A stretch of DNA of 64,000 nucleotides. Origin: Gemmatimonadales bacterium (GTDB lineage Bacteria; Gemmatimonadota; Gemmatimonadetes; Gemmatimonadales; GWC2-71-9). Below are positions 1 through 64,000 of this stretch, piece by piece. Below the pieces are notes generated by a model, which was not told the DNA's origin, ran no database searches, and saw only the letters and a list, made by a program, of their open reading frames with translations. The position numbers and the translations under genes were made by a program. How positions within the stretch are numbered: the stretch's first letter is position 1; each line of letters opens with the position of its first letter. Location: positions 10,784 through 74,783 of the forward strand of contig DASTUF010000084.1 in assembly GCA_035759745.1 (NCBI GenBank), given 5' to 3'.

Positions 1-1307
1 CCGCCATCCGCCAGGGCATCACCACCATCATCGCGGGCCAGGATGGCGGGTCGCGCGGCACCGGCGCCGGCGGCCTGGGCGCGTGGTTCAAGGAGATCGA
101 CGCGCTCCAACCCGGTCCCAACGTGGCGTCGATGGTCGGTCTCGGCAGCGTGCGGGGAGCGGTGGTGGGCAATGACGACCGGCCGGCGACGCCTGCGGAG
201 CTCGCCGAGATGACCCGGCTGGTGGAAGCCGCCCTGGCGGACGGAGCCTGCGGCGCCTCATCCGGACTGGAATACACACCGGGCGCCTTTGCCTCGATCG
301 AGGAGCTGATTGCGCTTTGCCGGCCACTCGCCGCGCGCCGGCTACCCTATGCTTCCCACATGCGCAATGAAGACGACCGGCTGCTCGCCGCGATCGATGA
401 GGCCATCGCGGTAGCCCGCGGCGCCGGCTGCCCCCTGCATGTGTCGCATCTCAAGACCCAGGGCCCTCGCAACTGGCCTCGACTGGACGATGCTTTCGCT
501 CGCATCGAGGGGGCCAACAGCGGTGGTGGATCGGCCACCTTCGACCGCTACGCCTACATCGCCTACTCCACCGGGCTCACCAATCTCTTCCCGGTCTGGA
601 GCCGCGACGGCGGCACCGACGATTTCCTGGCGCGACTGGACGCTCCGGAAACCAGCGACCGCATCCGCACCGAAGCGCTCGCCAAGGTCGAGCTTATCGG
701 CGGCTGGCACAACGTGCAGATCTCGTCGGTACGGAACGACGCCGACCGCGCCGCCGAGGGCCAGCGGCTGGATGACTGGGCGCGGATGCGGAATGAGGAG
801 CCGTATGCCGCCACGCTCGGACTGCTTCGCCGCAACCGGGGCGGTGTCGGCATGCTTGGCTTCGCGATGAGCGAGGAGAATCTCGATCGTATCCTCGCCC
901 ACCCGCTCGCGATGGTGTGCACCGACGGCGGCGGATTCGCAATCGACGGCCCCACCCGGCGAGGCAGCCCGCATCCCCGCGGAGCAGGTAGCTTTGCCCG
1001 GGTATTGGGACGCTACGTTCGCGAGCGCAAGGCGCTGACCCTGCCCGATGCCATCCGCAAGATGACGTCGGCACCCGCTGCCCGGCTGCGGCTGGCCGAT
1101 CGCGGCCTGCTGCGACAGGGTTACGCGGCGGATGTCGTGATCTTCGATCCCGACACGGTGGCCGACCGCGCCACGTTCGAGAATCCGTTCCAGTATCCTG
1201 TCGGCATCAGCGCCGTAATCGTCAACGGCCGGTTTGCCTTGCGCGACGGAACACGTACGATGCCGGGCAGCGGACGGTCGCTGCGGCCGGCAGCCAACCC
1301 CCTGTAA
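1..1307 (+). CDS. N-acyl-D-amino-acid deacylase (D-aminoacylase) family amidohydrolase, 5'-partial (runs off the left edge)
   Basis: The frame stays open from nt 3 (AIRQGITTIIAGQDGGS...), upstream of the ORF-track Met at 123. Sequence is typical of D-aminoacylases (GLEYTPGAF, HVSHLK, CTDGGG, DVVIFDP...V.DRATFENP). Confidence 0.8.
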   Translation, partial: AIRQGITTIIAGQDGGSRGTGAGGLGAWFKEIDALQPGPNVASMVGLGSVRGAVVGNDDRPATPAELAEMTRLVEAALADGACGASSGLEYTPGAFASIEELIALCRPLAARRLPYASHMRNEDDRLLAAIDEAIAVARGAGCPLHVSHLKTQGPRNWPRLDDAFARIEGANSGGGSATFDRYAYIAYSTGLTNLFPVWSRDGGTDDFLARLDAPETSDRIRTEALAKVELIGGWHNVQISSVRNDADRAAEGQRLDDWARMRNEEPYAATLGLLRRNRGGVGMLGFAMSEENLDRILAHPLAMVCTDGGGFAIDGPTRRGSPHPRGAGSFARVLGRYVRERKALTLPDAIRKMTSAPAARLRLADRGLLRQGYAADVVIFDPDTVADRATFENPFQYPVGISAVIVNGRFALRDGTRTMPGSGRSLRPAANPL

Positions 1308-1327
1308 TTCCCGTATCGGAGCATGAC

Positions 1328-2743
1328 ATGTCCGTAGGTGCCAGGTTCCTCGCACAGGTCGATCAGGCCTTCGACCGTGCTGCCGCGCTCACCCCGCACG
1401 ACCCGACAATGCTCGCCAACATCAAGGCGTGCAAGAACGTGCTGTACACCAGCTTCCCGCTCAAGCGCGACGACGGCCGCATCGAGGTGATGCACGCATG
1501 GCGGGCGGAGCACAGCCACCACAAGCTCCCCTGCAAGGGCGGCATCCGCTACGCCGAGACGGTCGACGCCGAGGAGATCCAGGCGCTGGCGGCGCTGATG
1601 ACCTACAAGTGCGCGCTGGTGGACGTGCCGTTCGGCGGCGCCAAGGGCGGGGTGATGATCAACCCCAAGAAGTACTCGGCGGCGGAACTGGAACGGGTCA
1701 CCCGTCGCTACGTCTTCGAACTGGTGCGCAAGAACTGCATGGGGCCCGGGCTCGACGTGCCCGCACCCGATGTAGGCACCGGACCGCGAGAGATGGCGTG
1801 GATCGCCGACACCTACAGCCAGCTCAAGCCGGGGGAACTTGACGCGCTGGCATGCGTCACCGGCAAGCCGGTGAGCGCCGGCGGCATCCGCGGGCGGCAG
1901 GAGGCTACTGGCCGGGGCGTGTTCTACGGTACTCGCGAGATCGCCAGCATCAAGGAGGACATGAAGGCCATCGGCCTCTCCACCGGGCTCGAAGGCAAGC
2001 GGGTGGTGATCCAGGGCCTGGGCAACGTGGGCGCCAATGCCGCGCACTTCTTCCAGCAGGAAGGCGCCATCATCGTGGGCCTGGCGGAATCGGAAGGCGC
2101 CATCGCCAACGCCAAGGGCCTCGACGTGGAGAAGGTGCTGGCGCAGCGCGCCGAGCGGCGCACCGTGCTCGGCTTCCCCGGCGCCACCAACCTTGCCAGC
2201 CGGGAAGCGGCGCTCGAGCTCGACTGCGACATCCTCATCCCGGCGGCGCTGGAGCGGCAGATCACCGCCGACAATGCGCCGCGGATCAAGGCGAAGATGG
2301 TGGTGGAGGCAGCCAACGGGCCCACCACCGCGGAAGCCGATGCCATCCTGGCCCAGCGGGGCGTTTTCGTGATCCCCGACGCCTTCATCAATGCCGGTGG
2401 CGTGACCGTTTCGTACTTCGAGTGGGTCAAGGACCTGGGCCATGTGCGGTTCGGCCGGATGCAGAAGCGGGCCGAGCAGGCAGCGTATGCCCGGCTGCTG
2501 ACGGCGGTGGAGCAGGTCACCGGCCGGGAGTTCACCGAGGCCGAGGTGGAGCAGGTCACTCGGGGCTCGAGCGAAGAAGACCTGGTCAATTCGGGCCTGG
2601 AGGAGACCATGATCGGCGCCTATCACCCCATCCGCGAGACCTGGAAGCGGCACGCCGACAAGGCGGACCTCCGCACCGCAGCCATGGTCGTCGCCATCGA
2701 CAAGGTGGCACTGAGCTATGAGCAGCTGGGCATCTTCCCGTAA
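1328..2743 (+). CDS. Glu/Leu/Phe/Val dehydrogenase family protein (glutamate dehydrogenase)
   Basis: 471 aa with the catalytic-Lys motif region KGGIRY...VPFGGAKGG and the Rossmann motif QGLGNVG. ATG at 1328. Confidence 0.9.
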   Translation: MSVGARFLAQVDQAFDRAAALTPHDPTMLANIKACKNVLYTSFPLKRDDGRIEVMHAWRAEHSHHKLPCKGGIRYAETVDAEEIQALAALMTYKCALVDVPFGGAKGGVMINPKKYSAAELERVTRRYVFELVRKNCMGPGLDVPAPDVGTGPREMAWIADTYSQLKPGELDALACVTGKPVSAGGIRGRQEATGRGVFYGTREIASIKEDMKAIGLSTGLEGKRVVIQGLGNVGANAAHFFQQEGAIIVGLAESEGAIANAKGLDVEKVLAQRAERRTVLGFPGATNLASREAALELDCDILIPAALERQITADNAPRIKAKMVVEAANGPTTAEADAILAQRGVFVIPDAFINAGGVTVSYFEWVKDLGHVRFGRMQKRAEQAAYARLLTAVEQVTGREFTEAEVEQVTRGSSEEDLVNSGLEETMIGAYHPIRETWKRHADKADLRTAAMVVAIDKVALSYEQLGIFP

Positions 2744-3230
2744 ACGGCGGCCGGCGTTGGTGCTGGCGGCCATCCTGCTGGCCGTTGGCTGCCAGCCGCC
2801 CCCCCCGGAAACCAGCGCCGACCAGCCGCCGGCTGAGCATCCGGTGGCTGGCAGCTGGCGGGTCGAATTCACGCTCGACAGCGTTCGCAGCGGAACCGGG
2901 CCGTGGACGCCGGCCGATACCGTGAACGTGGTGGGCCAGCTGATTCTGGCTGGCCCCGACACCGGGCAGGCAGTAATGCTCACCGGCAGCTCGGATTTTG
3001 ACTTCACGCCGATGCTGGGCAGGCAGATTTCATGTTACGAGCCGGGCCCGGTGGAAGTCCGGGTCGGAAGAATCGATGAACGGTTCAACCTGCACTTCAC
3101 ACCCGGAGCCGCTGATTGCGGCTTCGGCGCGACCGTGGGCTGGAGCGGTGACTCCCTGACCGGGCGCTGGGGCGAAGCGTCGATCGCGGGGCCGGTGGCC
3201 ATGGGGAGGGTGGTAATGATCCACAGATGA
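2718..3230 (+). CDS. hypothetical lipoprotein
   Basis: N-terminal signal peptide with lipobox LLAVGC. Overlaps the gdh 3' end, and the C-terminal codons run into the left hairpin arm at 3219. Confidence 0.55.
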   Translation: MSSWASSRKRRPALVLAAILLAVGCQPPPPETSADQPPAEHPVAGSWRVEFTLDSVRSGTGPWTPADTVNVVGQLILAGPDTGQAVMLTGSSDFDFTPMLGRQISCYEPGPVEVRVGRIDERFNLHFTPGAADCGFGATVGWSGDSLTGRWGEASIAGPVAMGRVVMIHR

Positions 3231-3315
3231 AACTGATGTATACTCGATGAAGCTGATGTTTGGGTGAACAGCCGACCATCAGCTTCATCAATGTTCATCC
3301 ACTTCATCTGTGGAT
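3219..3315. repeat. long imperfect hairpin built from GATGAAN/CTGATGT-type heptamers (AT-richer member of the heptamer-hairpin family)
   Basis: ATCCACAGATGAA...GATGAAGCTGATG (3219-3260) pairs with CATCAGCTTCATC...TTCATCTGTGGAT (3277-3315). Lies between the lipoprotein stop and the RBS of the next gene. Confidence 0.8.
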
Positions 3316-3327
3316 CTGGAGGCTCCC

Positions 3328-3579
3328 ATGGCCAAGTGCGAAGTCTGCGGCAACGCTTACTACCTCTCCTTCGACGTCGTCGCCGCCGGCGTGACCCATA
3401 CGTTCGATTCCTTCGAGTGCGCCATCCACAAACTGGCCCCGACCTGCGCCCACTGCGGCTGCCGCATCATCGGCCACGGTATCGAGGCCAACGGCACCTT
3501 CTACTGCTGTGCTCACTGCGCCCACCAGGAGGGCGCCACCAAGGTTCGCGACAACGAGGCCCATGCCGCGTCGGACTGA
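3328..3579 (+). CDS. small Cys/His-rich putative metal-binding protein
   Basis: MAKCEVCGN...FECAIHKLAPTCAHCGCRIIGHG...FYCCAHCAHQ. GGAGG RBS at 3317-3321. The ORF-track GTG start at 3310 lies inside the hairpin, so ATG 3328 is preferred. Confidence 0.7.
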   Translation: MAKCEVCGNAYYLSFDVVAAGVTHTFDSFECAIHKLAPTCAHCGCRIIGHGIEANGTFYCCAHCAHQEGATKVRDNEAHAASD

Positions 3580-4006
3580 ATTGCTCGCGCTGATCGCGCT
3601 GGTGGCCCTTGTCGGCTGCGACCGTCGGCGGCAGATGATGCCGCCCGACGGCGCCGATACCGGCGTTGCGATCCTGGACAGCATCCCGACCATCGAGATC
3701 CTCTCGCCTGCGGGGACCGATACGCTGGTGGAGGGCCGTACCCACGTGATCCGCTGGACCGCGTCGGGCGTGCAAACCCTGGACATCGGTGCCGCCATCG
3801 GCGGCAAGGACAAGGGTCATCTCGGCATCGCCATCCCCGCCAGCCCCGATACGCTCGTGTGGACCGTTCCGGAGGGATTCGTTTCCGGCGTCGGCCTCGA
3901 GGCATCGTCCAATGCGCGACTGATGTTCGAGTCGCGCGATCCCGCGGGCGCGCACGCCGAGTCCGAACCATTCACCATCGTGGCCCAGCCGTCCATCGCC
4001 CCATGA
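3563..4006 (+). CDS. hypothetical lipoprotein
   Basis: Internal Met gives MPRRTELLALIALVALVGC (signal peptide plus lipobox). Overlaps the upstream gene by 17 nt. Confidence 0.6.
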   Translation: MPRRTELLALIALVALVGCDRRRQMMPPDGADTGVAILDSIPTIEILSPAGTDTLVEGRTHVIRWTASGVQTLDIGAAIGGKDKGHLGIAIPASPDTLVWTVPEGFVSGVGLEASSNARLMFESRDPAGAHAESEPFTIVAQPSIAP

Positions 4007-4218
4007 CATCCGACTCCGACTTCGACCTGATGCCGCTCGTGGCCGCGGGGGTGGTGCTGGCCGCCGCCTTCCTGGCCCGGCGCTGGCTCCGGAAGCACAC
4101 CGACATCCCCAACGCCTTCCTGGCTGTCGGGGAGGAGCTCATTGTGCCCGTAGTGGCCACGTGGGCCGTGACCCAGGTAGAGCGCCGCAGGCTCCCGCGC
4201 TACGCATCCCGTGCGTGA
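4003..4218 (+). CDS. small hypothetical membrane protein
   Basis: ATG at 4003 overlaps the upstream stop. One hydrophobic helix (LMPLVAAGVVLAAAFLA). No recognisable family. Confidence 0.4.
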   Translation: MTSDSDFDLMPLVAAGVVLAAAFLARRWLRKHTDIPNAFLAVGEELIVPVVATWAVTQVERRRLPRYASRA

Positions 4219-4423
4219 CATCGACGACGACGCCACGGCTGAAGGAGCGGTGGAGCTGCACTGCCCCTGGTGCGGCGAGCCTCACACACTCGAACCCGAT
4301 CCGTCCGGCGGCGCAGTTCAGGAATACGTCGAGGACTGCCCGGTATGCTGCAATCCCTGGCTGGTCAAAGTCCGATTCGCGGCTCCCGGACTTGCCGATG
4401 TGACGCTCGACCGGGCACAATAG
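4211..4423 (+). CDS. CPXCG motif-containing cysteine-rich protein
   Basis: HCPWCGE...QEYVEDCPVCCNPW matches the Cys_rich_CPXG family signature. The GTG start overlaps the upstream stop. Confidence 0.75.
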   Translation: MRDIDDDATAEGAVELHCPWCGEPHTLEPDPSGGAVQEYVEDCPVCCNPWLVKVRFAAPGLADVTLDRAQ

Positions 4424-4428
4424 CCGCA

Positions 4429-4911
4429 ATGGCCACCAGCCTGTTCACCATTCCGGTCACGACCATCGACGGCCGCACCACCACCCTGGAACCGTGGCGG
4501 GGGCAGGTGCTGCTGATAGTGAATGTCGCGAGCCAGTGCGGCTTCACGCCGCAGTATGAAGGACTGGAGGCGCTGCATCGCGCCCACGCCCCACAGGGGC
4601 TCGCGGTGCTTGGCTTCCCCTGCGACCAGTTCGGCCACCAGGAGCCGGGCGACGAGGCCGAGATCCGGGACTTCTGCCGGCTCACCTACGACGTGACGTT
4701 CCCGCTGTTCGCCAGGATCGAAGTCAACGGGCCCGGCACGCATCCACTCTATCGCGAGCTCAAGCGCGCTCGGCGCGGCTTTCTGGGCACCGGCAACATC
4801 AAGTGGAACTTCACCAAGTTCGTGGTGGCTCGCTCGGGTCAGGTGGTCCAGCGCCACCCGCCAACCCGCACCCCGGAGCAACTGCAACCCGGACTCCTGA
4901 AACTGCTCTGA
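4429..4911 (+). CDS. gpx: glutathione peroxidase
   Basis: Internal Met at 4429 gives MATSLFTIPV...LIVNVASQCGFTPQYEGLEAL...LGFPCDQFGHQEPG...WNFTKF, the classical GPx motifs. Confidence 0.9.
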   Translation: MATSLFTIPVTTIDGRTTTLEPWRGQVLLIVNVASQCGFTPQYEGLEALHRAHAPQGLAVLGFPCDQFGHQEPGDEAEIRDFCRLTYDVTFPLFARIEVNGPGTHPLYRELKRARRGFLGTGNIKWNFTKFVVARSGQVVQRHPPTRTPEQLQPGLLKLL

Positions 4912-4921
4912 ACTTCTCGCT

Positions 4922-4984
4922 CTGATCCCTGATCCCAGGTCCCTGACCCCTGACCCCACGCCTCACGTCCCACGCCTCACGCCC
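4922..4984. repeat. single-armed array of nine tandem heptamers (CTGATCC x2, CAGGTCC, CTGACCC x2, CACGCCT, CACGTCC, CACGCCT, CACGCCC)
   Basis: Read directly from the sequence; period 7 with no gaps, beginning 11 nt after the gpx stop. No complementary arm nearby. Confidence 0.9.
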
Positions 4985-5114
4985 TTCCTCGGTTCAATCC
5001 GCAACTCGCGTGACCTGCGCCACAGGCAACCCGGCCGCACTATGCCAGATATGACGGGCTGGTATCGTCACTGTGACGATTCCCCAATGGCACATTCACA
5101 ATTGGAGTTGCTGC

Positions 5115-5510
5115 ATGCTGAAGACGATCCTTGCCGCAGATCTGCGGTTCGCCGCTCGGAAGAGCGGCTTTCTGGCGTTGCTGGCGCTTGCCTCGCTGAC
5201 TGTTGCGGCATGCGACGATGACACCAACGAACCCGAAGTGGGCAATCTCGACGTTACCGTGACGGTCACCGGCGAGGGCGCCGACGCTGACGGCTTCGAC
5301 GTCACGGTTGGAACAGCTTCAATCGGCCCGGTAGCGGCCACTGGCGGCACCGTGTCCGCCACGGCCCTGGCCACTGGCGATACGCAGGTCACGCTGACCG
5401 GCCTGGACGCCAACTGCTCGGTGGATTCCGCCACCAAGACCGCTACGATTACCGATGGCGACACCACCGACGTGACGTTCGAGGTGAGCTGCTCCGCCGT
5501 AGCGGTATAG
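5115..5510 (+). CDS. hypothetical lipoprotein
   Basis: MLKTILAADL...LALASLTVAAC gives a signal peptide plus lipobox. The mature part is Thr/Asp/Gly/Val-rich and looks beta-rich. Confidence 0.6.
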   Translation: MLKTILAADLRFAARKSGFLALLALASLTVAACDDDTNEPEVGNLDVTVTVTGEGADADGFDVTVGTASIGPVAATGGTVSATALATGDTQVTLTGLDANCSVDSATKTATITDGDTTDVTFEVSCSAVAV

Positions 5511-5572
5511 TTTTCCTCCGGGGCGCGGCCTCCCTGTGAGGTCGTGGCCCCGCTCGTCGCGGAGGTAGGCCC

Positions 5573-5794
5573 ATGTCGGTGAAGGGACGGAAGCCCGCCA
5601 AGAAGCAGGCTCGCAAGTACGGCGAAGCGGCAGGGAAGTGGGTGGAACGTGCCATGCGTCGTCGCAAGAAGGGCACGCTCCGCAGCGGACCGGGCGGCAA
5701 GGGTGGCAAGGTGAAGAGCCGCGAGCAGGCGATCGCGATCGGACTGTCCGAAGCTCGCGAGAAGGGAGCGAAGGTGCCCAGGAAGAAGTCGTGA
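5573..5794 (+). CDS. DUF6496-like small basic protein
   Basis: Lys/Arg-rich 73 aa with the SREQAIAIGLSEAREKGAKVP motif typical of that family. Confidence 0.65.
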   Translation: MSVKGRKPAKKQARKYGEAAGKWVERAMRRRKKGTLRSGPGGKGGKVKSREQAIAIGLSEAREKGAKVPRKKS

Positions 5795-5988
5795 GCTTCT
5801 GGAGCCGCTTGTTCGGCCCGCGCGAGACACCCGAGGAAACGGTGCAGCGCACTCGCCGAGCCCTGGAACTGATGGACTCCGGCAAGACCGACGAGGAAGT
5901 GGAACGCGCGCTCTACATGGACGGAGTCCCGGTAGAGCGCGCGCGTGCGTTGGTCGCCGAGGTACGACGAGTAAAAGGTGAAAGGTGA
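5791..5988 (+). CDS. small hypothetical protein
   Basis: A GTG at 5791 overlaps the upstream TGA (GTGA). The 65-aa helical-looking product ends inside the hairpin arm. Confidence 0.35.
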   Translation: MSFWSRLFGPRETPEETVQRTRRALELMDSGKTDEEVERALYMDGVPVERARALVAEVRRVKGER

Positions 5989-6036
5989 ACAGTGAACGGG
6001 AAGCCCTGATCACCGTTCACCTTTCACGCTTCACCT
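5973..6036. repeat. heptamer hairpin (GGTGAAA/GGTGAAC flavour) between convergent genes
   Basis: AAAAGGTGAAAGGTGAACAGTGAACGG (5973-5999) pairs with CCGTTCACCTTTCACGCTTCACCT (6013-6036). Both flanking stop codons lie inside the arms. Confidence 0.85.
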
Positions 6037-8053
6037 ACGGGGTCAGCGGCCTGGTCTCCGGCTCGATCTTCACAATCCACAGGCCGTTGTTGTTGTCATT
6101 CACGTACGCCAGCCCGTCCTTCACCACTACGCCCCACGTGTTGGGCGAGTTCTTCACTTCGCCGTCCATGTCGCCCGTGTGCACGTGGACGATCTCGCGA
6201 TTCTGGGCCCGGAGATCACCCCGCAGCTCGCCGCTGATATCGAAGGCGCGGAACCCGCCCTGGTACGCCCCCATGTAGAGCGTGTCGCCCGCCACCCACA
6301 CGTTGTGCACCCCACCATACTCCGGTTCGTACCACGCCACCGAGCGGGGCTGCTCCATGTCCGACACGTCAATCACCTGCAGGCGGCCGTAGGCGCGCCC
6401 TGCCGCTGCGTCCTTGGCGCCCTTCACCCCGGCGCCGGGGAACACCTCGTCGGCGATGAACACATAGTCGTTGTGGCGCCACGCGGTGTGGGTGCCACGG
6501 ATGAAGCCGGGGCCGCCGACCGCCTCGACTTCCCTATACAGCGCGTTGAGGTCGTACTTGTACTGGGTCACCATCTGGGGGTTGGACGGGCTGCCGCCCT
6601 TCACTCCATTGCCCACGTCGAGGATCACCAGCCCGTCGTTCCAGTAGGACAGGTATGCCAGGCCGTCCTTGATGTCGATGTCGTGCAGGGTACGGCCGGC
6701 ATCGGGCCGATCCGTGCGCCACTGCCCCACTTCCCTGGGATTCGCCGGGTCACCTATGTCCACCACGTGCATGGCGCCGGTGCCGTCGTTGGTGAGGTAC
6801 ACATGGGTGCCGTACTTCGGCTGCTGGTAGATGAACGCCGAGTGGACTCCGGCGTGGACGCCGTCGGTGAACTCCGCGACCACCTTCGGGTGGAGCGGGT
6901 CTTCCAGCGTGGCGATGACGATCCCGTTCTTGCGATCCGACGCGCCCTCGCGGGTGAACACCAGCGTCTTCCCGTCGGGCGTGGTCATCACGTCATTGAC
7001 TCGGCGGGTGTTGGTGACGACCGAGTCGGTCACCACCGGATTCGCCGGATCGCTGATGTCGATCGCGTACATCCGGTCTCCGCCTCGGCCCGTGCCGAGG
7101 TAGGCAGCCTTGCCGCTGGGGTGCACCCAGACCTCCTCGGTGCGGAAGAGCGATCGAGGCAGGCGACCCACCACCGTGGCTGGCCGGCGCACATCGCGCG
7201 GCGCCAGCGTGACCGCGGCGTCAGCGCTGCGGGTCCCGAAGCTCGCGGTGATCAGGTAGTCACCCGGCTCGTAACCCACGAACGCCCCGTCGGCATCGAT
7301 CGTCCCATTGCCAGGCGAGAAACTCCACTGCGGCGTGAGTCCGGCGATCTCTCTGCCGTTGGCATCGCGCGCCACAGCGGTGAGACGCAGCACGTCGCCC
7401 TCCTTCCCCTCCACGCGCGGGGGGCTGATCGCGACGCTGGCAACCGGGGTCGCCACGATCTCGACGGGCACTTCCGTGCGCACGTCGCCCACCGCCGCCG
7501 TGATGACGGCCCGGCCGGGGGCCAGCGCCATCACCACGCCATCTGCCGACACATCCGCCACCCGGGACGCCGAGCTGCGCCATGCGATCTGGTCATCCCG
7601 TTCGTCGCTCGCGGCGGACCACGACGTCGCCGACAGCCGCACACGCTGCCCGATGGCGAGCCGGGAGACTGACGGCGTCACGCTGATGCGGGCCGCCGGG
7701 CCCGGCACCATCCGGATCTGCAACCGCTCGAGATACGGCTTGGCCCCTGGCACGGTCGCGACCGCCCCCACCACGATGGAGCCGGTGGCGCCGGAACGCA
7801 CCAGGCCGCTGGTGTCCACCGAGCCTTCGAAATACCCGCCGGTCAGGAAGTAGCGGATGCTGGCGTTGGGCACCGGCTCGCCATTGGCGCCGAGCGCGCG
7901 CGCGCTCAGGCGCACGGAATCGCCCGCGACCACGGTGAGCTCGGAGCCCGAGGCAAAGGCAATGCGCGAAACGGGTGAGGCTGCCAGGGATGACGTGGGC
8001 GCTTGGGGCGCTTGCTGCATCAGCGCGGCGAGCGCCAGGAGACCTGTGAGCAT
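6035..8053 (-). CDS. secreted Ig-like (Big_2) domain plus LVIVD-repeat beta-propeller protein
   Basis: Signal peptide, N-terminal Big_2-like repeats (ITAAVGDVRTEVPVEIV), and C-terminal LVIVD-type repeats (GLVILDVGN, GLWIVKIE). Confidence 0.8.
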   Translation of the reverse strand: MLTGLLALAALMQQAPQAPTSSLAASPVSRIAFASGSELTVVAGDSVRLSARALGANGEPVPNASIRYFLTGGYFEGSVDTSGLVRSGATGSIVVGAVATVPGAKPYLERLQIRMVPGPAARISVTPSVSRLAIGQRVRLSATSWSAASDERDDQIAWRSSASRVADVSADGVVMALAPGRAVITAAVGDVRTEVPVEIVATPVASVAISPPRVEGKEGDVLRLTAVARDANGREIAGLTPQWSFSPGNGTIDADGAFVGYEPGDYLITASFGTRSADAAVTLAPRDVRRPATVVGRLPRSLFRTEEVWVHPSGKAAYLGTGRGGDRMYAIDISDPANPVVTDSVVTNTRRVNDVMTTPDGKTLVFTREGASDRKNGIVIATLEDPLHPKVVAEFTDGVHAGVHSAFIYQQPKYGTHVYLTNDGTGAMHVVDIGDPANPREVGQWRTDRPDAGRTLHDIDIKDGLAYLSYWNDGLVILDVGNGVKGGSPSNPQMVTQYKYDLNALYREVEAVGGPGFIRGTHTAWRHNDYVFIADEVFPGAGVKGAKDAAAGRAYGRLQVIDVSDMEQPRSVAWYEPEYGGVHNVWVAGDTLYMGAYQGGFRAFDISGELRGDLRAQNREIVHVHTGDMDGEVKNSPNTWGVVVKDGLAYVNDNNNGLWIVKIEPETRPLTP

Positions 8054-8185
8054 GCGGCCTGACTCGATGAGAGGGAATAAGTGGCCCTACGGGGCCCGCC
8101 CGGCGCAGGTTGCGGTCCGGGAAACCCGAACCGCCGCAGGGGCGTAGGTTACGGCCTATTCTACCCCCGACCCGGAGGTCATGCC

Positions 8186-8677
8186 ATGCGCCGTTCGATC
8201 GTCCTGCTGTTCGCTCTGGCTCTCGGTGGCACCGCCTCGGCCAGCGCCCAGGCCACGACCCCGGCCCCGGATCGGGCCGCCGACAGCGCTGCCGTGCTGG
8301 CCGTGGTCCACCGCGTCTTCGACGCCATGCGGAGCCGCGATTCAGCGCTGCTCCGCACCGCCTTTGCCGAGGACGCCCGGCTGTTCACGCCCGGCATGCG
8401 CGACGGCGCGCCGGTGGTGCACGCAGAACCCATCAACGGGTTCATCGAAGCCGTTGGCCAGCCCAGCGACTCGACCTGGGACGAGCGGATCTACGGAACG
8501 GAAGTTCGGCTCGACGGCGGCCTCGCCACCGTGTGGACCGAGTACGACTTTTTCCTCGGCAGCAAATTCCTGCACTGCGGCGTGGACGCCTTCCAGCTCG
8601 CGCGGTATCCCGATGGGTGGAAGATCACGAGCCTTGGGGACACGAGACAGCGGGAGGGGTGCCCCAAGAGACAGTAG
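8186..8677 (+). CDS. secreted NTF2-fold (SnoaL/DUF4440-like) protein
   Basis: Met at 8186 preceded by GGAGG. Signal peptide MRRSIVLLFALALGGTASASAQ. The C-terminal pattern (WTEYDF...CGVDAFQLAR..GWKI) is typical of NTF2-like folds. Confidence 0.7.
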   Translation: MRRSIVLLFALALGGTASASAQATTPAPDRAADSAAVLAVVHRVFDAMRSRDSALLRTAFAEDARLFTPGMRDGAPVVHAEPINGFIEAVGQPSDSTWDERIYGTEVRLDGGLATVWTEYDFFLGSKFLHCGVDAFQLARYPDGWKITSLGDTRQREGCPKRQ

Positions 8678-8680
8678 CAA

Positions 8681-8784
8681 GTGGGGAGTGGGGAGTGGGA
8701 AGTGGGGAGTGGGGAGTGGGGAGTGGGGAGTGGGAGGTGGTCTCTACTTCCTACTTCCCACTCCCCACTTCCCACTTCCCACTC
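8681..8784. repeat. heptamer hairpin (GTGGGGA/GTGGGAA flavour) with unequal arms
   Basis: The G-rich arm has 8 heptamers plus GTGG (8681-8740), then loop TCTC, then a C-rich arm TACTTCC x2, CACTCCC, CACTTCC x2, CACTC (8745-8784). The right arm encodes the last residues of the ligase. Confidence 0.9.
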
Positions 8785-9698
8785 AGCAGTCTTGGGTGTC
8801 TCAGCATCCCGTCATTGGTCCACTCCGAGAACCCCACGCTGGCCTTCAGGCGAGGCGTTACCCAGTGCGCCTTCTCGCTCGGAGCTACCCTGAGGCCTGC
8901 CACTGGCGGTCGCTGGCGCTCCAGCGGCGCCAGCCGCTGCCGGAGCTCACGCAGCATCGCATCGGTGAAGCCGGTGCCCACCTTGCCCGCATAGCGCAGC
9001 GCCCCGGCCTCCTTCACGCCCAGCAGCAGCGCGCCCAGCCCGGCTCGACTGCCCTTCGGCTCAGTCCAGCCGATGATGACGAACTCGCCCTGCTGCACCG
9101 GCTTGAGTTTGACCCAGTCGCGTGAGCGTCCGCTGCGATAGCTGCTGGCAGCGCGCTTTCCCATGAGCCCCTCAAAGCCCGCATCCACCATCGCGGCGAA
9201 CAGTTCGTCAAAGCTGCCATCCAGCACCGGGGTCAGGCGCAGTGCACCGAGGTCCTCGACCGACTGCTCGAGCAGCGCCCGGCGCTCGGTCCATGGAAGG
9301 CGCGTCACTCGCTTGCCTGCAAGCGCCAGGCAATCGAACACCGAATACTCCACCGGTACATCGCGTTGGATCGCCGGCGGCGGATTGGCCCGCTTCATTC
9401 GCTGCTGCAGCCGCGCGAAGCTGGGCACGCCGGTGGCGGGGTCGGTTGCGATGAGCTCGCCATCCACGATCGCGCCGTCGGGCAGCGCCTCGCCCAGCCG
9501 CGCCGCGACCTCGGGATAGTTGCCCTCCACCCGAAGCTTGTTGCGGGAATAGATCCGGATCTCGTTGCCCTGGCGGGACGCAATGGCCCGAACGCCGTCG
9601 AGCTTCGGCTCGTAGATCCAGCCATCCGGCAATGCGAGGGGCTTGACCAGGGTGGCCAGCATCGGCGCGATCCAGCCTCGCGGGCTGGCTTCGCTCAC
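8751..9698 (-). CDS. ligD: ATP-dependent DNA ligase (NHEJ LigD ligase domain protein)
   Basis: Adenylation motif EPKLDGVR and an OB-fold C-terminus. Start overlaps the upstream gene stop. Confidence 0.9.
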   Translation of the reverse strand: MSEASPRGWIAPMLATLVKPLALPDGWIYEPKLDGVRAIASRQGNEIRIYSRNKLRVEGNYPEVAARLGEALPDGAIVDGELIATDPATGVPSFARLQQRMKRANPPPAIQRDVPVEYSVFDCLALAGKRVTRLPWTERRALLEQSVEDLGALRLTPVLDGSFDELFAAMVDAGFEGLMGKRAASSYRSGRSRDWVKLKPVQQGEFVIIGWTEPKGSRAGLGALLLGVKEAGALRYAGKVGTGFTDAMLRELRQRLAPLERQRPPVAGLRVAPSEKAHWVTPRLKASVGFSEWTNDGMLRHPRLLSGKWEVGSGK

Positions 9699-10783
9699 CC
9701 GCCCGGCTCGCTGCCGGCCGCGCCCAGCGCGGCGCCAAGGTCTGCCTTGTGCTCGAGAATATCGGCCCAGGGGTCGCCGTGGCGGGCGATGTGCTCTGCG
9801 GCGGTCCTGAGGGTGAAGTCGGTGGGATAGACCGAGGCCAGCTCATCCCAGCGAAGCGGCATCGACACAGTTGCTGCCGGATGCATTCGCGGCGATAGCG
9901 CCGCCGCCAGCGACTTCCCCCGGACATTCTGGTTGAAATCGAAGAACACCTTGCCGGTGCGGTTTTCCACCGACCACTCGAGCGTCACCTGCTTCGGCGC
10001 CCGCTGGGCCGCGAACTCGCCCAGGGCGCGCGCCATCTCGCGCACCTCGTCGAAGGTGAAATCGCGCAGGATCGGCAGGTACAGATGCAGTCCGGTCTTG
10101 CCCGACGTCTTTACGTAGGCCGAGAGTCCCAGCGACAGCGCGATCTCCCGGACCTCGAGCGCCACGTCGCGCACCATGGCGAAGCCCTTTCGGTGCAGCC
10201 GAGGTTCCTCCCCTTGCCCCTCCTTGCCGGAGTAGAGGTAGGCATCGAGATCCACCACCAGAAAGTCGGGGTAGTTGAGGCGTGACTCCTCGACCGCCGC
10301 CTCGGACGAGGCGTAATCGGTGCCGAGCGAACGGCCATCGGCGCCGCGGCCGATGCGCGAGAACCACACATGGTACTCCAGCGCCGCGAACTGACCCAGC
10401 CAGAGCAGCGTCGCGAGATTGCTCGCCAGCAGCAGGTCGATCGCGCCCTTGTTCTCCGGGCTGAACACCGCCAGCGACCGCACGAAGGCGGGAGCGTCGG
10501 GAAACTTCTTCTGGAAGAACTTCTTTCCCCCCACGCCATCGGGCGCGCGGGTGACGAACACCGGACGATCCTTCAGGTGCGGCAGCAGCCACGGTGACGC
10601 TGCGGCCAGGTAGCGCAGCAGGTCGCGCTTGGTCGCGGCCGGGCGCGCCTCGGGCCAGAGCGGCTTGTCCAGGCTGGTGACGTCCACCCGGTGGCGGCCC
10701 ATGGTGAGGGTCGCCGTGGCGCCGGCGTCGTCCAGCTGCTCCAGCACTTTGGCCACCTGGTCGGCGCTGCCGGGAGACCCCAT
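9695..10783 (-). CDS. ligD: NHEJ DNA polymerase/primase (LigD polymerase domain protein)
   Basis: LigD polymerase-domain features (LDKPLWPE, VDLD...) and its position between ku and the ligase. Confidence 0.85.
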   Translation of the reverse strand: MGSPGSADQVAKVLEQLDDAGATATLTMGRHRVDVTSLDKPLWPEARPAATKRDLLRYLAAASPWLLPHLKDRPVFVTRAPDGVGGKKFFQKKFPDAPAFVRSLAVFSPENKGAIDLLLASNLATLLWLGQFAALEYHVWFSRIGRGADGRSLGTDYASSEAAVEESRLNYPDFLVVDLDAYLYSGKEGQGEEPRLHRKGFAMVRDVALEVREIALSLGLSAYVKTSGKTGLHLYLPILRDFTFDEVREMARALGEFAAQRAPKQVTLEWSVENRTGKVFFDFNQNVRGKSLAAALSPRMHPAATVSMPLRWDELASVYPTDFTLRTAAEHIARHGDPWADILEHKADLGAALGAAGSEPGG

Positions 10784-10786
10784 GCG

Positions 10787-11626
10787 TCAGCCGGCTTTCC
10801 GGCCCGTGGTGCTCTTGCGGGTACGGCGTCGCGCCGGTGCGTTCGGCCTGGCCTTGCTCCCACGCGAACGCTTGAGGCTCCGAGCCAGCGCCTCGCGCAA
10901 GTCGATCACCTCGGTCTCCTTGTGCTCCGGAGCGGCCACGACCTCCTTGCCCTCAAGCTTGGCATCGATCAGCTCCGATACCGCCTCACGGTACGTGTCC
11001 TTGTAGTCCTCGGGGTCGAACGGCTTCCGCAGCATGGTGATCAGTTGCTGGGCCAGCTTCACTTCTTCGGCGGTGACCTTGGTCTTGGAGATGTCGGCGC
11101 CCTCGGTGGCGACGATTTCATCGGGATAGAAGAGCGTCTCCAGCATCAGCGTACCCTCGCGGGGCCGCAGCGCGCAGAGCTGCTCCTTCTTTCGAATGGT
11201 GATGGTGGCGATGGCCAGGAGGTTCTTTTCGGTCAAGGCGCGCATCAGCAGCGCATAAGGCTTCTCGCCCCGGTCACCCGGGAGAAGGTGATAGGCCTTC
11301 TCGAAATAGATCGGGTCGATCTCGGAACCTTCGACGAACGCGCTGATGTCGATGGTGTGCTTGCTGCGCACGGGAAGCTTCTCGAAGTCCTCGTCGGTCA
11401 TGGTCACGAAGCGGTCCTTGCCGTACTCGTAGCCGCGCACGATCTCCTCCCACGCCACTTCCACCTCGTCGGTGGGACACCAGCGCTTCTGCTGGATCGG
11501 CGTTCCGCAGCTCGCGTGGATCAGCTTGAAGGAGACGTCCTTCGAGCGGGTGGCACTGTGCAGTTTCACCGGGATGCTCACCAGCCCGAAGCTGATGATC
11601 CCTGACCAGATTGCTCGTTCCGCCAT
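10787..11626 (-). CDS. ku: Ku protein (NHEJ DNA end-binding)
   Basis: The N-terminus MAERAIWSGIISFGLVSIPVKL is the canonical bacterial Ku start, followed by a basic C-terminal tail. Confidence 0.95.
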   Translation of the reverse strand: MAERAIWSGIISFGLVSIPVKLHSATRSKDVSFKLIHASCGTPIQQKRWCPTDEVEVAWEEIVRGYEYGKDRFVTMTDEDFEKLPVRSKHTIDISAFVEGSEIDPIYFEKAYHLLPGDRGEKPYALLMRALTEKNLLAIATITIRKKEQLCALRPREGTLMLETLFYPDEIVATEGADISKTKVTAEEVKLAQQLITMLRKPFDPEDYKDTYREAVSELIDAKLEGKEVVAAPEHKETEVIDLREALARSLKRSRGSKARPNAPARRRTRKSTTGRKAG

Positions 11627-11829
11627 ATACCCCCCAGGTCGGCCGCATGGATATCCACACGGCTATCCACATCGAATGCACACCGTTTCCACCACAGCGG
11701 GCCGTGAACTTCGGCTCACCGATCAAGTATGCATCGGATTCGGGGGGCTGCGGTGCGGGGCGTCACGAGAGGCAAAGTTCCGCCCGCCGTTGCCGCAGCA
11801 ACCGGGCCCGGTTTTCATTCCCCGCACAG

Positions 11830-12735
11830 ATGCGCGTCTACTACTACCAGGACTCATACGGAAACTTCGGTGACGAGCTGAACCAGTGGCTCTGGCCCCG
11901 GGTGCTTCCGCGTGGTTTTGACCGCAGTGACAACGCCCTGCTGCTCGGCATTGGAACGCTGATCCGCCAGGAAGTGCCGGAGACGGCCATCAAGGTGGTC
12001 ATGGGCGCGGGCGCGGGCTATGGAGAACTGCCGCAGCTGGACGAGCGGTGGCGCTTCTACGCCGTTCGCGGCCCACGCACGGCCGCCGCCCTCGGCCTTC
12101 CCGCTGAGCTGGCCATGACGGATACGGCTGCCCTGGTCAACGCGCTCGAGCCACTCGCCGGTGGGCGTGCGGGGGTGGGGTTCATGCCCCATCACGTGAG
12201 CCGCGACCTGTATGACTGGGCCAGTCTGAGCCGCCGCCTGGGCCTGGTCTATCTCGACCCCCGCGCGCCGGTGCCGCGGCTGCTGGCCCGGATGAAGCGG
12301 CTGAAGCTGGTCCTCGCCGAAGCAATGCACGGCGCGATCGTGGCCGACGCGCTCCGGGTGCCATGGGTACCGGTTCGCGCCTACGACCATATCAACTCGT
12401 TCAAGTGGCACGATTGGGCCGATTCGCTCGAGTTGAGCTACGAGCCGGTCGACCTGCCCGCGCTCGCCGACAACCACCAGCTGCACCCTGCGCGGCGGCT
12501 GAACGATTACGCCAAGCAGGCCTGGCGCCGGAAGTCACTCACCCGCCTCGGCGCACCCAAACGCCAGGTTCCCAGTACCCAGGCAGAGATCGACCACGCT
12601 TCGGCAACGCTTGCTGGACTTGCACGCGAAGAACACGGAAGGCTGTCGGAGGACAGCGTCCTGGCCGACCGCGTCAGGCGGCTCCAGGATGCGCTCGCCC
12701 GTGTGAGCGCCGACTGGTGTGGCCCCGCGGCCTGA
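11830..12735 (+). CDS. polysaccharide pyruvyl transferase family protein (ExoV-like)
   Basis: Internal Met gives MRVYYYQDSYGNFGDELNQWLW, the typical PS_pyruv_trans N-terminus. The upstream part of the ORF looks non-coding. Confidence 0.7.
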   Translation: MRVYYYQDSYGNFGDELNQWLWPRVLPRGFDRSDNALLLGIGTLIRQEVPETAIKVVMGAGAGYGELPQLDERWRFYAVRGPRTAAALGLPAELAMTDTAALVNALEPLAGGRAGVGFMPHHVSRDLYDWASLSRRLGLVYLDPRAPVPRLLARMKRLKLVLAEAMHGAIVADALRVPWVPVRAYDHINSFKWHDWADSLELSYEPVDLPALADNHQLHPARRLNDYAKQAWRRKSLTRLGAPKRQVPSTQAEIDHASATLAGLAREEHGRLSEDSVLADRVRRLQDALARVSADWCGPAA

Positions 12736-12741
12736 CGTCGC

Positions 12742-13872
12742 TCAACTCAGCAATGCAGTCAGGAAACGAATACGAATGCCGCCGGTGACGGTGGAGAACG
12801 TTTCCTCCAGCGGCAGGCCGAGCTGACGTTCGAACTGGGGGTGCGCCACCAGCACTCCCACCATCCACCCGGCTCCATCCCGCCGAAGCAGCTGACCCAG
12901 CCTGGCGTACAGATCGCGCAACCGCATGGCCTCGCCGATCCGCATCCCGTAGGGCGGGTTGGTGAGGAGCAAGCCCGGCACGCCACTCAACTCCAGGGCG
13001 GAGATCGGCTGTTGGGCGATGTCGAGATCACTCAGGACCCCCGCCCGTTCTGCATTGGCGCGGCAAGCAGCAATCGCCCCGGCATCGCGATCAAGGGCAC
13101 GAATCGGCACCGAGGACGCGGGCATTACCTCTGACGACAGCTCGTGCCGGATGGTCGCAGTATCAGCACCGGCCAGCAGCGGCCATTGCTCGCAGGCAAA
13201 GCTTCTCGCCCGGCCGGGCGGAATTCTCCGCGCCAGCATCGCCGCCTCGATCGGGATGGTGCCAGATCCGGCGAAGGGATCCGCCAACGGTCGGTCACCA
13301 GTCCAGCCTGAGCCCATCAGCATCGCTGCTGCCAGCGTTTCGCGGAGGGGCGCCTTGCCGGCGGCTTGACGGTAACCCCGTCGATGCAGCAGTTCCCCCG
13401 AGGCGTCGGCGCTCACCGTGACCTCGTCCCGGAACACCCGCACGATCAGTCGCTGGAGGTTGGCCTCGGCCGGCGCGTCATCCGGCGGCCATCGAACAGC
13501 CGCGAGTCCCTCGACCGCCGAGGCTGCCGCGCGCGCCAGGCGCTCGGCGATGCCACCCTGATGGTAGAGTTTTGATTTTCTGGAGGTGACGCGGAACGCT
13601 ACCTGGTCGCCCGAGCGCAGCACCTCGTGCCAGGGGAGCGCTTTGGCATGACGCTCGAGCTCCGGGAAAGTGCGCGCATGAAATGAATCGAGGCGAAGCA
13701 GCAGCCGGGAGGCAGTACGAAGCTGGAGATTGAGCCGGAAGAGGTCGGCCGGCGCGGCGCGAAACGATACGCCACCGGGCTCGGTGCCGTCAGGCTCGAT
13801 CCCCAGTGCCCGGAGCTCGGCCGCCGTGATCGCTTCGATCCCTGGAGCCGTGACGGCGAAGCACGAATGCAT
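12742..13872 (-). CDS. THUMP-domain class I SAM-dependent RNA methyltransferase
   Basis: Start at MHSCFAVTAPGIEAI (13872). Contains THUMP-like elements and the LLTNPPYG methyltransferase motif IV. The track's 130-aa N-terminal extension crosses a hairpin repeat. Confidence 0.8.
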   Translation of the reverse strand: MHSCFAVTAPGIEAITAAELRALGIEPDGTEPGGVSFRAAPADLFRLNLQLRTASRLLLRLDSFHARTFPELERHAKALPWHEVLRSGDQVAFRVTSRKSKLYHQGGIAERLARAAASAVEGLAAVRWPPDDAPAEANLQRLIVRVFRDEVTVSADASGELLHRRGYRQAAGKAPLRETLAAAMLMGSGWTGDRPLADPFAGSGTIPIEAAMLARRIPPGRARSFACEQWPLLAGADTATIRHELSSEVMPASSVPIRALDRDAGAIAACRANAERAGVLSDLDIAQQPISALELSGVPGLLLTNPPYGMRIGEAMRLRDLYARLGQLLRRDGAGWMVGVLVAHPQFERQLGLPLEETFSTVTGGIRIRFLTALLS

Positions 13873-13882
13873 GCAGGAAAGT

Positions 13883-13953
13883 AGGCGTGGGGCGTGAGGC
13901 GTGCGGCGTGGGGGTTTTGCCTCACGCCCCAGGCCCCACGCCCCACGCCTCAC
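13883..13953. repeat. heptamer hairpin (GGCGTGG/GGCGTGA flavour)
   Basis: AGGCGTGGGGCGTGAGGCGTGCGGCGTGGGGG (13883-13914), loop TTTTG, then CCTCACGCCCCAGGCCCCACGCCCCACGCCTCAC (13920-13953). The upstream gene's stop lies inside the right arm. Confidence 0.9.
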
Positions 13954-14915
13954 CAGGCGACAGCGATCCCATCCGGCCCCGCGCCGGTCTTGAAGCGCCG
14001 CACTTCCTCCAGCGTGCGCAGGTCCACCATCGCGGCCTCGTCGGTGCCCTGGAGCGACACGAACGCATAGGCGCCGTCGGGGCTGATGGCGGTGCCGACC
14101 GGCTGGCCATCGCCGAAGCTGATGGCCCGGCGCTCCGACCTGCTCGCGACGTCGAAGACGCGAAGCACGCCAGTCATCGGTGCCGGAACCAGCGCCGTCC
14201 CCCCGTCCGCCGAAATAGCCACCCGGTACGGCAACCCGGCGGCGGGAAGCGTGTCGAGCACCTTCCAATTCTGCGCGTCGACCACGGTCACGGTGTGGTC
14301 GGTGTTGCTGCCCACCCAGACCTCGCGGCCGTCGGGAGTTACCCCCACGCCCTCGGTGCGAGGCGCCACGTCGAGGCTGCGCACAGGAGTGCCGCCAACG
14401 AGGTCAATTTCAGTGATGGAATTGCTGCCGACGTTGGCAGTGAAGGCTCGGCGTCCGTCGGCAGTGACAGCCACCATGTGGGAGCCGCGCGCGTTGGTGG
14501 AAATAGCCCTTTCGACCACGCCCGTGGCGGGGTTCACGAGCAGCACTGCGGAGTTGGCTTCGACCGTCACTACAACCAGGGAGTCACCCGGTAGCACCAC
14601 GATGCCGTGGGGCCGTCGGTACTCGCCGAGGTCGATGGTACGCCGGACGCTGTGGGTGAGGAGGTCGATGACGGTGAGCGAACTGCCCGGTTCCTGGCCG
14701 CCGTAGTTGGCCACGATCGCCCACTCGCCGCTGCCCGCCACAGCCACTTCATGGGGGCCGCTGCCCGTTGGGACCGTCGCAAGCGCCTGCCCCGAGCCGA
14801 TCTCGATGATCGACGCGGTCGCTTCCTGCTTGTTGGCGACGATGAGGAGCGCACCGGCGGGAACTGCGGCCTGTGCCTGAGCCAGGATGGTGATGGCGAG
14901 GAGGAGGGAGGGCAT
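13950..14915 (-). CDS. secreted YVTN/YncE-like beta-propeller repeat protein
   Basis: Signal peptide MPSLLLAITILAQAQA followed by repeated ...V.PDG...V.N..S..V.V.D motifs. Confidence 0.8.
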   Translation of the reverse strand: MPSLLLAITILAQAQAAVPAGALLIVANKQEATASIIEIGSGQALATVPTGSGPHEVAVAGSGEWAIVANYGGQEPGSSLTVIDLLTHSVRRTIDLGEYRRPHGIVVLPGDSLVVVTVEANSAVLLVNPATGVVERAISTNARGSHMVAVTADGRRAFTANVGSNSITEIDLVGGTPVRSLDVAPRTEGVGVTPDGREVWVGSNTDHTVTVVDAQNWKVLDTLPAAGLPYRVAISADGGTALVPAPMTGVLRVFDVASRSERRAISFGDGQPVGTAISPDGAYAFVSLQGTDEAAMVDLRTLEEVRRFKTGAGPDGIAVAW

Positions 14916-14916
14916 A

Positions 14917-14966
14917 GGGGTCAGGGACTAGGGATCAGGGATGAAGTCCCTACGTCCCTCAAACCC
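14917..14966. repeat. GGGNNNN heptamer array (GGGGTCA GGGACTA GGGATCA GGGATGA) with a short complementary segment
   Basis: Read directly: four G3-4 runs at period 7, followed by AGTCCCTACGTCCCT. Confidence 0.8.
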
Positions 14967-14985
14967 GGAAGGGTTCGGCCCCTCC

Positions 14986-15018
14986 TACTTCCCACTCCCC
15001 ACTAACCACTCCCCACTT
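14986..15018. repeat. single-armed C-rich heptamer array (TACTTCC CACTCCC CACTAAC CACTCCC CACTT)
   Basis: Read directly. Lies 7 nt downstream of the tRNA-Phe 3' end in the minus-strand sense. Confidence 0.85.
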
Positions 15019-15024
15019 GATGCA

Positions 15025-15097
<73 letters not shown>

Positions 15098-15156
15098 GAC
15101 AAGCCGCGGAAAATAAGCCTTGACCGGCCCGCCGTCACCCCCCGACACTCCACCCC

Positions 15157-15534
15157 GTGAGAATATCCTCGACCGCCCTGACCGCCCTGACCGTCCTGAC
15201 CGCCTTGACCGCCCTGACCGGCTGCAGGCCATCACAGGACGCCGAGCTGATGGTGCTCCAGCACCGGGGCGACTCGCTCTGGCTGGTGCCCGCGCCGGGG
15301 GTCCGGATCAGTACCGGCTATGCCCCCCGGCTGCTGCTGGAGTCCGGCCCCGTGATCCGGTTCGACTCCCCTTGGGTCAGCTCCGATTCCCTCTGGTTCA
15401 CCGAGCCGCCCATGGCCGTGGCGCCCCAGCCTGCAGCCGGGCTCTCGGGCACGCTCAAGGCCAGCACCTGTGACAACGATGCCGGCTACTGCCGCCTTGT
15501 CATCGTGGCGGTTGAGGACGGGCAGGTCCGCTGA
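15157..15534 (+). CDS. hypothetical lipoprotein with a tandem-repeat signal peptide
   Basis: GTG start. STALTALTVLTALTALTGC has the LTGC lipobox, and the h-region is encoded by a 9-nt tandem repeat. Confidence 0.55.
   Translation: MRISSTALTALTVLTALTALTGCRPSQDAELMVLQHRGDSLWLVPAPGVRISTGYAPRLLLESGPVIRFDSPWVSSDSLWFTEPPMAVAPQPAAGLSGTLKASTCDNDAGYCRLVIVAVEDGQVR
15171..15224. repeat. 9-nt tandem repeat GACCGCCCT, about 6 copies, in frame
   Basis: GACCGCCCT GACCGCCCT GACCGTCCT GACCGCCTT GACCGCCCT GACCGGCTG, read directly. Confidence 0.9.
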
Positions 15535-15637
15535 GCAGTGCTCCCCGCGGCTGGCGACCCCGCATGGCGGGGGTATCTTGCCCACAGGCTCCGTTGCTTC
15601 CGATCACCTGCACCTTTCAGACTTCGAGTGCTTCGCC

Positions 15638-16804
15638 ATGCGCCTCTTCCGGATCGCGGCCCTGCCCTGCTTCCTCCTCGCCGTCCCGGCGCTGCTCACT
15701 GCCCAGGCTCCTGCCGCACGCGGCGGTTTCGTGGTGACCCTCGGCGACGATACCCTCTCCGCCGAGCAGTTCGTACGTACTGATTCCTCGCTGGAAGTCA
15801 CCCGGGTCGCCCGCTCTCCCCGGGTAACGGTACTCACCGTACGGGCCGACCTCGGCCCGGATGCGCGAATCGTTCGGTTCACGTCGGAAAGCAGGCCGGG
15901 CGGCATGCTGGAGCAGCCGGCTTCCCAGACGAGCTCGGTGGTGTTCACCGACACCAGCGCGCAGGTGACGCTGCGACAGGGCGACAGCACTCGCAGCTAT
16001 GCTACGGCAGTGTCCCCGCATGCCTTGCCGATGCTGAGCGGCACCTACTCCCTCTACGACCAGGCGACGCGCCATGCTGTCGCGGCCGGGCAGGATTCCA
16101 TTCCGCTGCAGTTCGTCTTCCCCGGCGCCATGAATCCGCTGCCGTCCTACGTCGTGCGCCGCGGGGTCGACTCGGCCGTCATCGGCACGTTTGGCCTGCC
16201 CTCGTATGCGCGCATCGGCCCCGATGGCCAGCTCCTCGGACTGGACGGGCGGGAGACCACCGCCAAGGTGAAGGTCTCGCGCGTCGACTCGATGGACATC
16301 GCTGGCCTGGTGAAGGCGTGGACCCTGGCGGAGTCGGAACGGGGGGTGGCAGGGAATCTCTCGCCACGCGACACCGCCGAGGCCGTGATCGGTAATTCGC
16401 GGGTGACGGTCGACTACGGCCGGCCCCGAAAGAGGGGCCGCATGATCTTCGGCGGGATCGTGCCCTGGGGCGAGGTCTGGCGCACAGGCGCCAACGCGGC
16501 GACCCAGCTCATGGTCGAGAGCCCGGTCACGCTGGGCGACACGATCAAGCTCCAGCCGGGTGTGTACACCCTGTGGACACTGCCCACCGAAGACGGCGCG
16601 ACACTGATCATCAACGGCCAGGCCGGGCAGTGGGGCACCGAGTACCATGCCGAGCGCGACATAGGCAGGGTGCCGCTTGTGGTCTCGGCCGGACCAGAGG
16701 TCGAGATGTTCACCATCCAGGTCGAGGAGCGAGGCGACAGCCGCGGTGCGATCGTCTTCGCGTGGGACACCACCCGCTGGGAAGCGGCGTTCGAGGTGGA
16801 GTGA
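15638..16804 (+). CDS. secreted DUF2911 domain-containing protein
   Basis: Met at 15638 gives the signal peptide [24 protein letters not shown]. The C-terminal part ([25 protein letters not shown]...YTLWTLP) resembles DUF2911. Confidence 0.75.
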
Positions 16805-17457
16805 TGTCGCCCGATCGTTCGACGCAGTTGCCGAACCTGACGATCCTCGGGCATCCGCTGATCCAGCACAAGCTGACGCTGCTCCGGGATCGCAGCACCA
16901 GCACCCGTGACTTCAAGCAGCTGGTCAACGAGATCGCCATGCTGATGGCGTACGAGGTCACCAAGGACCTCGTCACCGAGCCGGTGGAGATCGAGACCCC
17001 GCTCGAGCGGACGACCGGCCAGCAGGTCGCCGGCAAGAAGCTCACGCTCGTGCCCATCCTGCGGGCGGGCCTCGGCATGGTCGAGGGCATCGCGCAGCTG
17101 ATTCCCTCTGCGCGGGTCGGTCACATAGGCATGTACCGCGATCACGACTCGCTGGAACCAGTCGACTACTATTTCAAGATCCCGGGTGGCGAGGAGGAGC
17201 GCGACTTTATCATTCTGGATCCGATGCTCGCCACCGGCGGCTCTGCGGTGGCTGCGGTCACGGCGCTCCGCCGTGCCGGTGCCAGGCGGATCCGGTTTCT
17301 CTGCATCGTCAGCGCGCCCGAAGGCGTGAAGCGCCTGCTGGATGCGCACGCCGACGTGCCGGTCTACACCGCCGCACTCGATCGCAAGCTCAATGAGAAG
17401 GGCTACATCCTCCCCGGCCTCGGTGACGCCGGCGACCGGCTGTTTGGAACGAGATAA
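16804..17457 (+). CDS. upp: uracil phosphoribosyltransferase
   Basis: [13 protein letters not shown], the PRPP-binding loop [11 protein letters not shown], and [19 protein letters not shown] overlaps the upstream TGA. Confidence 0.95.
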
Positions 17458-17547
17458 CTAGTGGGGGGTGGGAAGTGGGAAGTGGGCGGACCCACATTCC
17501 ACTTCCCACTCCCCACTCCCCACTCCCCACTTCCCACTTCCCACTAG
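17458..17547. repeat. heptamer hairpin (GTGGGAA/GTGGGGA flavour) bounded by CTAG...CTAG
   Basis: G-rich arm 17458-17486, loop CGGA, then a C-rich arm about twice as long (17491-17547). Starts 1 nt after the upp stop. Confidence 0.9.
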
Positions 17548-17559
17548 TCAGGCAGGTCA

Positions 17560-18960
17560 ATGGCTGCTCCCACACTGCGACTCACCTTCCTCGGCGCCGC
17601 GGGCCAGGTTACCGGCTCGATGCACATGCTCGAAGCTGCCGGCATGAAGCTGGTCCTCGATGCCGGGCTGTTTCAGGGCAGGCGCAAGGAAGCCGACGCC
17701 CTCAATCGCAACCTTCCCTTCGACCCACGGGTGCTCGACGCCGTGGTGCTGAGCCACGCCCATATCGACCATACCGGCCGGGTGCCGCTGCTGGTGAACC
17801 ACGGCTTTCACGGCCCGATCTACGCGACCCCCGCCACGCGCGACCTCTGCGCGGTCATGCTGGCCGACTCGGCGCACATCCAGGAATCCGACTTCGAACA
17901 CCTCAAGCGCCATGACCGCGCGGGCCCGGAATCGGAACCGCTCTACACCATGCGCGACGCGGTTGCCGCCCAGGAGCTGATGGTCGGCGTGCCCTACAAG
18001 CGGATCCAGCACCTGCGGAAGAACCTGACCATCGAATATGTGGACGCCGGACACATCCTCGGGTCGGCGAGCATCGACGTGCGTATCACCGAAGGCAAGC
18101 AGCCGCACCGGCTGGTCTTCTCGGGCGACATCGGCCGCACCGGCATGCCCATCATCCGAAATCCTGATCCGCCCACCGGTCCGATCGATACCCTCATCAT
18201 CGAATCGACCTATGCCCTCAAGACCCACGCGGCGCCGGCGGACGCCGAGAACGACCTGGCGGCGATCATCGCGAAGGTGGTCGGTCGGGGCGGGAAGATC
18301 CTGATCCCGTCCTTTGCCGTCGGCCGCACCCAGGAGATGGTGTACGCCATCCACGAGCTGCTCAGGGCGAAGAAGATCCCCCAGGTGCCGGTCTACATCG
18401 ATAGTCCGCTTGCAACCGAGACGACCACCGTCTTCCGGATGCACCCCGAGATCTTCGACAAGACCGAGGACATGGTGAAGGCGGAGTCGCCGTTGTTCGA
18501 TCACCACCTCGTGACCTACACCAGGAGCGTCGAGGACTCCAAGCGCCTCAACACCCTGAATGGTCCCGCGATCATCATCTCGGCGTCGGGCATGGTCGAG
18601 GCCGGGCGCATCCTCCACCACATCAAGAACCATGGCGGCGACCACCGGAACTGCATCCTCTTCGTCGGGTTCCAGGCCGAACACACCCTGGGGCGGCGCA
18701 TCAAGGACGGCGACCGGAAGGTCAAGATCCACGGCGACGAGGTGGAGCTGCGGGCGGACATCGAAGTGATCGACGGCTACTCGGCGCACGCCGGGCGCAA
18801 CGAGCTGATCGCCTGGATCAAGGCGCTGGGTGGGCCGATCAAGCGGGCCTTTGCGGTGCACGGCGAGCCCGAGTCGCTGGCCGAGATGGCCAGCCTCCTC
18901 AAGCAGGCGGGCGTCTCCGAGGTGCATGTGCCGGCGCAGGGGCAGTCATTCGACCTCTGA
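17560..18960 (+). CDS. MBL-fold beta-CASP ribonuclease (CPSF/RNase J-like)
   Basis: The HAHIDHTG metallo-beta-lactamase motif, beta-CASP-type length and C-terminal His (AHAG). Confidence 0.85.
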   Translation: MAAPTLRLTFLGAAGQVTGSMHMLEAAGMKLVLDAGLFQGRRKEADALNRNLPFDPRVLDAVVLSHAHIDHTGRVPLLVNHGFHGPIYATPATRDLCAVMLADSAHIQESDFEHLKRHDRAGPESEPLYTMRDAVAAQELMVGVPYKRIQHLRKNLTIEYVDAGHILGSASIDVRITEGKQPHRLVFSGDIGRTGMPIIRNPDPPTGPIDTLIIESTYALKTHAAPADAENDLAAIIAKVVGRGGKILIPSFAVGRTQEMVYAIHELLRAKKIPQVPVYIDSPLATETTTVFRMHPEIFDKTEDMVKAESPLFDHHLVTYTRSVEDSKRLNTLNGPAIIISASGMVEAGRILHHIKNHGGDHRNCILFVGFQAEHTLGRRIKDGDRKVKIHGDEVELRADIEVIDGYSAHAGRNELIAWIKALGGPIKRAFAVHGEPESLAEMASLLKQAGVSEVHVPAQGQSFDL

Positions 18961-19000
18961 CGCGGCGTGACAGCGGGCGCACGGGCCGGTAAGTTCCAGC

Positions 19001-19627
19001 GTGCGCCGTCTTCCTCGCCGGGTCGCCAAGCTGCTCGGCCTCCTCCTCGTCGTTGCCGTGATCACCTACACCATCTCATTGGTGGTCGTGCTGGTGACGA
19101 GCTTGCAGGACCAACGCGAGCCGGTAGATGCGATTGTGGTGCTGGGGGCCGCCCAGTACAACGGGCGGCCGTCGCCGGTGCTGCGGGCGCGGCTGGAACA
19201 CGCCCTGTCGCTGTATCGGGACCAGCTCGCACCCCGGATCATGGTCACCGGTGGGGTGGGCCGGGGCGATACCACCAGTGAAGCCGAAGTCAGCCGCCGC
19301 TGGCTGCTGGCACACCGGCTTCCTGATACCGCCGTGGTAGCGCTCCCGCGGGGCCGGTCGTCAGCCGTCTCGATGACCGACGCCGCCGCCTGGCTGCGCG
19401 AACGCGGGCTCAGCCGGGTGCTGCTGGTGAGCGATCCCTTTCACATGGCTCGTCTGCGGTTCGAGGCGCGGCGCACCGAGCTCGACGCGCTGGTGTCACC
19501 CACGCCATCGAGTCCGATTTCCGACAACCCGAACCTCGAACTGCGCTACCTCTTCTGGGAAGGACTCAAGGCTCCGGTTGCGTGGGTACGGAGCTGGTCC
19601 TGGCTGCGAGACCGCGATGTGTTCTGA
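19001..19627 (+). CDS. YdcF/DUF218 family protein (ElyC/SanA-like)
   Basis: N-terminal TM helix and DAIVVLGAA...RL..A..LY......I.VTGG, typical of DUF218. Confidence 0.8.
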   Translation: MRRLPRRVAKLLGLLLVVAVITYTISLVVVLVTSLQDQREPVDAIVVLGAAQYNGRPSPVLRARLEHALSLYRDQLAPRIMVTGGVGRGDTTSEAEVSRRWLLAHRLPDTAVVALPRGRSSAVSMTDAAAWLRERGLSRVLLVSDPFHMARLRFEARRTELDALVSPTPSSPISDNPNLELRYLFWEGLKAPVAWVRSWSWLRDRDVF

Positions 19628-19652
19628 TCCCCAACCGTCAAGGAACCACTCC

Positions 19653-21029
19653 ATGCCGTACTCACGGCCGCTGACCGCGGCCCTCGTCGCCCTTGGCGCA
19701 CTGTGGCCCGGGCGCGGGCTCGCAGCCCAGTCCGCCGCGCTGCAGGTCCCGGTAGTGGTGGACACCCTGGACAACGGCCTCGTCCTGATGGTGCACGAGG
19801 ACGCCTCGGCGCCCATCGTGAACGTCAACGTCTGGTACCACGTGGGTTCAGGTGACGAGAAGCCCGGCCGCACCGGCTTCGCCCATCTCTTCGAGCACCT
19901 CATGTTCATGGGATCGGAGCACGCGCCCTATCCCGAGTTCGACCGGCGGCTGGAGGCGGCGGGCGCCAACAACAACGGCTCCACTACCGAAGACCGCACC
20001 AACTACTACGAGGAAGGCCCCGCCAACGCGCTGCCGCTCATGCTCTGGCTCGAGGCCGACCGGATGGGCTGGATGCTCCCCACCATGGACTCCGCCAAGG
20101 TGGATCTCCAGCGTGATGTGGTGAAGAACGAGCGGCGCCAGAGCTACGAAAACCAGCCGTACGGGATGGTGTGGGACCACCTGCCCCGGATGCTCTACGA
20201 TGCGTCGCACCCGTACTCGTGGCCGGTGATCGGGTCGATGGCGGACCTCAGCGCCGCGTCGCTCGAGGACGTGAAGCAGTTCTTCCGTGAATACTACGCA
20301 CCCAACAATGCTGCCATCGTGATAGCTGGCAACGTCAAGGCCGCCGACGTGAAGGCACTGGCCGAGCGCTATTTCGGGGCGATACCACGGGGGCCGGAGA
20401 TCAGCCGACCCACGCCCGTGGCAATCCCGCTGCGGGGCGACACCCTGCTGGTACTGGAGGATCGGGTGCAGCTCCCGCGGCTGTACTACGCCTGGCACAC
20501 CGTGAAGGGCTGGGCTCCGGATGACGCTGCACTGGATCTCGCCGCTTACGTGCTGACGGGCGCCAAGAACTCGCGCCTCACCAAGGAAATGGTCTACGAG
20601 GAGCAGACCGCCAGCAGCGTCTCGGCCTTCCAGGACGGCAAGCGACTGGCCGGCGAGTTCATGATCATCGCGACGGCGCGGCCGGGCACCACCCTGCCCA
20701 CCCTGCAGCAGGCCATCGACGCCGAGATCGCACGACTCGCAAGCGACGGCCCCACCTCTCGCGAACTGCAGCAGGCACAGAATGCGTTCGAGGCCAGCTT
20801 TCTCGACGGGCTGGAAAGTGTGGGACGCAAGGCGGACCGGCTCAATGCGTACTTCTACGCGCTGGGCGTGCCGGACTCCTTCCAGCGCGACGCCGACCGC
20901 TATCGCGCTGTCACCGCCGACGACATCCGGCGGGTGGTGCGCACCTACCTCACCGGCCCGCGCGCCGTCATCTCCGTTGTTCCCCAGGGTCAGACCAGGA
21001 TGGCTGCCCGTGAAAGGATGACACCATGA
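19653..21029 (+). CDS. M16 family (pitrilysin/insulinase) metallopeptidase, catalytic-type subunit
   Basis: Signal peptide from the Met at 19653. The inverted zinc motif HLFEHLMF (HxxEH) and NGSTTEDRTNY are present. Confidence 0.9.
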   Translation: MPYSRPLTAALVALGALWPGRGLAAQSAALQVPVVVDTLDNGLVLMVHEDASAPIVNVNVWYHVGSGDEKPGRTGFAHLFEHLMFMGSEHAPYPEFDRRLEAAGANNNGSTTEDRTNYYEEGPANALPLMLWLEADRMGWMLPTMDSAKVDLQRDVVKNERRQSYENQPYGMVWDHLPRMLYDASHPYSWPVIGSMADLSAASLEDVKQFFREYYAPNNAAIVIAGNVKAADVKALAERYFGAIPRGPEISRPTPVAIPLRGDTLLVLEDRVQLPRLYYAWHTVKGWAPDDAALDLAAYVLTGAKNSRLTKEMVYEEQTASSVSAFQDGKRLAGEFMIIATARPGTTLPTLQQAIDAEIARLASDGPTSRELQQAQNAFEASFLDGLESVGRKADRLNAYFYALGVPDSFQRDADRYRAVTADDIRRVVRTYLTGPRAVISVVPQGQTRMAARERMTP

Positions 21030-22558
21030 GCATCGACGGCTCGACGGCTCGACGGCTGGTGAGCCTGGTGGCGGCACTGACAGCGGCGCTCCTTGCCGGC
21101 GGTTGCGCCTCGCAGCCCGCACCGGCGACTCCAGCTCCCGCCACGCCGCAGACGGGTGTGCCTTCGGCGGAGGCCGCATCCACCATCATGGCCACCGCGC
21201 CGGACCTCGGCTCGGCGCCCCGGCTGGTGCTCCCATCACCCACGGAGACGACACTACCCAACGGCCTGACCGTCAAGTTGGTCGGCATGCATGAAGTCCC
21301 GGTGGTGCAGGCGGTGCTCACAATCGAGGGCGGCGCCCGGCTGGACGGCGAGCTGGCCGGCCTCGCCACTTTCGTGGGCGGGATGCTCGACGAGGGGGCC
21401 GGCGATCGCGACGCCTTTGAGCTCGCGGCCCAGGTCGAGTATCTCGGCGCCTCGCTCGGCACTGGCGCCGGGTGGGACGCCACCACGATTTCGCTGCGGG
21501 CGCCCAAGCGCACTATCGGGGACGCGATGGCGGTCATGGGCGACGTGGTGCTCCAGCCCCGCTTCGCTGCCGAGGATGTCGAGCGGCAGCGCGACCTTCG
21601 CATCGCCAGCATCCTGCAGTCCCGCGACCAGCCCGGCGCCGTTGCCGGCAACGTGTTCGGCTACACCGTGTACCCGGCGGCACATCCATATCATCGCCCC
21701 ATCGGAGGAGACAGCATCAGCACGGTGCAGCTCGATTCCGCCGTGGTACGCGAGTTCTGGAACCGTGCCGCGGACCCGCGGAGGGCAACCCTGGTGATCG
21801 CCGGCGACCTTACGCTGGACGAAGCGCGAGCCCTGGCGACGAGTGCCCTGGGCAGCTGGCAAGCACCCACCACCACTGCAGCCGCGGATCCAGCCAGGGC
21901 CGCAGAACCGCCGCGCCCGACGACCCGCGTCTTCCTGGTGGACAAGCCGGAGGCCGCGCAGAGCGTGCTGATGATCGGCGCGCCCGGGGTCGCGCGCAGC
22001 TCGCCCGACTACCCCGCGATCACGCTCATGAACACGATCCTTGGTGGCTCCTTCTCGTCCCGGCTCAATGACATCCTCCGGGAACAGAAGGGATTCACCT
22101 ACGGAGCGCGATCGAATTACAGCTGGCGGCCGCTGCCGGGGCCGTTTGTCGCGAGCGCAGCGGTGCGGACCGACGTAACCGACAGCTCGCTCGCGATCTT
22201 CTTCGACGAGTTCCGCCGGATCCGGAGCGAGCCGGTGACGCCACAGGAGCTCGACCGGGCCAAGTCCTACATCACACTGGGTGCGCTGGGCGAGTTCGAA
22301 ACCACGGGGCAGGTTGCAGGAGAACTGTCGTCGCTCGAGATGTTCGGGCTCACCCTCGCCGACATCCCGAAGGAACTGGACCAGGTGAAGGCGCTGGGCG
22401 CAGCTGACGTTCAACGCGCCGCCGAGCGGTACCTTGATCCTGCGCACCTGACGATCGTGGTGGTGGGAGACGTGAAGAACATTCGGGCCGGCGTCGAGGC
22501 ACTGAGCCTCGGGCCGGTGACGCTGCTGGATCACGAGGGAAATGAGGTGACACCGTGA
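21026..22558 (+). CDS. M16 family peptidase-like protein, non-catalytic type (no HxxEH)
   Basis: M16 fold-like sequence with lipoprotein-like signal LLAGGC. The HxxEH motif is absent. 4-nt overlap with both neighbours. Confidence 0.85.
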   Translation: MSIDGSTARRLVSLVAALTAALLAGGCASQPAPATPAPATPQTGVPSAEAASTIMATAPDLGSAPRLVLPSPTETTLPNGLTVKLVGMHEVPVVQAVLTIEGGARLDGELAGLATFVGGMLDEGAGDRDAFELAAQVEYLGASLGTGAGWDATTISLRAPKRTIGDAMAVMGDVVLQPRFAAEDVERQRDLRIASILQSRDQPGAVAGNVFGYTVYPAAHPYHRPIGGDSISTVQLDSAVVREFWNRAADPRRATLVIAGDLTLDEARALATSALGSWQAPTTTAAADPARAAEPPRPTTRVFLVDKPEAAQSVLMIGAPGVARSSPDYPAITLMNTILGGSFSSRLNDILREQKGFTYGARSNYSWRPLPGPFVASAAVRTDVTDSSLAIFFDEFRRIRSEPVTPQELDRAKSYITLGALGEFETTGQVAGELSSLEMFGLTLADIPKELDQVKALGAADVQRAAERYLDPAHLTIVVVGDVKNIRAGVEALSLGPVTLLDHEGNEVTP

Positions 22559-23916
22559 GAATGGAATCCGTGCTGGCGCTGGCGCTGCTGTCGGTCGGTG
22601 GCACCGCGTCGGCCCAGACGCTCGACGTGCCGACCGACACGTTCACGCTCGACAACGGCCTGCGCGTGGTGGTGCACGAGGACCACTCCGCGCCGGTGGC
22701 GTCGGTGAACATCTGGTATCACGTCGGCTCCGGCCGGGAAACCGAGGGCCGCACCGGCTTCGCCCACCTGTTCGAGCACATGATGTTCCAGGGCTCGGCC
22801 AACGTGGGCGACGATGCCCACTTCAAGACCATCCAGGGCGCCGGCGGCACCCTCAACGGCTCCACCAACGGTGATCGCACCAACTATTACGAGACGGTGC
22901 CCGCCAATTACCTGGAGACCGCGCTCTGGCTCGAGGCGGACCGGATGGGCTGGCTGCTGCCGGCCATGACCCAGGGCAAGCTCGACAACCAGCGCGACGT
23001 GGTGAAGAACGAGCGGCGCCAGAACTACGAAAACCGCCCCTACGGCATGACCTCGATCCGGATCAGCGAGATGCTGTACCCCGCTGATCATCCGTATCAC
23101 TGGCCCACCATCGGTTCCCAGCAGGACCTGACTGCAGCTTCCATGGAGGACGTGCAGGGCTTCTTCCGCACCTGGTACGCGCCCAACAACGCGTCGCTGG
23201 TGGTGGCGGGTGACGTGCAGCCAGCGGAGGTTCGGAGGCTGGCCGAGAAGTACTTCAGCGCCATTCCTTCGGGAGAGCCGATTCCTTCGCCGAAAGCGCG
23301 GCCGGTGACGCTCGACGCCGATCGTCGCGCCGTGCTGGAGGACCGGGTGACGCTGCCCCGGGTGCAGCTCACGTGGCCCACCGTCGAGGGGTGGCATGCC
23401 GATGAAGCAGCGCTCGACATTATGGGCAGCATCCTCGGTGGCGGCAGAACCTCGCGGCTGTACGAGCGGCTGGTCTACCGGGAGCAGGCGGCACAGAGTG
23501 CCTTCGCGTTCAATAGCTCGAGGGAACTGGCCGGCAGCTTCGGGATAACCATCACCGCCCGGCCGGGCACCAGCCTGTCGCAGATGGAGCGCGCGGCCTA
23601 CGAGGAAATCCGGCGGCTGGCGGAAGAGGGCCCCACCCCCGAGGAGGTGGCGGCGGCCCGCAACGGCATCGAGTCGTCCTTCGTGTTCCGGCTCGGTTCC
23701 ACCGCGGGCAAGGCCAACCAGCTCAACGACTACAACACCTTCCGCGGCGCGCCTGACATGTTCAATCAGGACCTGGCGCGCTTCACCGCCGTTACCGCGG
23801 CCGACGTGCAGCGGGTGGCGCAAACCTACCTGGCCGGCAAGCCCAAGGTGGTGCTGTCGACCGTTCCCAACGGCCAGCCCGAGCTGGCCGCCCAGCCGCC
23901 AGAGGTGCAACCGTGA
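22555..23916 (+). CDS. M16 family metallopeptidase, catalytic-type subunit
   Basis: HLFEHMMF (HxxEH) is present. Clear paralogue of 19653-21029. Confidence 0.9.
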   Translation: MRMESVLALALLSVGGTASAQTLDVPTDTFTLDNGLRVVVHEDHSAPVASVNIWYHVGSGRETEGRTGFAHLFEHMMFQGSANVGDDAHFKTIQGAGGTLNGSTNGDRTNYYETVPANYLETALWLEADRMGWLLPAMTQGKLDNQRDVVKNERRQNYENRPYGMTSIRISEMLYPADHPYHWPTIGSQQDLTAASMEDVQGFFRTWYAPNNASLVVAGDVQPAEVRRLAEKYFSAIPSGEPIPSPKARPVTLDADRRAVLEDRVTLPRVQLTWPTVEGWHADEAALDIMGSILGGGRTSRLYERLVYREQAAQSAFAFNSSRELAGSFGITITARPGTSLSQMERAAYEEIRRLAEEGPTPEEVAAARNGIESSFVFRLGSTAGKANQLNDYNTFRGAPDMFNQDLARFTAVTAADVQRVAQTYLAGKPKVVLSTVPNGQPELAAQPPEVQP

Positions 23917-25358
23917 TCCGGACCTTCACTCGCGTCGCCGTGGGCGCGGCGCTCCTCGCGTCTCCGCTTGCGGCCCAGGAGCTGGACCGCACCATTCCGC
24001 CCACTCCTGGTCCGACGCCTTCGGTGGCAATGCCCGACGTTCAAGTCCGGACACTGCCCAACGGCCTGACGCTCTGGGTGGTCGAGTCTTCGGAGTTGCC
24101 GACCATCAACGCGGTGCTGACCTTCAGCGCCGGGTCGGCCCAGGATGGCGACCTGCCGGGCCTCGCGGCCATGACAGCGGAGCTGCTCGACGACGGCGCC
24201 GGCAGTCGAGATGCGCTCCAGTTTGCCCGGGCGGTCGAACTGCTCGGCATCGGCCTCAGTGCCTTTGCCTCCGAAGAGCGTGTAAGCGTCTCGCTGTCCA
24301 CGCTCACCCGGACCGCCGATTCGGCGTTCGCGCTGATGGGTGACCTGGTGATGCGTCCCACCTTTGCGCCGGAGGAACTCGAGCGCGAGCGGAAGTCGCG
24401 GCTGCAGTCGCTGCGGCAGCAGCAGGATCAGGCCTCGACGGTCGCGACGCTGACCTTCAACGAACTGGTTTATGGCAGCAGCCATCCCTATGGGCGCCCG
24501 TCGAACGGCACCCCCGAAGCAGTCGGGCGCATCAGTCGGGATGATATCCAGAAGTACTTCTCCACCTGGATCCGGCCCAACAACGCCGTGATGGTTGTGG
24601 TAGGCGATGTCACTCCCGATGCCGCGATGGCGCTGGCGCAACGCACCTTCGGCGGGTGGGAGAAGGGTCCGATTCCGGAAGCCGCAAAGGCCAGCCCCGC
24701 CCGCCCGGAGGCGCGGAGTGCCACCGGGGTGTACCTGGTGGACAAGCCCGGCGCAGCCCAAAGCGAGATCCGGATCGGGCATGTCGGCGTGCCGCGTAGC
24801 TCGAAGGACTACTATCCACTCCAGGTGATGAACGCGCTGCTGGGCGGGCAGTTCACCAGCCGCATCAACCTCAACCTGCGCGAGGACAAGGGTTACACCT
24901 ACGGCGCGCGCAGCGGTTTCTCGTTTGACCGCGGACCCGGGCCGTTCGTCGCGTCGGCCGGCGTCTTCACCGCCAAGACCGACAGCTCGCTCATCGAGTT
25001 CATGAAGGAGCTGCGCGACATCCGGAGCAGCCGCCCGGCCACCGAGGCCGAGGTGAGCTTCGCCCGGGGATCGCTGGTCCAGTCGTATCCGCGGATGATC
25101 GAGACCAACAGCGGTGTTGCCAGCCGGCTGGCGGAACTCGCCTTCTTCGGCTTGCCGCCTGCCGAACTCGCGCGCTATCCCGAGGCGATCGAGGCCGTGA
25201 CCACGGCCGACGTGGCGCGGGTGGCGAAGGAGTATCTCCACCCCGACCACGCGGTGATCGTGGTGGTGGGCGACCTGGCGACCATCCGGGGCGGCATCGA
25301 GGCGCTGCACCTCGGCCCGGTGACCGTGGTGCCGGGGGAGGAGGCGGGGACGCGGTAA
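23913..25358 (+). CDS. M16 family peptidase-like protein, non-catalytic type
   Basis: Paralogue of 21026-22558 (shared ...FTSRINLNLREDKGYTYGARS / ...FSSRLNDILREQKGFTYGARS). No HxxEH. Confidence 0.85.
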   Translation: MIRTFTRVAVGAALLASPLAAQELDRTIPPTPGPTPSVAMPDVQVRTLPNGLTLWVVESSELPTINAVLTFSAGSAQDGDLPGLAAMTAELLDDGAGSRDALQFARAVELLGIGLSAFASEERVSVSLSTLTRTADSAFALMGDLVMRPTFAPEELERERKSRLQSLRQQQDQASTVATLTFNELVYGSSHPYGRPSNGTPEAVGRISRDDIQKYFSTWIRPNNAVMVVVGDVTPDAAMALAQRTFGGWEKGPIPEAAKASPARPEARSATGVYLVDKPGAAQSEIRIGHVGVPRSSKDYYPLQVMNALLGGQFTSRINLNLREDKGYTYGARSGFSFDRGPGPFVASAGVFTAKTDSSLIEFMKELRDIRSSRPATEAEVSFARGSLVQSYPRMIETNSGVASRLAELAFFGLPPAELARYPEAIEAVTTADVARVAKEYLHPDHAVIVVVGDLATIRGGIEALHLGPVTVVPGEEAGTR

Positions 25359-25378
25359 CCTCCATCAGAGGTCGCCGC

Positions 25379-25496
25379 ACCGGAAGGGGCGCACCGCGTG
25401 CGCCCTTTTCTTTTCCGTGCTCCGTCCATGCCCGTGCGCGCCCGAATGGCCCGTGGTCGCCCGACCATGGGCGCACGCGGTGCGCCCCTTCCCGGT
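25379..25496. repeat. inverted doublet of a 27/28-nt palindromic REP-like element (REPIN-like)
   Basis: Copy 1 is ACCGGAAGGGGCGCACCGCGTGCGCCC (25379-25405). The reverse complement of copy 2 (25469-25496) is ACCGGGAAGGGGCGCACCGCGTGCGCCC. They are 63 nt apart and directly 3' of the RAYT gene. Confidence 0.85.
25386..25415 (+). terminator. intrinsic terminator after the M16 operon (also REP-like copy 1)
   Basis: GGGGCGCAC-CGC-GTGCGCCC stem-loop followed by TTTTCTTTTCC. Confidence 0.75.
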
Positions 25497-25502
25497 CCGG
25501 CG

Positions 25503-26024
25503 TCATGGCGGGAAGCGTCGGTGCGGGCCGCGATAATCCAATGGATTCCGTTCGATGTACCGCGTTGCATGGAAGAGGTGCTCATCGTTCCGGATATGGC
25601 TCTCGCGGTAATTGCGTTGCCACACACGAGCACCTGGAGTGCTGCGCAGGATGTTGATCTGGGAGGTACACGAAGCCTTGAATCCCGCGATCAGCGACCC
25701 GAGGCTCCCCTTGGGGCGTCTGTAAGCCCCCGCGAAGGTCACACCAGAACGGCTCGATCCGTCGAGATGGAGGATGCCGTGCATGTGATCGGGCATCACG
25801 ACAAAGGCGCCCGACCTGACCTCTGGTCGGAGCTCCTCACAGTTGCGCCACTCCGCTTCAACGACCTTGCCGAGGTCGGACAGCTCCATCTGCTGGCCGA
25901 CGACAACCCCGAAGAGCGGCTCCCGCAAATACGTGCAGAGAGTCACGAAGTAGCTGGCTCGCGCGCGATAATCCCGATCGCGAAATCGCAGCGAACGCCG
26001 TAAGTGATCTTCAGGATTGGACAT
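25503..26024 (-). mobile_element. REP-associated tyrosine transposase (RAYT; IS200/IS605-type Y1 HUH transposase-like), solitary
   Basis: 173 aa with HUH motif VVMPDHMHGILHL and catalytic-Tyr region ATRYIERNPL. No tnpB and no IS ends seen. Flanked on the 3' side by the REP-like doublet. Confidence 0.8.
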
Positions 26025-26098
26025 GAACTATTGTTCATGCTGGCCGCCCAGAGACATAACCAGACAAACTCAGGCCTACTCCCGAAACTCCAGACCCC

Positions 26099-26635
26099 AT
26101 GCCCTTCCTCTCCACCCAGCGCATCCACACCGGCAAGGTGCTGAACCTCGACATCGACACCGTCGAGTTTCCCGATGGATCCACCGGCACGCTCGAGATG
26201 ATCCGGCATCCCGGTGCCAGCGCGGTGCTGCCGTTCCTCGATGATCCCGGTGAGCCCGATCCCCGCGCCCTGCTCATTCGCCAGTTTCGCCACGCTGCCG
26301 ACGGCGACATTTGGGAGATCCCCGCCGGACGGCTCGATCCGGGCGAGGAGCCGGTCGATTGTGCCCATCGGGAGCTGGCCGAGGAGACGGGATACGCCGC
26401 CACCACAATCGAGCCGCTCATCAGCGTGTTCACCACCCCCGGCTTCACCGACGAGGTGATCCACCTCTTCGTCGCCACCGGCCTCACAGCCGGCACCCCC
26501 CGCCGGGAAGCCGACGAATTCGTCGAGACCCACGAGCTGCGCTGGTCCGAGGTGCTCCGGCTGGTCCAGTCCGGCGAAATCCGCGACGGAAAGACCCTCG
26601 CGGCCATCCTCTATCTGCAGGCGTTTCGCCGATAG
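26099..26635 (+). CDS. NUDIX hydrolase (ADP-ribose pyrophosphatase-like)
   Basis: Nudix box GRLDPGEEPVDCAHRELAEETGY. Confidence 0.9.
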   Translation: MPFLSTQRIHTGKVLNLDIDTVEFPDGSTGTLEMIRHPGASAVLPFLDDPGEPDPRALLIRQFRHAADGDIWEIPAGRLDPGEEPVDCAHRELAEETGYAATTIEPLISVFTTPGFTDEVIHLFVATGLTAGTPRREADEFVETHELRWSEVLRLVQSGEIRDGKTLAAILYLQAFRR

Positions 26636-26689
26636 CCGCTGCTTTCACTGAAGCTTTCTGGATACCCCGCAGGGCGGTAAGATTCCCCA

Positions 26690-27742
26690 ATGCCGTCCCG
26701 CACCATGAAGGAAGTCTCCGTAGAAGTCCGGAAGGGCTCGTTTGCCCCCGCCTACCTCCTCCACGGCTCCGAAGAGATCCTGAAGGACGAGATGGCGCGG
26801 GTGATCCTGGAGCAGGCCCTCGATCCTTCCACCCGTGACTTCAACCTCGACCAGGTCTCGGCGGCATCCCTGGACGACGAGGGCGTGGAATCACTCTGCA
26901 ACACCCTGCCGATGATGGCGGACCGTAGGGCGGTCGTGATCCGCGATCTCGATGCCTGGAAGCGGCGGGCCAAGGCCAAGTCGGCTTTCCTGCGCTACCT
27001 CAGCCAGCCCTCCGAGTCCACGGTGGTGGTCCTGATCCAGGCCGGGGACGACGCACCGGACAAGGACATCGCCAAGCAGGCCGTGACGATCAACTGCACT
27101 CCCGAGAGCACCCGGGCCCGGGAGAGCTGGGTTCGCCGCAAGGCCGAAGCCCAGGACGTCGTGTTGGACGATGAGGTGCTGCGGCACCTGGTACAGGCGA
27201 CCGACAGCCTGGCGGGCGCTTCGCTCGAGGTGCAGAAGCTCGCTTCGCTCCCTGCCGGCACCACGATGACCCTCGAGCTGGTGGGCGACCTGATCGGGGT
27301 GAGGCACGGCGAGACCAGCCTCGACTGGCGCAACGCCATCATGGACGGGGAGCCGGGCAAGGCGGTGGCGTTGCTCGAACCGGTGCTGGGCCAGTCCGGC
27401 ATGAGTGGGGTCAAGCTGGTCAACCTGCTGAGCGTCACGCTGGCCGGCGTGGGCGTCGCGCGTGCCGCGTATGACCGGGGTAGCCGAGGTGCCGCTCTGT
27501 CGAAGGTCGCGATGGACAGCATGCGGGAAGCGCGTCCCTTCGGACTCGGCTCCTGGAGCGACGAGTCCAGTCGCTGGGCGCGCTGGGCGGCATCCTGGCC
27601 CGAGCACCGGTTGCAGCGGGCTGTCTCGCACACACTTGCTGCTGACACCGCCCTCAAGTCCACGACGCTGTCAGGCGAGGTGGGTGTGCTGACCGACCTG
27701 ATCTTCCAGCTGGCTCCGACCGAGGTGATGGCCGCGCGATGA
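26690..27742 (+). CDS. holA: DNA polymerase III subunit delta
   Basis: The N-terminus ...APAYLLHGSEEILKDE and overall length are typical of HolA. The start could instead be the Met at 26705. Confidence 0.8.
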   Translation: MPSRTMKEVSVEVRKGSFAPAYLLHGSEEILKDEMARVILEQALDPSTRDFNLDQVSAASLDDEGVESLCNTLPMMADRRAVVIRDLDAWKRRAKAKSAFLRYLSQPSESTVVVLIQAGDDAPDKDIAKQAVTINCTPESTRARESWVRRKAEAQDVVLDDEVLRHLVQATDSLAGASLEVQKLASLPAGTTMTLELVGDLIGVRHGETSLDWRNAIMDGEPGKAVALLEPVLGQSGMSGVKLVNLLSVTLAGVGVARAAYDRGSRGAALSKVAMDSMREARPFGLGSWSDESSRWARWAASWPEHRLQRAVSHTLAADTALKSTTLSGEVGVLTDLIFQLAPTEVMAAR

Positions 27743-28773
27743 GATTGCTCCGTTCCCCGCTGGCCTTCCTGGTCGTGGTCCTTCTGGCCGCCGGAGCGCC
27801 ACGTGAGGCGCTGTCCCAGACCGATGCCCGGCTGACCGGTGCGGTGGCGCTGGCCCAGGAAGGTCACGGCGATTCCGCGCGTGCCATCGTGCAGCAGGTG
27901 CTGGGCTCGGTAACATCCTCCGATCCGCTTTACGTCGAGGCGTTGCTGGCCCGGGCCCGGTTGGCCGAGTCTGCCGACACGATGCGCCGCCAGCTGCAGC
28001 AGATCACCGTCGAGCACGCGCTGTCACCGTGGGCTGACGATGCACTGCTGGCGCTGGCCGAGCTGGAATACGCCAGTGGCAACATCCCCGCGACCACGCG
28101 AAATCTGGAGCGCTTCCGCAGCGACTATTCAGCGTCATCGCTGCTGTCCGCGGCGGCGTTCTGGGCGGCGCGGGCCTACTTCGATACCCGCAACGAGAGA
28201 GCGGCGTGCGAGTGGGTGGGAATGGGCCTGGCTCGCATTGCACGTGCTCCCGCCGACATTGCGCCCCAGCTCGAGTTCTTTGCCCGGCGCTGTCCTTCCA
28301 CCGCACTCGCAGCGGGCAGCGCCCAGCTGCCGCCCCTCCCGCCGGCCGACACGATCGCACTGGTGACGACTCCCGATCCGGGGCGGCCCACCATGGACCC
28401 GGCGCCGAGTCCCGCGGCACGCGACACTGCCGTGGTCCTGAAGCCGCCCCCGCACGACTCGCTGCGACGCGACCCCGGCGTGATCATCGCGCGCCTGGAC
28501 ACCACCAGTCAGGCAGCTCCACCTGCGCCCTCTCCTGCACCGGAGCCGGGCCCTCGGCTCTACCGGATTCAGGTGGTTGCGGCAAGTAATGCGGCCGACG
28601 CCGCCGCCGCGGTCGAAAAACTCAGGGCCCATGGCTACGACGGACGCGTGGTTCAGGAGGGCGGCTACCACAAGGTGCGCGCTGGCGGCTGGCCCACCCG
28701 GAACGGCGCGCGCGCGGCGCTCCCCGCGCTGTCGGCGCTCTTCCCTGGCGCCTTCGCCGTTAGGGATCCCTGA
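27739..28773 (+). CDS. TPR-like plus SPOR domain-containing protein
   Basis: Signal peptide, helical-repeat middle, a Pro-rich linker, and a C-terminal SPOR-like YRIQVVAASNAADAAAAVEKLRAHGYDGRVVQEGGYHKVRAG. Confidence 0.75.
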   Translation: MRLLRSPLAFLVVVLLAAGAPREALSQTDARLTGAVALAQEGHGDSARAIVQQVLGSVTSSDPLYVEALLARARLAESADTMRRQLQQITVEHALSPWADDALLALAELEYASGNIPATTRNLERFRSDYSASSLLSAAAFWAARAYFDTRNERAACEWVGMGLARIARAPADIAPQLEFFARRCPSTALAAGSAQLPPLPPADTIALVTTPDPGRPTMDPAPSPAARDTAVVLKPPPHDSLRRDPGVIIARLDTTSQAAPPAPSPAPEPGPRLYRIQVVAASNAADAAAAVEKLRAHGYDGRVVQEGGYHKVRAGGWPTRNGARAALPALSALFPGAFAVRDP

Positions 28774-28775
28774 AC

Positions 28776-31358
28776 GTGGCCGTGCGTGACGCAGGCAGCA
28801 CTCCGCTCATGCAGCAGTATCGCGAGATCAAGGCGCGCCACCCGGGTGCGATCCTGTTCTTTCGCATGGGCGATTTCTACGAGATGTTTTTCGACGACGC
28901 CGAGCTTGGCGCTCGAATCCTCGACATAACGCTCACGTCGCGCGGCGATGGCGTGCCCCTCGCCGGGGTGCCGGTCAAGGCGGCCGCTGAGTATCTCCGG
29001 CAACTGGTGGCGGCGGGCCAGCGGGTTGCCATCTGTGAGCAGGTTGAGGATCCCCGCCTGGCCAAGGGCATCGTCAAGCGCGAAGTAGTGGAGACCGTCA
29101 CCCCCGGGGCGTTGCTGCAGGACGGCTGGGTGCCCGGCAGCACCAATAACTGGCTGGTGGCGCTGGCGCGCACCGATGCGTCGGTCGGCATCGCCGCTGC
29201 CGACCTGGGAACCGGCGAGTTCCTGCTGGAGACCGTGCCGGCCGATGGCGCGTCCGAGGCGATCGCCCGGCTGGCGCCGCGCGAAGTGGTTCTGCCCGAT
29301 GACGATGACACCGCGCTGGATGACAGTGTGATGCGCACCACCCGCGACCGCTGGGAGTTCGACCCGGCGCAGGCGCGGGACGAGATCGCTCGCCGATTCA
29401 AGCTGGCCACGCTGGATGGCCTCGGCCTTGACGCCGGAGACAACGCTGCGATAGGCGCGGCGGGTGCTTTGCTTCGTTACCTCTCCGACCTGCAGCCAGC
29501 GGGGCTGCCCCACCTCTCCCGTCCCACCGTCCGCCGGAGCGATGCGCTGCTCTGGGTGGACGAGATGACCCGTCGCAATCTCGAGCTGGTGGAGCCGCTC
29601 AGGGCCGGTGCCAAGGGCACCACGCTGCTCGAGACCATCGACGCAACGCTCACTGCTCCGGGCGCGCGCCTGCTCCGGCAGTGGGTCCTGTCGCCTCTGC
29701 GCGATCCGGTCGCCATCAACCATCGGCTTGACGCGGTCGAGACGCTGGTGAACGACAGCCGCGGCCGCGCCCGCCTGCGCGAGGCGCTCGACGGCGTGCG
29801 CGATCTCGAACGTCTCGGTGGACGCGCTGCTGCCGGGCGAGCTGCGCCTCGTGAGCTGGGCGCGCTGCGCGATTCCTTCCGCAGGCTGCCAGACGTGCTC
29901 GACGCCGTGCGTAGTCTCGGCGGGCTGGAGCAGAGCGATGTGCTCTCGGGCGTCGAACGCGAGTTCGACCTGCTGCACGACCTCCGCCAGTTACTCGACG
30001 CCGCGCTGGAGGAACGCCAGCCGGTCATGCTGTCGGACGGGAACGTCATCCGGCCCGGCTTCGATGCCGAGCTCGATGAGTTGCGGACCCTGCGTGACGG
30101 CGGCAAGTCCTACATCGCCGCATTGCAGCAGCGCGAGCGTGAACGCACCGGCATCACGTCACTCAAGGTCGGCTTCAACAAGGTCTTCGGATACTATCTC
30201 GAGATCAGCAACGCCCACCAGAGCCGGGTGCCCGCCGACTACGAGCGCCGCCAGACCCTCACCAACGGTGAGCGCTATGTCACCCCCGAGCTCAAGGAGT
30301 ACGAGTCCAGGGTCCTCGGCGCCGAGGAGCAGCTGACGCTGCGGGAGGCGGAGCTGTTCGGAGCGTTGCGGGCCAGGGTCGGCGCCGAAGTGGAGCGGGT
30401 TCAGAGAACGGCCCGGAGCATCGCCCTGCTGGATGTGCTGGCGGCGCTGGCGGAGCAGGCCGTATCGCACCGCTACGTGCGCCCCGTGATGAACGATGGC
30501 CCCGTGCTGCGGCTGGTCGCCAGTCGGCACGCTGTGATCGAACGGCTCATGCCCCGGGAGCAGTTCATTCCCAATGACGTCCATATGGACGACGCCGAGC
30601 GGGTGCTGCTGGTCACCGGACCCAACATGGCCGGCAAGAGCACCATCCTGCGGCAGATAGGGATCTGCCAGCTGCTGGCGCAGATGGGAAGCTTCGTGCC
30701 GGCCGACTCGGCCGAGATCGGCGTGGCCGACAGGCTGTTCACCCGGGTGGGCGCCAGCGACAACCTCGCCCGGGGCCAGTCCACCTTCATGGTGGAGATG
30801 AGCGAGACCAGCGCCATCCTGCATGGCGCGACCGCGCGCAGCCTGGTGCTGCTGGATGAGATCGGACGCGGAACGTCCACGTATGACGGCGTCGCGATTG
30901 CGTGGGCGGTCACCGAGCATCTGCACGACAAGGTGGGTTGCAAGGTGATGTTCGCCACCCACTACCACGAGCTGATGCAGCTGCCCGAGCAGCTGGCGCA
31001 TGCCCGGAACTACAATGTCGTGGTGCAGGAGTCGGGCGACCGGGTCGTGTTCCTCCATCGGCTGGCGCCGGGCGGTACCGATAGGTCGTATGGCGTGCAC
31101 GTGGCCCAGCTTGCCGGCCTGCCGGCGGGGGTTGTGGCCCGGGCGCACGCGCTGCTCGAAACGCTGGAAGGAGAGCATCGCGTGGTGCCGGGACCGCCGC
31201 CGCCGCCACCCGACCCGGGCCAGTTGGCGCTCTTTCACGGAGCGGAACCGGATCCCGTAGTCGAGGACCTTCGTGCGCTCGATGTCGATCGCCTCACCCC
31301 GCTGGAAGCGCTCAACCGGCTTTCCGAGCTGCAGCACCGCGCCCGCAAGCGAACCTGA
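28776..31358 (+). CDS. mutS: DNA mismatch repair protein MutS
   Basis: TPLMQQY..IK......LFFRMGDFYEMF at the N-terminus, Walker A GPNMAGKST, and TFMVEM/DEIGRGTSTYDG. Confidence 0.97.
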   Translation: MAVRDAGSTPLMQQYREIKARHPGAILFFRMGDFYEMFFDDAELGARILDITLTSRGDGVPLAGVPVKAAAEYLRQLVAAGQRVAICEQVEDPRLAKGIVKREVVETVTPGALLQDGWVPGSTNNWLVALARTDASVGIAAADLGTGEFLLETVPADGASEAIARLAPREVVLPDDDDTALDDSVMRTTRDRWEFDPAQARDEIARRFKLATLDGLGLDAGDNAAIGAAGALLRYLSDLQPAGLPHLSRPTVRRSDALLWVDEMTRRNLELVEPLRAGAKGTTLLETIDATLTAPGARLLRQWVLSPLRDPVAINHRLDAVETLVNDSRGRARLREALDGVRDLERLGGRAAAGRAAPRELGALRDSFRRLPDVLDAVRSLGGLEQSDVLSGVEREFDLLHDLRQLLDAALEERQPVMLSDGNVIRPGFDAELDELRTLRDGGKSYIAALQQRERERTGITSLKVGFNKVFGYYLEISNAHQSRVPADYERRQTLTNGERYVTPELKEYESRVLGAEEQLTLREAELFGALRARVGAEVERVQRTARSIALLDVLAALAEQAVSHRYVRPVMNDGPVLRLVASRHAVIERLMPREQFIPNDVHMDDAERVLLVTGPNMAGKSTILRQIGICQLLAQMGSFVPADSAEIGVADRLFTRVGASDNLARGQSTFMVEMSETSAILHGATARSLVLLDEIGRGTSTYDGVAIAWAVTEHLHDKVGCKVMFATHYHELMQLPEQLAHARNYNVVVQESGDRVVFLHRLAPGGTDRSYGVHVAQLAGLPAGVVARAHALLETLEGEHRVVPGPPPPPPDPGQLALFHGAEPDPVVEDLRALDVDRLTPLEALNRLSELQHRARKRT

Positions 31359-31373
31359 CCCTGGAGGGGCCTG

Positions 31374-32591
31374 ATGTTCAGTCGCCTCACGATCACTCTC
31401 GTCATCGTGGCCACACTCGGCGCCTGCGCGTCGGAAGCCGCTGAGGAGGCGTTCACCGTCACTGACAGCGCCGGTGTAGCGATAGCGGTAAGCCATGAGC
31501 CGCTGTGGCCTGAGGGCCGCGGGTGGCGATTGGGCGGTCAGCCCAGCGTACTGATCGGCGGAGGTATCACCGACACCAGCGCTATCGTCGGGCCCATCGC
31601 GGGCGCCATGCGACTCCCTGACGGCCGGATCCTGGTGGCTGATGCCGGCGCGACTCGGCTACGCTGGTTTGCCGATGACGGCACAATCCTGCAGAGCGTC
31701 GGGCGCAAGGGTGAAGGTCCGGGAGAGATGCAACGGATGGACGCCCTGCTGCATGTGGGCGATTCCATTGCGATCCTGGACGGTAGCACGGCGCGGGTTT
31801 CGGTGTTCAGTCTTGACGGCGTGTTCGGGCGGCGCTTCAAGATGGCGGCGCCTCCCAAGTCCGCTTTCGCGCTGCGGATCATTGGCCGATTGGCAACCGG
31901 GGAGTGGATCGGGAGGACCGGTAGCTCCGTGAGGGAAGTGCCCAGCGGAATCAGGCGCGACACATTCGAGATCTGGCTGAGTGGCTCCGATGGCGGTGTT
32001 GGAAGGCATGTAGCGGACGTGCTTGGCGGTGAAGCCCTGGTCGTGAATGGCGGGACGTGGGGTGCGGTCACCCGTGCGCCGTTCGAACACGAGACGACTG
32101 TACACTTTCATGACGGTGACCTCTGGGTCGGCACGGGCGACGAGTTCCGGGTGGATCAGTTCGCACTTTCTGGAGAGCTGCTTCGAAGTGTGCGGTTGGC
32201 CGAAGCGCCGACGCCGATAAGCACCAGCGAGCTGGATGCAGTGCTCGATAGCGCCCGGGACCACTACGCCGAGATGAATGATCGCATGCGAGAAGGGTTC
32301 ACGAGAGTGCTCGAGGAGGCGCCCCGTCCCACGGTCAAGCCGGCGTACACCAGCTTCCTGCTGGACGATGACGACAACATCTGGATCGCGCGCTACGGCA
32401 GCGGACCGGCACTGCCCTCCCACTGGTCCGTGATCGACACCGCCGGACGCTGGCTGGGTGACGTACCGCTGCCTCCGGGCTTCGAGCCCACCCACGTAGG
32501 CACCGACGAGGTGCTCGGCGTCTGGACTGATCCCGACGGTCTCGAACGCGTCGTCGCCTATCCACTGATCCGCGACAGCACCGGCATGTGA
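31374..32591 (+). CDS. hypothetical lipoprotein (probable beta-propeller)
   Basis: Lipobox ATLGAC. Repeated beta-strand-rich segments. No catalytic motifs recognised. Confidence 0.6.
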   Translation: MFSRLTITLVIVATLGACASEAAEEAFTVTDSAGVAIAVSHEPLWPEGRGWRLGGQPSVLIGGGITDTSAIVGPIAGAMRLPDGRILVADAGATRLRWFADDGTILQSVGRKGEGPGEMQRMDALLHVGDSIAILDGSTARVSVFSLDGVFGRRFKMAAPPKSAFALRIIGRLATGEWIGRTGSSVREVPSGIRRDTFEIWLSGSDGGVGRHVADVLGGEALVVNGGTWGAVTRAPFEHETTVHFHDGDLWVGTGDEFRVDQFALSGELLRSVRLAEAPTPISTSELDAVLDSARDHYAEMNDRMREGFTRVLEEAPRPTVKPAYTSFLLDDDDNIWIARYGSGPALPSHWSVIDTAGRWLGDVPLPPGFEPTHVGTDEVLGVWTDPDGLERVVAYPLIRDSTGM

Positions 32592-33766
32592 CCCAACGCC
32601 TCTACTACACCGACGCTCGGCTGACCACGTTCGACGCCCGCGTCACCGGGCGGAGCGATGACAGCCGTCGGATCCAGCTGGATCGCACCGCCTTCTACCC
32701 CACCTCCGGCGGCCAGCCCCACGACACCGGTGTCCTCGGTGGCGCCCGGGTGATCGACGTTGTTGAAGAGGACGATGTGATCGTCCACGTGCTGGCCCAG
32801 CCAGCGCCACTTGACGGCGTCGTGACCGGCGCTGTGGACTGGCCCAGGCGCTTCGACCACATGCAGCAGCACACCGGCCAGCACCTGCTGTCGGGGCTGC
32901 TGCACGACCTGGCCCACGCGCCCACGACCAGCGTGCACTTCGGACCCGAGTCATCCACCGTGGACGTGGCAGTCACCGGCGTCCCGGAGCGCACGCTCGA
33001 GGCCATCGAGGACCGCGCCAACGAGATCATCGCCGAGCGGAGGCCGGTCATCGTGTCGTTCGAGGAAGCGGCGACGATCGAAGGGCTGCGCAAGGCTTCC
33101 GCGCGCACCGGTACCCTTCGCATCATCACCATCCAGGACGCCGACCGGAGCGCCTGCGGCGGCACCCATGTCGCCGACACCGGCGAGATCGGTGCACTCG
33201 CGGTACGCAGAGTCGAGAAGATGAAACAGGGAGTCCGGATCGAGTTTCTCTGCGGTCATCGGGTTCTGACACGCGCTCGGCGCGATGCCGGGATCGTTGC
33301 GCAAGTAGGCACCCTGCTTTCCGCCGGGCCATCGGATATCATCGCCGGCGTCACCGCGCTCAAGGATGGCGCACGCTCTGGCGCATCCGCACTGAAGCGG
33401 CTGCAGGCCGACCTGGCGCGCGCGCACGCGCGAGAGGCCTACGCCGCGACGGCACCAGCTGCCGACGGGACCCGACTCATCTCGGCTCCAGCTGGCCTGG
33501 ACCTGGACGCGCTGGTGGCGCTGGGCCAGGCGGTGTCTGAGCTCGCGGCGGCGCGCTTCGTCGGGGCACTGGATGAGCCACCGACGCTGTTCATCGCCGC
33601 CGCCACCGACGCCGGCTGGAATGCCGGCGCGCTCATCAAGGACCTCATTGCAAAGATCGGCGGCAAGGGTGGCGGCTCTCCCCGCCAGGCCCAGGCGAGC
33701 ATGCCCGACGGATCGGCGCTTGCCCGCGCACTCGGCCTGCTTGTCGCTTCCATCCGTGACACGTAA
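32588..33766 (+). CDS. alaX: alanyl-tRNA editing protein (AlaX-L type; tRNA synthetase SAD plus DHHA1-like C-terminus)
   Basis: MTQRLYYTD...FYPTSGGQPHD, HxxxH (HTGQHLL) and the CGGTHV zinc/editing motifs. Confidence 0.85.
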   Translation: MTQRLYYTDARLTTFDARVTGRSDDSRRIQLDRTAFYPTSGGQPHDTGVLGGARVIDVVEEDDVIVHVLAQPAPLDGVVTGAVDWPRRFDHMQQHTGQHLLSGLLHDLAHAPTTSVHFGPESSTVDVAVTGVPERTLEAIEDRANEIIAERRPVIVSFEEAATIEGLRKASARTGTLRIITIQDADRSACGGTHVADTGEIGALAVRRVEKMKQGVRIEFLCGHRVLTRARRDAGIVAQVGTLLSAGPSDIIAGVTALKDGARSGASALKRLQADLARAHAREAYAATAPAADGTRLISAPAGLDLDALVALGQAVSELAAARFVGALDEPPTLFIAAATDAGWNAGALIKDLIAKIGGKGGGSPRQAQASMPDGSALARALGLLVASIRDT

Positions 33767-33823
33767 CTTGTCGTAAACCTGCCCGATCAATTCAGCGTTG
33801 TTCCACCCCGTCGCGAGGCGGTC

Positions 33824-36124
33824 ATGTCACTGCATCGAGTCGCCACATGTCTCGTTGTGCTTGGCGCACTGTTTCCGGTTTGGCTGCTCGCGCAGCGACC
33901 AGCCACCGGGACCGCCCAGAATCACGACTCGCTGTATCAGTACCTCCGCCACCTGGAGCCGGACCCTGCGCAAGGCGCGACGGTGCGGAATGTGGTGCTG
34001 GATCGCGATGGCGTCCGGGTGGAGCTCGAGGAAGGCACGCTCTGGTTGGCCCAGCCGCTCGGCGATCGCACGGTGGGGGCGATGTTCACGGGTCGGGGCC
34101 GGGCTCGGATGGCACCGCCCAGCCCGGTGGAGCAGGGACAGATGAAGCTGGTGCTGGGCGACTCGACGCTCGATGCGCCGATCGACGGTGCGTTCCTGCT
34201 GTTTGCCGACTCCACCGAAAGCCAGTTGCGCAGCCTGCTCAGCTTCGGTCCCATCAATCCCACCAGCGAAGCGAAGGCCATTGCCGGCGAAGCCTTCGAC
34301 TATCTCCGCCTGCGGCAGGAAGTGACGGTTGATCCGGGCGTGCTCCTCCCGCTGCTCAACGGCACCACGTCCGACCTCTTCTACGTCCACGTCGACCGGA
34401 GCCGGGGCGGACCGGTCATCCTGGTGGTGGACCCGACTGAGCGCGAACGGGTGCAGCTTCGCACCCGCGCTCGCGGTGTGAGCGCGTTCCGCGCCACCGA
34501 AGGCGTGGCCCAGTTTGACTCCCGGGGTGGCCCGCTCACCGGCGACCAGGCGCCGAGCGCCATCGTCGCAAAGTACGTCATCGATACGCGGATCGATCGC
34601 AGCGCGATGGGCGAGGCCCGCTTCTCGGCGCGGGCCACCATGGACATCACCTCGCCGGTGGCCGCGGGGCCGTGGGTTCCCTTCTACCTGGCGAACGAAC
34701 TCGAGGTGGATTCGGCGCGTGCCGCCGATGGATCGGCCCTCGCTTTCTACAAGCACAAGGACGGCTCGATGCTGTGGCTCCGGCTGCCCACGCCGCTCGA
34801 GCCGGGCCAGACCCTGCCCGTCACTCTGCATTACCAGGGTGACCTGATCGATCGCTACGGCGACTTCTTCTTCATAAAGTCTTCCAGCGCCTGGTACCCG
34901 CGGCCGCTGGAATCACGTTCGCACGCACTTTTCGACCTCACATTTCATACTCCGTCGAACTACCGCTTTGCCAGCGTGGGGGAGCTCAAGGACTCGACGG
35001 TGACCGACCGGGTGCTCACCACCCGCTGGGTAAGTCCCGCGCCGATGCGGAATGCCTCCTTCAACTTCGGCCTCTTCGAGGACGACTACCGGATCGATAC
35101 CGAAAACGGGCCGCCCGTCACGGTGTTCTACTCCGACCGCGCCAGCCGGGAGATGGGTATCGTGTCCATCTCCAATGCCAGGGAGCGAGTGGGCCAGGAT
35201 GTGAGCGAGGCACTGCGGTTCTTCACCACGATGTTCGGGCCGCTTCCCGTGAAGCACCTCTACGCTACCCAGATCCCCTATGCGCACGGAGAGGCGTTTC
35301 CCGGCCTGATCCACCTGTCCTTCATCACCTTCGCCGCCAAGGAAAGCGGACGGGGTGATTTCGACCAGTTCTTCCGGGCCCACGAGGTGGCGCACCAGTG
35401 GTTTGGTATCGGCGTGGATTTCGCCACCTACCGCGACCAGTGGCTGAGCGAGGGCATGGCGAGTTACGCCGGCCTGTGGTACACCCAGGTGGCCCAGAAG
35501 AAGAATGAGTACTACTTCGACGAGCTGCGTCGCTGGCAGGCGGACCTCGACGTCCGCCGCAACGAGGTGGGCCCGATCGCCCTGGGTTACCGCACCGCGT
35601 CTCCCCGCGACGGCTCCGAGTACGACCTGGTGGTCTATCGAAAGGGCGCCTGGGTGGTCCACATGCTGCGAGTGCTGCTGCTGGATCTCAAGACCATGAA
35701 TGACGACCGGTTCACAGCCGCCCTGCGTGATTTCTACCAGACATATCAGGGAAGCAAGGCCTCGACCGAGGACTTCCGCCGCGTCATGGAACGCCACGCT
35801 GGCGCGGACCTCGGCTGGTTCTTCGACCAGTGGCTCCGGACCACCGCGATGCCGGAGTATCGCTGGGCCTGGCGCACCGAGCCCGCGCCTGACGGCCGGC
35901 ACCGGGTTTTCCTCCGGGTAGAGCAGCGAGGCGTGCCGGACGACTTCCTGGCCTACGTGCCCGTGACGATCAAGCTCGCGAACGGCGGTGAAGGGCGACT
36001 TCGGGTCAAGGTCACCGGCGCACGGACCGAAATGGAGCTGGCCCCGATGCCATCAGAGCCCGAGGACGTGGTCTTCAATGACCTGGAAGGGGTCCTGGCC
36101 AAGGTGAGCAAGGTCAGCTGGTAG
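33824..36124 (+). CDS. M1 family metallopeptidase (aminopeptidase N-like)
   Basis: The HEVAHQWFG (HExxH) motif with a downstream WLSEG glutamate. Signal peptide present. Confidence 0.9.
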   Translation: MSLHRVATCLVVLGALFPVWLLAQRPATGTAQNHDSLYQYLRHLEPDPAQGATVRNVVLDRDGVRVELEEGTLWLAQPLGDRTVGAMFTGRGRARMAPPSPVEQGQMKLVLGDSTLDAPIDGAFLLFADSTESQLRSLLSFGPINPTSEAKAIAGEAFDYLRLRQEVTVDPGVLLPLLNGTTSDLFYVHVDRSRGGPVILVVDPTERERVQLRTRARGVSAFRATEGVAQFDSRGGPLTGDQAPSAIVAKYVIDTRIDRSAMGEARFSARATMDITSPVAAGPWVPFYLANELEVDSARAADGSALAFYKHKDGSMLWLRLPTPLEPGQTLPVTLHYQGDLIDRYGDFFFIKSSSAWYPRPLESRSHALFDLTFHTPSNYRFASVGELKDSTVTDRVLTTRWVSPAPMRNASFNFGLFEDDYRIDTENGPPVTVFYSDRASREMGIVSISNARERVGQDVSEALRFFTTMFGPLPVKHLYATQIPYAHGEAFPGLIHLSFITFAAKESGRGDFDQFFRAHEVAHQWFGIGVDFATYRDQWLSEGMASYAGLWYTQVAQKKNEYYFDELRRWQADLDVRRNEVGPIALGYRTASPRDGSEYDLVVYRKGAWVVHMLRVLLLDLKTMNDDRFTAALRDFYQTYQGSKASTEDFRRVMERHAGADLGWFFDQWLRTTAMPEYRWAWRTEPAPDGRHRVFLRVEQRGVPDDFLAYVPVTIKLANGGEGRLRVKVTGARTEMELAPMPSEPEDVVFNDLEGVLAKVSKVSW

Positions 36125-36140
36125 AGGATATTTTGCGGGG

Positions 36141-36548
36141 GTGAAGACCCGACACCTCATCCTGTCAGCCTGCCTCACCCTCGCCTGTGGTGGCGGGGGA
36201 GACGGCATCGTGGCGCTCCCGGCTACGTCGGGAGAGCTCGCCAGTCGCGACGACGCCCCGCCGGTCGCGGTGAACCCCACCTCCCCGGTGGTGTACCCGG
36301 CCGCGCTCGCCCGCGAGGGCATCGAGGGCACCGTCCTGCTCCGCCTGACGGTGGATTCGACGGGTCAGGTGCTGCGCGATTCGATCGCTGTCGCCGAGTC
36401 GAGTGGCTATCCCGCCCTCGACGCTGCAGCCATCGCCGGCGCCGCCGGGCTGCGATTTGCGCCGGCGCTCCGGCGCGGTTCCCCGGTGAGCGCCTCGTTC
36501 ATCCAGCCGGTGCACTTCCGGAACCCCGCCGTGCCGGAGAGGCCATGA
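36141..36548 (+). CDS. TonB C-terminal domain lipoprotein
   Basis: Lipobox LTLACGG and the TonB_C pattern VYPAALAREGIEGTVLLRLTVDSTGQV...SSGYPALDAAA. GTG start. Confidence 0.8.
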   Translation: MKTRHLILSACLTLACGGGGDGIVALPATSGELASRDDAPPVAVNPTSPVVYPAALAREGIEGTVLLRLTVDSTGQVLRDSIAVAESSGYPALDAAAIAGAAGLRFAPALRRGSPVSASFIQPVHFRNPAVPERP

Positions 36549-37930
36549 CTCCCCCGCATTCCCGTCCCTACGACAACGTCCTCGATACCGTCGGCTGGAC
36601 CCCGCTGATCCGGCTGTCCCGGGTCGGCGCCGGGATCCGCACCCCGGTGTATGGCAAGGCGGAGTACGCCAATCCGGGCGGCTCGGTGAAGGACCGCATC
36701 GGCCTCGCCATCATCGAGGCCGCCGAGCGGGCGGGCGAACTCAAGCCCGGCGGCACCGTGGTCGAGGGCACCAGCGGCAACACCGGCGTCGGGCTCGCCA
36801 TGGCGGCCGCGCTCAAGGGCTATCGCTGCATTTTCACCATGCCCGACAAGATGTCGCAGGAGAAGGTCCGGCTGCTCAAGGCCTACGGTGCCGAAGTGGT
36901 CGTGACGCCCACCGCGGTGCCGGCGGATCACCCCGACAACTACGTGATGAAGGCCAAGCACATAGTCCACGATACGCCGGGCGCCGTGCTGGCCAATCAG
37001 TTCTACAACCAGGTCAACCCGGAAGCACACTATGCCACCACCGGCCCGGAGATCTGGGAGCAGACCGAAGGCAAGGTGACCCATCTGGTAGCGGGCGCCG
37101 GCACCGGCGGGACCATCAGCGGCGCGGGAAAGTTCCTCAAGGAGAAGAATCCGAAGATCCGGGTCATCGCCGGCGACCCGGTCGGATCGCTCTACAGCGG
37201 CTACGCTGCGACCAGGACGATGGGCGAGGGCCACCCCTACAAGGTGGAAGGCATCGGCGGCGACAAGATCCCCACCACGGTCTGGTTCGACGTGATCGAC
37301 GAATGGCGCCAGCTGCCCGACAAGGCCTCGATGAGCATGGCCCGGCGGATCGCCCGTGAGGAGGGCATCCTGGTCGGCGGATCTGCCGGGCTCAATGTCC
37401 ACCTCGCGCTGGACGTGGCGCGCGAAGCGGATGATCCGGCAGCGTGCGTCGTCACCATCCTGTGCGACACCGGCGAGCGCTACCTGTCGAAGTTGTTCAA
37501 CGATGCGTGGATGGAAGAAAACCAGATGCTGGATCGCGCCCCGGTCACGGTGGAGCAGCTCCTCGCCGAGCGCGATGGCGGCGCACCCGAACTGGTGAGC
37601 GTGGCGCCGGCGGCGGCAGTGCGCCAGGCGCTCAACCTGATGAGTTCATGGGGCGTGAGCCAGATTCCCGTCATCGACAACGGGACGTCCGTGGGGGGAC
37701 TCATCGAAGGCCAGCTCATGGCCCGCGCGCTGGCACAGCCCGCCATGCTGGACCGCCCGGTGCGCGAGGTGATGGAAGCGCCCTTCCCCGAAGTCGACGC
37801 CGCATTCCCGGTGGACCGGCTGGCACCGGCGCTCACCCGCGAGAGCCCGGCTGCGTTGGTGACCCGCGACGGCAAGGTGATCGGGATTGTCAGTCGGTAT
37901 GATCTATTGAAAAGGCTCATTGGAGCCTGA
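36545..37930 (+). CDS. cystathionine beta-synthase (PLP-dependent CysK/CBS family plus tandem CBS domains)
   Basis: The PLP-Lys region NPGGSVKDR, the GTSGNTG loop, and a C-terminal CBS pair. Confidence 0.9.
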   Translation: MTPPHSRPYDNVLDTVGWTPLIRLSRVGAGIRTPVYGKAEYANPGGSVKDRIGLAIIEAAERAGELKPGGTVVEGTSGNTGVGLAMAAALKGYRCIFTMPDKMSQEKVRLLKAYGAEVVVTPTAVPADHPDNYVMKAKHIVHDTPGAVLANQFYNQVNPEAHYATTGPEIWEQTEGKVTHLVAGAGTGGTISGAGKFLKEKNPKIRVIAGDPVGSLYSGYAATRTMGEGHPYKVEGIGGDKIPTTVWFDVIDEWRQLPDKASMSMARRIAREEGILVGGSAGLNVHLALDVAREADDPAACVVTILCDTGERYLSKLFNDAWMEENQMLDRAPVTVEQLLAERDGGAPELVSVAPAAAVRQALNLMSSWGVSQIPVIDNGTSVGGLIEGQLMARALAQPAMLDRPVREVMEAPFPEVDAAFPVDRLAPALTRESPAALVTRDGKVIGIVSRYDLLKRLIGA

Positions 37931-37988
37931 GGCGTGAGGCGTGGGGAAATACCTCACGCCCCACGCCCTACGCCCCACGCCCCACACC
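37928..37988. repeat. heptamer hairpin (GGCGTGA/GGCGTGG flavour)
   Basis: TGAGGCGTGAGGCGTGGGG (the first TGA is the CBS stop), loop AAATAC, then CTCACGCCCCACGCCCTACGCCCCACGCCCCACACC. The right arm is about twice the length of the left. Confidence 0.9.
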
Positions 37989-37995
37989 AACTTCA

Positions 37996-38997
37996 ATGCG
38001 CATAACTCTGCTCACCGGCGGCACCTCCTCCGAACGCGATGTCGCGCTTGCCTCGGGCCACCAGATCCTCGGCGCGCTCCGGAGCCGGGGGCATCAGGTC
38101 GAGGTCATCGACACCGCCCTGGGCTACGTGGCGAGCGAGGATGAGGAGCGACTGCTGGCGGGGGCGGTGCGGGCCGAGCCTCCCTCGATCGAGAAACTCC
38201 GGGCGCTCGAGCGAGGGCTCCTGCTCAAGGGCCTCGGCGAACTGCGCGCGGTCAAGGAAGCCGACGTGCTGTTCCTGGCGTTGCACGGCGGCAGCGGTGA
38301 GGACGGCACGCTGCAGACTTTGCTGGAAATGGTGGACGTGCCCTACACCGGGAGCGGCCGGCTGGGCAGCGCCATGGCCATGGACAAGGACATTTCCAAG
38401 CGCCTGTTCCTGCAGGCAGGCGTGCCCACGGCCGGCTGGTATATGGCCCCGGTGCCGCTGGCCCGGGTGGAGCGCGAGTTTGGCTGGCCAGTCGTGGTAA
38501 AGCCCTCGAAACAGGGATCCACCGTCGGGCTGACCATCGTGAAAGCGGCGGACCAGTTCGAGGCGGCTGTCGCGCTGGCAGGACAATTCGATGACGAAGT
38601 GATGGTGGAGCAGTTTGTGCCGGGCCGGGAGCTGACCGTGGGGATCCTGGAGGGCAAGGCGCTGGCCGTGGGTGAAATCATCCCCCGGCACGAAACTTTC
38701 GACTATGAATGCAAGTACACCCCGGGCATGTCGGAGGAGATCTTCCCCGCCGACCTCCCCGAGGAGGTCGCGAGAGAGTGCGGCCGACTGGGCGTCCTCG
38801 CCCACGAGGCCCTCAAACTGGGGGGCTATTCCCGGGTGGATTTTCGCTTGACACCCGACGGGAAGCTCTTCTGTTTAGAGGTGAATACCCTGCCCGGCAT
38901 GACGGCGACCAGCTTGCTGCCCCAGTCCGCCGCGGCCGTCGGGATCACCTTTCCCGAGCTCTGCGAACAGATATGCCGCATCGCGCAGCGGGCGTGA
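37996..38997 (+). CDS. ddl: D-alanine--D-alanine ligase
   Basis: ATP-grasp Ddl motifs (GGTSSERDVAL, HGGSGEDGTLQ, VVKPSKQGSTVG, EVNTLPGMT). Confidence 0.95.
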   Translation: MRITLLTGGTSSERDVALASGHQILGALRSRGHQVEVIDTALGYVASEDEERLLAGAVRAEPPSIEKLRALERGLLLKGLGELRAVKEADVLFLALHGGSGEDGTLQTLLEMVDVPYTGSGRLGSAMAMDKDISKRLFLQAGVPTAGWYMAPVPLARVEREFGWPVVVKPSKQGSTVGLTIVKAADQFEAAVALAGQFDDEVMVEQFVPGRELTVGILEGKALAVGEIIPRHETFDYECKYTPGMSEEIFPADLPEEVARECGRLGVLAHEALKLGGYSRVDFRLTPDGKLFCLEVNTLPGMTATSLLPQSAAAVGITFPELCEQICRIAQRA

Positions 38998-39042
38998 TCG
39001 GATTGACTGCCGGCGGTGTGGCCGGCCAGGAGTGACCACCGG

Positions 39043-39882
39043 ATGAGCTATCTGCCAGTGCCACGTGTGACGCCCTGGGTGGGCCGGCTCATCGCAGCCA
39101 ATGCGGTGGTGCTGCTCCTCCTGGAGACGCTCTTCACGTCGCCTGAACTCCGGTCCGCCCTGGCCTTCAATCCCGGCGCCGTGCTCACCCGGCCGTGGAC
39201 CTTCGTGTCGTACATGTTCGTTCACGGCGGCCTGCTCCACCTGCTCTTCAATTCCATCGGCCTCTTCGTGTTTGGCGGGCCAGTCGAGCAGCGGCTGGGG
39301 TCGCGCAACTTTCTCCTTTTCTATCTCTACTGCGGCATCGGCGCGGCCATTTTCTGCTGGCTCCTGAGCCTTGCCACCCCGATCACGCCTTTCATCGGCG
39401 CCTCCGGTTCGGTGCTGGGCCTTGCGGTCGCGTTTGCGCTCTTCTGGCCCGACGCCAGGCTCATCGTCTTCCCGATTCCGGTGCCGATCACCGCCAGGAC
39501 ACTGGTCATCGCCCTGGTCGCACTGGACTTGTTCTTCGCACTGCTGTCACGGCAGGACAATATTGCCCATCTGGCGCATGTCGGCGGTGCGCTCGCGGGA
39601 TTCCTCTACTTCCGGCTGCAGGGCTTTGCTCCGGCGCGCGTACCCCAGCGGCGGGCGCCCGAGCGGCTGGTGCGCACCGCCCGCGTTCCACGGGAGACCG
39701 CGGCACGGCGGAGGCCCTCGCCAGCACCGGAGGCGAGCAAGCGCGTGCACCAGGACGCCCGTGATGGCGCCAACGCGGAGATGGATCGGCTACTCGACAA
39801 GATCAGCGCCAGTGGAATGGCGAGCCTCACACCCACCGAGCGCAGGTTTCTCGACGAATTCGCGCGTCGCGGAAAGTCGTAG
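39043..39882 (+). CDS. rhomboid family intramembrane serine protease
   Basis: HLLFN and GASGSVLG (catalytic Ser) and AHLAHVGGALAG (catalytic His). Basic C-terminal tail. Confidence 0.9.
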   Translation: MSYLPVPRVTPWVGRLIAANAVVLLLLETLFTSPELRSALAFNPGAVLTRPWTFVSYMFVHGGLLHLLFNSIGLFVFGGPVEQRLGSRNFLLFYLYCGIGAAIFCWLLSLATPITPFIGASGSVLGLAVAFALFWPDARLIVFPIPVPITARTLVIALVALDLFFALLSRQDNIAHLAHVGGALAGFLYFRLQGFAPARVPQRRAPERLVRTARVPRETAARRRPSPAPEASKRVHQDARDGANAEMDRLLDKISASGMASLTPTERRFLDEFARRGKS

Positions 39883-39930
39883 CGGCCGCGCTACTCTTGC
39901 ACCGTTGGCACGCGCTCCATATCATGTCGC

Positions 39931-40875
39931 GTGCTCATCGATCTGGTTCCCGAATTTCTCTCCGTAACCAACGCCGCCGATCCTGAGCGCGCCTACGCGC
40001 GCTATCGCGACGAGCATCGCGCCGTTCTCGACGCCTACTGGCGCAACTACGTCCTCGATCCCGATACGTCCCAGGCGGAAGAGGTGGTTCGGGCAGCGCT
40101 GAGCGCCGACCGCACCGATCTCCGCGCCGTCGTGGCCGGGCTCAACCTGCCGCAGCTGGTCGAGGAGACCATCGCACGCGCCACCGACGTGCTCGGCATC
40201 GACCAGCCGACCGACGTGTACCTGATGGTGGGAATGGGTGCCGCCAACGCCGGCGAGCTGGTAATCAACGGCCGCGGCGCCGCCTTCATCTGCATCGAGC
40301 ACTTCACCGGCCGGCCCAACCCCCAGAGCTACGGCATGGGGCTCTCGCCCGAGCGAATTCCCCTCTGGGTGGCGCACGAATTGGCGCACACGGTGCGGTA
40401 CACGTCGCCTGACAGCCGGAGCGAGATGCACCGGCTGGTGGCGGAGAACGCCGGCTACTACGACTTCTGGCTCACCGGAAGCCGCGCGACGCTGCGCGAA
40501 CTGATGGTCAATGAAGGGCTCGCCGTGCACGCCTCCCAGGCGGTCGTGCCCGGATGCCGCGAAGCTGACTACTTCGGCTATCCACGCCGCCAGTACCAGC
40601 GCCTCCGCGAGATGGAGTCGTTCCTTCGCCGGTCCACCGAGCACGAACTCGAGCTGGCCGGCCTGGGTCTTCGGCTGCGCTACCTGACCGGAGGGATGAG
40701 TCCCGCTGCCCGGCTGGTGCAGGGACGGGTCCTGCCCGAACGGGGCGGCTACTACCTCGGCTGGAGGATGGCGGACCCGATGGTCAGCGCACGCGGAATC
40801 CGCGAAGCACTCAGGGCCTCTGCGCAGGACGTCTGCGCCTGGGAGTCGCGATCCCGCGAGATGGCCGCAGGGTAA
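39931..40875 (+). CDS. DUF2268-like putative zinc metalloprotease
   Basis: HELAHTVR (HExxH) in a roughly 310-aa cytoplasmic protein. GTG start. Confidence 0.65.
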   Translation: MLIDLVPEFLSVTNAADPERAYARYRDEHRAVLDAYWRNYVLDPDTSQAEEVVRAALSADRTDLRAVVAGLNLPQLVEETIARATDVLGIDQPTDVYLMVGMGAANAGELVINGRGAAFICIEHFTGRPNPQSYGMGLSPERIPLWVAHELAHTVRYTSPDSRSEMHRLVAENAGYYDFWLTGSRATLRELMVNEGLAVHASQAVVPGCREADYFGYPRRQYQRLREMESFLRRSTEHELELAGLGLRLRYLTGGMSPAARLVQGRVLPERGGYYLGWRMADPMVSARGIREALRASAQDVCAWESRSREMAAG

Positions 40876-40879
40876 TCCA

Positions 40880-40909
40880 CCGTCGGTCGGCTGCCGCCGA
40901 CGGCTATTT
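40880..40909. terminator. weak hairpin between convergent genes
   Basis: CCGTCGG-N10-CCGACGG followed by CTATTT. Overlaps the mnmE stop region. Confidence 0.3.
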
Positions 40910-42256
40910 GCCGACGCAGAACTCGCTGAACACCCGTCCCAGCACCTCCTCGACATCCACCACCCCGATCAGCTCATCCAGCGCCAGCACGGCCTGCCGG
41001 ACGTGATGGGCGCACAGCACCGCGTCGCCGAGTGGCGCCGCGAGTTGAGCGCGGGCCACACCCAGCTCGCCGCGTGCACGTTCCAGCGCCACCCGGTGGC
41101 GGGTGCGCGTGAGCATCGGCTCCAGATCCGCCAGCTGCACCCGGTCACCGAAGAGTCTGTCGGCGATCGTGCGCCGGAGGTCCGCCAATCCTTGCCCCGT
41201 CACTACCGATACTCCATCTGACCGACCGGTCAGATCCGCCTTGGTATGGACAATGAGTTCAGAGTTGAGAGTTGAGAGCTGAGAGTTGAGATCCTTGGTC
41301 GGGACGAGGGTGGTCACTCTCAACTCTTGACTCTCAACTCTCGACTCGTCCGCACACACTAGCACTAAATCCGCACTATCCAGCCACCGTCGACTCACTG
41401 CGACACCCAGAGCCTCGATTCGGTCACTGGTGTCGCGAATGCCGGCCGTATCGACCAGCCGGACCGGCCAGCCGAGGAAGGTAACGTGCGCCTCGATCGC
41501 GTCCCTGGTGGTGCCAGGAACTTCGGTGACTATGGCTCGCTCGGAGCCCAGCAGCGCATTGAAGAGCGAGGACTTGCCCGCGTTTGGCCGACCGGCCAGT
41601 ACGACAAGGGCGCCCTCGCGGAGCCGAGTTCCTTCCGGCGCGGTGGACAGTAATGTGTCAATTCTGGCGCAGGTCTGGTCCAGCTGACTCTGGAGCCTGT
41701 CGGGCGCGATGGGCCCGTCGTCTTCGCCGGGGAAATCGATCTCGTAGCTGAGAAGGCCGAGCAGGTCGAGGAGCGAGCTGCGGAGTTCGAGGATGCGGCG
41801 GGAAAGGTTGCCGTCGAGCTGGGCCAGCGCTGCGCGCGCCTGGGCCGGAGCGGTCGCATCGATCAGGTCACCCACCGCCTCGGCCTGGACCAGGTCCATG
41901 CGGCCGTTGAGCACCGCACGGCGGGTGAACTCTCCAGCGGCGGCCTGGCGGGCACCGGCGGCGATGAGCGCGGCCAGCAGTCGTTCCGGAGCCACCAGAC
42001 CGCCGTGGCAGGAGAACTCGACGGTGTCCTCTCCGGAGTAGCTGGCCGGTGCGGGAAAGACGGTGTACAGCCCGCGGTCGATGGGCCGGTCGCCCGAATC
42101 GTGAAAGGTCGCGAGCTGGGCGACCCGAGGTTCGGCCCGGAATCCCTGCACTATTTTCGCCGCGATCTCGAATGCTCCGGGGCCCGCCAGCCGCACGATC
42201 GCCAGCGCCGAGCGGCCCGGCGGTGTGGCGAGCGCGACTATCGCGTCCCCGAACAT
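40904..42256 (-). CDS. mnmE: tRNA modification GTPase MnmE
   Basis: N-terminal DAIVALATPPG, G1 GRPNAGKSS, G3 DTAG, G4-like TKAD, and the C-terminal CVGK. Contains a heptamer hairpin in frame. Confidence 0.95.
   Translation of the reverse strand: MFGDAIVALATPPGRSALAIVRLAGPGAFEIAAKIVQGFRAEPRVAQLATFHDSGDRPIDRGLYTVFPAPASYSGEDTVEFSCHGGLVAPERLLAALIAAGARQAAAGEFTRRAVLNGRMDLVQAEAVGDLIDATAPAQARAALAQLDGNLSRRILELRSSLLDLLGLLSYEIDFPGEDDGPIAPDRLQSQLDQTCARIDTLLSTAPEGTRLREGALVVLAGRPNAGKSSLFNALLGSERAIVTEVPGTTRDAIEAHVTFLGWPVRLVDTAGIRDTSDRIEALGVAVSRRWLDSADLVLVCADESRVESQELRVTTLVPTKDLNSQLSTLNSELIVHTKADLTGRSDGVSVVTGQGLADLRRTIADRLFGDRVQLADLEPMLTRTRHRVALERARGELGVARAQLAAPLGDAVLCAHHVRQAVLALDELIGVVDVEEVLGRVFSEFCVGK
41255..41347. 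repeat. heptamer hairpin (GAGTTGA flavour) located inside the mnmE coding sequence
   Basis: GAGTTCA GAGTTGA GAGTTGA GAGCTGA GAGTTGA (41255-41289), a 25-nt loop, then ACTC TCAACTC TTGACTC TCAACTC TCGACTC (41316-41347). Confidence 0.9.
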
Positions 42257-42266
42257 GGGTCCCCGG

Positions 42267-43955
42267 CTACTTCCCGGACCTGGTCTTCACGTTGACGATG
42301 GCTGCCGCCACCTTCTTCCTGCGTTCGCGCGACAGCATCCATTGCTGGGGGATGCTGGCAATGTTGCTGACCGCGTAGTACAGGTTGAGCCCCGACGCGA
42401 GGTTGACGAAGAACACCGTCATCATCACCGGCATGACGTACAGCATCATCTTCATCTGCGGGTTGGGCTCCATGCCAAGCTGCCCCACCTTGCTCAGCAC
42501 GAACATCGAAAGTCCCATCACCACCGGGATGATGTACAGCGGATCGGCGCGAGCAAGGTCGGGCAGCCAGAGGAACGACTGGCCCCTGAGCTCGATCGCG
42601 TTCTGGAACACGAAGAACAGGGCGAACAGCACCGGCATCGGCAGCAGCATCGGCCAGCACCCGCTCAGCGGGTTGGCACCGTGTTCCTTGTACAGCCGGA
42701 ACATCTCCTGCTGCAGCAGCGCCGGCTGCTCCTTGTAGCGCTCCTGCGCCGACTTCAAGTGGGGCTGGATCTCCTGCATCTTCATGTTGGCGCGCATGGC
42801 CTTCTGGTTCAGCGGCCAGAGCAGCACCCGCACCAGGATCCCGAACAGCACCAGCACCACGCCGTACGCCAGGTTCAGCTGCTCATGCATCTGCACCAGC
42901 AGCCACCGCACCGGCACCGCGAAGAACTGGACCATGGTCCGGAACCCGGGCCAGCCATAGGGATTAACGTCGTCGAATTCGTGACCCAGGCTGGTCAGCC
43001 GGTCATACTCCATTGGCCCGATGTAACTGCGCCAGGAGAAGGTCCCGCTGGCCGGCACCGGCAGCACCGCGGCCGTGATCACCGTGTTCGGATCCTTGCC
43101 GGCCATCACTGGTGCCGTGGCCGTTACCCCGCTGATCCGGGGCGACTGGCCCGCCGAATCCACCGCGAAGAGGCTGGCCACGAAGTACATCGACTTGATC
43201 GCGGTCCACGCGAACGGGCCGTTGAGAACCTTGGTCTCGCCCGGGTCGAACGCCCTGAAGTCGGTCCGGTCGACCCCGCCAGCCATGGTAACGATGGCGT
43301 AGGACCGGAAGTTGAGCGATGAATCGGTTTCGGCGTTGTGGAGCCCGCTGCCGAGCGACACCAGCAGCGATGCGCCCTGGGGGGCCAGGGGGGTAACCGT
43401 GCCGGCCACCTCGACCTGATAGTCGGGGTGGAAGGTGTAGGTCAGCTGAACCGACGTACCGCCGCGCTGGGCCGAGAGCGTGAGTGGCGTCGGCCCGTCT
43501 ACGGTGAGCGCCGTGGCGCTGGGCTCGAAGGTCCAGTCCCGGAAATCGATAGTGTCCCGGCCATTGACCAGCGCCAGCCCGAAGAGCCCGTCACCCGGCC
43601 GGATGAGCTGGACGTTGCCCGAGTCACCCTTCGCCAGGGTGCGATACTCGTTCAACTCAGCGCCGACCAGTCGAGCACCGCGGGTGCTGATCCGCCAGGT
43701 GTAGAGCGGAGCACTGACGGTGACCAGCTGCTCGGCGGGCTGGTAGTCGCCGGTCGCGAGATTCGAGTCGGGAGGCGTGGCCTGCATGGCAGGCGCCTGC
43801 GCGGTCGGTGCTGTCGCCCCGCTGTCGGCGGGGAGCACGGTGTCGGCCGCCCCGACGGCAGGGGCGTTCCGGGCGGGCGGGCGCTTGAACAGGAATGTCG
43901 GGGCGAGTGCGATCACCATGATCAGCATGATCGCCCAGGCAAAGCGTCGGTCCAT
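42267..43955 (-). CDS. yidC: membrane protein insertase YidC
   Basis: Large periplasmic P1 domain plus the conserved C-terminal TM core (...WPLNQKAMRANMKMQEIQP...GCWPMLLPMPV...). Confidence 0.95.
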   Translation of the reverse strand: MDRRFAWAIMLIMVIALAPTFLFKRPPARNAPAVGAADTVLPADSGATAPTAQAPAMQATPPDSNLATGDYQPAEQLVTVSAPLYTWRISTRGARLVGAELNEYRTLAKGDSGNVQLIRPGDGLFGLALVNGRDTIDFRDWTFEPSATALTVDGPTPLTLSAQRGGTSVQLTYTFHPDYQVEVAGTVTPLAPQGASLLVSLGSGLHNAETDSSLNFRSYAIVTMAGGVDRTDFRAFDPGETKVLNGPFAWTAIKSMYFVASLFAVDSAGQSPRISGVTATAPVMAGKDPNTVITAAVLPVPASGTFSWRSYIGPMEYDRLTSLGHEFDDVNPYGWPGFRTMVQFFAVPVRWLLVQMHEQLNLAYGVVLVLFGILVRVLLWPLNQKAMRANMKMQEIQPHLKSAQERYKEQPALLQQEMFRLYKEHGANPLSGCWPMLLPMPVLFALFFVFQNAIELRGQSFLWLPDLARADPLYIIPVVMGLSMFVLSKVGQLGMEPNPQMKMMLYVMPVMMTVFFVNLASGLNLYYAVSNIASIPQQWMLSRERRKKVAAAIVNVKTRSGK

Positions 43956-43974
43956 GGGGCGTCAGGTCACAGGT

Positions 43975-44205
43975 TCAGGGAACGGGATCGGGCCCGCCGG
44001 GATTCCAGGGGTGGCACCGGGCCAGCCGTCGAATGGAGAGCCAGCCGCCCTTGAGAACCCCGTACCGGCTCAGTGCCTCGACTGCGTAGTGCGAGCAGGT
44101 GGGGTAGAAGCGGCAGGAAGCCGGCAGTGCGGCCGAGATGGTCACCTGGTAGCCGCGAATGAGAAGCATCAGCGCGCGCCGCGGCAGTTGGGACAGCGGG
44201 GGCAC
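43975..44205 (-). CDS. yidD: membrane protein insertion efficiency factor YidD
   Basis: [11 protein letters not shown]...HG...G..L...R..RCHPW signature. Confidence 0.95.
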
Positions 44206-44211
44206 GGGTCG

Positions 44212-44565
44212 TCACCTCTCGGGCGTCACGGCGTCGCGCCAGGCCGCCACTTGGCGACGCAGTTCGCCGAAGGGCTGGCCGTAGGCCTCGCGCCGGGCCC
44301 GGATGACCAGGTCCCAGGCGGGCGACTGTGGCAGCACGTCGCGGCGCCAGATCTCCCGCAGCTGCCGCCGCAAACGATTGCGGGCCACCGCGCTGGTTCC
44401 GTACTTCGGAACGATGAGACCCATGCGCGGGTGGCCCGTCAAGTTGTCAGCCCAGATCATTTCCAGATGTTCCGACCGCCGGCGCCGCCCCCGAGCGAGA
44501 CAGCGGCGGACATCAGCGGCCCGCGCGAGCCGGTTGGCCCGCCCGAGACGCTCGCCGTCCGTCAG
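44212..44565 (-). CDS. rnpA: ribonuclease P protein component
   Basis: The RnpA core ([25 protein letters not shown]) follows the Met at 44460. The conserved N-terminal part ([25 protein letters not shown]) lies upstream in frame with no ATG/GTG/TTG. The only candidate start is a CTG at 44565-44563 that overlaps the rpmH stop. The minimal call is 44212-44460. Confidence 0.75.
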
Positions 44566-44723
44566 GCGCTCCCGTGCTTCGACGGGATCGAGACGGTCAG
44601 CCGCTTCCGGCCCTTCTTGCGGCGGCGCGAGAGCACGTCACGGCCCCATCGGGTGGCCATGCGGGCGCGGAATCCATGCTTGGCAATCCGGCGCTTGTTG
44701 CGCGGACGGTACGACGGCTTCAT
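44562..44723 (-). CDS. rpmH: 50S ribosomal protein L34
   Basis: [42 protein letters not shown] is the canonical L34 sequence. Confidence 0.97.
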
Positions 44724-44785
44724 GAAACACTTCCTCCAGTGAGCCCGGAAAGCTATATGGGGACTGAAGTTTGGGCAAGCCCTTA

Positions 44786-44854
44786 GCGTGAACGGGAGCA
44801 GCAATCGCGTGAAAAGGTGGCCTCCCTTTCACGCTTTTTCCTTTCCGTTCACGC
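44786..44854. repeat. nested hairpin (GCGTGAA flavour) in the rpmH-dnaA intergenic region
   Basis: The outer stem pairs GCGTGAACGG (44786-95) with CCGTTCACGC (44845-54). The inner stem pairs GCGTGAAAAGG (44807-17) with CCCTTTCACGC (44824-34). Confidence 0.8.
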
Positions 44855-44880
44855 AGTTGCTGTTCCCGCGGTTTTGGTAT

Positions 44881-44909
44881 TTGACTTTTCCACACACGAC
44901 CCGTAACAT
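44881..44909 (+). promoter_or_regulatory. candidate sigma70-type dnaA promoter with an embedded DnaA box
   Basis: TTGACT (44881-86), a 17-nt spacer, then TAACAT (44904-09). TTTTCCACA (44886-94) is one mismatch from the TTATCCACA consensus and overlaps the -35/spacer. Confidence 0.4.
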
Positions 44910-44949
44910 CCCTCGCCCTTGGAACAACCCTCAGCTTTTTCGAGTGTAG

Positions 44950-46335
44950 ATGCAGCAGTCCGCCCGGGACGCGTGGAAGCGTATTCTCGATTCCGCCAAG
45001 CGCGATCTACCCGATCACACGATCCGCACCTGGCTCGAACCCACGGAAGCCATCGAGTACGACGATGGCCGCCTGGTCGTCGCCGCGCCCGATCAATTCG
45101 CGGTTGAATGGAACGAGACCAAGCACGCCCCCGTGCTTGCCCGCATCGCGCAGGAAGTGCTGGGCGAGCCGGTGACGCTGGTCTTCCGGGTCCAGGAGGA
45201 CCGCCAGCGCCGCCCGCAGATGGACTTCTTCGTGGCGCCTTCGCCCGCGGTGGCGCCGCCGGCGGTGCCCGTCAATCCCAGTAGCCAGCCGCTCAACGAG
45301 CGCTACGGGTTTGCCCAGTTCGTCATCGGCAAGTCCAATGAGCTGGCGGCCGCGGCCGCCCACGCGGTGACGTCGGCGCCGGGCAAGACCTACAACCCGC
45401 TCTTCATTTATGGCGCCACCGGGCTGGGCAAGACCCACCTGATGCAGGCCATCGCCCACAAGGTGCTGGAGAACAACCCGGACTCCCGGGTACTGTATGT
45501 GGGCGCCGAGCAATTCATCAACGAAGTCATCGAAAGCATCCACAGCCGGACCATGCCGGAGTTCCGGCGCCGGTACCGGAGTGACGTGGACCTCTTCCTG
45601 GTGGACGACGTGCATTTCCTTGAGGGCAAGGAAATGACCCAGGAGGAGTTCTTCCACACCTTCAATGCGCTCTACGAGGCGGGCAAGCAGATCGTCCTGA
45701 CGTCGGACCGCCCGCCCAAGGAAATCCCGAACCTCGAGGCCCGGCTGGTCAGCCGCTTCGAATGGGGCATGGTGGCCGACGTGGGCCAGCCCGACCTGGA
45801 GCACCGGATCGCCATTCTGCGGAAGAAGCAGGAGCAGGACCATCTCGAGCTCACCATTCCGGACGACGTGCTCCGCTTCATCGCCGAGCACGTCCGGACC
45901 AGCGTGCGCGAGCTCGAGGGCTGCATCATCAAGATGCTGCTCTACGCCTCGCTCAAGCACCGCGAGATTTCCATTGAGCTGGCCCGCGAGGCCCTGGCCG
46001 ACAAGATCCGCTCCGACGATGACGAGCTCGAACCCGAAGCACGGCCGACCATCTCGCGGGTGCAGGAGGTCGTCGCCCGCCGCTGGGGTGTCACACCCGA
46101 GGGGCTCCGGAGCAAGGCCCGGATCAAGACCCTCACCGTGCCGCGGCAGATCGCGATGTACCTCGCGCGTGAGGTGCTGCAGATGCAACTTGTGGAAATC
46201 GGCCAGGCCTTCGGCGGCCGCGACCACTCGACAGTGATTCACAGTGTCGACAAGGTGCAGCGACAGATGCAGCGCGATCGCACATTTCGCGAGCGCGTGG
46301 AGCACGCCAGGCACGAAGTGGTGACAGCCGGCTGA
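44950..46335 (+). CDS. dnaA: chromosomal replication initiator protein DnaA
   Basis: AAA+ Walker A GATGLGKTHL, sensor motifs, and the C-terminal DNA-binding domain (...GGRDHSTVIHS). Confidence 0.98.
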   Translation: MQQSARDAWKRILDSAKRDLPDHTIRTWLEPTEAIEYDDGRLVVAAPDQFAVEWNETKHAPVLARIAQEVLGEPVTLVFRVQEDRQRRPQMDFFVAPSPAVAPPAVPVNPSSQPLNERYGFAQFVIGKSNELAAAAAHAVTSAPGKTYNPLFIYGATGLGKTHLMQAIAHKVLENNPDSRVLYVGAEQFINEVIESIHSRTMPEFRRRYRSDVDLFLVDDVHFLEGKEMTQEEFFHTFNALYEAGKQIVLTSDRPPKEIPNLEARLVSRFEWGMVADVGQPDLEHRIAILRKKQEQDHLELTIPDDVLRFIAEHVRTSVRELEGCIIKMLLYASLKHREISIELAREALADKIRSDDDELEPEARPTISRVQEVVARRWGVTPEGLRSKARIKTLTVPRQIAMYLAREVLQMQLVEIGQAFGGRDHSTVIHSVDKVQRQMQRDRTFRERVEHARHEVVTAG

Positions 46336-46582
46336 GCGTCACCCACAGAATCTTCCACGCGTTGAAAGCGGGAATGTAGGTAATCTGGACGACGGGGATT
46401 TTCGGGGGTTGGGAAGCGCATTCGTCCCCATCCCCCACGGAGGTCCAACACGAACGGAGCGCTGGAGACAGTGCAGTACGTAGGAGTTGTGCCGCCGGTC
46501 CACATTTCCGGCCTCTCTACTACTACTGCTATATCTCTTAAATTGGTGAAGTAGTCTTAATTAGAGCCATCCGAGGAGAGGC
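46336..46582. other. candidate oriC / DNA-unwinding region (dnaA-dnaN intergenic)
   Basis: DnaA-box-like sites TCACCCACA (46339-47), TCTTCCACG (46351-59) and CGGTCCACA (46496-504). (TAC)3 at 46518-26, then a conspicuously AT-rich tract to about 46566 in an otherwise GC-rich genome. Confidence 0.5.
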
Positions 46583-47695
46583 ATGAAGTTCTCGATCACG
46601 CGCGAGCAGATGCAGGAAGGACTCGTCGCCGTCGCGGCAGCGGTGCCGTCGAAGACGACACTGCCGGTGCTCTCGAATATCCTGGTCGAGGCGGGCAAGG
46701 ACGGGATCCGGCTCTCGGGCACCGACCTCGACGTCTCGGTGAGCACGACCGTGAGCGCATCGGTCGACCAGGAAGGCGCCATCACGCTGCCGGCCCGCAA
46801 GCTGGTCGAGATCGTGCGCGAACTTCCCAGCGCCTCGATCCGGATCACAGGATCGGGTGAGCAGCGGGTGTCCATCGAGTGCGGCCGGTCGCGCTTCAAG
46901 CTGCTGGGCCTGCCCAAGGAAGAGTTCCCCGCCTTTCCGGCAGTCAAGTTCGACAAGGCCTGGCGGGCGACATCGGGCGACCTCCAGAAGCTCATCTCCC
47001 ACGTGGCGTTCGCCGCCAGCACCGAGGAAAGCCGCCCGATTCTCAACGGCGTGCTCTGGGAGCTCCGGCCTGAACGGATGCGCATGGTCGCCACCAACGG
47101 CCATCGCCTCGCCAAGATGGACGTCCCCGCCACCGCAGGCGGTGGCGCCCAGGCCGACCTCATCGTACCACCCAAGGCCCTGGAGCAGATCCGCCGGCTG
47201 TTTGGTTCCGATGAGGATGTCGAGATCGCCCGGAGCGAGAATCACCTCGCCTTCCGGACCGGTTCGACCCAGATCTACACCCGGCTGATCGACGGACCGT
47301 ATCCCAACTACGAGCAGGTGATTCCGCGGGAAAACGACAAGGTCGCCACCACCGACAAGGCGGCGATCGCGGCGGCGCTGCGGCGCATGAGCATCGTCGC
47401 CAGCGACCAGACCCACCGGATCCGGCTGGCCTTCGCCAATGGCTCGTGCAAGCTGTCGGTGCAGACCCCTGACCTGGGCGAGGCCCAGGAAGAGGTGACG
47501 GTGAGTTACGAGGGGGACCCGCTGGAGATCGGCTTCAACGCGGCCTACATGCTCGAGATCCTGAAGTTCATGCCCACCGACGAGGTGCGGTTCACCTTCA
47601 AGGCACCCGAGCGCGCGGCGACCTGCGAACCGGTGGGCTGGGACGACCCGGCCAGCTACCTCGCCCTGGTCATGCCACTCAGGCTCGTAGACTAG
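46583..47695 (+). CDS. dnaN: DNA polymerase III subunit beta (sliding clamp)
   Basis: MKFSITREQ...TLPVLSNILVEA...NGHRLA...MPLRL. RBS GAGGAGAGG upstream. Confidence 0.97.
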   Translation: MKFSITREQMQEGLVAVAAAVPSKTTLPVLSNILVEAGKDGIRLSGTDLDVSVSTTVSASVDQEGAITLPARKLVEIVRELPSASIRITGSGEQRVSIECGRSRFKLLGLPKEEFPAFPAVKFDKAWRATSGDLQKLISHVAFAASTEESRPILNGVLWELRPERMRMVATNGHRLAKMDVPATAGGGAQADLIVPPKALEQIRRLFGSDEDVEIARSENHLAFRTGSTQIYTRLIDGPYPNYEQVIPRENDKVATTDKAAIAAALRRMSIVASDQTHRIRLAFANGSCKLSVQTPDLGEAQEEVTVSYEGDPLEIGFNAAYMLEILKFMPTDEVRFTFKAPERAATCEPVGWDDPASYLALVMPLRLVD

Positions 47696-47712
47696 ACTAG
47701 ACTAGACTAGAC
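47688..47712. repeat. (TAGAC)5 pentanucleotide tandem repeat containing the dnaN stop codon
   Basis: TAGAC x5, read directly. This puts TAG in all three plus-strand frames. Confidence 0.9.
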
Positions 47713-47718
47713 TGGGAT

Positions 47719-47804
47719 GTGATTGGTGAAGGGTGAACGGTGATGGGTGATTGGGCGACTGCGCCTCCCTGCCCCGTTCACTCATCACCGCTCACTTTTC
47801 ACTC
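47719..47804. repeat. heptamer hairpin (GTGATTG/GTGAAGG/GTGAACG flavour)
   Basis: GTGATTG GTGAAGG GTGAACG GTGATGG GTGATTG (47719-53) pairs with CCGTTCAC TCATCAC CGCTCAC TTTTCAC TC (47774-804). The stop of the convergent gene lies in the right arm. Confidence 0.85.
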
Positions 47805-48342
47805 AGAGCGTCTCCTGCCCCTCCCGCTCCGTCGCCGGATACCCGTTCTCCATCGACACTTCTTCCAGCCGCCTCAGCGCGTCCGCCGTGCTGGGCGTGA
47901 CCCGGTTGCGCTTGGCGGCGCGGTGCTCGCTCCACCGGGCCGAAGCACTGTGGCGGAAGTCATCGATGGTGCTGCTGGCCCAGTTGCGGGCCTTGCGAGT
48001 GCTCTCGGGGGCCAGCGCAGCCGCCACGGCGGCACCGGCCAGGGATCCGAGTGTGGCGTAGAGCGCGCCGTGAGACTTGGGCTGACGGCGACCATGGCGG
48101 ACCCGCTCGTAACTGTCCAGGGCTGCTGCCCCCAGCGAACTGGCTCGGCTGGGCAGGTCGAGATCGCGCACCTTGCGGGACACGTCGCGCGAAGTCTCGC
48201 GCCCCCGTTCAGTCGCGACCAGCAACGCCACACCGGCGCCCACCGCTGCGGCCACGGTCATCGCGGGAACGTGGTTCCACCACGACGACCCGGACCGCTC
48301 TGATTCAATATCGGTCAAGAGATCCTGCGAGCGTTCAGGCAT
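47803..48342 (-). CDS. hypothetical membrane-associated protein
   Basis: The Met at 48342 has a GGAGG 8 nt upstream. One TM-like segment (VPAMTVAAAVGAGVALLVA). The track's 200-aa N-terminal extension is Pro/Arg/Gly-rich and looks non-coding. Confidence 0.55.
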   Translation of the reverse strand: MPERSQDLLTDIESERSGSSWWNHVPAMTVAAAVGAGVALLVATERGRETSRDVSRKVRDLDLPSRASSLGAAALDSYERVRHGRRQPKSHGALYATLGSLAGAAVAAALAPESTRKARNWASSTIDDFRHSASARWSEHRAAKRNRVTPSTADALRRLEEVSMENGYPATEREGQETL

Positions 48343-48434
48343 GGGAGCACCTCCGTAATTGGCTGCGAACCACTTGTTCTCCCTCAAAAGTTGGCCATGC
48401 GGGCCGCTGCTGCGGTGACCGATGACCAGCAGAG

Positions 48435-49307
48435 TCAGGGAGTCGGGAGGGGTATGGGGACGGTCCTCGGCTCTACCGGGACCACCACGGGCGTTCCGGG
48501 CTGCTCCACCGGCTGGGCGATGTCCTGGGCCTTCGGCAATTCCTCGGTCTCCCGGGGGACTTCCACCCACTCGCCCCGCATCCGGCGGAGGATCAGCGCC
48601 TGCCGCGCCCGCATCCGGCCCGGCTGATAGTCCGGATTGGATGACAGTGGAAACGGCAGCGTCGCTGCCAGGGCGGCGGCCTGGTGCCGGGTGAGCCGCG
48701 ATGGCGCCCGATCGAAGTACGCCTCGCTCGCGTCGCGCACCCCCCAGACGCCCGGGCCCAGCTCGACGACGTTGACGTAGAGCTCCAGCAGGCGATCCTT
48801 TCCGAGCGCCCACTCCAGCCGATAGGCGGTGACCGCCTCCTTCACCTTGCGCAGCGGGTTCCGCGACGGCGACAGGTACAGGTTCTTGGCCAGCTGCTGC
48901 GAAATCGTGCTGGCCCCACGAAGCCGGCTGCGCCGCCTCCACGCGCCCGGCAGCGCTTCCAGCAGCGCGTCCCAGTCGCGGCCGCTGGTCCAGCTGAAGT
49001 GGTCACGAGGGTAGCCCAGCGCCTTCCGGAGCTCCACGAAGTCGAGGCCGCCATGGCTCCGGAACCGGTTGTCCTCACCCCGGATGACCGCGGCAAGGAA
49101 CAGCGGCGAGATGCTGTCGAGCGGCACCGGCTGATAGGGAGGCTCGAGCGACGCGATCGGTATCCGCTCCCGCATCCGCATGAATGCGGTCTCGGACGGG
49201 AAGTGGGTCGCGTACCAGATGGGCGGTGGCCAGACGGCAAACAGCCACCCCACGAAAATCAGCGAGGCGGCTGCAATGCCGAGAAGAAACCGACGGACGA
49301 TGCGCAC
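48435..49307 (-). CDS. mtgA: monofunctional biosynthetic peptidoglycan transglycosylase
   Basis: GT51 motifs RGEDNRFRSHGGLD and ISQQLAKNLYL. The probable GTG start at 49307 gives an N-terminal TM anchor (VRIVRRFLLGIAAASLIFVGWL). Confidence 0.85.
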   Translation of the reverse strand: MRIVRRFLLGIAAASLIFVGWLFAVWPPPIWYATHFPSETAFMRMRERIPIASLEPPYQPVPLDSISPLFLAAVIRGEDNRFRSHGGLDFVELRKALGYPRDHFSWTSGRDWDALLEALPGAWRRRSRLRGASTISQQLAKNLYLSPSRNPLRKVKEAVTAYRLEWALGKDRLLELYVNVVELGPGVWGVRDASEAYFDRAPSRLTRHQAAALAATLPFPLSSNPDYQPGRMRARQALILRRMRGEWVEVPRETEELPKAQDIAQPVEQPGTPVVVPVEPRTVPIPLPTP

Positions 49308-49317
49308 CGGCGGTGAA

Positions 49318-50196
49318 TCAGCGCAGCAGGATTGCGCGAGCGGTGCCCCGCTGCCGACCCTCCACCGTCTGGCCCACCGATGGCACCGTGACCCGGACCA
49401 GCGACGATTCGGCAGACTCGAATCCTGCCGGCACTCCGTCGGTGCCGAGGTACACCGTGGTGGCACGCTCGCCCTGGGTGTCGATGTCGCGCTGCTGGCC
49501 GAACTCGGTGACCGACCCCTGCTGGGTGAAAGTTCCCTGGCCGGTCAGCACCAGCGCCGTGCGGGCACCGCGAACCGACGGCCCCGACGCGACCCAACTC
49601 ATGCGTGCAACTTCCTTGACCGTCGAGCTCGGTCCGCCCAGCGCGGCGATGGTCGTGTCGGTCCACACTGCCCCGGTTGCCACACCACCCGCTGGAAGCG
49701 ACGGCACCAGGAACCGGATCAGCGATTCCACCCTCCCTGCCAGCAGGTTGGTGCGATCCACGCTCAGCGAATCGAGGTGGCCGTTGGGGGTCACGCGAAT
49801 TGACCACACCGTGCCGCGGGCGCTGTCCAGCAGCGCCGGAGGCACCGGCACCTGGGTTGATGCCAGGATCGAATCCAGGACAAATGTCAGCCGGAACCCC
49901 CTGTCGGCGGCCTCGGCACTCTGGCCCAGCCACGCCGTGATGGCAATGTACTGAACCACCGAATCACCGTTGGGCATCGCGAATGCCGTGGTGTCGTTCA
50001 TCAACACCTGGTACCGCGCCGTCATGCTCGGCGAGAGCAGCACTACATCGCCGGTGCCTGGGCGACTGACCGGTATCGCCGTATCGACCGGCGTCACCAC
50101 TCCGGTCGGAGCCGGCGGCAACGGCCGCGCTGGCGGCGCCGCCGTGGCACAGCCCGCCAGACCCAGCATAAGGATGACTGAACGTGCAGCTGTCAT
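49318..50196 (-). CDS. hypothetical lipoprotein
   Basis: Lipobox MLGLAGC. No recognised domain. Its start overlaps the upstream gene's stop. Confidence 0.6.
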   Translation of the reverse strand: MTAARSVILMLGLAGCATAAPPARPLPPAPTGVVTPVDTAIPVSRPGTGDVVLLSPSMTARYQVLMNDTTAFAMPNGDSVVQYIAITAWLGQSAEAADRGFRLTFVLDSILASTQVPVPPALLDSARGTVWSIRVTPNGHLDSLSVDRTNLLAGRVESLIRFLVPSLPAGGVATGAVWTDTTIAALGGPSSTVKEVARMSWVASGPSVRGARTALVLTGQGTFTQQGSVTEFGQQRDIDTQGERATTVYLGTDGVPAGFESAESSLVRVTVPSVGQTVEGRQRGTARAILLR

Positions 50197-50951
50197 TGCA
50201 GCATCGTGATCGTGCCTGACACCTGGTTCGCGATGGGAATTACCCCGGCGCCTGGTGGAGCAAGCAGGAGGTCGGATTGATCGTCGGACTTGCCGCTCAG
50301 CACCCAGCCGCCGGGAGCCACATGCACTTCGGCAGTGGAATTGCCCCTGCCCTCGAGGGGCAGCCCACCCTGAACGGTGCCCGACAGCGAGTAGGCTGAC
50401 TTCGACGTGATCTTGAGTGCGCCGCCGTCGCCGGCTGCGGCCATGTGGTTGGTCACGGCACTTCGACTGGTGATGCCCGTCGGTATCGTGTCGGTGGTGC
50501 TCACCGTGTCGCTCCAGCTGTCACCGGCCTTGGTGCCAGGCTTGACCATGGGGAACAGTCCGTCCACCAGGCCGCGCAGCTGCGGCCCCCGCACCGAGTC
50601 TACATCCACAAAGCCTTCAGCTTCGCCTTCAGCGGTCACGAAACCCGCACCACGCAGATCCTTGAACCCACCGATCATGGCGGCCAGGGCGGGATTGTCG
50701 GCACCCGGCCCCGGTACCACCGAGTCCACGGTGGCCCGGACGGCTCGGCCGCCGGCGCTGTCCGTCACCTCCAAGGTCAGGTACAGGTCGTACGCAGCCG
50801 ACAGTACCTGCTCAGCCTGGCCCATGGCCGAAAGGTCCACGACCTGGTCTATCTGCTGTTGAATCCTGTAGCGCAGCGTCTCGGCAGCGCCCGAGGGCGA
50901 GGCTATGAGCGCGGCGACGGTAACGGCGGCAATTGCGGTACTCGGGATCAT
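50193..50951 (-). CDS. hypothetical secreted protein
   Basis: The Met at 50951 gives the signal peptide MIPSTAIAAVTVAALIASPSGAAE. The longer track ORF would run into rnpB. Confidence 0.6.
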   Translation of the reverse strand: MIPSTAIAAVTVAALIASPSGAAETLRYRIQQQIDQVVDLSAMGQAEQVLSAAYDLYLTLEVTDSAGGRAVRATVDSVVPGPGADNPALAAMIGGFKDLRGAGFVTAEGEAEGFVDVDSVRGPQLRGLVDGLFPMVKPGTKAGDSWSDTVSTTDTIPTGITSRSAVTNHMAAAGDGGALKITSKSAYSLSGTVQGGLPLEGRGNSTAEVHVAPGGWVLSGKSDDQSDLLLAPPGAGVIPIANQVSGTITMLQ

Positions 50952-51029
50952 TCTCAGCTCGGGTAAAGGGTTCGGAAAAGTACGAGAATTGCCGGTTGAA
51001 CAGGTAGGGTTCAATTCTGCAACAGAAAT

Positions 51030-51053
51030 GGGCCCCCGAAGTTCGGGGGCCCA
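51030..51053 (-). terminator. rnpB terminator hairpin
   Basis: On the minus strand GGGCCCCCGAACTTCGGGGGCCC is followed by ATTTCTGTTG, directly after the 3' strand of the P1 stem. Confidence 0.6.
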
Positions 51054-51418
51054 TCGGGCCAGGCCGTAAGCCGAGTTCTGTTCCGTCCGCCGGAGCGGAG
51101 GGATGATCATCTGTCTGGGACGGTCGTCGCCGACCGCCTCGTGCAGCCTACCCGCGGCTCGGTCGGTGTGGGTCACACCTCGCCGCTTATTTGGCCTTGC
51201 TCCGGCTGGGGGTTACCGTGCCACCACCGTTACCGGCGGTGCGGTGGGCTCTTACCCCACCGTTTCACCCTTACCCGACGGTTGCCCGCCTGGCGGTCTG
51301 TTCTCTGTGGCCCTGTCCGTCGCCTTGCGGCGCCCAGGCGTTACCTGGCAGCCTACCCGTTGGAGCTCGGACTTTCCTCCAGACGCTTCCGCGCCCAGCG
51401 ACCATCACGCCCGGCCCA
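51054..51418 (-). ncRNA. rnpB: RNase P RNA, bacterial type A
   Basis: The reverse complement contains the universally conserved blocks GGAGGAAAGTCCGAGCTCC, GGGTAGGCTGCCAGGTAACGCCTGG, CACAGAGAACAGACCGCC, GGTAAGGGTGAAACGGTGGGGTAAGAGCCCACCGC, CCGGAGCAAGGCCAAATA, AGACAGATGATCATCC and ACAGAACTCGGCTTA. P1 pairs GGGCCGGGCGT with ACGGCCTGGCCC. Ends are accurate to about 5 nt. Confidence 0.92.
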
Positions 51419-51423
51419 CCCTC

Positions 51424-51429
51424 AATATA
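51424..51429 (-). promoter_or_regulatory. candidate -10 box (TATATT) for rnpB
   Basis: TATATT on the minus strand lies 6-7 nt upstream of the predicted P1 5' end. Confidence 0.4.
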
Positions 51430-51460
51430 CCCGGGCGGCCGGCGGGCCGCCCCTAATCCT

Positions 51461-51502
51461 CACTTCCCAATTCCCACTTCCCACTTCCCACTTCCCACTT
51501 CA
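51461..51502. repeat. single-armed heptamer array (CACTTCC x4, CAATTCC, CACTTCA); G-rich on the minus strand
   Basis: Read directly. The kinase stop codon is the last triplet of the array, and no complementary arm is nearby. Confidence 0.9.
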
Positions 51503-54500
51503 ACCCCTGACCCCCGAAATCCCCGCCAGCCCCTCGCGCGCAAACCGCACGTAGCCCTGCAGCGACTCGTCGGCGTATTTCCATTGCTCCAGCACCCGTT
51601 CGTACTCGGTCCGGGCCTCGGCGGTGCGCCCCAGCCGGTGGAGCAGTTCCGCCCGCAGCAGCCGCACCCGTCCCAGCATGGCCCAGCGGGGATCGAAGCT
51701 GCCGGTGCGCAGCAACTCCGGCTCGTACCCCTCGAGCAGGGCGAGCGCGGTCTGGTACTCGCCCAGCGCAGCCCAGGCCTGGGCCGCGAGCGGCCTGCGA
51801 TACACCACGTACTTCTGCATCATGCCCTGGGCCGAGTCCGACTCAGCCAGCGCAGCGCGCGCGGTGGCCGAGTCAGCCCGCGTGATCTCGGTGCCGGACA
51901 GCGCCAGCAGTGCACGGACTTCGGCTGGGAGCGGCTGCCTGGTGAGCGCTGCGAGCTCGGTGACGGCAGTGGTATCCATCTGCAAGCCGGTGAAGAGCCC
52001 GATCGCGGCAGCAGCACCGCTGTTGAGGACCGGCTCGCGACGTTCCTCAGGTGCCTCGCGCGCGGCCTCGGCCGCGCTCTGCCACACCCGGCGCAACGCG
52101 GAGCCGGGTGCACCCGACGCGGCGTACAGTTCTCCCAGGGCAGTGCGGCTCCAGTTCCCACCACCGCCTGCCTCATCGCCGATGTAGGGATAGACCGACG
52201 ATCGCACCCGCTCGGCCAGCTCGATGGAGCGCGCAGCCGCGGCGAGGTCGCCCTGATAGGCAAACACGTTCGCGGCCGACGCTACATCGCCGAACACCGC
52301 CGGGGTGCTGGCGAGAGGGCGGAAGTCCTCCGGCCCGGTGGAATCGAGCGCGGCCCGCAACAACTCCGCCGCCTGCTCCACCCGCCCGGCGGCGAAATGC
52401 ACCTGGGCCTCGATGAACGGCGTTTCCGGGTGCTCCGTCGTTACGGCACGATAGCGTTCGATCTCGGATATCGCGCCGTCGAAATTGCGCGAGCCGACCA
52501 GTGCATCCACCAGCGCGCCGTGCGCCCGGGGAGCGGTCGGCTGGGTCGCAACCCAGGACTGGGCCAGGTTCACCGCGGTCGAACGTGCGCGGTCGGCATT
52601 GCGCGCGCGCCCCGCAGCGTCGGACGGTCGGGTGGCGGTTCGGGCCAGGGCGAACGAGTCATTGGCAAGCAACGCCACCGACGCGCCTTCCCGCGCGGCG
52701 CTGTTGAGCATCTGCTCGATGTGCTCGTACGCCAGCACATAGTCCGGGTCCAGCGCGAGGGTGCGCCGGAAGGAGCGCAACGCCTGGGTCATCGTTGCCG
52801 GCATCGAGTCGAGCCCCGACTCATCGTGGAACCAGGCTTCGCCCAGTCCGTACCAGGCGTCGACATCAGTGGAGTCGCGGGCGATCAGCTCCTGGTAGAG
52901 ATTCCGGGCGCTACCGTAGTCAGCCTCCAGAAATGCGCGGTAGGCCGCGATGATCTTGCGCTCGTGCAGCGGCAGCTTGGCGCTGAACGCGACCGCCCGG
53001 GCCATCGCGTGGTCGCTCACGGAATCCGCCGGGCCCACCATCCAGCCGCGGGTCAGCGCCAGCTTGTAGTACGCCAGCCCGAACGTACTGTCGGTGCGGG
53101 TGGCCTCGCGGAGCGCGCGCTCGGCGGAGGTGAGGTCCCAGTGATTGAGCGCCTCGACGCCCTGCAGATACGAGCGATACGCCGCGAGCGACCCGGTGGT
53201 CGCCTGAGTCAGCGCGGTGCGCGCCTGAGCCGGAGCCCCGGCCAGGTCGAGCAACTGGAAGGCAAGCCGGTCGTACAGCAGGCGGGGGTCGGCCAGCGCC
53301 GCGCCTGATGCCTCTGCCGTCTCGAGCGCCTCGCCCGAAGCCACATCATAGAGCGTCGCCACAACCCGCAGCGAATCACCTACCCGCTCGAACCGTCCCA
53401 GCGCCACCGTCCACACGCCGGCGTCGCGGGCAATCTCACGCGCCTCGTCCCGGCCGATCGCCTCGCCCTCGGCAACATTGTGCTGCTCCAGCAGGTCGTG
53501 CACCCGGTCTGCATCGACCAACTGCAGGTCATTCCACTGTGCCAGGCTCATCGTGAGAATGCTGACACTGCCGCTACCGAGCCACGCCACCGACGAATCG
53601 TTGCGCAGGTTGTCGAACGGGAGCACGAGCAGCGAGTGCCGGGGATTGACGCCTTCGGGCGGCCCGTTCGCGCGCCCGCTCAATGTCACGCCCAGCGCGG
53701 CAAGCAACACCGCGCCCAGCCCACCGATCATCGCCAGCCGCTTGACCTTCCGCCGGCGAGGCGGGGAGATCTCGCCGGCGATGGCCCGGCGGAAGTCCTC
53801 ACCTGACTGCCACCGCTGGGACGGATTCTTCTCCAGCGCATGCGCGATGGCGGCGGCGAGCGGTTCCGGCGTGTCGGGGCGGAGCTTGCGCACCGGTGGC
53901 GCCGGCTCGGCGATGTGGCGCGAGACCACGACCCGGTTGGGTCCCTCGAAGGGTGGCGATCCCGCGAGCATCTCGAACGCCACCACGCCCAGTGAGTAGA
54001 GATCGCTGCGCGAATCCACTTCCTCTCCCGCCGCCTGCTCGGGACTCATGTAGGCGGGGGTGCCCACCGCCACGCCGCTGGCGGTCCGCTCGCCGGTTTC
54101 CGCCTGCAGCAACACCCGGGCGATCCCGAAGTCGGCCAGCATCGCGCGGCCCGAGCCGCTGTCGAGCAGGACGTTCTCCGGCTTTACGTCGCGGTGAACA
54201 ATTCCCGCGTGGCTGGCGGCGTCCAGTGCCGCCGCGATGTCGGAAGCGATGCGTGCCACTTCGGCGGACGGCAGCCGGCGTTCGCGCAGCAAGCGCGCGC
54301 GAAGGGTTTCGCCCGGCACCTCGTCCATGACGTAGTAGAGCAGTCCCTCGCCGGTGCCGGCGGCATGGACGGTGACGATGTTGGGATGGCGCAGCCTGGC
54401 GATGGTGCGGGCTTCGGAGAGGAACCGCCGCGCGAGAGTCTCGTGGCCGGCCAGTTCGGGATGGATGACCTTGATCGCGACCGGGCGGTCCAGCGTTACG

Positions 54501-54616
54501 TCGGTGCCCTGGAATACCACGCCCATGCCGCCGCGTCCCAACTCCCGCTCGACGCGGTACTGGGTGCCGAGCGCCCGGCGCAGGCGCTGGAACAGGTCGT
54601 CGGCGTCGTCGGTCAC
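51500..54616 (-). CDS. serine/threonine protein kinase with a TM segment and a large TPR-repeat C-terminal region
   Basis: Hanks kinase motifs (GRGGMGVV, AIK, HRDVKPEN, DFG, SPEQ), a TM helix near residue 300, and TPR-like repeats to the C-terminus. Confidence 0.9.
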   Translation of the reverse strand: MTDDADDLFQRLRRALGTQYRVERELGRGGMGVVFQGTDVTLDRPVAIKVIHPELAGHETLARRFLSEARTIARLRHPNIVTVHAAGTGEGLLYYVMDEVPGETLRARLLRERRLPSAEVARIASDIAAALDAASHAGIVHRDVKPENVLLDSGSGRAMLADFGIARVLLQAETGERTASGVAVGTPAYMSPEQAAGEEVDSRSDLYSLGVVAFEMLAGSPPFEGPNRVVVSRHIAEPAPPVRKLRPDTPEPLAAAIAHALEKNPSQRWQSGEDFRRAIAGEISPPRRRKVKRLAMIGGLGAVLLAALGVTLSGRANGPPEGVNPRHSLLVLPFDNLRNDSSVAWLGSGSVSILTMSLAQWNDLQLVDADRVHDLLEQHNVAEGEAIGRDEAREIARDAGVWTVALGRFERVGDSLRVVATLYDVASGEALETAEASGAALADPRLLYDRLAFQLLDLAGAPAQARTALTQATTGSLAAYRSYLQGVEALNHWDLTSAERALREATRTDSTFGLAYYKLALTRGWMVGPADSVSDHAMARAVAFSAKLPLHERKIIAAYRAFLEADYGSARNLYQELIARDSTDVDAWYGLGEAWFHDESGLDSMPATMTQALRSFRRTLALDPDYVLAYEHIEQMLNSAAREGASVALLANDSFALARTATRPSDAAGRARNADRARSTAVNLAQSWVATQPTAPRAHGALVDALVGSRNFDGAISEIERYRAVTTEHPETPFIEAQVHFAAGRVEQAAELLRAALDSTGPEDFRPLASTPAVFGDVASAANVFAYQGDLAAAARSIELAERVRSSVYPYIGDEAGGGGNWSRTALGELYAASGAPGSALRRVWQSAAEAAREAPEERREPVLNSGAAAAIGLFTGLQMDTTAVTELAALTRQPLPAEVRALLALSGTEITRADSATARAALAESDSAQGMMQKYVVYRRPLAAQAWAALGEYQTALALLEGYEPELLRTGSFDPRWAMLGRVRLLRAELLHRLGRTAEARTEYERVLEQWKYADESLQGYVRFAREGLAGISGVRG

Positions 54617-54780
54617 AGGTCGTCCTGACGGTCAGCCCGCCTGAAGGTGGAACAGAACCCCGCACAACCCCTTGTTGGATGCTGCCTGCCGTCGAAAGGT
54701 TGCGGCTGGAGCCGTGGGGGTTGCATCGGGTACCGCCTGGCGTTGAGCCTCGGTTGAGCCGGCGCGCCTACGTTGGCCCC

Positions 54781-55626
54781 ATGCATTACTCGAACGGCGC
54801 CATTACGGTGGCAGCGGTGCTCACCTCGTCCGAGCGCCAGCGCATTGAAGTTGCAGCCGGTGGCGTCTTCTCGCTGGTTCACCGCGATTCGGTGCGGGAC
54901 GCCGCAACTGTGGTGCGGGAGCGGCCGGTGGACGCGGTGCTGGTTTCGGTGCATCGCTGTGGCCGGGAGCAGGTGGACGCAGTCCGCAACCTGGTGCGCG
55001 ATTTCCCCGGGGTCCCGACGCTCGCGCTGCTGTCCCAGCATGACGCCGCTGCCTCCGAGATGCTGCTGGCCTTCGGCGCATCGGGTGTCCGCCAGGTGGT
55101 GGACGTCTCGTCGCCGGTCGGTTGGGCTCACCTGCGGCAGGTGGTGGCCCAGCCCGCCAGCCGGGCCGTGGCCCGGATCCAGGGCGCCACCTTCGGCACC
55201 CTGGGAGAAATTCCGCCCGATGCGCTGCTCTTTCTGGAGACGCTGATCCGGGTGGCTCCCGATACACCGACCGTGCGGCGTTTCGCCGAGATGCTGGACG
55301 TCACGCCCAGCACGCTCATGTCGCGCTTCGCGCGAGCTGCGCTTCCCAGTCCCAAGAACTATCTCGCGTCGGTGCGGCTGCTGCATGCGGCCCATCTCTT
55401 CGAGAGCCAGGGGCTCTCCATCGCGGACGTGGCCTACCGGCTCGACTATTCCTCACCCCAGAGTTTCGGCCGCCACCTGCGCACCATGCTGGGCATCACA
55501 TCGTCCGAGTTCCGGACCCGGATGACCTTCCCTCAGGCGGTGGACCGCTTTGTCGAACTCATGATTCTACCCTACGTACCGACGTGGCGGGCGTTCCATC
55601 CCCTGGCAGGGGAGCGCCACCGGTAG
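54781..55626 (+). CDS. AraC family helix-turn-helix transcriptional regulator
   Basis: C-terminal AraC-type HTH (IADVAYRLDYSSPQSFGRHLRTMLGITSSEFR) and a receiver-like N-terminal half. The Met at 54781 is preferred. Confidence 0.75.
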   Translation: MHYSNGAITVAAVLTSSERQRIEVAAGGVFSLVHRDSVRDAATVVRERPVDAVLVSVHRCGREQVDAVRNLVRDFPGVPTLALLSQHDAAASEMLLAFGASGVRQVVDVSSPVGWAHLRQVVAQPASRAVARIQGATFGTLGEIPPDALLFLETLIRVAPDTPTVRRFAEMLDVTPSTLMSRFARAALPSPKNYLASVRLLHAAHLFESQGLSIADVAYRLDYSSPQSFGRHLRTMLGITSSEFRTRMTFPQAVDRFVELMILPYVPTWRAFHPLAGERHR

Positions 55627-56935
55627 GCAGGATCCGTCCGGCGCACCGTCCCAGCCCCACCCGGCGGAACCCCTCGCGCTCGGCCCAGCCAGCCAGGATC
55701 ACTTCGTCGCCGTCCTCCAGGAAGCCGCGCTGTTCGCCTCCCGGTAGTGACAGCGGGTCCTTGCCTCGGCGGGTCAGCTCCAGCAGGCAGCCCCGGCTGC
55801 CAGGAGTGGCGCCGCTGACGGTCCCACTGGCAAAGAGGTCGCCCGGCCGGAGGTTGCAGCCATTGCTGGCGTGGTGCGCCAGCATCTGCCCCAAGGTCCA
55901 GTACATGTCGACGAAGCTGCCGCGCGAGACCCGGATGGGGTCCGTGTTCGCCGCCCGCATCGCCTCGCTCCGGAGCCAGACCTCGAGCGTCAGCGCCAGA
56001 CCGCCCTGGGCCTCATTCGCGGGGTCGAAGAGATGTGGCAGCGGGGCGGGATCGCCCTCGGCCCGGCGGAAGACCGGAGCCCGGAACGGCGCCAGCGCTT
56101 CCAGCGTCACCACCCAGGGGCCGATGGTCGTGGCGAAGCTCTTGGCCAGAAAGGGGCCCAGCGGCTGGTACTCCCATGCCTGCACATCGCGGGCGGACCA
56201 GTCATTCACGAGACACACACCGAAGATGCGAGACTCCGCCTCCGCCAGCGGCACTGATTCACCCAGCGGGTTGCCGGGTCCGACGAAGGCTCCGAGTTCG
56301 AGCTCGTAGTCCAGCTGGCGCGACGGGCCGAACGACGGCTCGGTGGCGTCGGGCGGCTTGCGCTGCCCGGCGGGCCGGCGCACGGTCTGGCCCGAAACCA
56401 CGATGGACGACGCGCGGCCGTGATAGCCGATTGGCACCCACTTGTAGTTGGGCAGCAGCGGATTGTCGGGCCGGAACATCGCGCCGACGTTGGTGGCGTG
56501 ATGCACTGAGGCGTAGAAGTCGGTGTAATCGCCGATCTGTGCCGGCAGCAGCAGCTCGGCCTGGTCCTGCGGCACCAGCATCTCGTCCGCATGTTCCCGC
56601 GCTGCGGTGGCCATCAACCCCTTGCTGCCCAGCAGGGACTGCAAGGCGCGCCGCAGTTCACTCCAGGCGGGCGCACCAAGCGCCATGAGCGGGTTGAGCA
56701 CTGGCGCGTCGCACGCCGCGCCGGCCTCGCCCAGGTCCCAGTGCCGATGTGCCAGTGCGACGTCGAGGATCCTGTCGCCGATAGCCACGCCCACCCGTGG
56801 CGCCTCGGTGCCCTGCTTCCGGCGGAACACGCCGAAGGGGAGGTTCTGCAAGGGGAAATCGGTCGCCGGATCGTTGGCCGATTCGATCCAGCTCTCCAGT
56901 GACGGGTCGTGGGTCTCGTTGATCTCGATGGTCAT
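55559..56935 (-). CDS. fahA: fumarylacetoacetase
   Basis: Start at MTIEINETHDPSLESWIESAN...FPLQNLPFGVF, with the FAH C-terminal domain (...GDLFASGTVSG...GCLLE...). The roughly 20-aa C-terminal tail overlaps the convergent AraC gene by 68 nt. Confidence 0.9.
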   Translation of the reverse strand: MTIEINETHDPSLESWIESANDPATDFPLQNLPFGVFRRKQGTEAPRVGVAIGDRILDVALAHRHWDLGEAGAACDAPVLNPLMALGAPAWSELRRALQSLLGSKGLMATAAREHADEMLVPQDQAELLLPAQIGDYTDFYASVHHATNVGAMFRPDNPLLPNYKWVPIGYHGRASSIVVSGQTVRRPAGQRKPPDATEPSFGPSRQLDYELELGAFVGPGNPLGESVPLAEAESRIFGVCLVNDWSARDVQAWEYQPLGPFLAKSFATTIGPWVVTLEALAPFRAPVFRRAEGDPAPLPHLFDPANEAQGGLALTLEVWLRSEAMRAANTDPIRVSRGSFVDMYWTLGQMLAHHASNGCNLRPGDLFASGTVSGATPGSRGCLLELTRRGKDPLSLPGGEQRGFLEDGDEVILAGWAEREGFRRVGLGRCAGRILPTGGAPLPGDGTPATSVRRVES

Positions 56936-56936
56936 A

Positions 56937-57845
56937 TCAGAGCAATCCCAGCGCGCGGAGGTCATCCAGCGGCTCGGTGAAGGAGCAGGAGCCGAATGAG
57001 ATCGCCACCCGGCTGCGAACCCGGTCGATGGTGGCACGATCGGCGTGGAAGTGACTCCAACCCACGCCGTCGGCCTCGAAGGTGAAGGCGTCCGCCTCGC
57101 GCTCCACCAGCACCGCCTCCAGCTCCTCGAGCGAAAGGCCCTGATCGGCCAGCGCCGCGGCGACCAGCAGGTTGAGGTGGCCGTACATTGTGCCTTCCGC
57201 ACTGCCCGGTTCGTAGGTCAGCCGGTGCTCGCCCAGCAGGGGATGATGCAACCCGGCGGTGGCCTTGAACGGCACCGCCTGATCAACACAACTGCGAATG
57301 AAGCGCGCAACGGCGCGAGGTGGTGGGAAGGCGTCGGCCGTGGTGCCGCCGGTGCGGATCTTGGCGCGCGCGTCGAGGTTGGCCAGTGCGGCGATCGCGT
57401 CGGTGTGGTCGTCCTGCCATGGGAGCTCGATGTAGACGGTGACGTCTGCCGGGGCAGACCGGACCCGCAGCTCCAGTTCGGCGAGATCCGAGGCGCGAGC
57501 TTCGAGGGTGTCGATCACCGCGCGGCCCAGCGCCGCCGTCGCATGGCGTTCATTGAAGTTGAAAATCAGTTCGGCGTCATGGGCCGGATCCCGGCCGCTG
57601 AGCAGCGCGATGGTCCACGGCTCGGCGTCCTGCTCGCGGGGAAGGAGTGCGGCAGCGGCGCCCTCGAATTCATCGAGGCGACCGGACGTGACAATGAACC
57701 GGCCCAGGGCCCAGGCGTCGGGTCCCGCGCGATACTGGGCAAACCGCTCCACGGCGCCGGCCATCTCGAGCTGCGCCGGCGGAAAGAGGCCGGCGTAATC
57801 GATCGCGTGGCGGAGGAGGGCGCGGATGGTGTCGGGTTCTGACAT
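56937..57845 (-). CDS. conserved hypothetical protein (no recognised family)
   Basis: 302-aa ORF with good coding character, ending 1 nt before the fahA start. Motifs KIRTGG and FKATAGLHHP noted. Confidence 0.6.
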   Translation of the reverse strand: MSEPDTIRALLRHAIDYAGLFPPAQLEMAGAVERFAQYRAGPDAWALGRFIVTSGRLDEFEGAAAALLPREQDAEPWTIALLSGRDPAHDAELIFNFNERHATAALGRAVIDTLEARASDLAELELRVRSAPADVTVYIELPWQDDHTDAIAALANLDARAKIRTGGTTADAFPPPRAVARFIRSCVDQAVPFKATAGLHHPLLGEHRLTYEPGSAEGTMYGHLNLLVAAALADQGLSLEELEAVLVEREADAFTFEADGVGWSHFHADRATIDRVRSRVAISFGSCSFTEPLDDLRALGLL

Positions 57846-57914
57846 GGTGGGAATATAGGGCGGCGGCTCGGCGCTGCGGCGTCCTGAGCCCAGCGAACGA
57901 GCCGAGCTCTCACG

Positions 57915-58046
57915 TTCACCACAGAGCCACAGAGAACACAGAGATATCGAGCAATCGTTTTGCAGGTTTGCCGCGGTCGGCGTTGCCTTGCGATGGCACC
58001 CACAACAAACAGTTCCTCTCCGTGTGCTCTGTGGCTCTGTGGTTGA
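57915..58046. repeat. long-loop inverted repeat (CACAGAG/CCACAGAG flavour)
   Basis: TTCACCACAGAGCCACAGAGAACACAGAG (57915-43) pairs with CTCTCCGTGTGCTCTGTGGCTCTGTGGTTGA (58017-46), separated by about 73 nt. Lies in a divergent intergenic region. Confidence 0.85.
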
Positions 58047-58141
58047 TCTTGCCCTTCTTCGCGTCCTTGGTGTCTTCGTGGTAGATACCTTACGCTTTGA
58101 AACCGCCCAACCCGCATGCCCGTACGGACCGCCGTTCTCTA

Positions 58142-59386
58142 ATGAGGTCTCACGTGCCCTCGCTCAATGCCGGTGCGCTGGGGGTGGCCCTCTCCACCCT
58201 GCGCTCGAATCCACTGCGTACCCTGCTGTCCACCCTCGGCATCGTTATGGGCATGGCCTCGCTGGTTGCCGTACTGTCCATCGGCGATGGCCTCGAACGA
58301 TTCGCGCGCGACCAGGTGTCCCGTACCACCGACGTCCAGACCATCGTGGTGCAGCCGACCGAGGTGGATGTGGTGGACGGGGTCGCGGTGCCTCGCACCG
58401 ACTACGCCCGCTTCGACCTTGCCGATCGGAATGCACTGCAGGATCGACTTGGCGCCCGCGCCGGCGTCGGCATCGCCACCACTGGTGGTTCGCGACTCGT
58501 CGCCGGCGATTCAGCGCGGGGCGTGATCGTGGCAGCGGTCACACCGGAGATGTTCGAGCAGACCATGGATTCGCTCGCTGCAGGTGCCGCATTCAGTGCG
58601 GATGCCGTGCGGGACTCGAGCCGAGTCGCGATGATCTCGTGGACGCTCGCGAGCGCGCTCGACTCGTCGACGCCTGCCGATGTCGTTGGACGAAAACTTC
58701 AGCTGGAAGAGGCGACGTTTGAGGTTGTGGGAGTGGAGCGCGCCCAGGAGGGGCCGGCTGCGCGAAGCCTTCGAGCGGTTGTGCCGTTCACGACTCAGGA
58801 GGTTGCGCTTGCCCGTGCCAGCTCCGCCCGGGCAGCGCAAATGGTGGTGCGAGTGCGCGCGGTGGAGGACCTGGACGCCGTACGCGCGGAGGTGGAATCG
58901 TGGCTGGCCGAGCGCGGCGGTGTTGCCGAAGTGCGGACGTACAGCGCGGCTCGCATCGAGCAGGTCCAGCAGGGTATCCTGATTTTCAAGCTTGCGATGG
59001 GCACTTTCGCCGGCATCTCGCTGCTGGTGGGCGGCATCGGTATCATGAACGTGCTGCTGGCGTCGGTCACCGAGCGCACCCGCGAGATCGGCATCCGCAA
59101 GGCCACCGGCGCGAGCCATCGGGATCTGCTGGCGCAGTTCCTCACCGAGTCAGTCGCCATCTCGGCGGTCGGCAGCGTCCTGGGCGCCGCGCTCGGCATC
59201 GGCGGCGCCTACGCCGCGACGGCGATCATGCGCGCCAAGGCCGGCGCATTCATCTACGCCGGCCTCAGCCTGAGCACCCTGCTGGTGGCAGCCGCCATCT
59301 CGGTGGCTACCGGGCTCCTCTTCGGGGCCTACCCCGCCCTGCGCGCCGCGCGGTTGTCACCGATAGAGGCAATACGGCACGAATAG
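58142..59386 (+). CDS. ABC transporter permease (MacB/FtsX-like)
   Basis: N-terminal TM, a periplasmic MacB_PCD-like domain, and a C-terminal FtsX domain (ERTREIGIRKATGAS...). Confidence 0.85.
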   Translation: MRSHVPSLNAGALGVALSTLRSNPLRTLLSTLGIVMGMASLVAVLSIGDGLERFARDQVSRTTDVQTIVVQPTEVDVVDGVAVPRTDYARFDLADRNALQDRLGARAGVGIATTGGSRLVAGDSARGVIVAAVTPEMFEQTMDSLAAGAAFSADAVRDSSRVAMISWTLASALDSSTPADVVGRKLQLEEATFEVVGVERAQEGPAARSLRAVVPFTTQEVALARASSARAAQMVVRVRAVEDLDAVRAEVESWLAERGGVAEVRTYSAARIEQVQQGILIFKLAMGTFAGISLLVGGIGIMNVLLASVTERTREIGIRKATGASHRDLLAQFLTESVAISAVGSVLGAALGIGGAYAATAIMRAKAGAFIYAGLSLSTLLVAAAISVATGLLFGAYPALRAARLSPIEAIRHE

Positions 59387-59415
59387 GGTCCGCCAAGCGG
59401 CCGCCCCTATTCGCG

Positions 59416-61332
59416 TCACTCCCTCTGCGCCACCTCCCCCGCCATTCCCTGCGCGGCATGCACCAGCCGGATGAACTCGCCCCTGATGCCGTAGGCGTCT
59501 TCACCCCGGCCGCGTGACGCCAGCCGGAGGACTTCCTCCCAGCTCGCCCCTCCACGATGGTCCGACTCGCGCAGCAGCATGCCGAATTCCGCCACGGCCG
59601 CCGCGAATGCGAAGTCGCCACTCATTTCGCCGACTTCGTCGCGCGCCCGAAGTGTCTGGGTTAGCAGCGAGCTGCGCCCACCCTTGGACGGCTGGTACCG
59701 CAGCTTGACCGTGAGCCACTCGTCGCTCGGCCCGATGCGGGCGCCTGATGGCTGCTGGTACTTGAGCGGGGTCGCATCCGGCAGGTCGAGATCGGTGTCG
59801 GCACCCACCGGCACCACCTCGTACAACGCAGTCACCCGGTGCCCGGCGCCGAGCTCGCCCGCGTCCTTGGTGTCATCGTCGAAGTCCTCCGTGGCCAGCA
59901 TCCGGTTCTCGTACCCGATCAGCCGGTAGGCCCGCACCAGGGCGGGGTTGAACTCCACCTGGATCTTCACGTCCTTGGCGATGGTGAAGAGGGTGCCGGT
60001 CAGCTCGCTGCCGAACACCTTCTGGGCCTCGAGGATGTTGTCCACGTAGGCGAAGTTGCCGTCGCCCTTGTCGGCCAGCGACTCCATCCGGGAATCCTTG
60101 TAGTTGCCGGTGCCGAAGCCCAGCACGGTGAGATGTATCCCGCCCTTGCCTTCGGCCTCCACCAGCCGCACCAGCTCGCCCTCGCTCGAGACGCCCACAT
60201 TGAAGTCCCCGTCGGTGGCGAGGATGACCCGGTTGTTGCCCTCGGGCAGGAACTGCTCCCGCGCAATGCGATACGCCAGCTGGATCCCGGCGCCGCCTGC
60301 GGTGGAGCCACCGGCGTGGAGCCGGTCGATGGCGTGGCGGATGCGCTCGCGATGGGCACCACTGGTCGAGGGCAGCACCAGCCCGGCACTGCCGGCATAG
60401 ACCACGATCGCCACCTGATCCTCGGGACGCAGCTTGTCCACCAGCACGCCGAGGGACTGCTGCACCAGGGGCAGCTTGTCGGGTGGGGTCATTGAGCCGG
60501 ACACGTCGATCAGAAACACCAGGTTGCTGGGCGGCATCTCCCGGCGGTCGCTCCGGCGTCCCTGCAACCCGATCCGCACCAGCCGATGTTCCGGGCGCCA
60601 TGGCGCCGGCGCAATGTCCGTCGTGACGCTGAAGGGATGCCGGCCGGTCGGTTCGGCGTAGTCGTAGTCGAAGTAGTTGACCAGTTCCTCGATGCGCACC
60701 GCATCCACCGGCGGCCGCTGGCCGTTCATCAGGAATCGGCGGACGTTGGCGTAGGACGCCCGGTCGACGTCGATGGAGAAGGTGGAGAGCGGATTGTTGG
60801 TCACGCCCTGCCAGCGATTCTCCTTGATGTAGGCGTATTCCTCGGTGTTCCACGGCTCGCGTCGCGGGTGATCGATGTAGCCATGCGACTCTGCGATCCT
60901 CCCGCCGCGCAGGGTTAGCCTGCTGCGAACCGACACCTCGTCCCTGGGCGCCGCCTGCGGTGATGCGTTGACGACGATGTCCTCGATAACGACGGTGCTG
61001 GCCGTCAGCGTGAAGTCCACGACGGTAGTGTCGCCTGACCCTACCGTCACATTGTCGTGGCGAACAGCGCGGTATCCGATGAACGCCGCGCGCAGCGACC
61101 AGGTGCCGGCCGGCACGCCGGCCAGGCGGTACTCGCCGCGCCCGTTTGTGAGAGCGCTGTGCGTGGTCGAGACAACGCTCACCTGGGCGTTGGCAATGGG
61201 AGCGCCTGCGTCGTCACGCACATGTCCGATGATGACACCGGTGACAAGGAAGGAATCGAGATGGGGATCGGGAGTGCGAAGTGGCAGCGGCACGAGCGCC
61301 GCCGCCAGCAGGACCGACGTGAGACGAGACAT
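59416..61332 (-). CDS. von Willebrand factor type A domain protein (YfbK-like: CarboxypepD_reg, VWA, DUF3520)
   Basis: Signal peptide, a carboxypeptidase-regulatory-like beta-sandwich, the MIDAS motif DVSGSM and a conserved C-terminal extension. GGAGG RBS. Confidence 0.85.
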   Translation of the reverse strand: MSRLTSVLLAAALVPLPLRTPDPHLDSFLVTGVIIGHVRDDAGAPIANAQVSVVSTTHSALTNGRGEYRLAGVPAGTWSLRAAFIGYRAVRHDNVTVGSGDTTVVDFTLTASTVVIEDIVVNASPQAAPRDEVSVRSRLTLRGGRIAESHGYIDHPRREPWNTEEYAYIKENRWQGVTNNPLSTFSIDVDRASYANVRRFLMNGQRPPVDAVRIEELVNYFDYDYAEPTGRHPFSVTTDIAPAPWRPEHRLVRIGLQGRRSDRREMPPSNLVFLIDVSGSMTPPDKLPLVQQSLGVLVDKLRPEDQVAIVVYAGSAGLVLPSTSGAHRERIRHAIDRLHAGGSTAGGAGIQLAYRIAREQFLPEGNNRVILATDGDFNVGVSSEGELVRLVEAEGKGGIHLTVLGFGTGNYKDSRMESLADKGDGNFAYVDNILEAQKVFGSELTGTLFTIAKDVKIQVEFNPALVRAYRLIGYENRMLATEDFDDDTKDAGELGAGHRVTALYEVVPVGADTDLDLPDATPLKYQQPSGARIGPSDEWLTVKLRYQPSKGGRSSLLTQTLRARDEVGEMSGDFAFAAAVAEFGMLLRESDHRGGASWEEVLRLASRGRGEDAYGIRGEFIRLVHAAQGMAGEVAQRE

Positions 61333-61434
61333 GCGAACCTCCGGACTGGGGGAACGTCCGCAACTGCGGACTTAACCCGGGAGATGCGCCTGCCTGCCGA
61401 TGATGCACATGGGGGGAAACTGCAGGGAACTGCG

Positions 61435-61905
61435 CTAGGTGGGCACCACGAGCAAAATGTGGCCGGCCGGCGTGCCATCAGCGTTCTGCAGCGGCCGCCC
61501 TGAGACCATCAGCGTGATGGGGTCGCCCACCCGGTGCTGGAACCGGGCGGTGATGGGAGGTGCGCCGGAGGTAGCTATGTGATCAAGCACCCGTTGCCGC
61601 TCGGATTCGTCCACAAAACCGCCGAACGACCGGGCAATCTCGAGCGCCTCGCTGCGGGTGTCGTAGCCCAGCAGCCGGGCTAGTACCACGTTGAGCTGCT
61701 CGAACTGGCCCTCAGGTCCCAGGCGGCAGATGCCGCCGGGTGCCTCCTCAACCAGGGCGCGGTATTCCTCCTCCGAACGGCGTACCGCCTGCTCGGCTCG
61801 CCAGCGGGCCACCGCGGCGTCCTTGAGGTCCTGGACCTGCTTGCGCAGGCCGATTACCTCGTTCACCAGCTCCTGTCGGGGGCGATTGTCATCGCGCATG
61901 TGCAT
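61435..61905 (-). CDS. PAS domain-containing protein
   Basis: From MHMRDDN: a coiled-coil N-terminus then a PAS-like core (EEYRALVEEAPGGICRLGPEGQFEQLN...). The longer track ORF overlaps the ferredoxin gene. Confidence 0.6.
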   Translation of the reverse strand: MHMRDDNRPRQELVNEVIGLRKQVQDLKDAAVARWRAEQAVRRSEEEYRALVEEAPGGICRLGPEGQFEQLNVVLARLLGYDTRSEALEIARSFGGFVDESERQRVLDHIATSGAPPITARFQHRVGDPITLMVSGRPLQNADGTPAGHILLVVPT

Positions 61906-61999
61906 TGTCGGTACAGCGAAGTGAAAACGTGAAACACCGCAACGGCATCTGGGAGGGGAGACGGACAAGTGGGCGGGGGATGCACTGCGAAGGAATCGT

Positions 62000-62374
62000 T
62001 CAGGTTCCAGGGCCGGAAGTGGCGATGACGTGATCGGCAACCGGCTGGCCGCCGATGAGGTGCTCCTGGATGATGCGTTCGAGCACCGGCGGCGAGCAGG
62101 AGTGGTACCAGACCCCTTCAGGATATACCACGGCAACCGGACCCATCGTGCAGACGCGGAGGCAGTTGGCCTTGGTGCGCTGGATGCCGCCCCGGCCCGC
62201 GAGGCCCAGTTCGTTCAGCCGTCGCTTGAGATACTTCCAGGATTCGAGCCCGTCGGCGCGGCTGCAGCACTTGGGCTCGGTCTGGTCGGAGCAGAGGAAG
62301 ATGTGCCGCCGAGTTCCCGCGAGGCCCAGTTCTGCCGCCTTCTGCTGTAACTCGCCGTAGTCCTCGCTGGTCAT
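62000..62374 (-). CDS. (2Fe-2S) ferredoxin domain-containing protein (thioredoxin-like fold)
   Basis: The Cys pattern HIFLCSD...KCC...CLRVC and the [12 protein letters not shown] motif. Confidence 0.8.
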
Positions 62375-63048
62375 GCGGGGACCGTGTCCCGGCTTGAGCG
62401 CCGCCGCCGGAGTTCCAGCTCCACCCGCGCCAGTACCATCTCCACCCCGATCCGGTTGTGGCCGCCTCCCGGCAGGATGATGTCGGCATATCGCTTGGAG
62501 GGCTCCACGAACTCGAGGTGCATCGGACGCACGGTCTCGAGGTACTGCCGGATCACCATGGCCACACTGCGTCCCCGCTCGGTGAGGTCGCGCTCCAGCC
62601 GGCGGATGAACCGGACATCGTCGGCCACATCCACGAACACCTTGATGTCGAACAGCTCCCGCACCCGCGGCTCCACGAACAGCAGGATACCGTCCACCAG
62701 AACGACATCCTTCCGGGGAATCGTCACCTTTTCGGCGGCGCGGGTATGAGCAGTGAAGTCGTAGGTCGGTTTCTCGATAGTCTCGCCCCGCGACAGGCGG
62801 GTGAGGTGATCCACGAACAGGTCGGTGTCGATCGAGTCGGGGTGATCAAAATTCACTCGCTGGCGCTCGGCCAGTTCGAGGTGGGCAAGGTCGAGGTAGT
62901 ACGCATCCTGGTCGATGAATGCAGTGTCCACGCTGAGCGCGTCGTGAATGGCGCGCGCCACCGTGGTCTTGCCGGAACCCGAGCCACCAGCCACTCCGAT
63001 GATGAGGGGCCGAATCCCGGGATGTCTCGCCTCAGCGGCTTCGCTCAC
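62371..63048 (-). CDS. udk: uridine kinase
   Basis: P-loop [13 protein letters not shown] and the DHPDS.D motif. Confidence 0.93.
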
Positions 63049-63368
63049 AAATCGGCGCCGCCCAGTGAGAACCCGGCGTCGAGGTCGGCTCGGGAGAAGG
63101 CGCGGAAGGCGATCAGCGTTTCTGTGGCCTGGATACCATCGAGCTCCACCATGTGCCTGGTCACCAGCTCGGCCAGGTCGTCATTGCGTTCCACCCGGAT
63201 GACTGCTGCCAGGTCGTAACGGCCGGCCACGGAATAGACCTCGGCCACGCCAGGCAGGGCCGCCAGCCGCTCGGCGACTTCATTCACCCGCCCGCGCGCC
63301 ACGGTGAGCAGGATCAGTGCGGTAACCATTGTGTTTCCCTCGTCCCCATCGTGAAATCCGTCACTCAA
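63045..63368 (-). CDS. Lrp/AsnC ligand-binding (RAM/ACT-like) domain protein
   Basis: VTALILLTV...V.E.LAALPGV.EVYSV.G.YDL...IRV. The true start may be the Met at 63329. Confidence 0.7.
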   Translation of the reverse strand: MSDGFHDGDEGNTMVTALILLTVARGRVNEVAERLAALPGVAEVYSVAGRYDLAAVIRVERNDDLAELVTRHMVELDGIQATETLIAFRAFSRADLDAGFSLGGADL

Positions 63369-63386
63369 ACGTGTGTGACCGTCTCG

Positions 63387-64000
63387 TCAGGCGCCAGTCA
63401 CCGCCGCCGAGCGTAGCGCCTCGCGGAAGCGCCCGACGATGGCAGCCACCGGCTCCACTGCATCGATGCCTTCCACGCTCCGGCCGGCCTGCCAGTAGTC
63501 GTGCTCGCCCGATTCATCGAGCGATGCCCGCTTCAGCTGCCAGAGCGACCGTAGCGCGTAGAGGGTGCGCATGAGGTGCTTGGTGCGGCGATGCCGGAGC
63601 ATCCAGCGGGCTACCGGCCCGGCCCGGAGCCCGGCGCGTTCGACCCACGGGGTCCGGATCACCGCCACCGGCACGCCGGTGATTCGCTCGGTGAGCACGA
63701 TGTCCTCCGGGCCCGACGCGACGATCGCCGCCTTGTATGCCTCACTTGCCCGGCACTCAGTCGTGGCGATGAACCGCGTTCCCACCTGCACGCCGGCGTA
63801 TCCCATGCGCATCAGCCGCACGAACTCCGCGGCATCGCCGGCCCCGCCGGCAGCCACGACGGGCAGGCCCAGCGGGGCAAGCTCATCCAGCAGTGCCTCG
63901 GGTGTGCGGTTGCCAGGATGTCCTCCGGCGTTGCGGTTGACCGCAATCAGTCCATGCACGCCCGCGTCCCTTCCCTTCGTGGCCCACTTCAGCTCGGTGG
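63387..64000 (-). CDS. nitronate monooxygenase / NAD(P)H-dependent flavin oxidoreductase family, 5'-partial (runs off the right edge)
   Basis: AGGHPG, VVAAGG and GYAGVQVGTRF motifs. The frame stays open upstream of the track's GTG at 63959, through to nt 64000. Confidence 0.8.
   Translation of the reverse strand, partial: TELKWATKGRDAGVHGLIAVNRNAGGHPGNRTPEALLDELAPLGLPVVAAGGAGDAAEFVRLMRMGYAGVQVGTRFIATTECRASEAYKAAIVASGPEDIVLTERITGVPVAVIRTPWVERAGLRAGPVARWMLRHRRTKHLMRTLYALRSLWQLKRASLDESGEHDYWQAGRSVEGIDAVEPVAAIVGRFREALRSAAVTGA

Follow-up and report, generated by a model that had tools for sequence, protein, structure and literature searches.

A heptamer array with G-quadruplex potential between a kinase stop codon and the RNase P RNA gene in Gemmatimonadales is probably a hypermutable microsatellite

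The sequence analyzed here, referred to as the window, is a 64-kb stretch of DNA from an uncultured soil bacterium of the Gemmatimonadales, with a GC content of 67 %. Its MnmE and RlmL-like proteins are 100 % identical to NCBI entries assigned to a Gemmatimonadales bacterium, and the genome also occurs in the metagenomes SRR32661087, SRR29659299, SRR32661078 and SRR29659296. Neighboring genes were assigned by Pfam scans and GC3 statistics. The window includes dnaA-like and dnaN genes at 44950–47695, whose orthologs in syntenic relatives bear DnaA domains, in agreement with the near-origin context given in a preliminary description of this DNA. The array under study lies in the spacer, of 81–87 nt, between a protein kinase gene and rnpB, the gene for RNase P RNA, and the region contains the following features:

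51500..51502, minus strand: TGA stop codon of a Ser/Thr kinase-TPR open reading frame of 1038 aa (51500..54616), with Pfam Pkinase and TPR matches on an identical protein
51460..51499, minus strand: heptamer array (TRF: period 7, 5.9 copies, score 75, 94 % matches)
51433..51452, minus strand: all-GC hairpin of 8 bp, GGGCGGCC-CGCC-GGCCGCCC, with a predicted fold of −19.5 kcal/mol
51424..51429, minus strand: TATATT box, 5 nt upstream of the 5′ end of the RNase P RNA, identified by sequence comparison of spacers
51051..51418, minus strand: RNase P RNA gene, bacterial class A (Rfam, 285.7 bits, model positions 1–367), with orthologs in relatives

The array begins with the first base after the TGA stop and consists of four AGTGGGA units (51499–51472), one ATTGGGA (51471–51465) and a partial AGTGA (51464–51460), displaying five G3 runs with 4-nt loops on the sense strand, just as the preliminary description had read the minus strand of 51461–51502 from the kinase stop onward. 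It thus flanks the kinase gene on its 3′ side and at the same time lies 45–85 bp upstream of rnpB, and it is the sole array of the window that is at once single-armed and G-rich on the sense strand, here that of both neighbors. The GC hairpin that follows lacks a U-tract, as GGGUAUAUU comes next, and was found only in the lineage of the window, not being kept in relatives. The TATATT box, a putative −10 element of rnpB, is kept in every readable orthologous spacer (contigs L001/L002, L123, L124, L128 and L129) and is the sole conserved element of the kinase-to-rnpB spacer. A scan of 51300–51620 for intrinsic terminators, defined as a stem-loop plus a U-tract, returned no terminator-like site, and a sigma-70 promoter scan of the same interval gave no match. 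Likewise, an Rfam search of the whole window at gathering thresholds matched only the RNase P RNA and tRNA-Phe, and nothing over any array.

Including the array next to the kinase gene, the window holds at least eleven heptamer-array loci. TRF reported 19 rows of period 7, and there were 13 period-7 arrays with a score of at least 40 vs 0.00 in 50 Markov-1 shuffles; no excess comparable with that of period 7 appeared for periods 5, 6, 8, 10 and 11 in the same shuffle test. Nine of about 11 loci contain a stop codon or sit 0–10 nt from one, eight of about 11 form strong predicted hairpins (−37 to −103 kcal/mol), and arrays of the AGTGGGR type occur at four sites. The arrays that are relevant for what follows, together with a neighboring tRNA gene, are:

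4922..4983, plus strand: adjacent single-armed arrays (CTGATCC)5 and (CACGCCT)4, 10 nt past the gpx stop (TRF), absent from L131 and L132
8680..8783, no strand assigned: two-armed array (AGTGGGG)8 / (ACTTCCC)5 between the convergent SnoaL and ligase genes; the ligase reading frame ends within the right arm
13884..13953, no strand assigned: two-armed array (GGCGTGG)4.3 / (GCCCCAC)5, from the stop of a YNCE-like gene to the start of an rlmL-like gene; L131 has a 6-nt spacer
14917..15017, minus strand: composite insert, from the 3′ end of tRNA-Phe to the start codon of the YNCE-like gene (TRF, fold and comparison with L131)
15025–15097, minus strand: tRNA-Phe (Rfam), directly 5′ of the array at 14986–15018
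17460..17545, no strand assigned: two-armed array (AGTGGGA)3.9 / (CCCACTT)7.9, flanked by two plus-strand genes, upp and one for a beta-CASP nuclease; absent from L131
37928..37985, no strand assigned: two-armed array (TGAGGCG)2.3 / (CACGCCC)4.4, starting at the stop codon of a PALP-CBS gene (TRF)

Several sister arrays are built from units without any G3 run (GAGTTGA, AAAGGTG, GTGATGG and the 5-nt unit TAGAC), and one hairpin-forming array sits within the mnmE reading frame, in a loop of MnmE. A resemblance of the units to anti-Shine-Dalgarno or CsrA (GGA) motifs was set aside as numerology.

The preliminary description had proposed that several of these arrays lack a second arm, with the G-rich sequence in the strand that is transcribed along with the gene upstream, and that they are textbook G-quadruplex (G4) motifs at the 3′ ends of genes. 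The strings it quoted for 14917–14940 (plus strand) and 4922–4956 (minus strand) are exact, and the minus strand of 14986–15018 is indeed G-rich, directly 3′ of tRNA-Phe. Nevertheless, these generalizations hold only for some of the sites. A complementary arm is lacking at 51461 and at 4922; the arrays at 14917–14941 and 14987–15017, however, have opposite polarity, lie 45 nt apart and pair together in the predicted fold. The insert is composed of a G-rich arm (14987–15017, of the AGTGGGG type and with one unit disrupted), an inner hairpin (ca. 14946–14985) and a C-rich arm (14917–14941, of the TCCCTGA type), and these three parts thus would form a single, window-specific element of 109 nt in place of the gap of ca. 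4–5 nt that separates tRNA-Phe from the start codon in L131, a relative at 88 %. The hairpin at 14905–15024 has a minimum free energy (MFE) of −53.8 kcal/mol with a z of only −1.28 vs dinucleotide shuffles, fold energy alone being not significant; since any sequence with a G-rich and a C-rich part folds well, the assignment of two arms rests mainly on polarity, on the pairing in the MFE structure and on the presence of a single insert with respect to L131. As for the transcribed strand, it is G-rich at 51461 and 14986 and C-rich at 4922–4983 and 14917. Both neighbors of 4922..4983, gpx (glutathione peroxidase) before it and a lipoprotein-like reading frame (5073–5510) after it, are on the plus strand, hence the array is G-rich only in antisense; at 14917–14941 the plus strand is G-rich, whereas the YNCE-like gene and tRNA-Phe are on the minus strand. 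Similarly, the kinase array does lie at a stop codon, but that at 14917 adjoins a start codon and not the 3′ end of a gene.

Canonical G4 motifs, defined as matches on one strand to the regular expression (G3+N1-7)x3 G3+, numbered 17 in the window vs 8.2 ± 3.0 expected, and the approximately two-fold excess is due to the heptamer arrays, which hold 8 or 9 of the 17. Among them were matches at 51473–51496 (minus), 4934–4957 (minus), 14906–14926 (plus), 8683–8734 (plus) and 17463–17486 (plus), so that the G-rich arms at 8681–8740 and 17458–17486 do satisfy the G3+N1-7 rule, as had been claimed. No match was found at 14986–15018 (minus), because one AGTGGTT unit leaves loops of 10 and 8 nt, and this array is therefore not a textbook motif. 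For the kinase array, the G4Hunter maximum was 1.56, and reading it as a quadruplex is reasonable at the level of the motif. Its RNA has no competing hairpin (0 kcal/mol in a canonical fold), and when G-quadruplexes are allowed in ViennaRNA it is predicted to form a three-tetrad G4 of −9.0 kcal/mol when taken alone, which lowers the MFE of the spacer from −27.6 to −35.8. The five G3 runs exceed the four needed for an intramolecular G4, and the shorter allele of L001/L002 still has four. Conversely, hairpins of −38 to −103 kcal/mol dominate in the two-armed elements, where surplus units allow G4s to contribute ca. 2 kcal/mol at most, and the fold of 14917–15017 includes no G4 even with G-quadruplexes allowed. 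In circular dichroism (CD) experiments, the oligonucleotide (GGGAATC)3GGG formed a K+-dependent G4 with a T1/2 of 50.4 °C, and heptamers of the GGGG type exceeded 95 °C (Rehm et al., 2015, PMC4692102); the former is near-identical to the sequence of the kinase array. The predicted fold together with the analogy to this oligonucleotide thus suggests that the kinase array is likely able to form a G4 in vitro.

To follow the array among relatives we used Logan contigs and loci with kinase-rnpB synteny, in which the kinase is 100, 94, 91, 87 and 56 % identical to that of the window. The order of the two genes was retained in relatives, but the sequence of the spacer was not:

Window: kinase 100 %, spacer of 81–87 nt, array of 4+1 units
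L001/L002: kinase 100 %, spacer of 80 nt, array of 3+1 units (three AGTGGGA instead of four)
L003/L004: kinase 100 %, contigs break within the array
L129: kinase 94 %, spacer of 26 nt, no array
L128: kinase 91 %, spacer of 64 nt, 6.6 units directly adjoining TATATT
L130: kinase 91 %, scaffold gap within the array, at least 3.6 units
L123: kinase 87 %, spacer of 72 nt, no array and GAGGTAGAA ×2 in its place
L124: kinase 56 %, a different unit (GGGTCTA) ×7.7 plus a short inverted arm

Four Logan contigs (L001–L004) encode a kinase that is 100 % identical to that of the window, and two of them differ from it by one unit. An assembly artefact was ruled out, as the array occurs in independent assemblies (window, L001–L004, L128 and L130). 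Besides, the perfectly periodic stretch is 31 nt long, too short for repeated 31-mers, and assuming that Logan uses k = 31 the three-unit allele is unlikely to be a collapse.

The remaining comparable arrays of the window showed the same instability, being missing or reduced to a single-unit or minimal form in the ~88 % relatives. The gpx, YNCE/rlmL and upp/beta-CASP arrays were missing in L131 and L132. At the PALP-CBS/ddl junction, relatives have a spacer of 0–10 nt with a single GGGGCGT “seed”, and at the PALP-CBS stop a seed, GGGGCGTAG, vs (TGAGGCG)n in the window; at the dnaN stop, the (TAGAC)5 of the window corresponds to (GACTA)2 in L129. In L131, the spacer separating the convergent SnoaL and ligase genes has a lone GGGGAGT...ACTTCC pair, L132 has a two-armed version with an 8-mer and the window has 8 + 5 units, such that a hairpin is present in all three lineages whereas the repeat units differ. 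Relatives also bear period-8 arrays. Unit replacement was evident in mnmE as well, with (AGTGGGA)4 in L128 vs (AGTGAGA)4 in its close relative L130. Among 36 AGTGGGR-type units of the window there were six changes at G-tract positions and three at loop positions; G-tracts are therefore no better conserved than loops, and there is no constraint on them.

A scan of reference genomes identified arrays of AGTGGGR in at least 77 cyanobacterial and at least 41 other loci, the latter belonging, among the matches listed, to Thermoanaerobaculia, other Acidobacteriota, Gemmatimonadota, Armatimonadota, Planctomycetota, Verrucomicrobiota, Chloroflexota, Bacteroidota and others. Many of the loci from soil lineages resemble the window in having several unit types, often as inverted pairs. 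The heptamers found alongside AGTGGGR in low-GC genomes are predominantly AT-rich. Together with the units without G3 in the genome of the window, this indicates that unit composition follows genome composition, and that the common denominator of the arrays is the period of 7 and not G-richness.

We then examined in which strand these arrays are G-rich, using the at least 118 reference-genome loci with AGTGGGR ×3 and crude gene calls (long open reading frames plus GC3). Single-armed arrays situated between co-directional reading frames were G-rich in sense in 8 cases and in antisense in 24 (p = 0.007); with a looser detection of arms, the counts among the matches listed were 4 vs 13 in low-GC loci and 1 vs 2 in high-GC loci. 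The direction of these counts agrees with that for Anabaena, where 18 % of the heptamers are on the same strand vs 34 % on the opposite one (Rehm et al., 2015, PMC4692102). In the window, the sense strand is G-rich at 51461 and 14987 and not at 4922/4957 and 14917, and the surplus units of two-armed arrays, at 17491 in 17460..17545 and at 37955 in 37928..37985, are C-rich in sense. Therefore, there is no sense-strand bias of the G-rich strand, either in the window or in loci from other genomes. Selection at the RNA level was also sought through the asymmetry of G-U wobble pairs, folding the hairpins on both strands; the sense strand was more stable in only one of five testable cases.

These results suggest that the kinase array is probably a hypermutable heptanucleotide microsatellite driven by slippage, one of the heptamer-array loci of the window. 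Its turnover points to near-neutrality, and the other arrays look, from their sequence, like slippage expansions of local seeds and pre-existing stems. Arrays would start from short direct repeats or from hairpin stems pre-existing at the ends of genes and would grow and shrink by replication slippage; the second, inverted arm would probably arise by template switching or when the two halves of a stem already present both expand. They would persist where extra sequence is tolerated, as in post-stop spacers, the last few codons of reading frames or a permissive loop of MnmE, with homogenization within each arm and a turnover occurring within the divergence between proteins of ca. 90 % identity. 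Two-armed arrays would produce long hairpins in DNA and RNA. The kinase array is single-armed, which leaves its G-rich sense strand free, and it could thus fold into a three-tetrad G-quadruplex. This capacity is probably incidental, a by-product of a unit made of GGG plus four bases.

Several observations do not sit easily with slippage. The lineages carrying an array in the kinase-rnpB spacer (window; L128/L130; L124, with another unit) are all G-rich on the sense strand, although these are effectively two or three independent cases and the agreement is not significant. The same small set of unit families turns up at scattered sites and in different phyla, which purely random slippage does not obviously predict, and the preference for period 7 is not explained by it. 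The insert of 109 nt by tRNA-Phe is hard to derive by slippage alone from a spacer of ca. 4–5 nt.

We consider it unlikely that the G4 is functional, either as an RNA G4 at the 3′ end of the kinase mRNA or as a G4 in the non-template DNA upstream of rnpB, modulating termination, 3′-end stability or the activity of the rnpB promoter. Such a role would fit the predicted fold of the kinase array, with its five G3 runs, lack of a competing hairpin and G4Hunter score, the behavior of the (GGGAATC)3GGG oligonucleotide and of GGGG-type heptamers (PMC4692102), the common polarity of the array in the three kinase-rnpB lineages and the contact of the L128 array with the putative −10 box. However, the array is absent from the relatives with kinases of 94 and 87 % identity despite the retained kinase-rnpB synteny, its copy number takes values of 0, 3, 4 and 6.6, and it varies by one unit even among contigs with identical kinases. 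Additionally, G-tracts are not favored in conservation, as illustrated by the natural AGTGAGA variant in mnmE of L130, many sister arrays lack G3 runs altogether, two of the four arrays put forward in the preliminary description are C-rich on the sense strand, and the overall strand counts, including those for Anabaena, show no sense preference. This argues against the suggestion that G4s at stop codons have a part in termination, in the stability of RNA or in replication conflict. Bacterial transcriptomes are also said, after work by Guo and Bartel in 2016, to be depleted of RNA G4s, with ectopic ones being harmful.

It is also quite improbable that the arrays are functional hairpin or spacer elements in the manner of REP/BIME sequences, serving as terminators, as barriers against 3′ exonucleases or to insulate operons, with the kinase array as a degenerate version whose task the neighboring GC hairpin would take over. 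The strong hairpins at eight of about 11 loci, the location of nine loci in or 0–10 nt from a stop codon, the hairpin kept in the SnoaL/ligase spacer of all three lineages despite differing units, and the 8-bp GC hairpin after the kinase array are all consistent with this possibility. Nonetheless, we found neither U-tracts nor terminator-like matches, relatives have spacers of 0–10 nt at the same junctions, and the sense strand has no consistent advantage in stability. Moreover, one of the hairpin arrays is within the mnmE reading frame, and the GC hairpin is not kept in relatives.

A broader proposal, that an active process, specific for the repeat unit and operating also in cyanobacteria, xanthomonads and several soil phyla, generates the arrays and seeds them at stops and in permissive loops of essential genes (mnmE), and that the array upstream of rnpB is a working G4 tuning the 3′ end of the kinase mRNA or the transcription of RNase P RNA, appears to us very improbable. 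Least probable is a dedicated, sequence-specific system that makes and spreads the arrays or that binds them, such as a mobile-element-like process or a single-strand binder with heptamer periodicity: it would account for the same units across sites and phyla (AGTGGGR at four sites of the window and in at least 118 loci from Cyanobacteria, Acidobacteriota, Gemmatimonadota, Planctomycetota, Chloroflexota and others), the composite at tRNA-Phe resembles an insertion, and CspB binds heptamer direct repeats with one protein per heptamer (MacGregor, 2015, PMC4679880), but what the elements contain besides repeats is present only once in the window and the collected loci, neither target-site duplications nor conserved termini could be recognized, relatives show local seeds as well as period-8 arrays, and no candidate gene was found in the window.

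G-rich heptamer repeats of this kind have been described in Xanthomonas (GGGAATC) and Nostoc/Anabaena (GGGGA(C/T)T), where they form G4 and i-motif structures in vitro and no function was identified (Rehm et al., 2015, PLoS One, PMC4692102). They are mostly intergenic, often at 50 bp or less from, or overlapping, the stop of the upstream reading frame, with some inside genes; 70 of 186 repeats of Xcc are in inverted pairs, and copy number and sequence vary widely between close relatives (PMC4692102). The kinase array resembles this class in its head-to-tail heptamers, each with a run of at least three Gs, in its intergenic position at the stop codon of the upstream reading frame, and in its copy number, with 0, 3, 4 or 6.6 units or another heptamer at the orthologous spacer. 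It departs from it in the bases of the loops, as the units of the window are GGGAAGT/GGGGAGT, with GGGGCGT and GGGATCA nearby, in its Gemmatimonadales host, and in that the G4 was demonstrated there by CD and is predicted here from sequence. The idea of a G4 at stop codons is therefore not new, having been proposed and biophysically tested for the same class of repeats by Rehm et al. (2015, PMC4692102), with no function found.

The arrays also share traits with other bacterial repeats. Like REP/BIME elements, they are abundant, intergenic, hairpin-forming repeats at the ends of genes and of lineage-specific sequence; REPs, however, are single, imperfect palindromes of 20–40 nt spread by RAYT transposases and without tandem heptamers. 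No RAYT-like gene was seen among the open reading frames of the window that were examined, and REP- or MITE-like mobility was discarded, the sequences of the inner hairpin, the loop and the GC hairpin all being single-copy in the window and the collected loci. Cyanobacteria reportedly possess STRR heptamers, for example STRR1 (CCCCAGT), attributed to Mazel and colleagues in 1990. Those of the window are similarly dispersed tandem heptamers with several unit families per genome, but STRRs belong to heterocystous cyanobacteria and have AT-richer units, whereas here the host is a Gemmatimonadales bacterium of 67 % GC and inverted pairs predominate, and the arrays are thus not STRRs. Direct repeats of the heptamer TAACTGA, in turn, occur in marine Beggiatoaceae, Cyanobacteria and Bacteroidetes, and a regulatory role was suggested, though not shown, for them; earlier work summarized in the same study found heptanucleotides to be the commonest long simple sequence repeats in bacteria, possibly through polymerase slippage (MacGregor, 2015, PMC4679880). 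Intergenic direct heptamers, variable copy number, contig breaks inside the repeats and a patchy phylogenetic distribution are common to both, while TAACTGA repeats have a single AT-rich unit without G-runs, are mainly located just upstream of starts and include one reported inverted set. A paper from 2025 on short tandem repeats across the tree of life did not cover heptamers or these phyla.

The window extends to the Gemmatimonadales a published, little-studied class of G-rich heptamer microsatellites with G4 potential. What it adds to published work is a series of orthologous spacers, spanning 100, 94, 91, 87 and 56 % kinase identity, that displays gain, loss, change in copy number and unit replacement at one and the same site, as well as the single-unit seeds visible at other sites. 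Considered together, the spacer series and the seeds indicate that a microsatellite process can create matches to G4 motifs in bacteria as a side effect, and such matches should not be taken as regulatory G4s without controls for strand bias and conservation. This lineage of Gemmatimonadales, for which a contig of 2.9 Mb from a relative exists (ENA ERZ28493349, ctg4075626), would be well suited to studying why period 7 is preferred and why identical units appear in several phyla.

The heptamer arrays, tandem period-7 repeats at gene ends, also reach into coding sequence. The final codons of the Ser/Thr kinase-TPR gene upstream of the RNase P RNA gene, rnpB, are heptamer-like (TCGGGGG TCAGGGG, 51503-51533) and make an additional sense-strand G4 motif inside the kinase ORF (51504-51533). 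The corresponding codons read (TCAGGGG)2 in L123 (2425-2439) and AGGTGTT AGAGGTT AGGGGTT in L129 (ca. 910-935), two contigs with the same kinase-rnpB synteny. The ORFs at 8751, 6035, 13950, and 37928 likewise terminate within arrays. Judging from these sequences, the C-terminal tails of such ORFs appear to be derived from arrays.

Internal coding positions are also involved, within an origin-type gene cluster (40904-47695) in which mnmE, yidC and small minus-strand ORFs, counterparts of the annotated rnpA and rpmH genes of syntenic relatives, face the plus-strand genes dnaA and dnaN. Cumulative GC skew showed no inflection at this cluster, falling steadily over the whole window. The arrays in and next to these genes, in the window and in three contigs sharing the kinase-rnpB synteny (L128, L129 and L130), are as follows:

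41255-41347, window: two-armed heptamer array, (GAGTTGA)5.3 / (ACTCTCA)4.6, in frame within the mnmE ORF (40904..42256, minus strand).
10922-10948, L128: array (AGTGGGA)4 in the mnmE loop, encoding 'SGKWEVG'.
10922-10951, L130: array (AGTGAGA)4 in the mnmE loop.
Ca. 10905-10990, L129: imperfect inverted repeat in the mnmE loop.
8446-8506, L128 and L130: degenerate heptamer array (CGCGACT), about nine copies with a 70 % match, inside the yidC ORF.
Within 47688-47795, window: array (TAGAC)5, beginning within the dnaN ORF, in its final codons and stop codon.

Gene mnmE codes for an essential tRNA-modification GTPase, and its array-encoded peptide, 'ESRVESQELRV...LNSQLSTLNSEL', lies between the G3 and G4 motifs of the protein. 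The window MnmE, array included, could be aligned over its full length with a solved MnmE structure of 454 aa (PDB 9hip). This loop is hypervariable among relatives with 81-90 % identity, in which different arrays encode the same loop; that of P0014 carries two copies of 'GHEAQAT', and in relatives with 66-70 % identity the loop is short and ordinary. YidC of L128 and L130 has 568 aa; the window ORF encodes 563 aa and that of L129 562 aa.

Arrays at the 3′ end of dnaN differ in both sequence and period. In the window, (TAGAC)5 is followed by a two-armed GGTGAWN hairpin (-43.9 kcal/mol), the next gene being a convergent YtxH-like gene (47688-47795). L129 carries (GACTA)2 at this site, with a spacer of 1 nt, and in L128 and L130 a two-armed 8-mer array, GGGCGGTA, replaces the window arrangement (ca. 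4390-4480). Close relatives have tandem arrays with a period of 8, in some cases two-armed, at or near the sites of period-7 arrays of the window; further examples occur in L131, a relative with ca. 88 % identity, at these positions:

3037-3065, L131: period-8 array.
12095-12132, L131: period-8 array.
19392-19416, L131: period-8 array.

The array period is thus not strictly seven in this clade.

Elsewhere in L128 (14221-15604), gene calling divides PALP-CBS into two ORFs, of 306 and 134 aa, versus one 461-aa gene in relatives, which may reflect a frameshift or an assembly error.

A non-coding block of ca. 120 nt, upstream of a lipoprotein-like ORF (5073-5510), is strongly conserved across the window (ca. 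4990-5115), L131 (ca. 19210-19330) and L132, another relative (ca. 9150-9280), while the neighbouring spacer is not. The block reads TTCAATCCGCAACTCGCGTGACCTGCGCCACAGGCAACCCGG...GTGACGATTCCCCA..TGGCACATTCACAA.TGGAGTTGCTGCATG and had no Rfam match at gathering score; a leader or a regulatory element is a possible identity for it.

When the kinase-rnpB spacer of the window is compared with those of L001, L123, L124, L128 and L129, nothing is conserved except a TATATT box (51424-51429), which precedes the 5′ end of the RNase P RNA by 5-6 nt. Depending on the lineage, the -35 region falls in a GC hairpin, in a heptamer array or within the coding sequence of the kinase. This pattern of sequence conservation suggests that rnpB would either have a -10-only type promoter or be processed out of a kinase read-through transcript.
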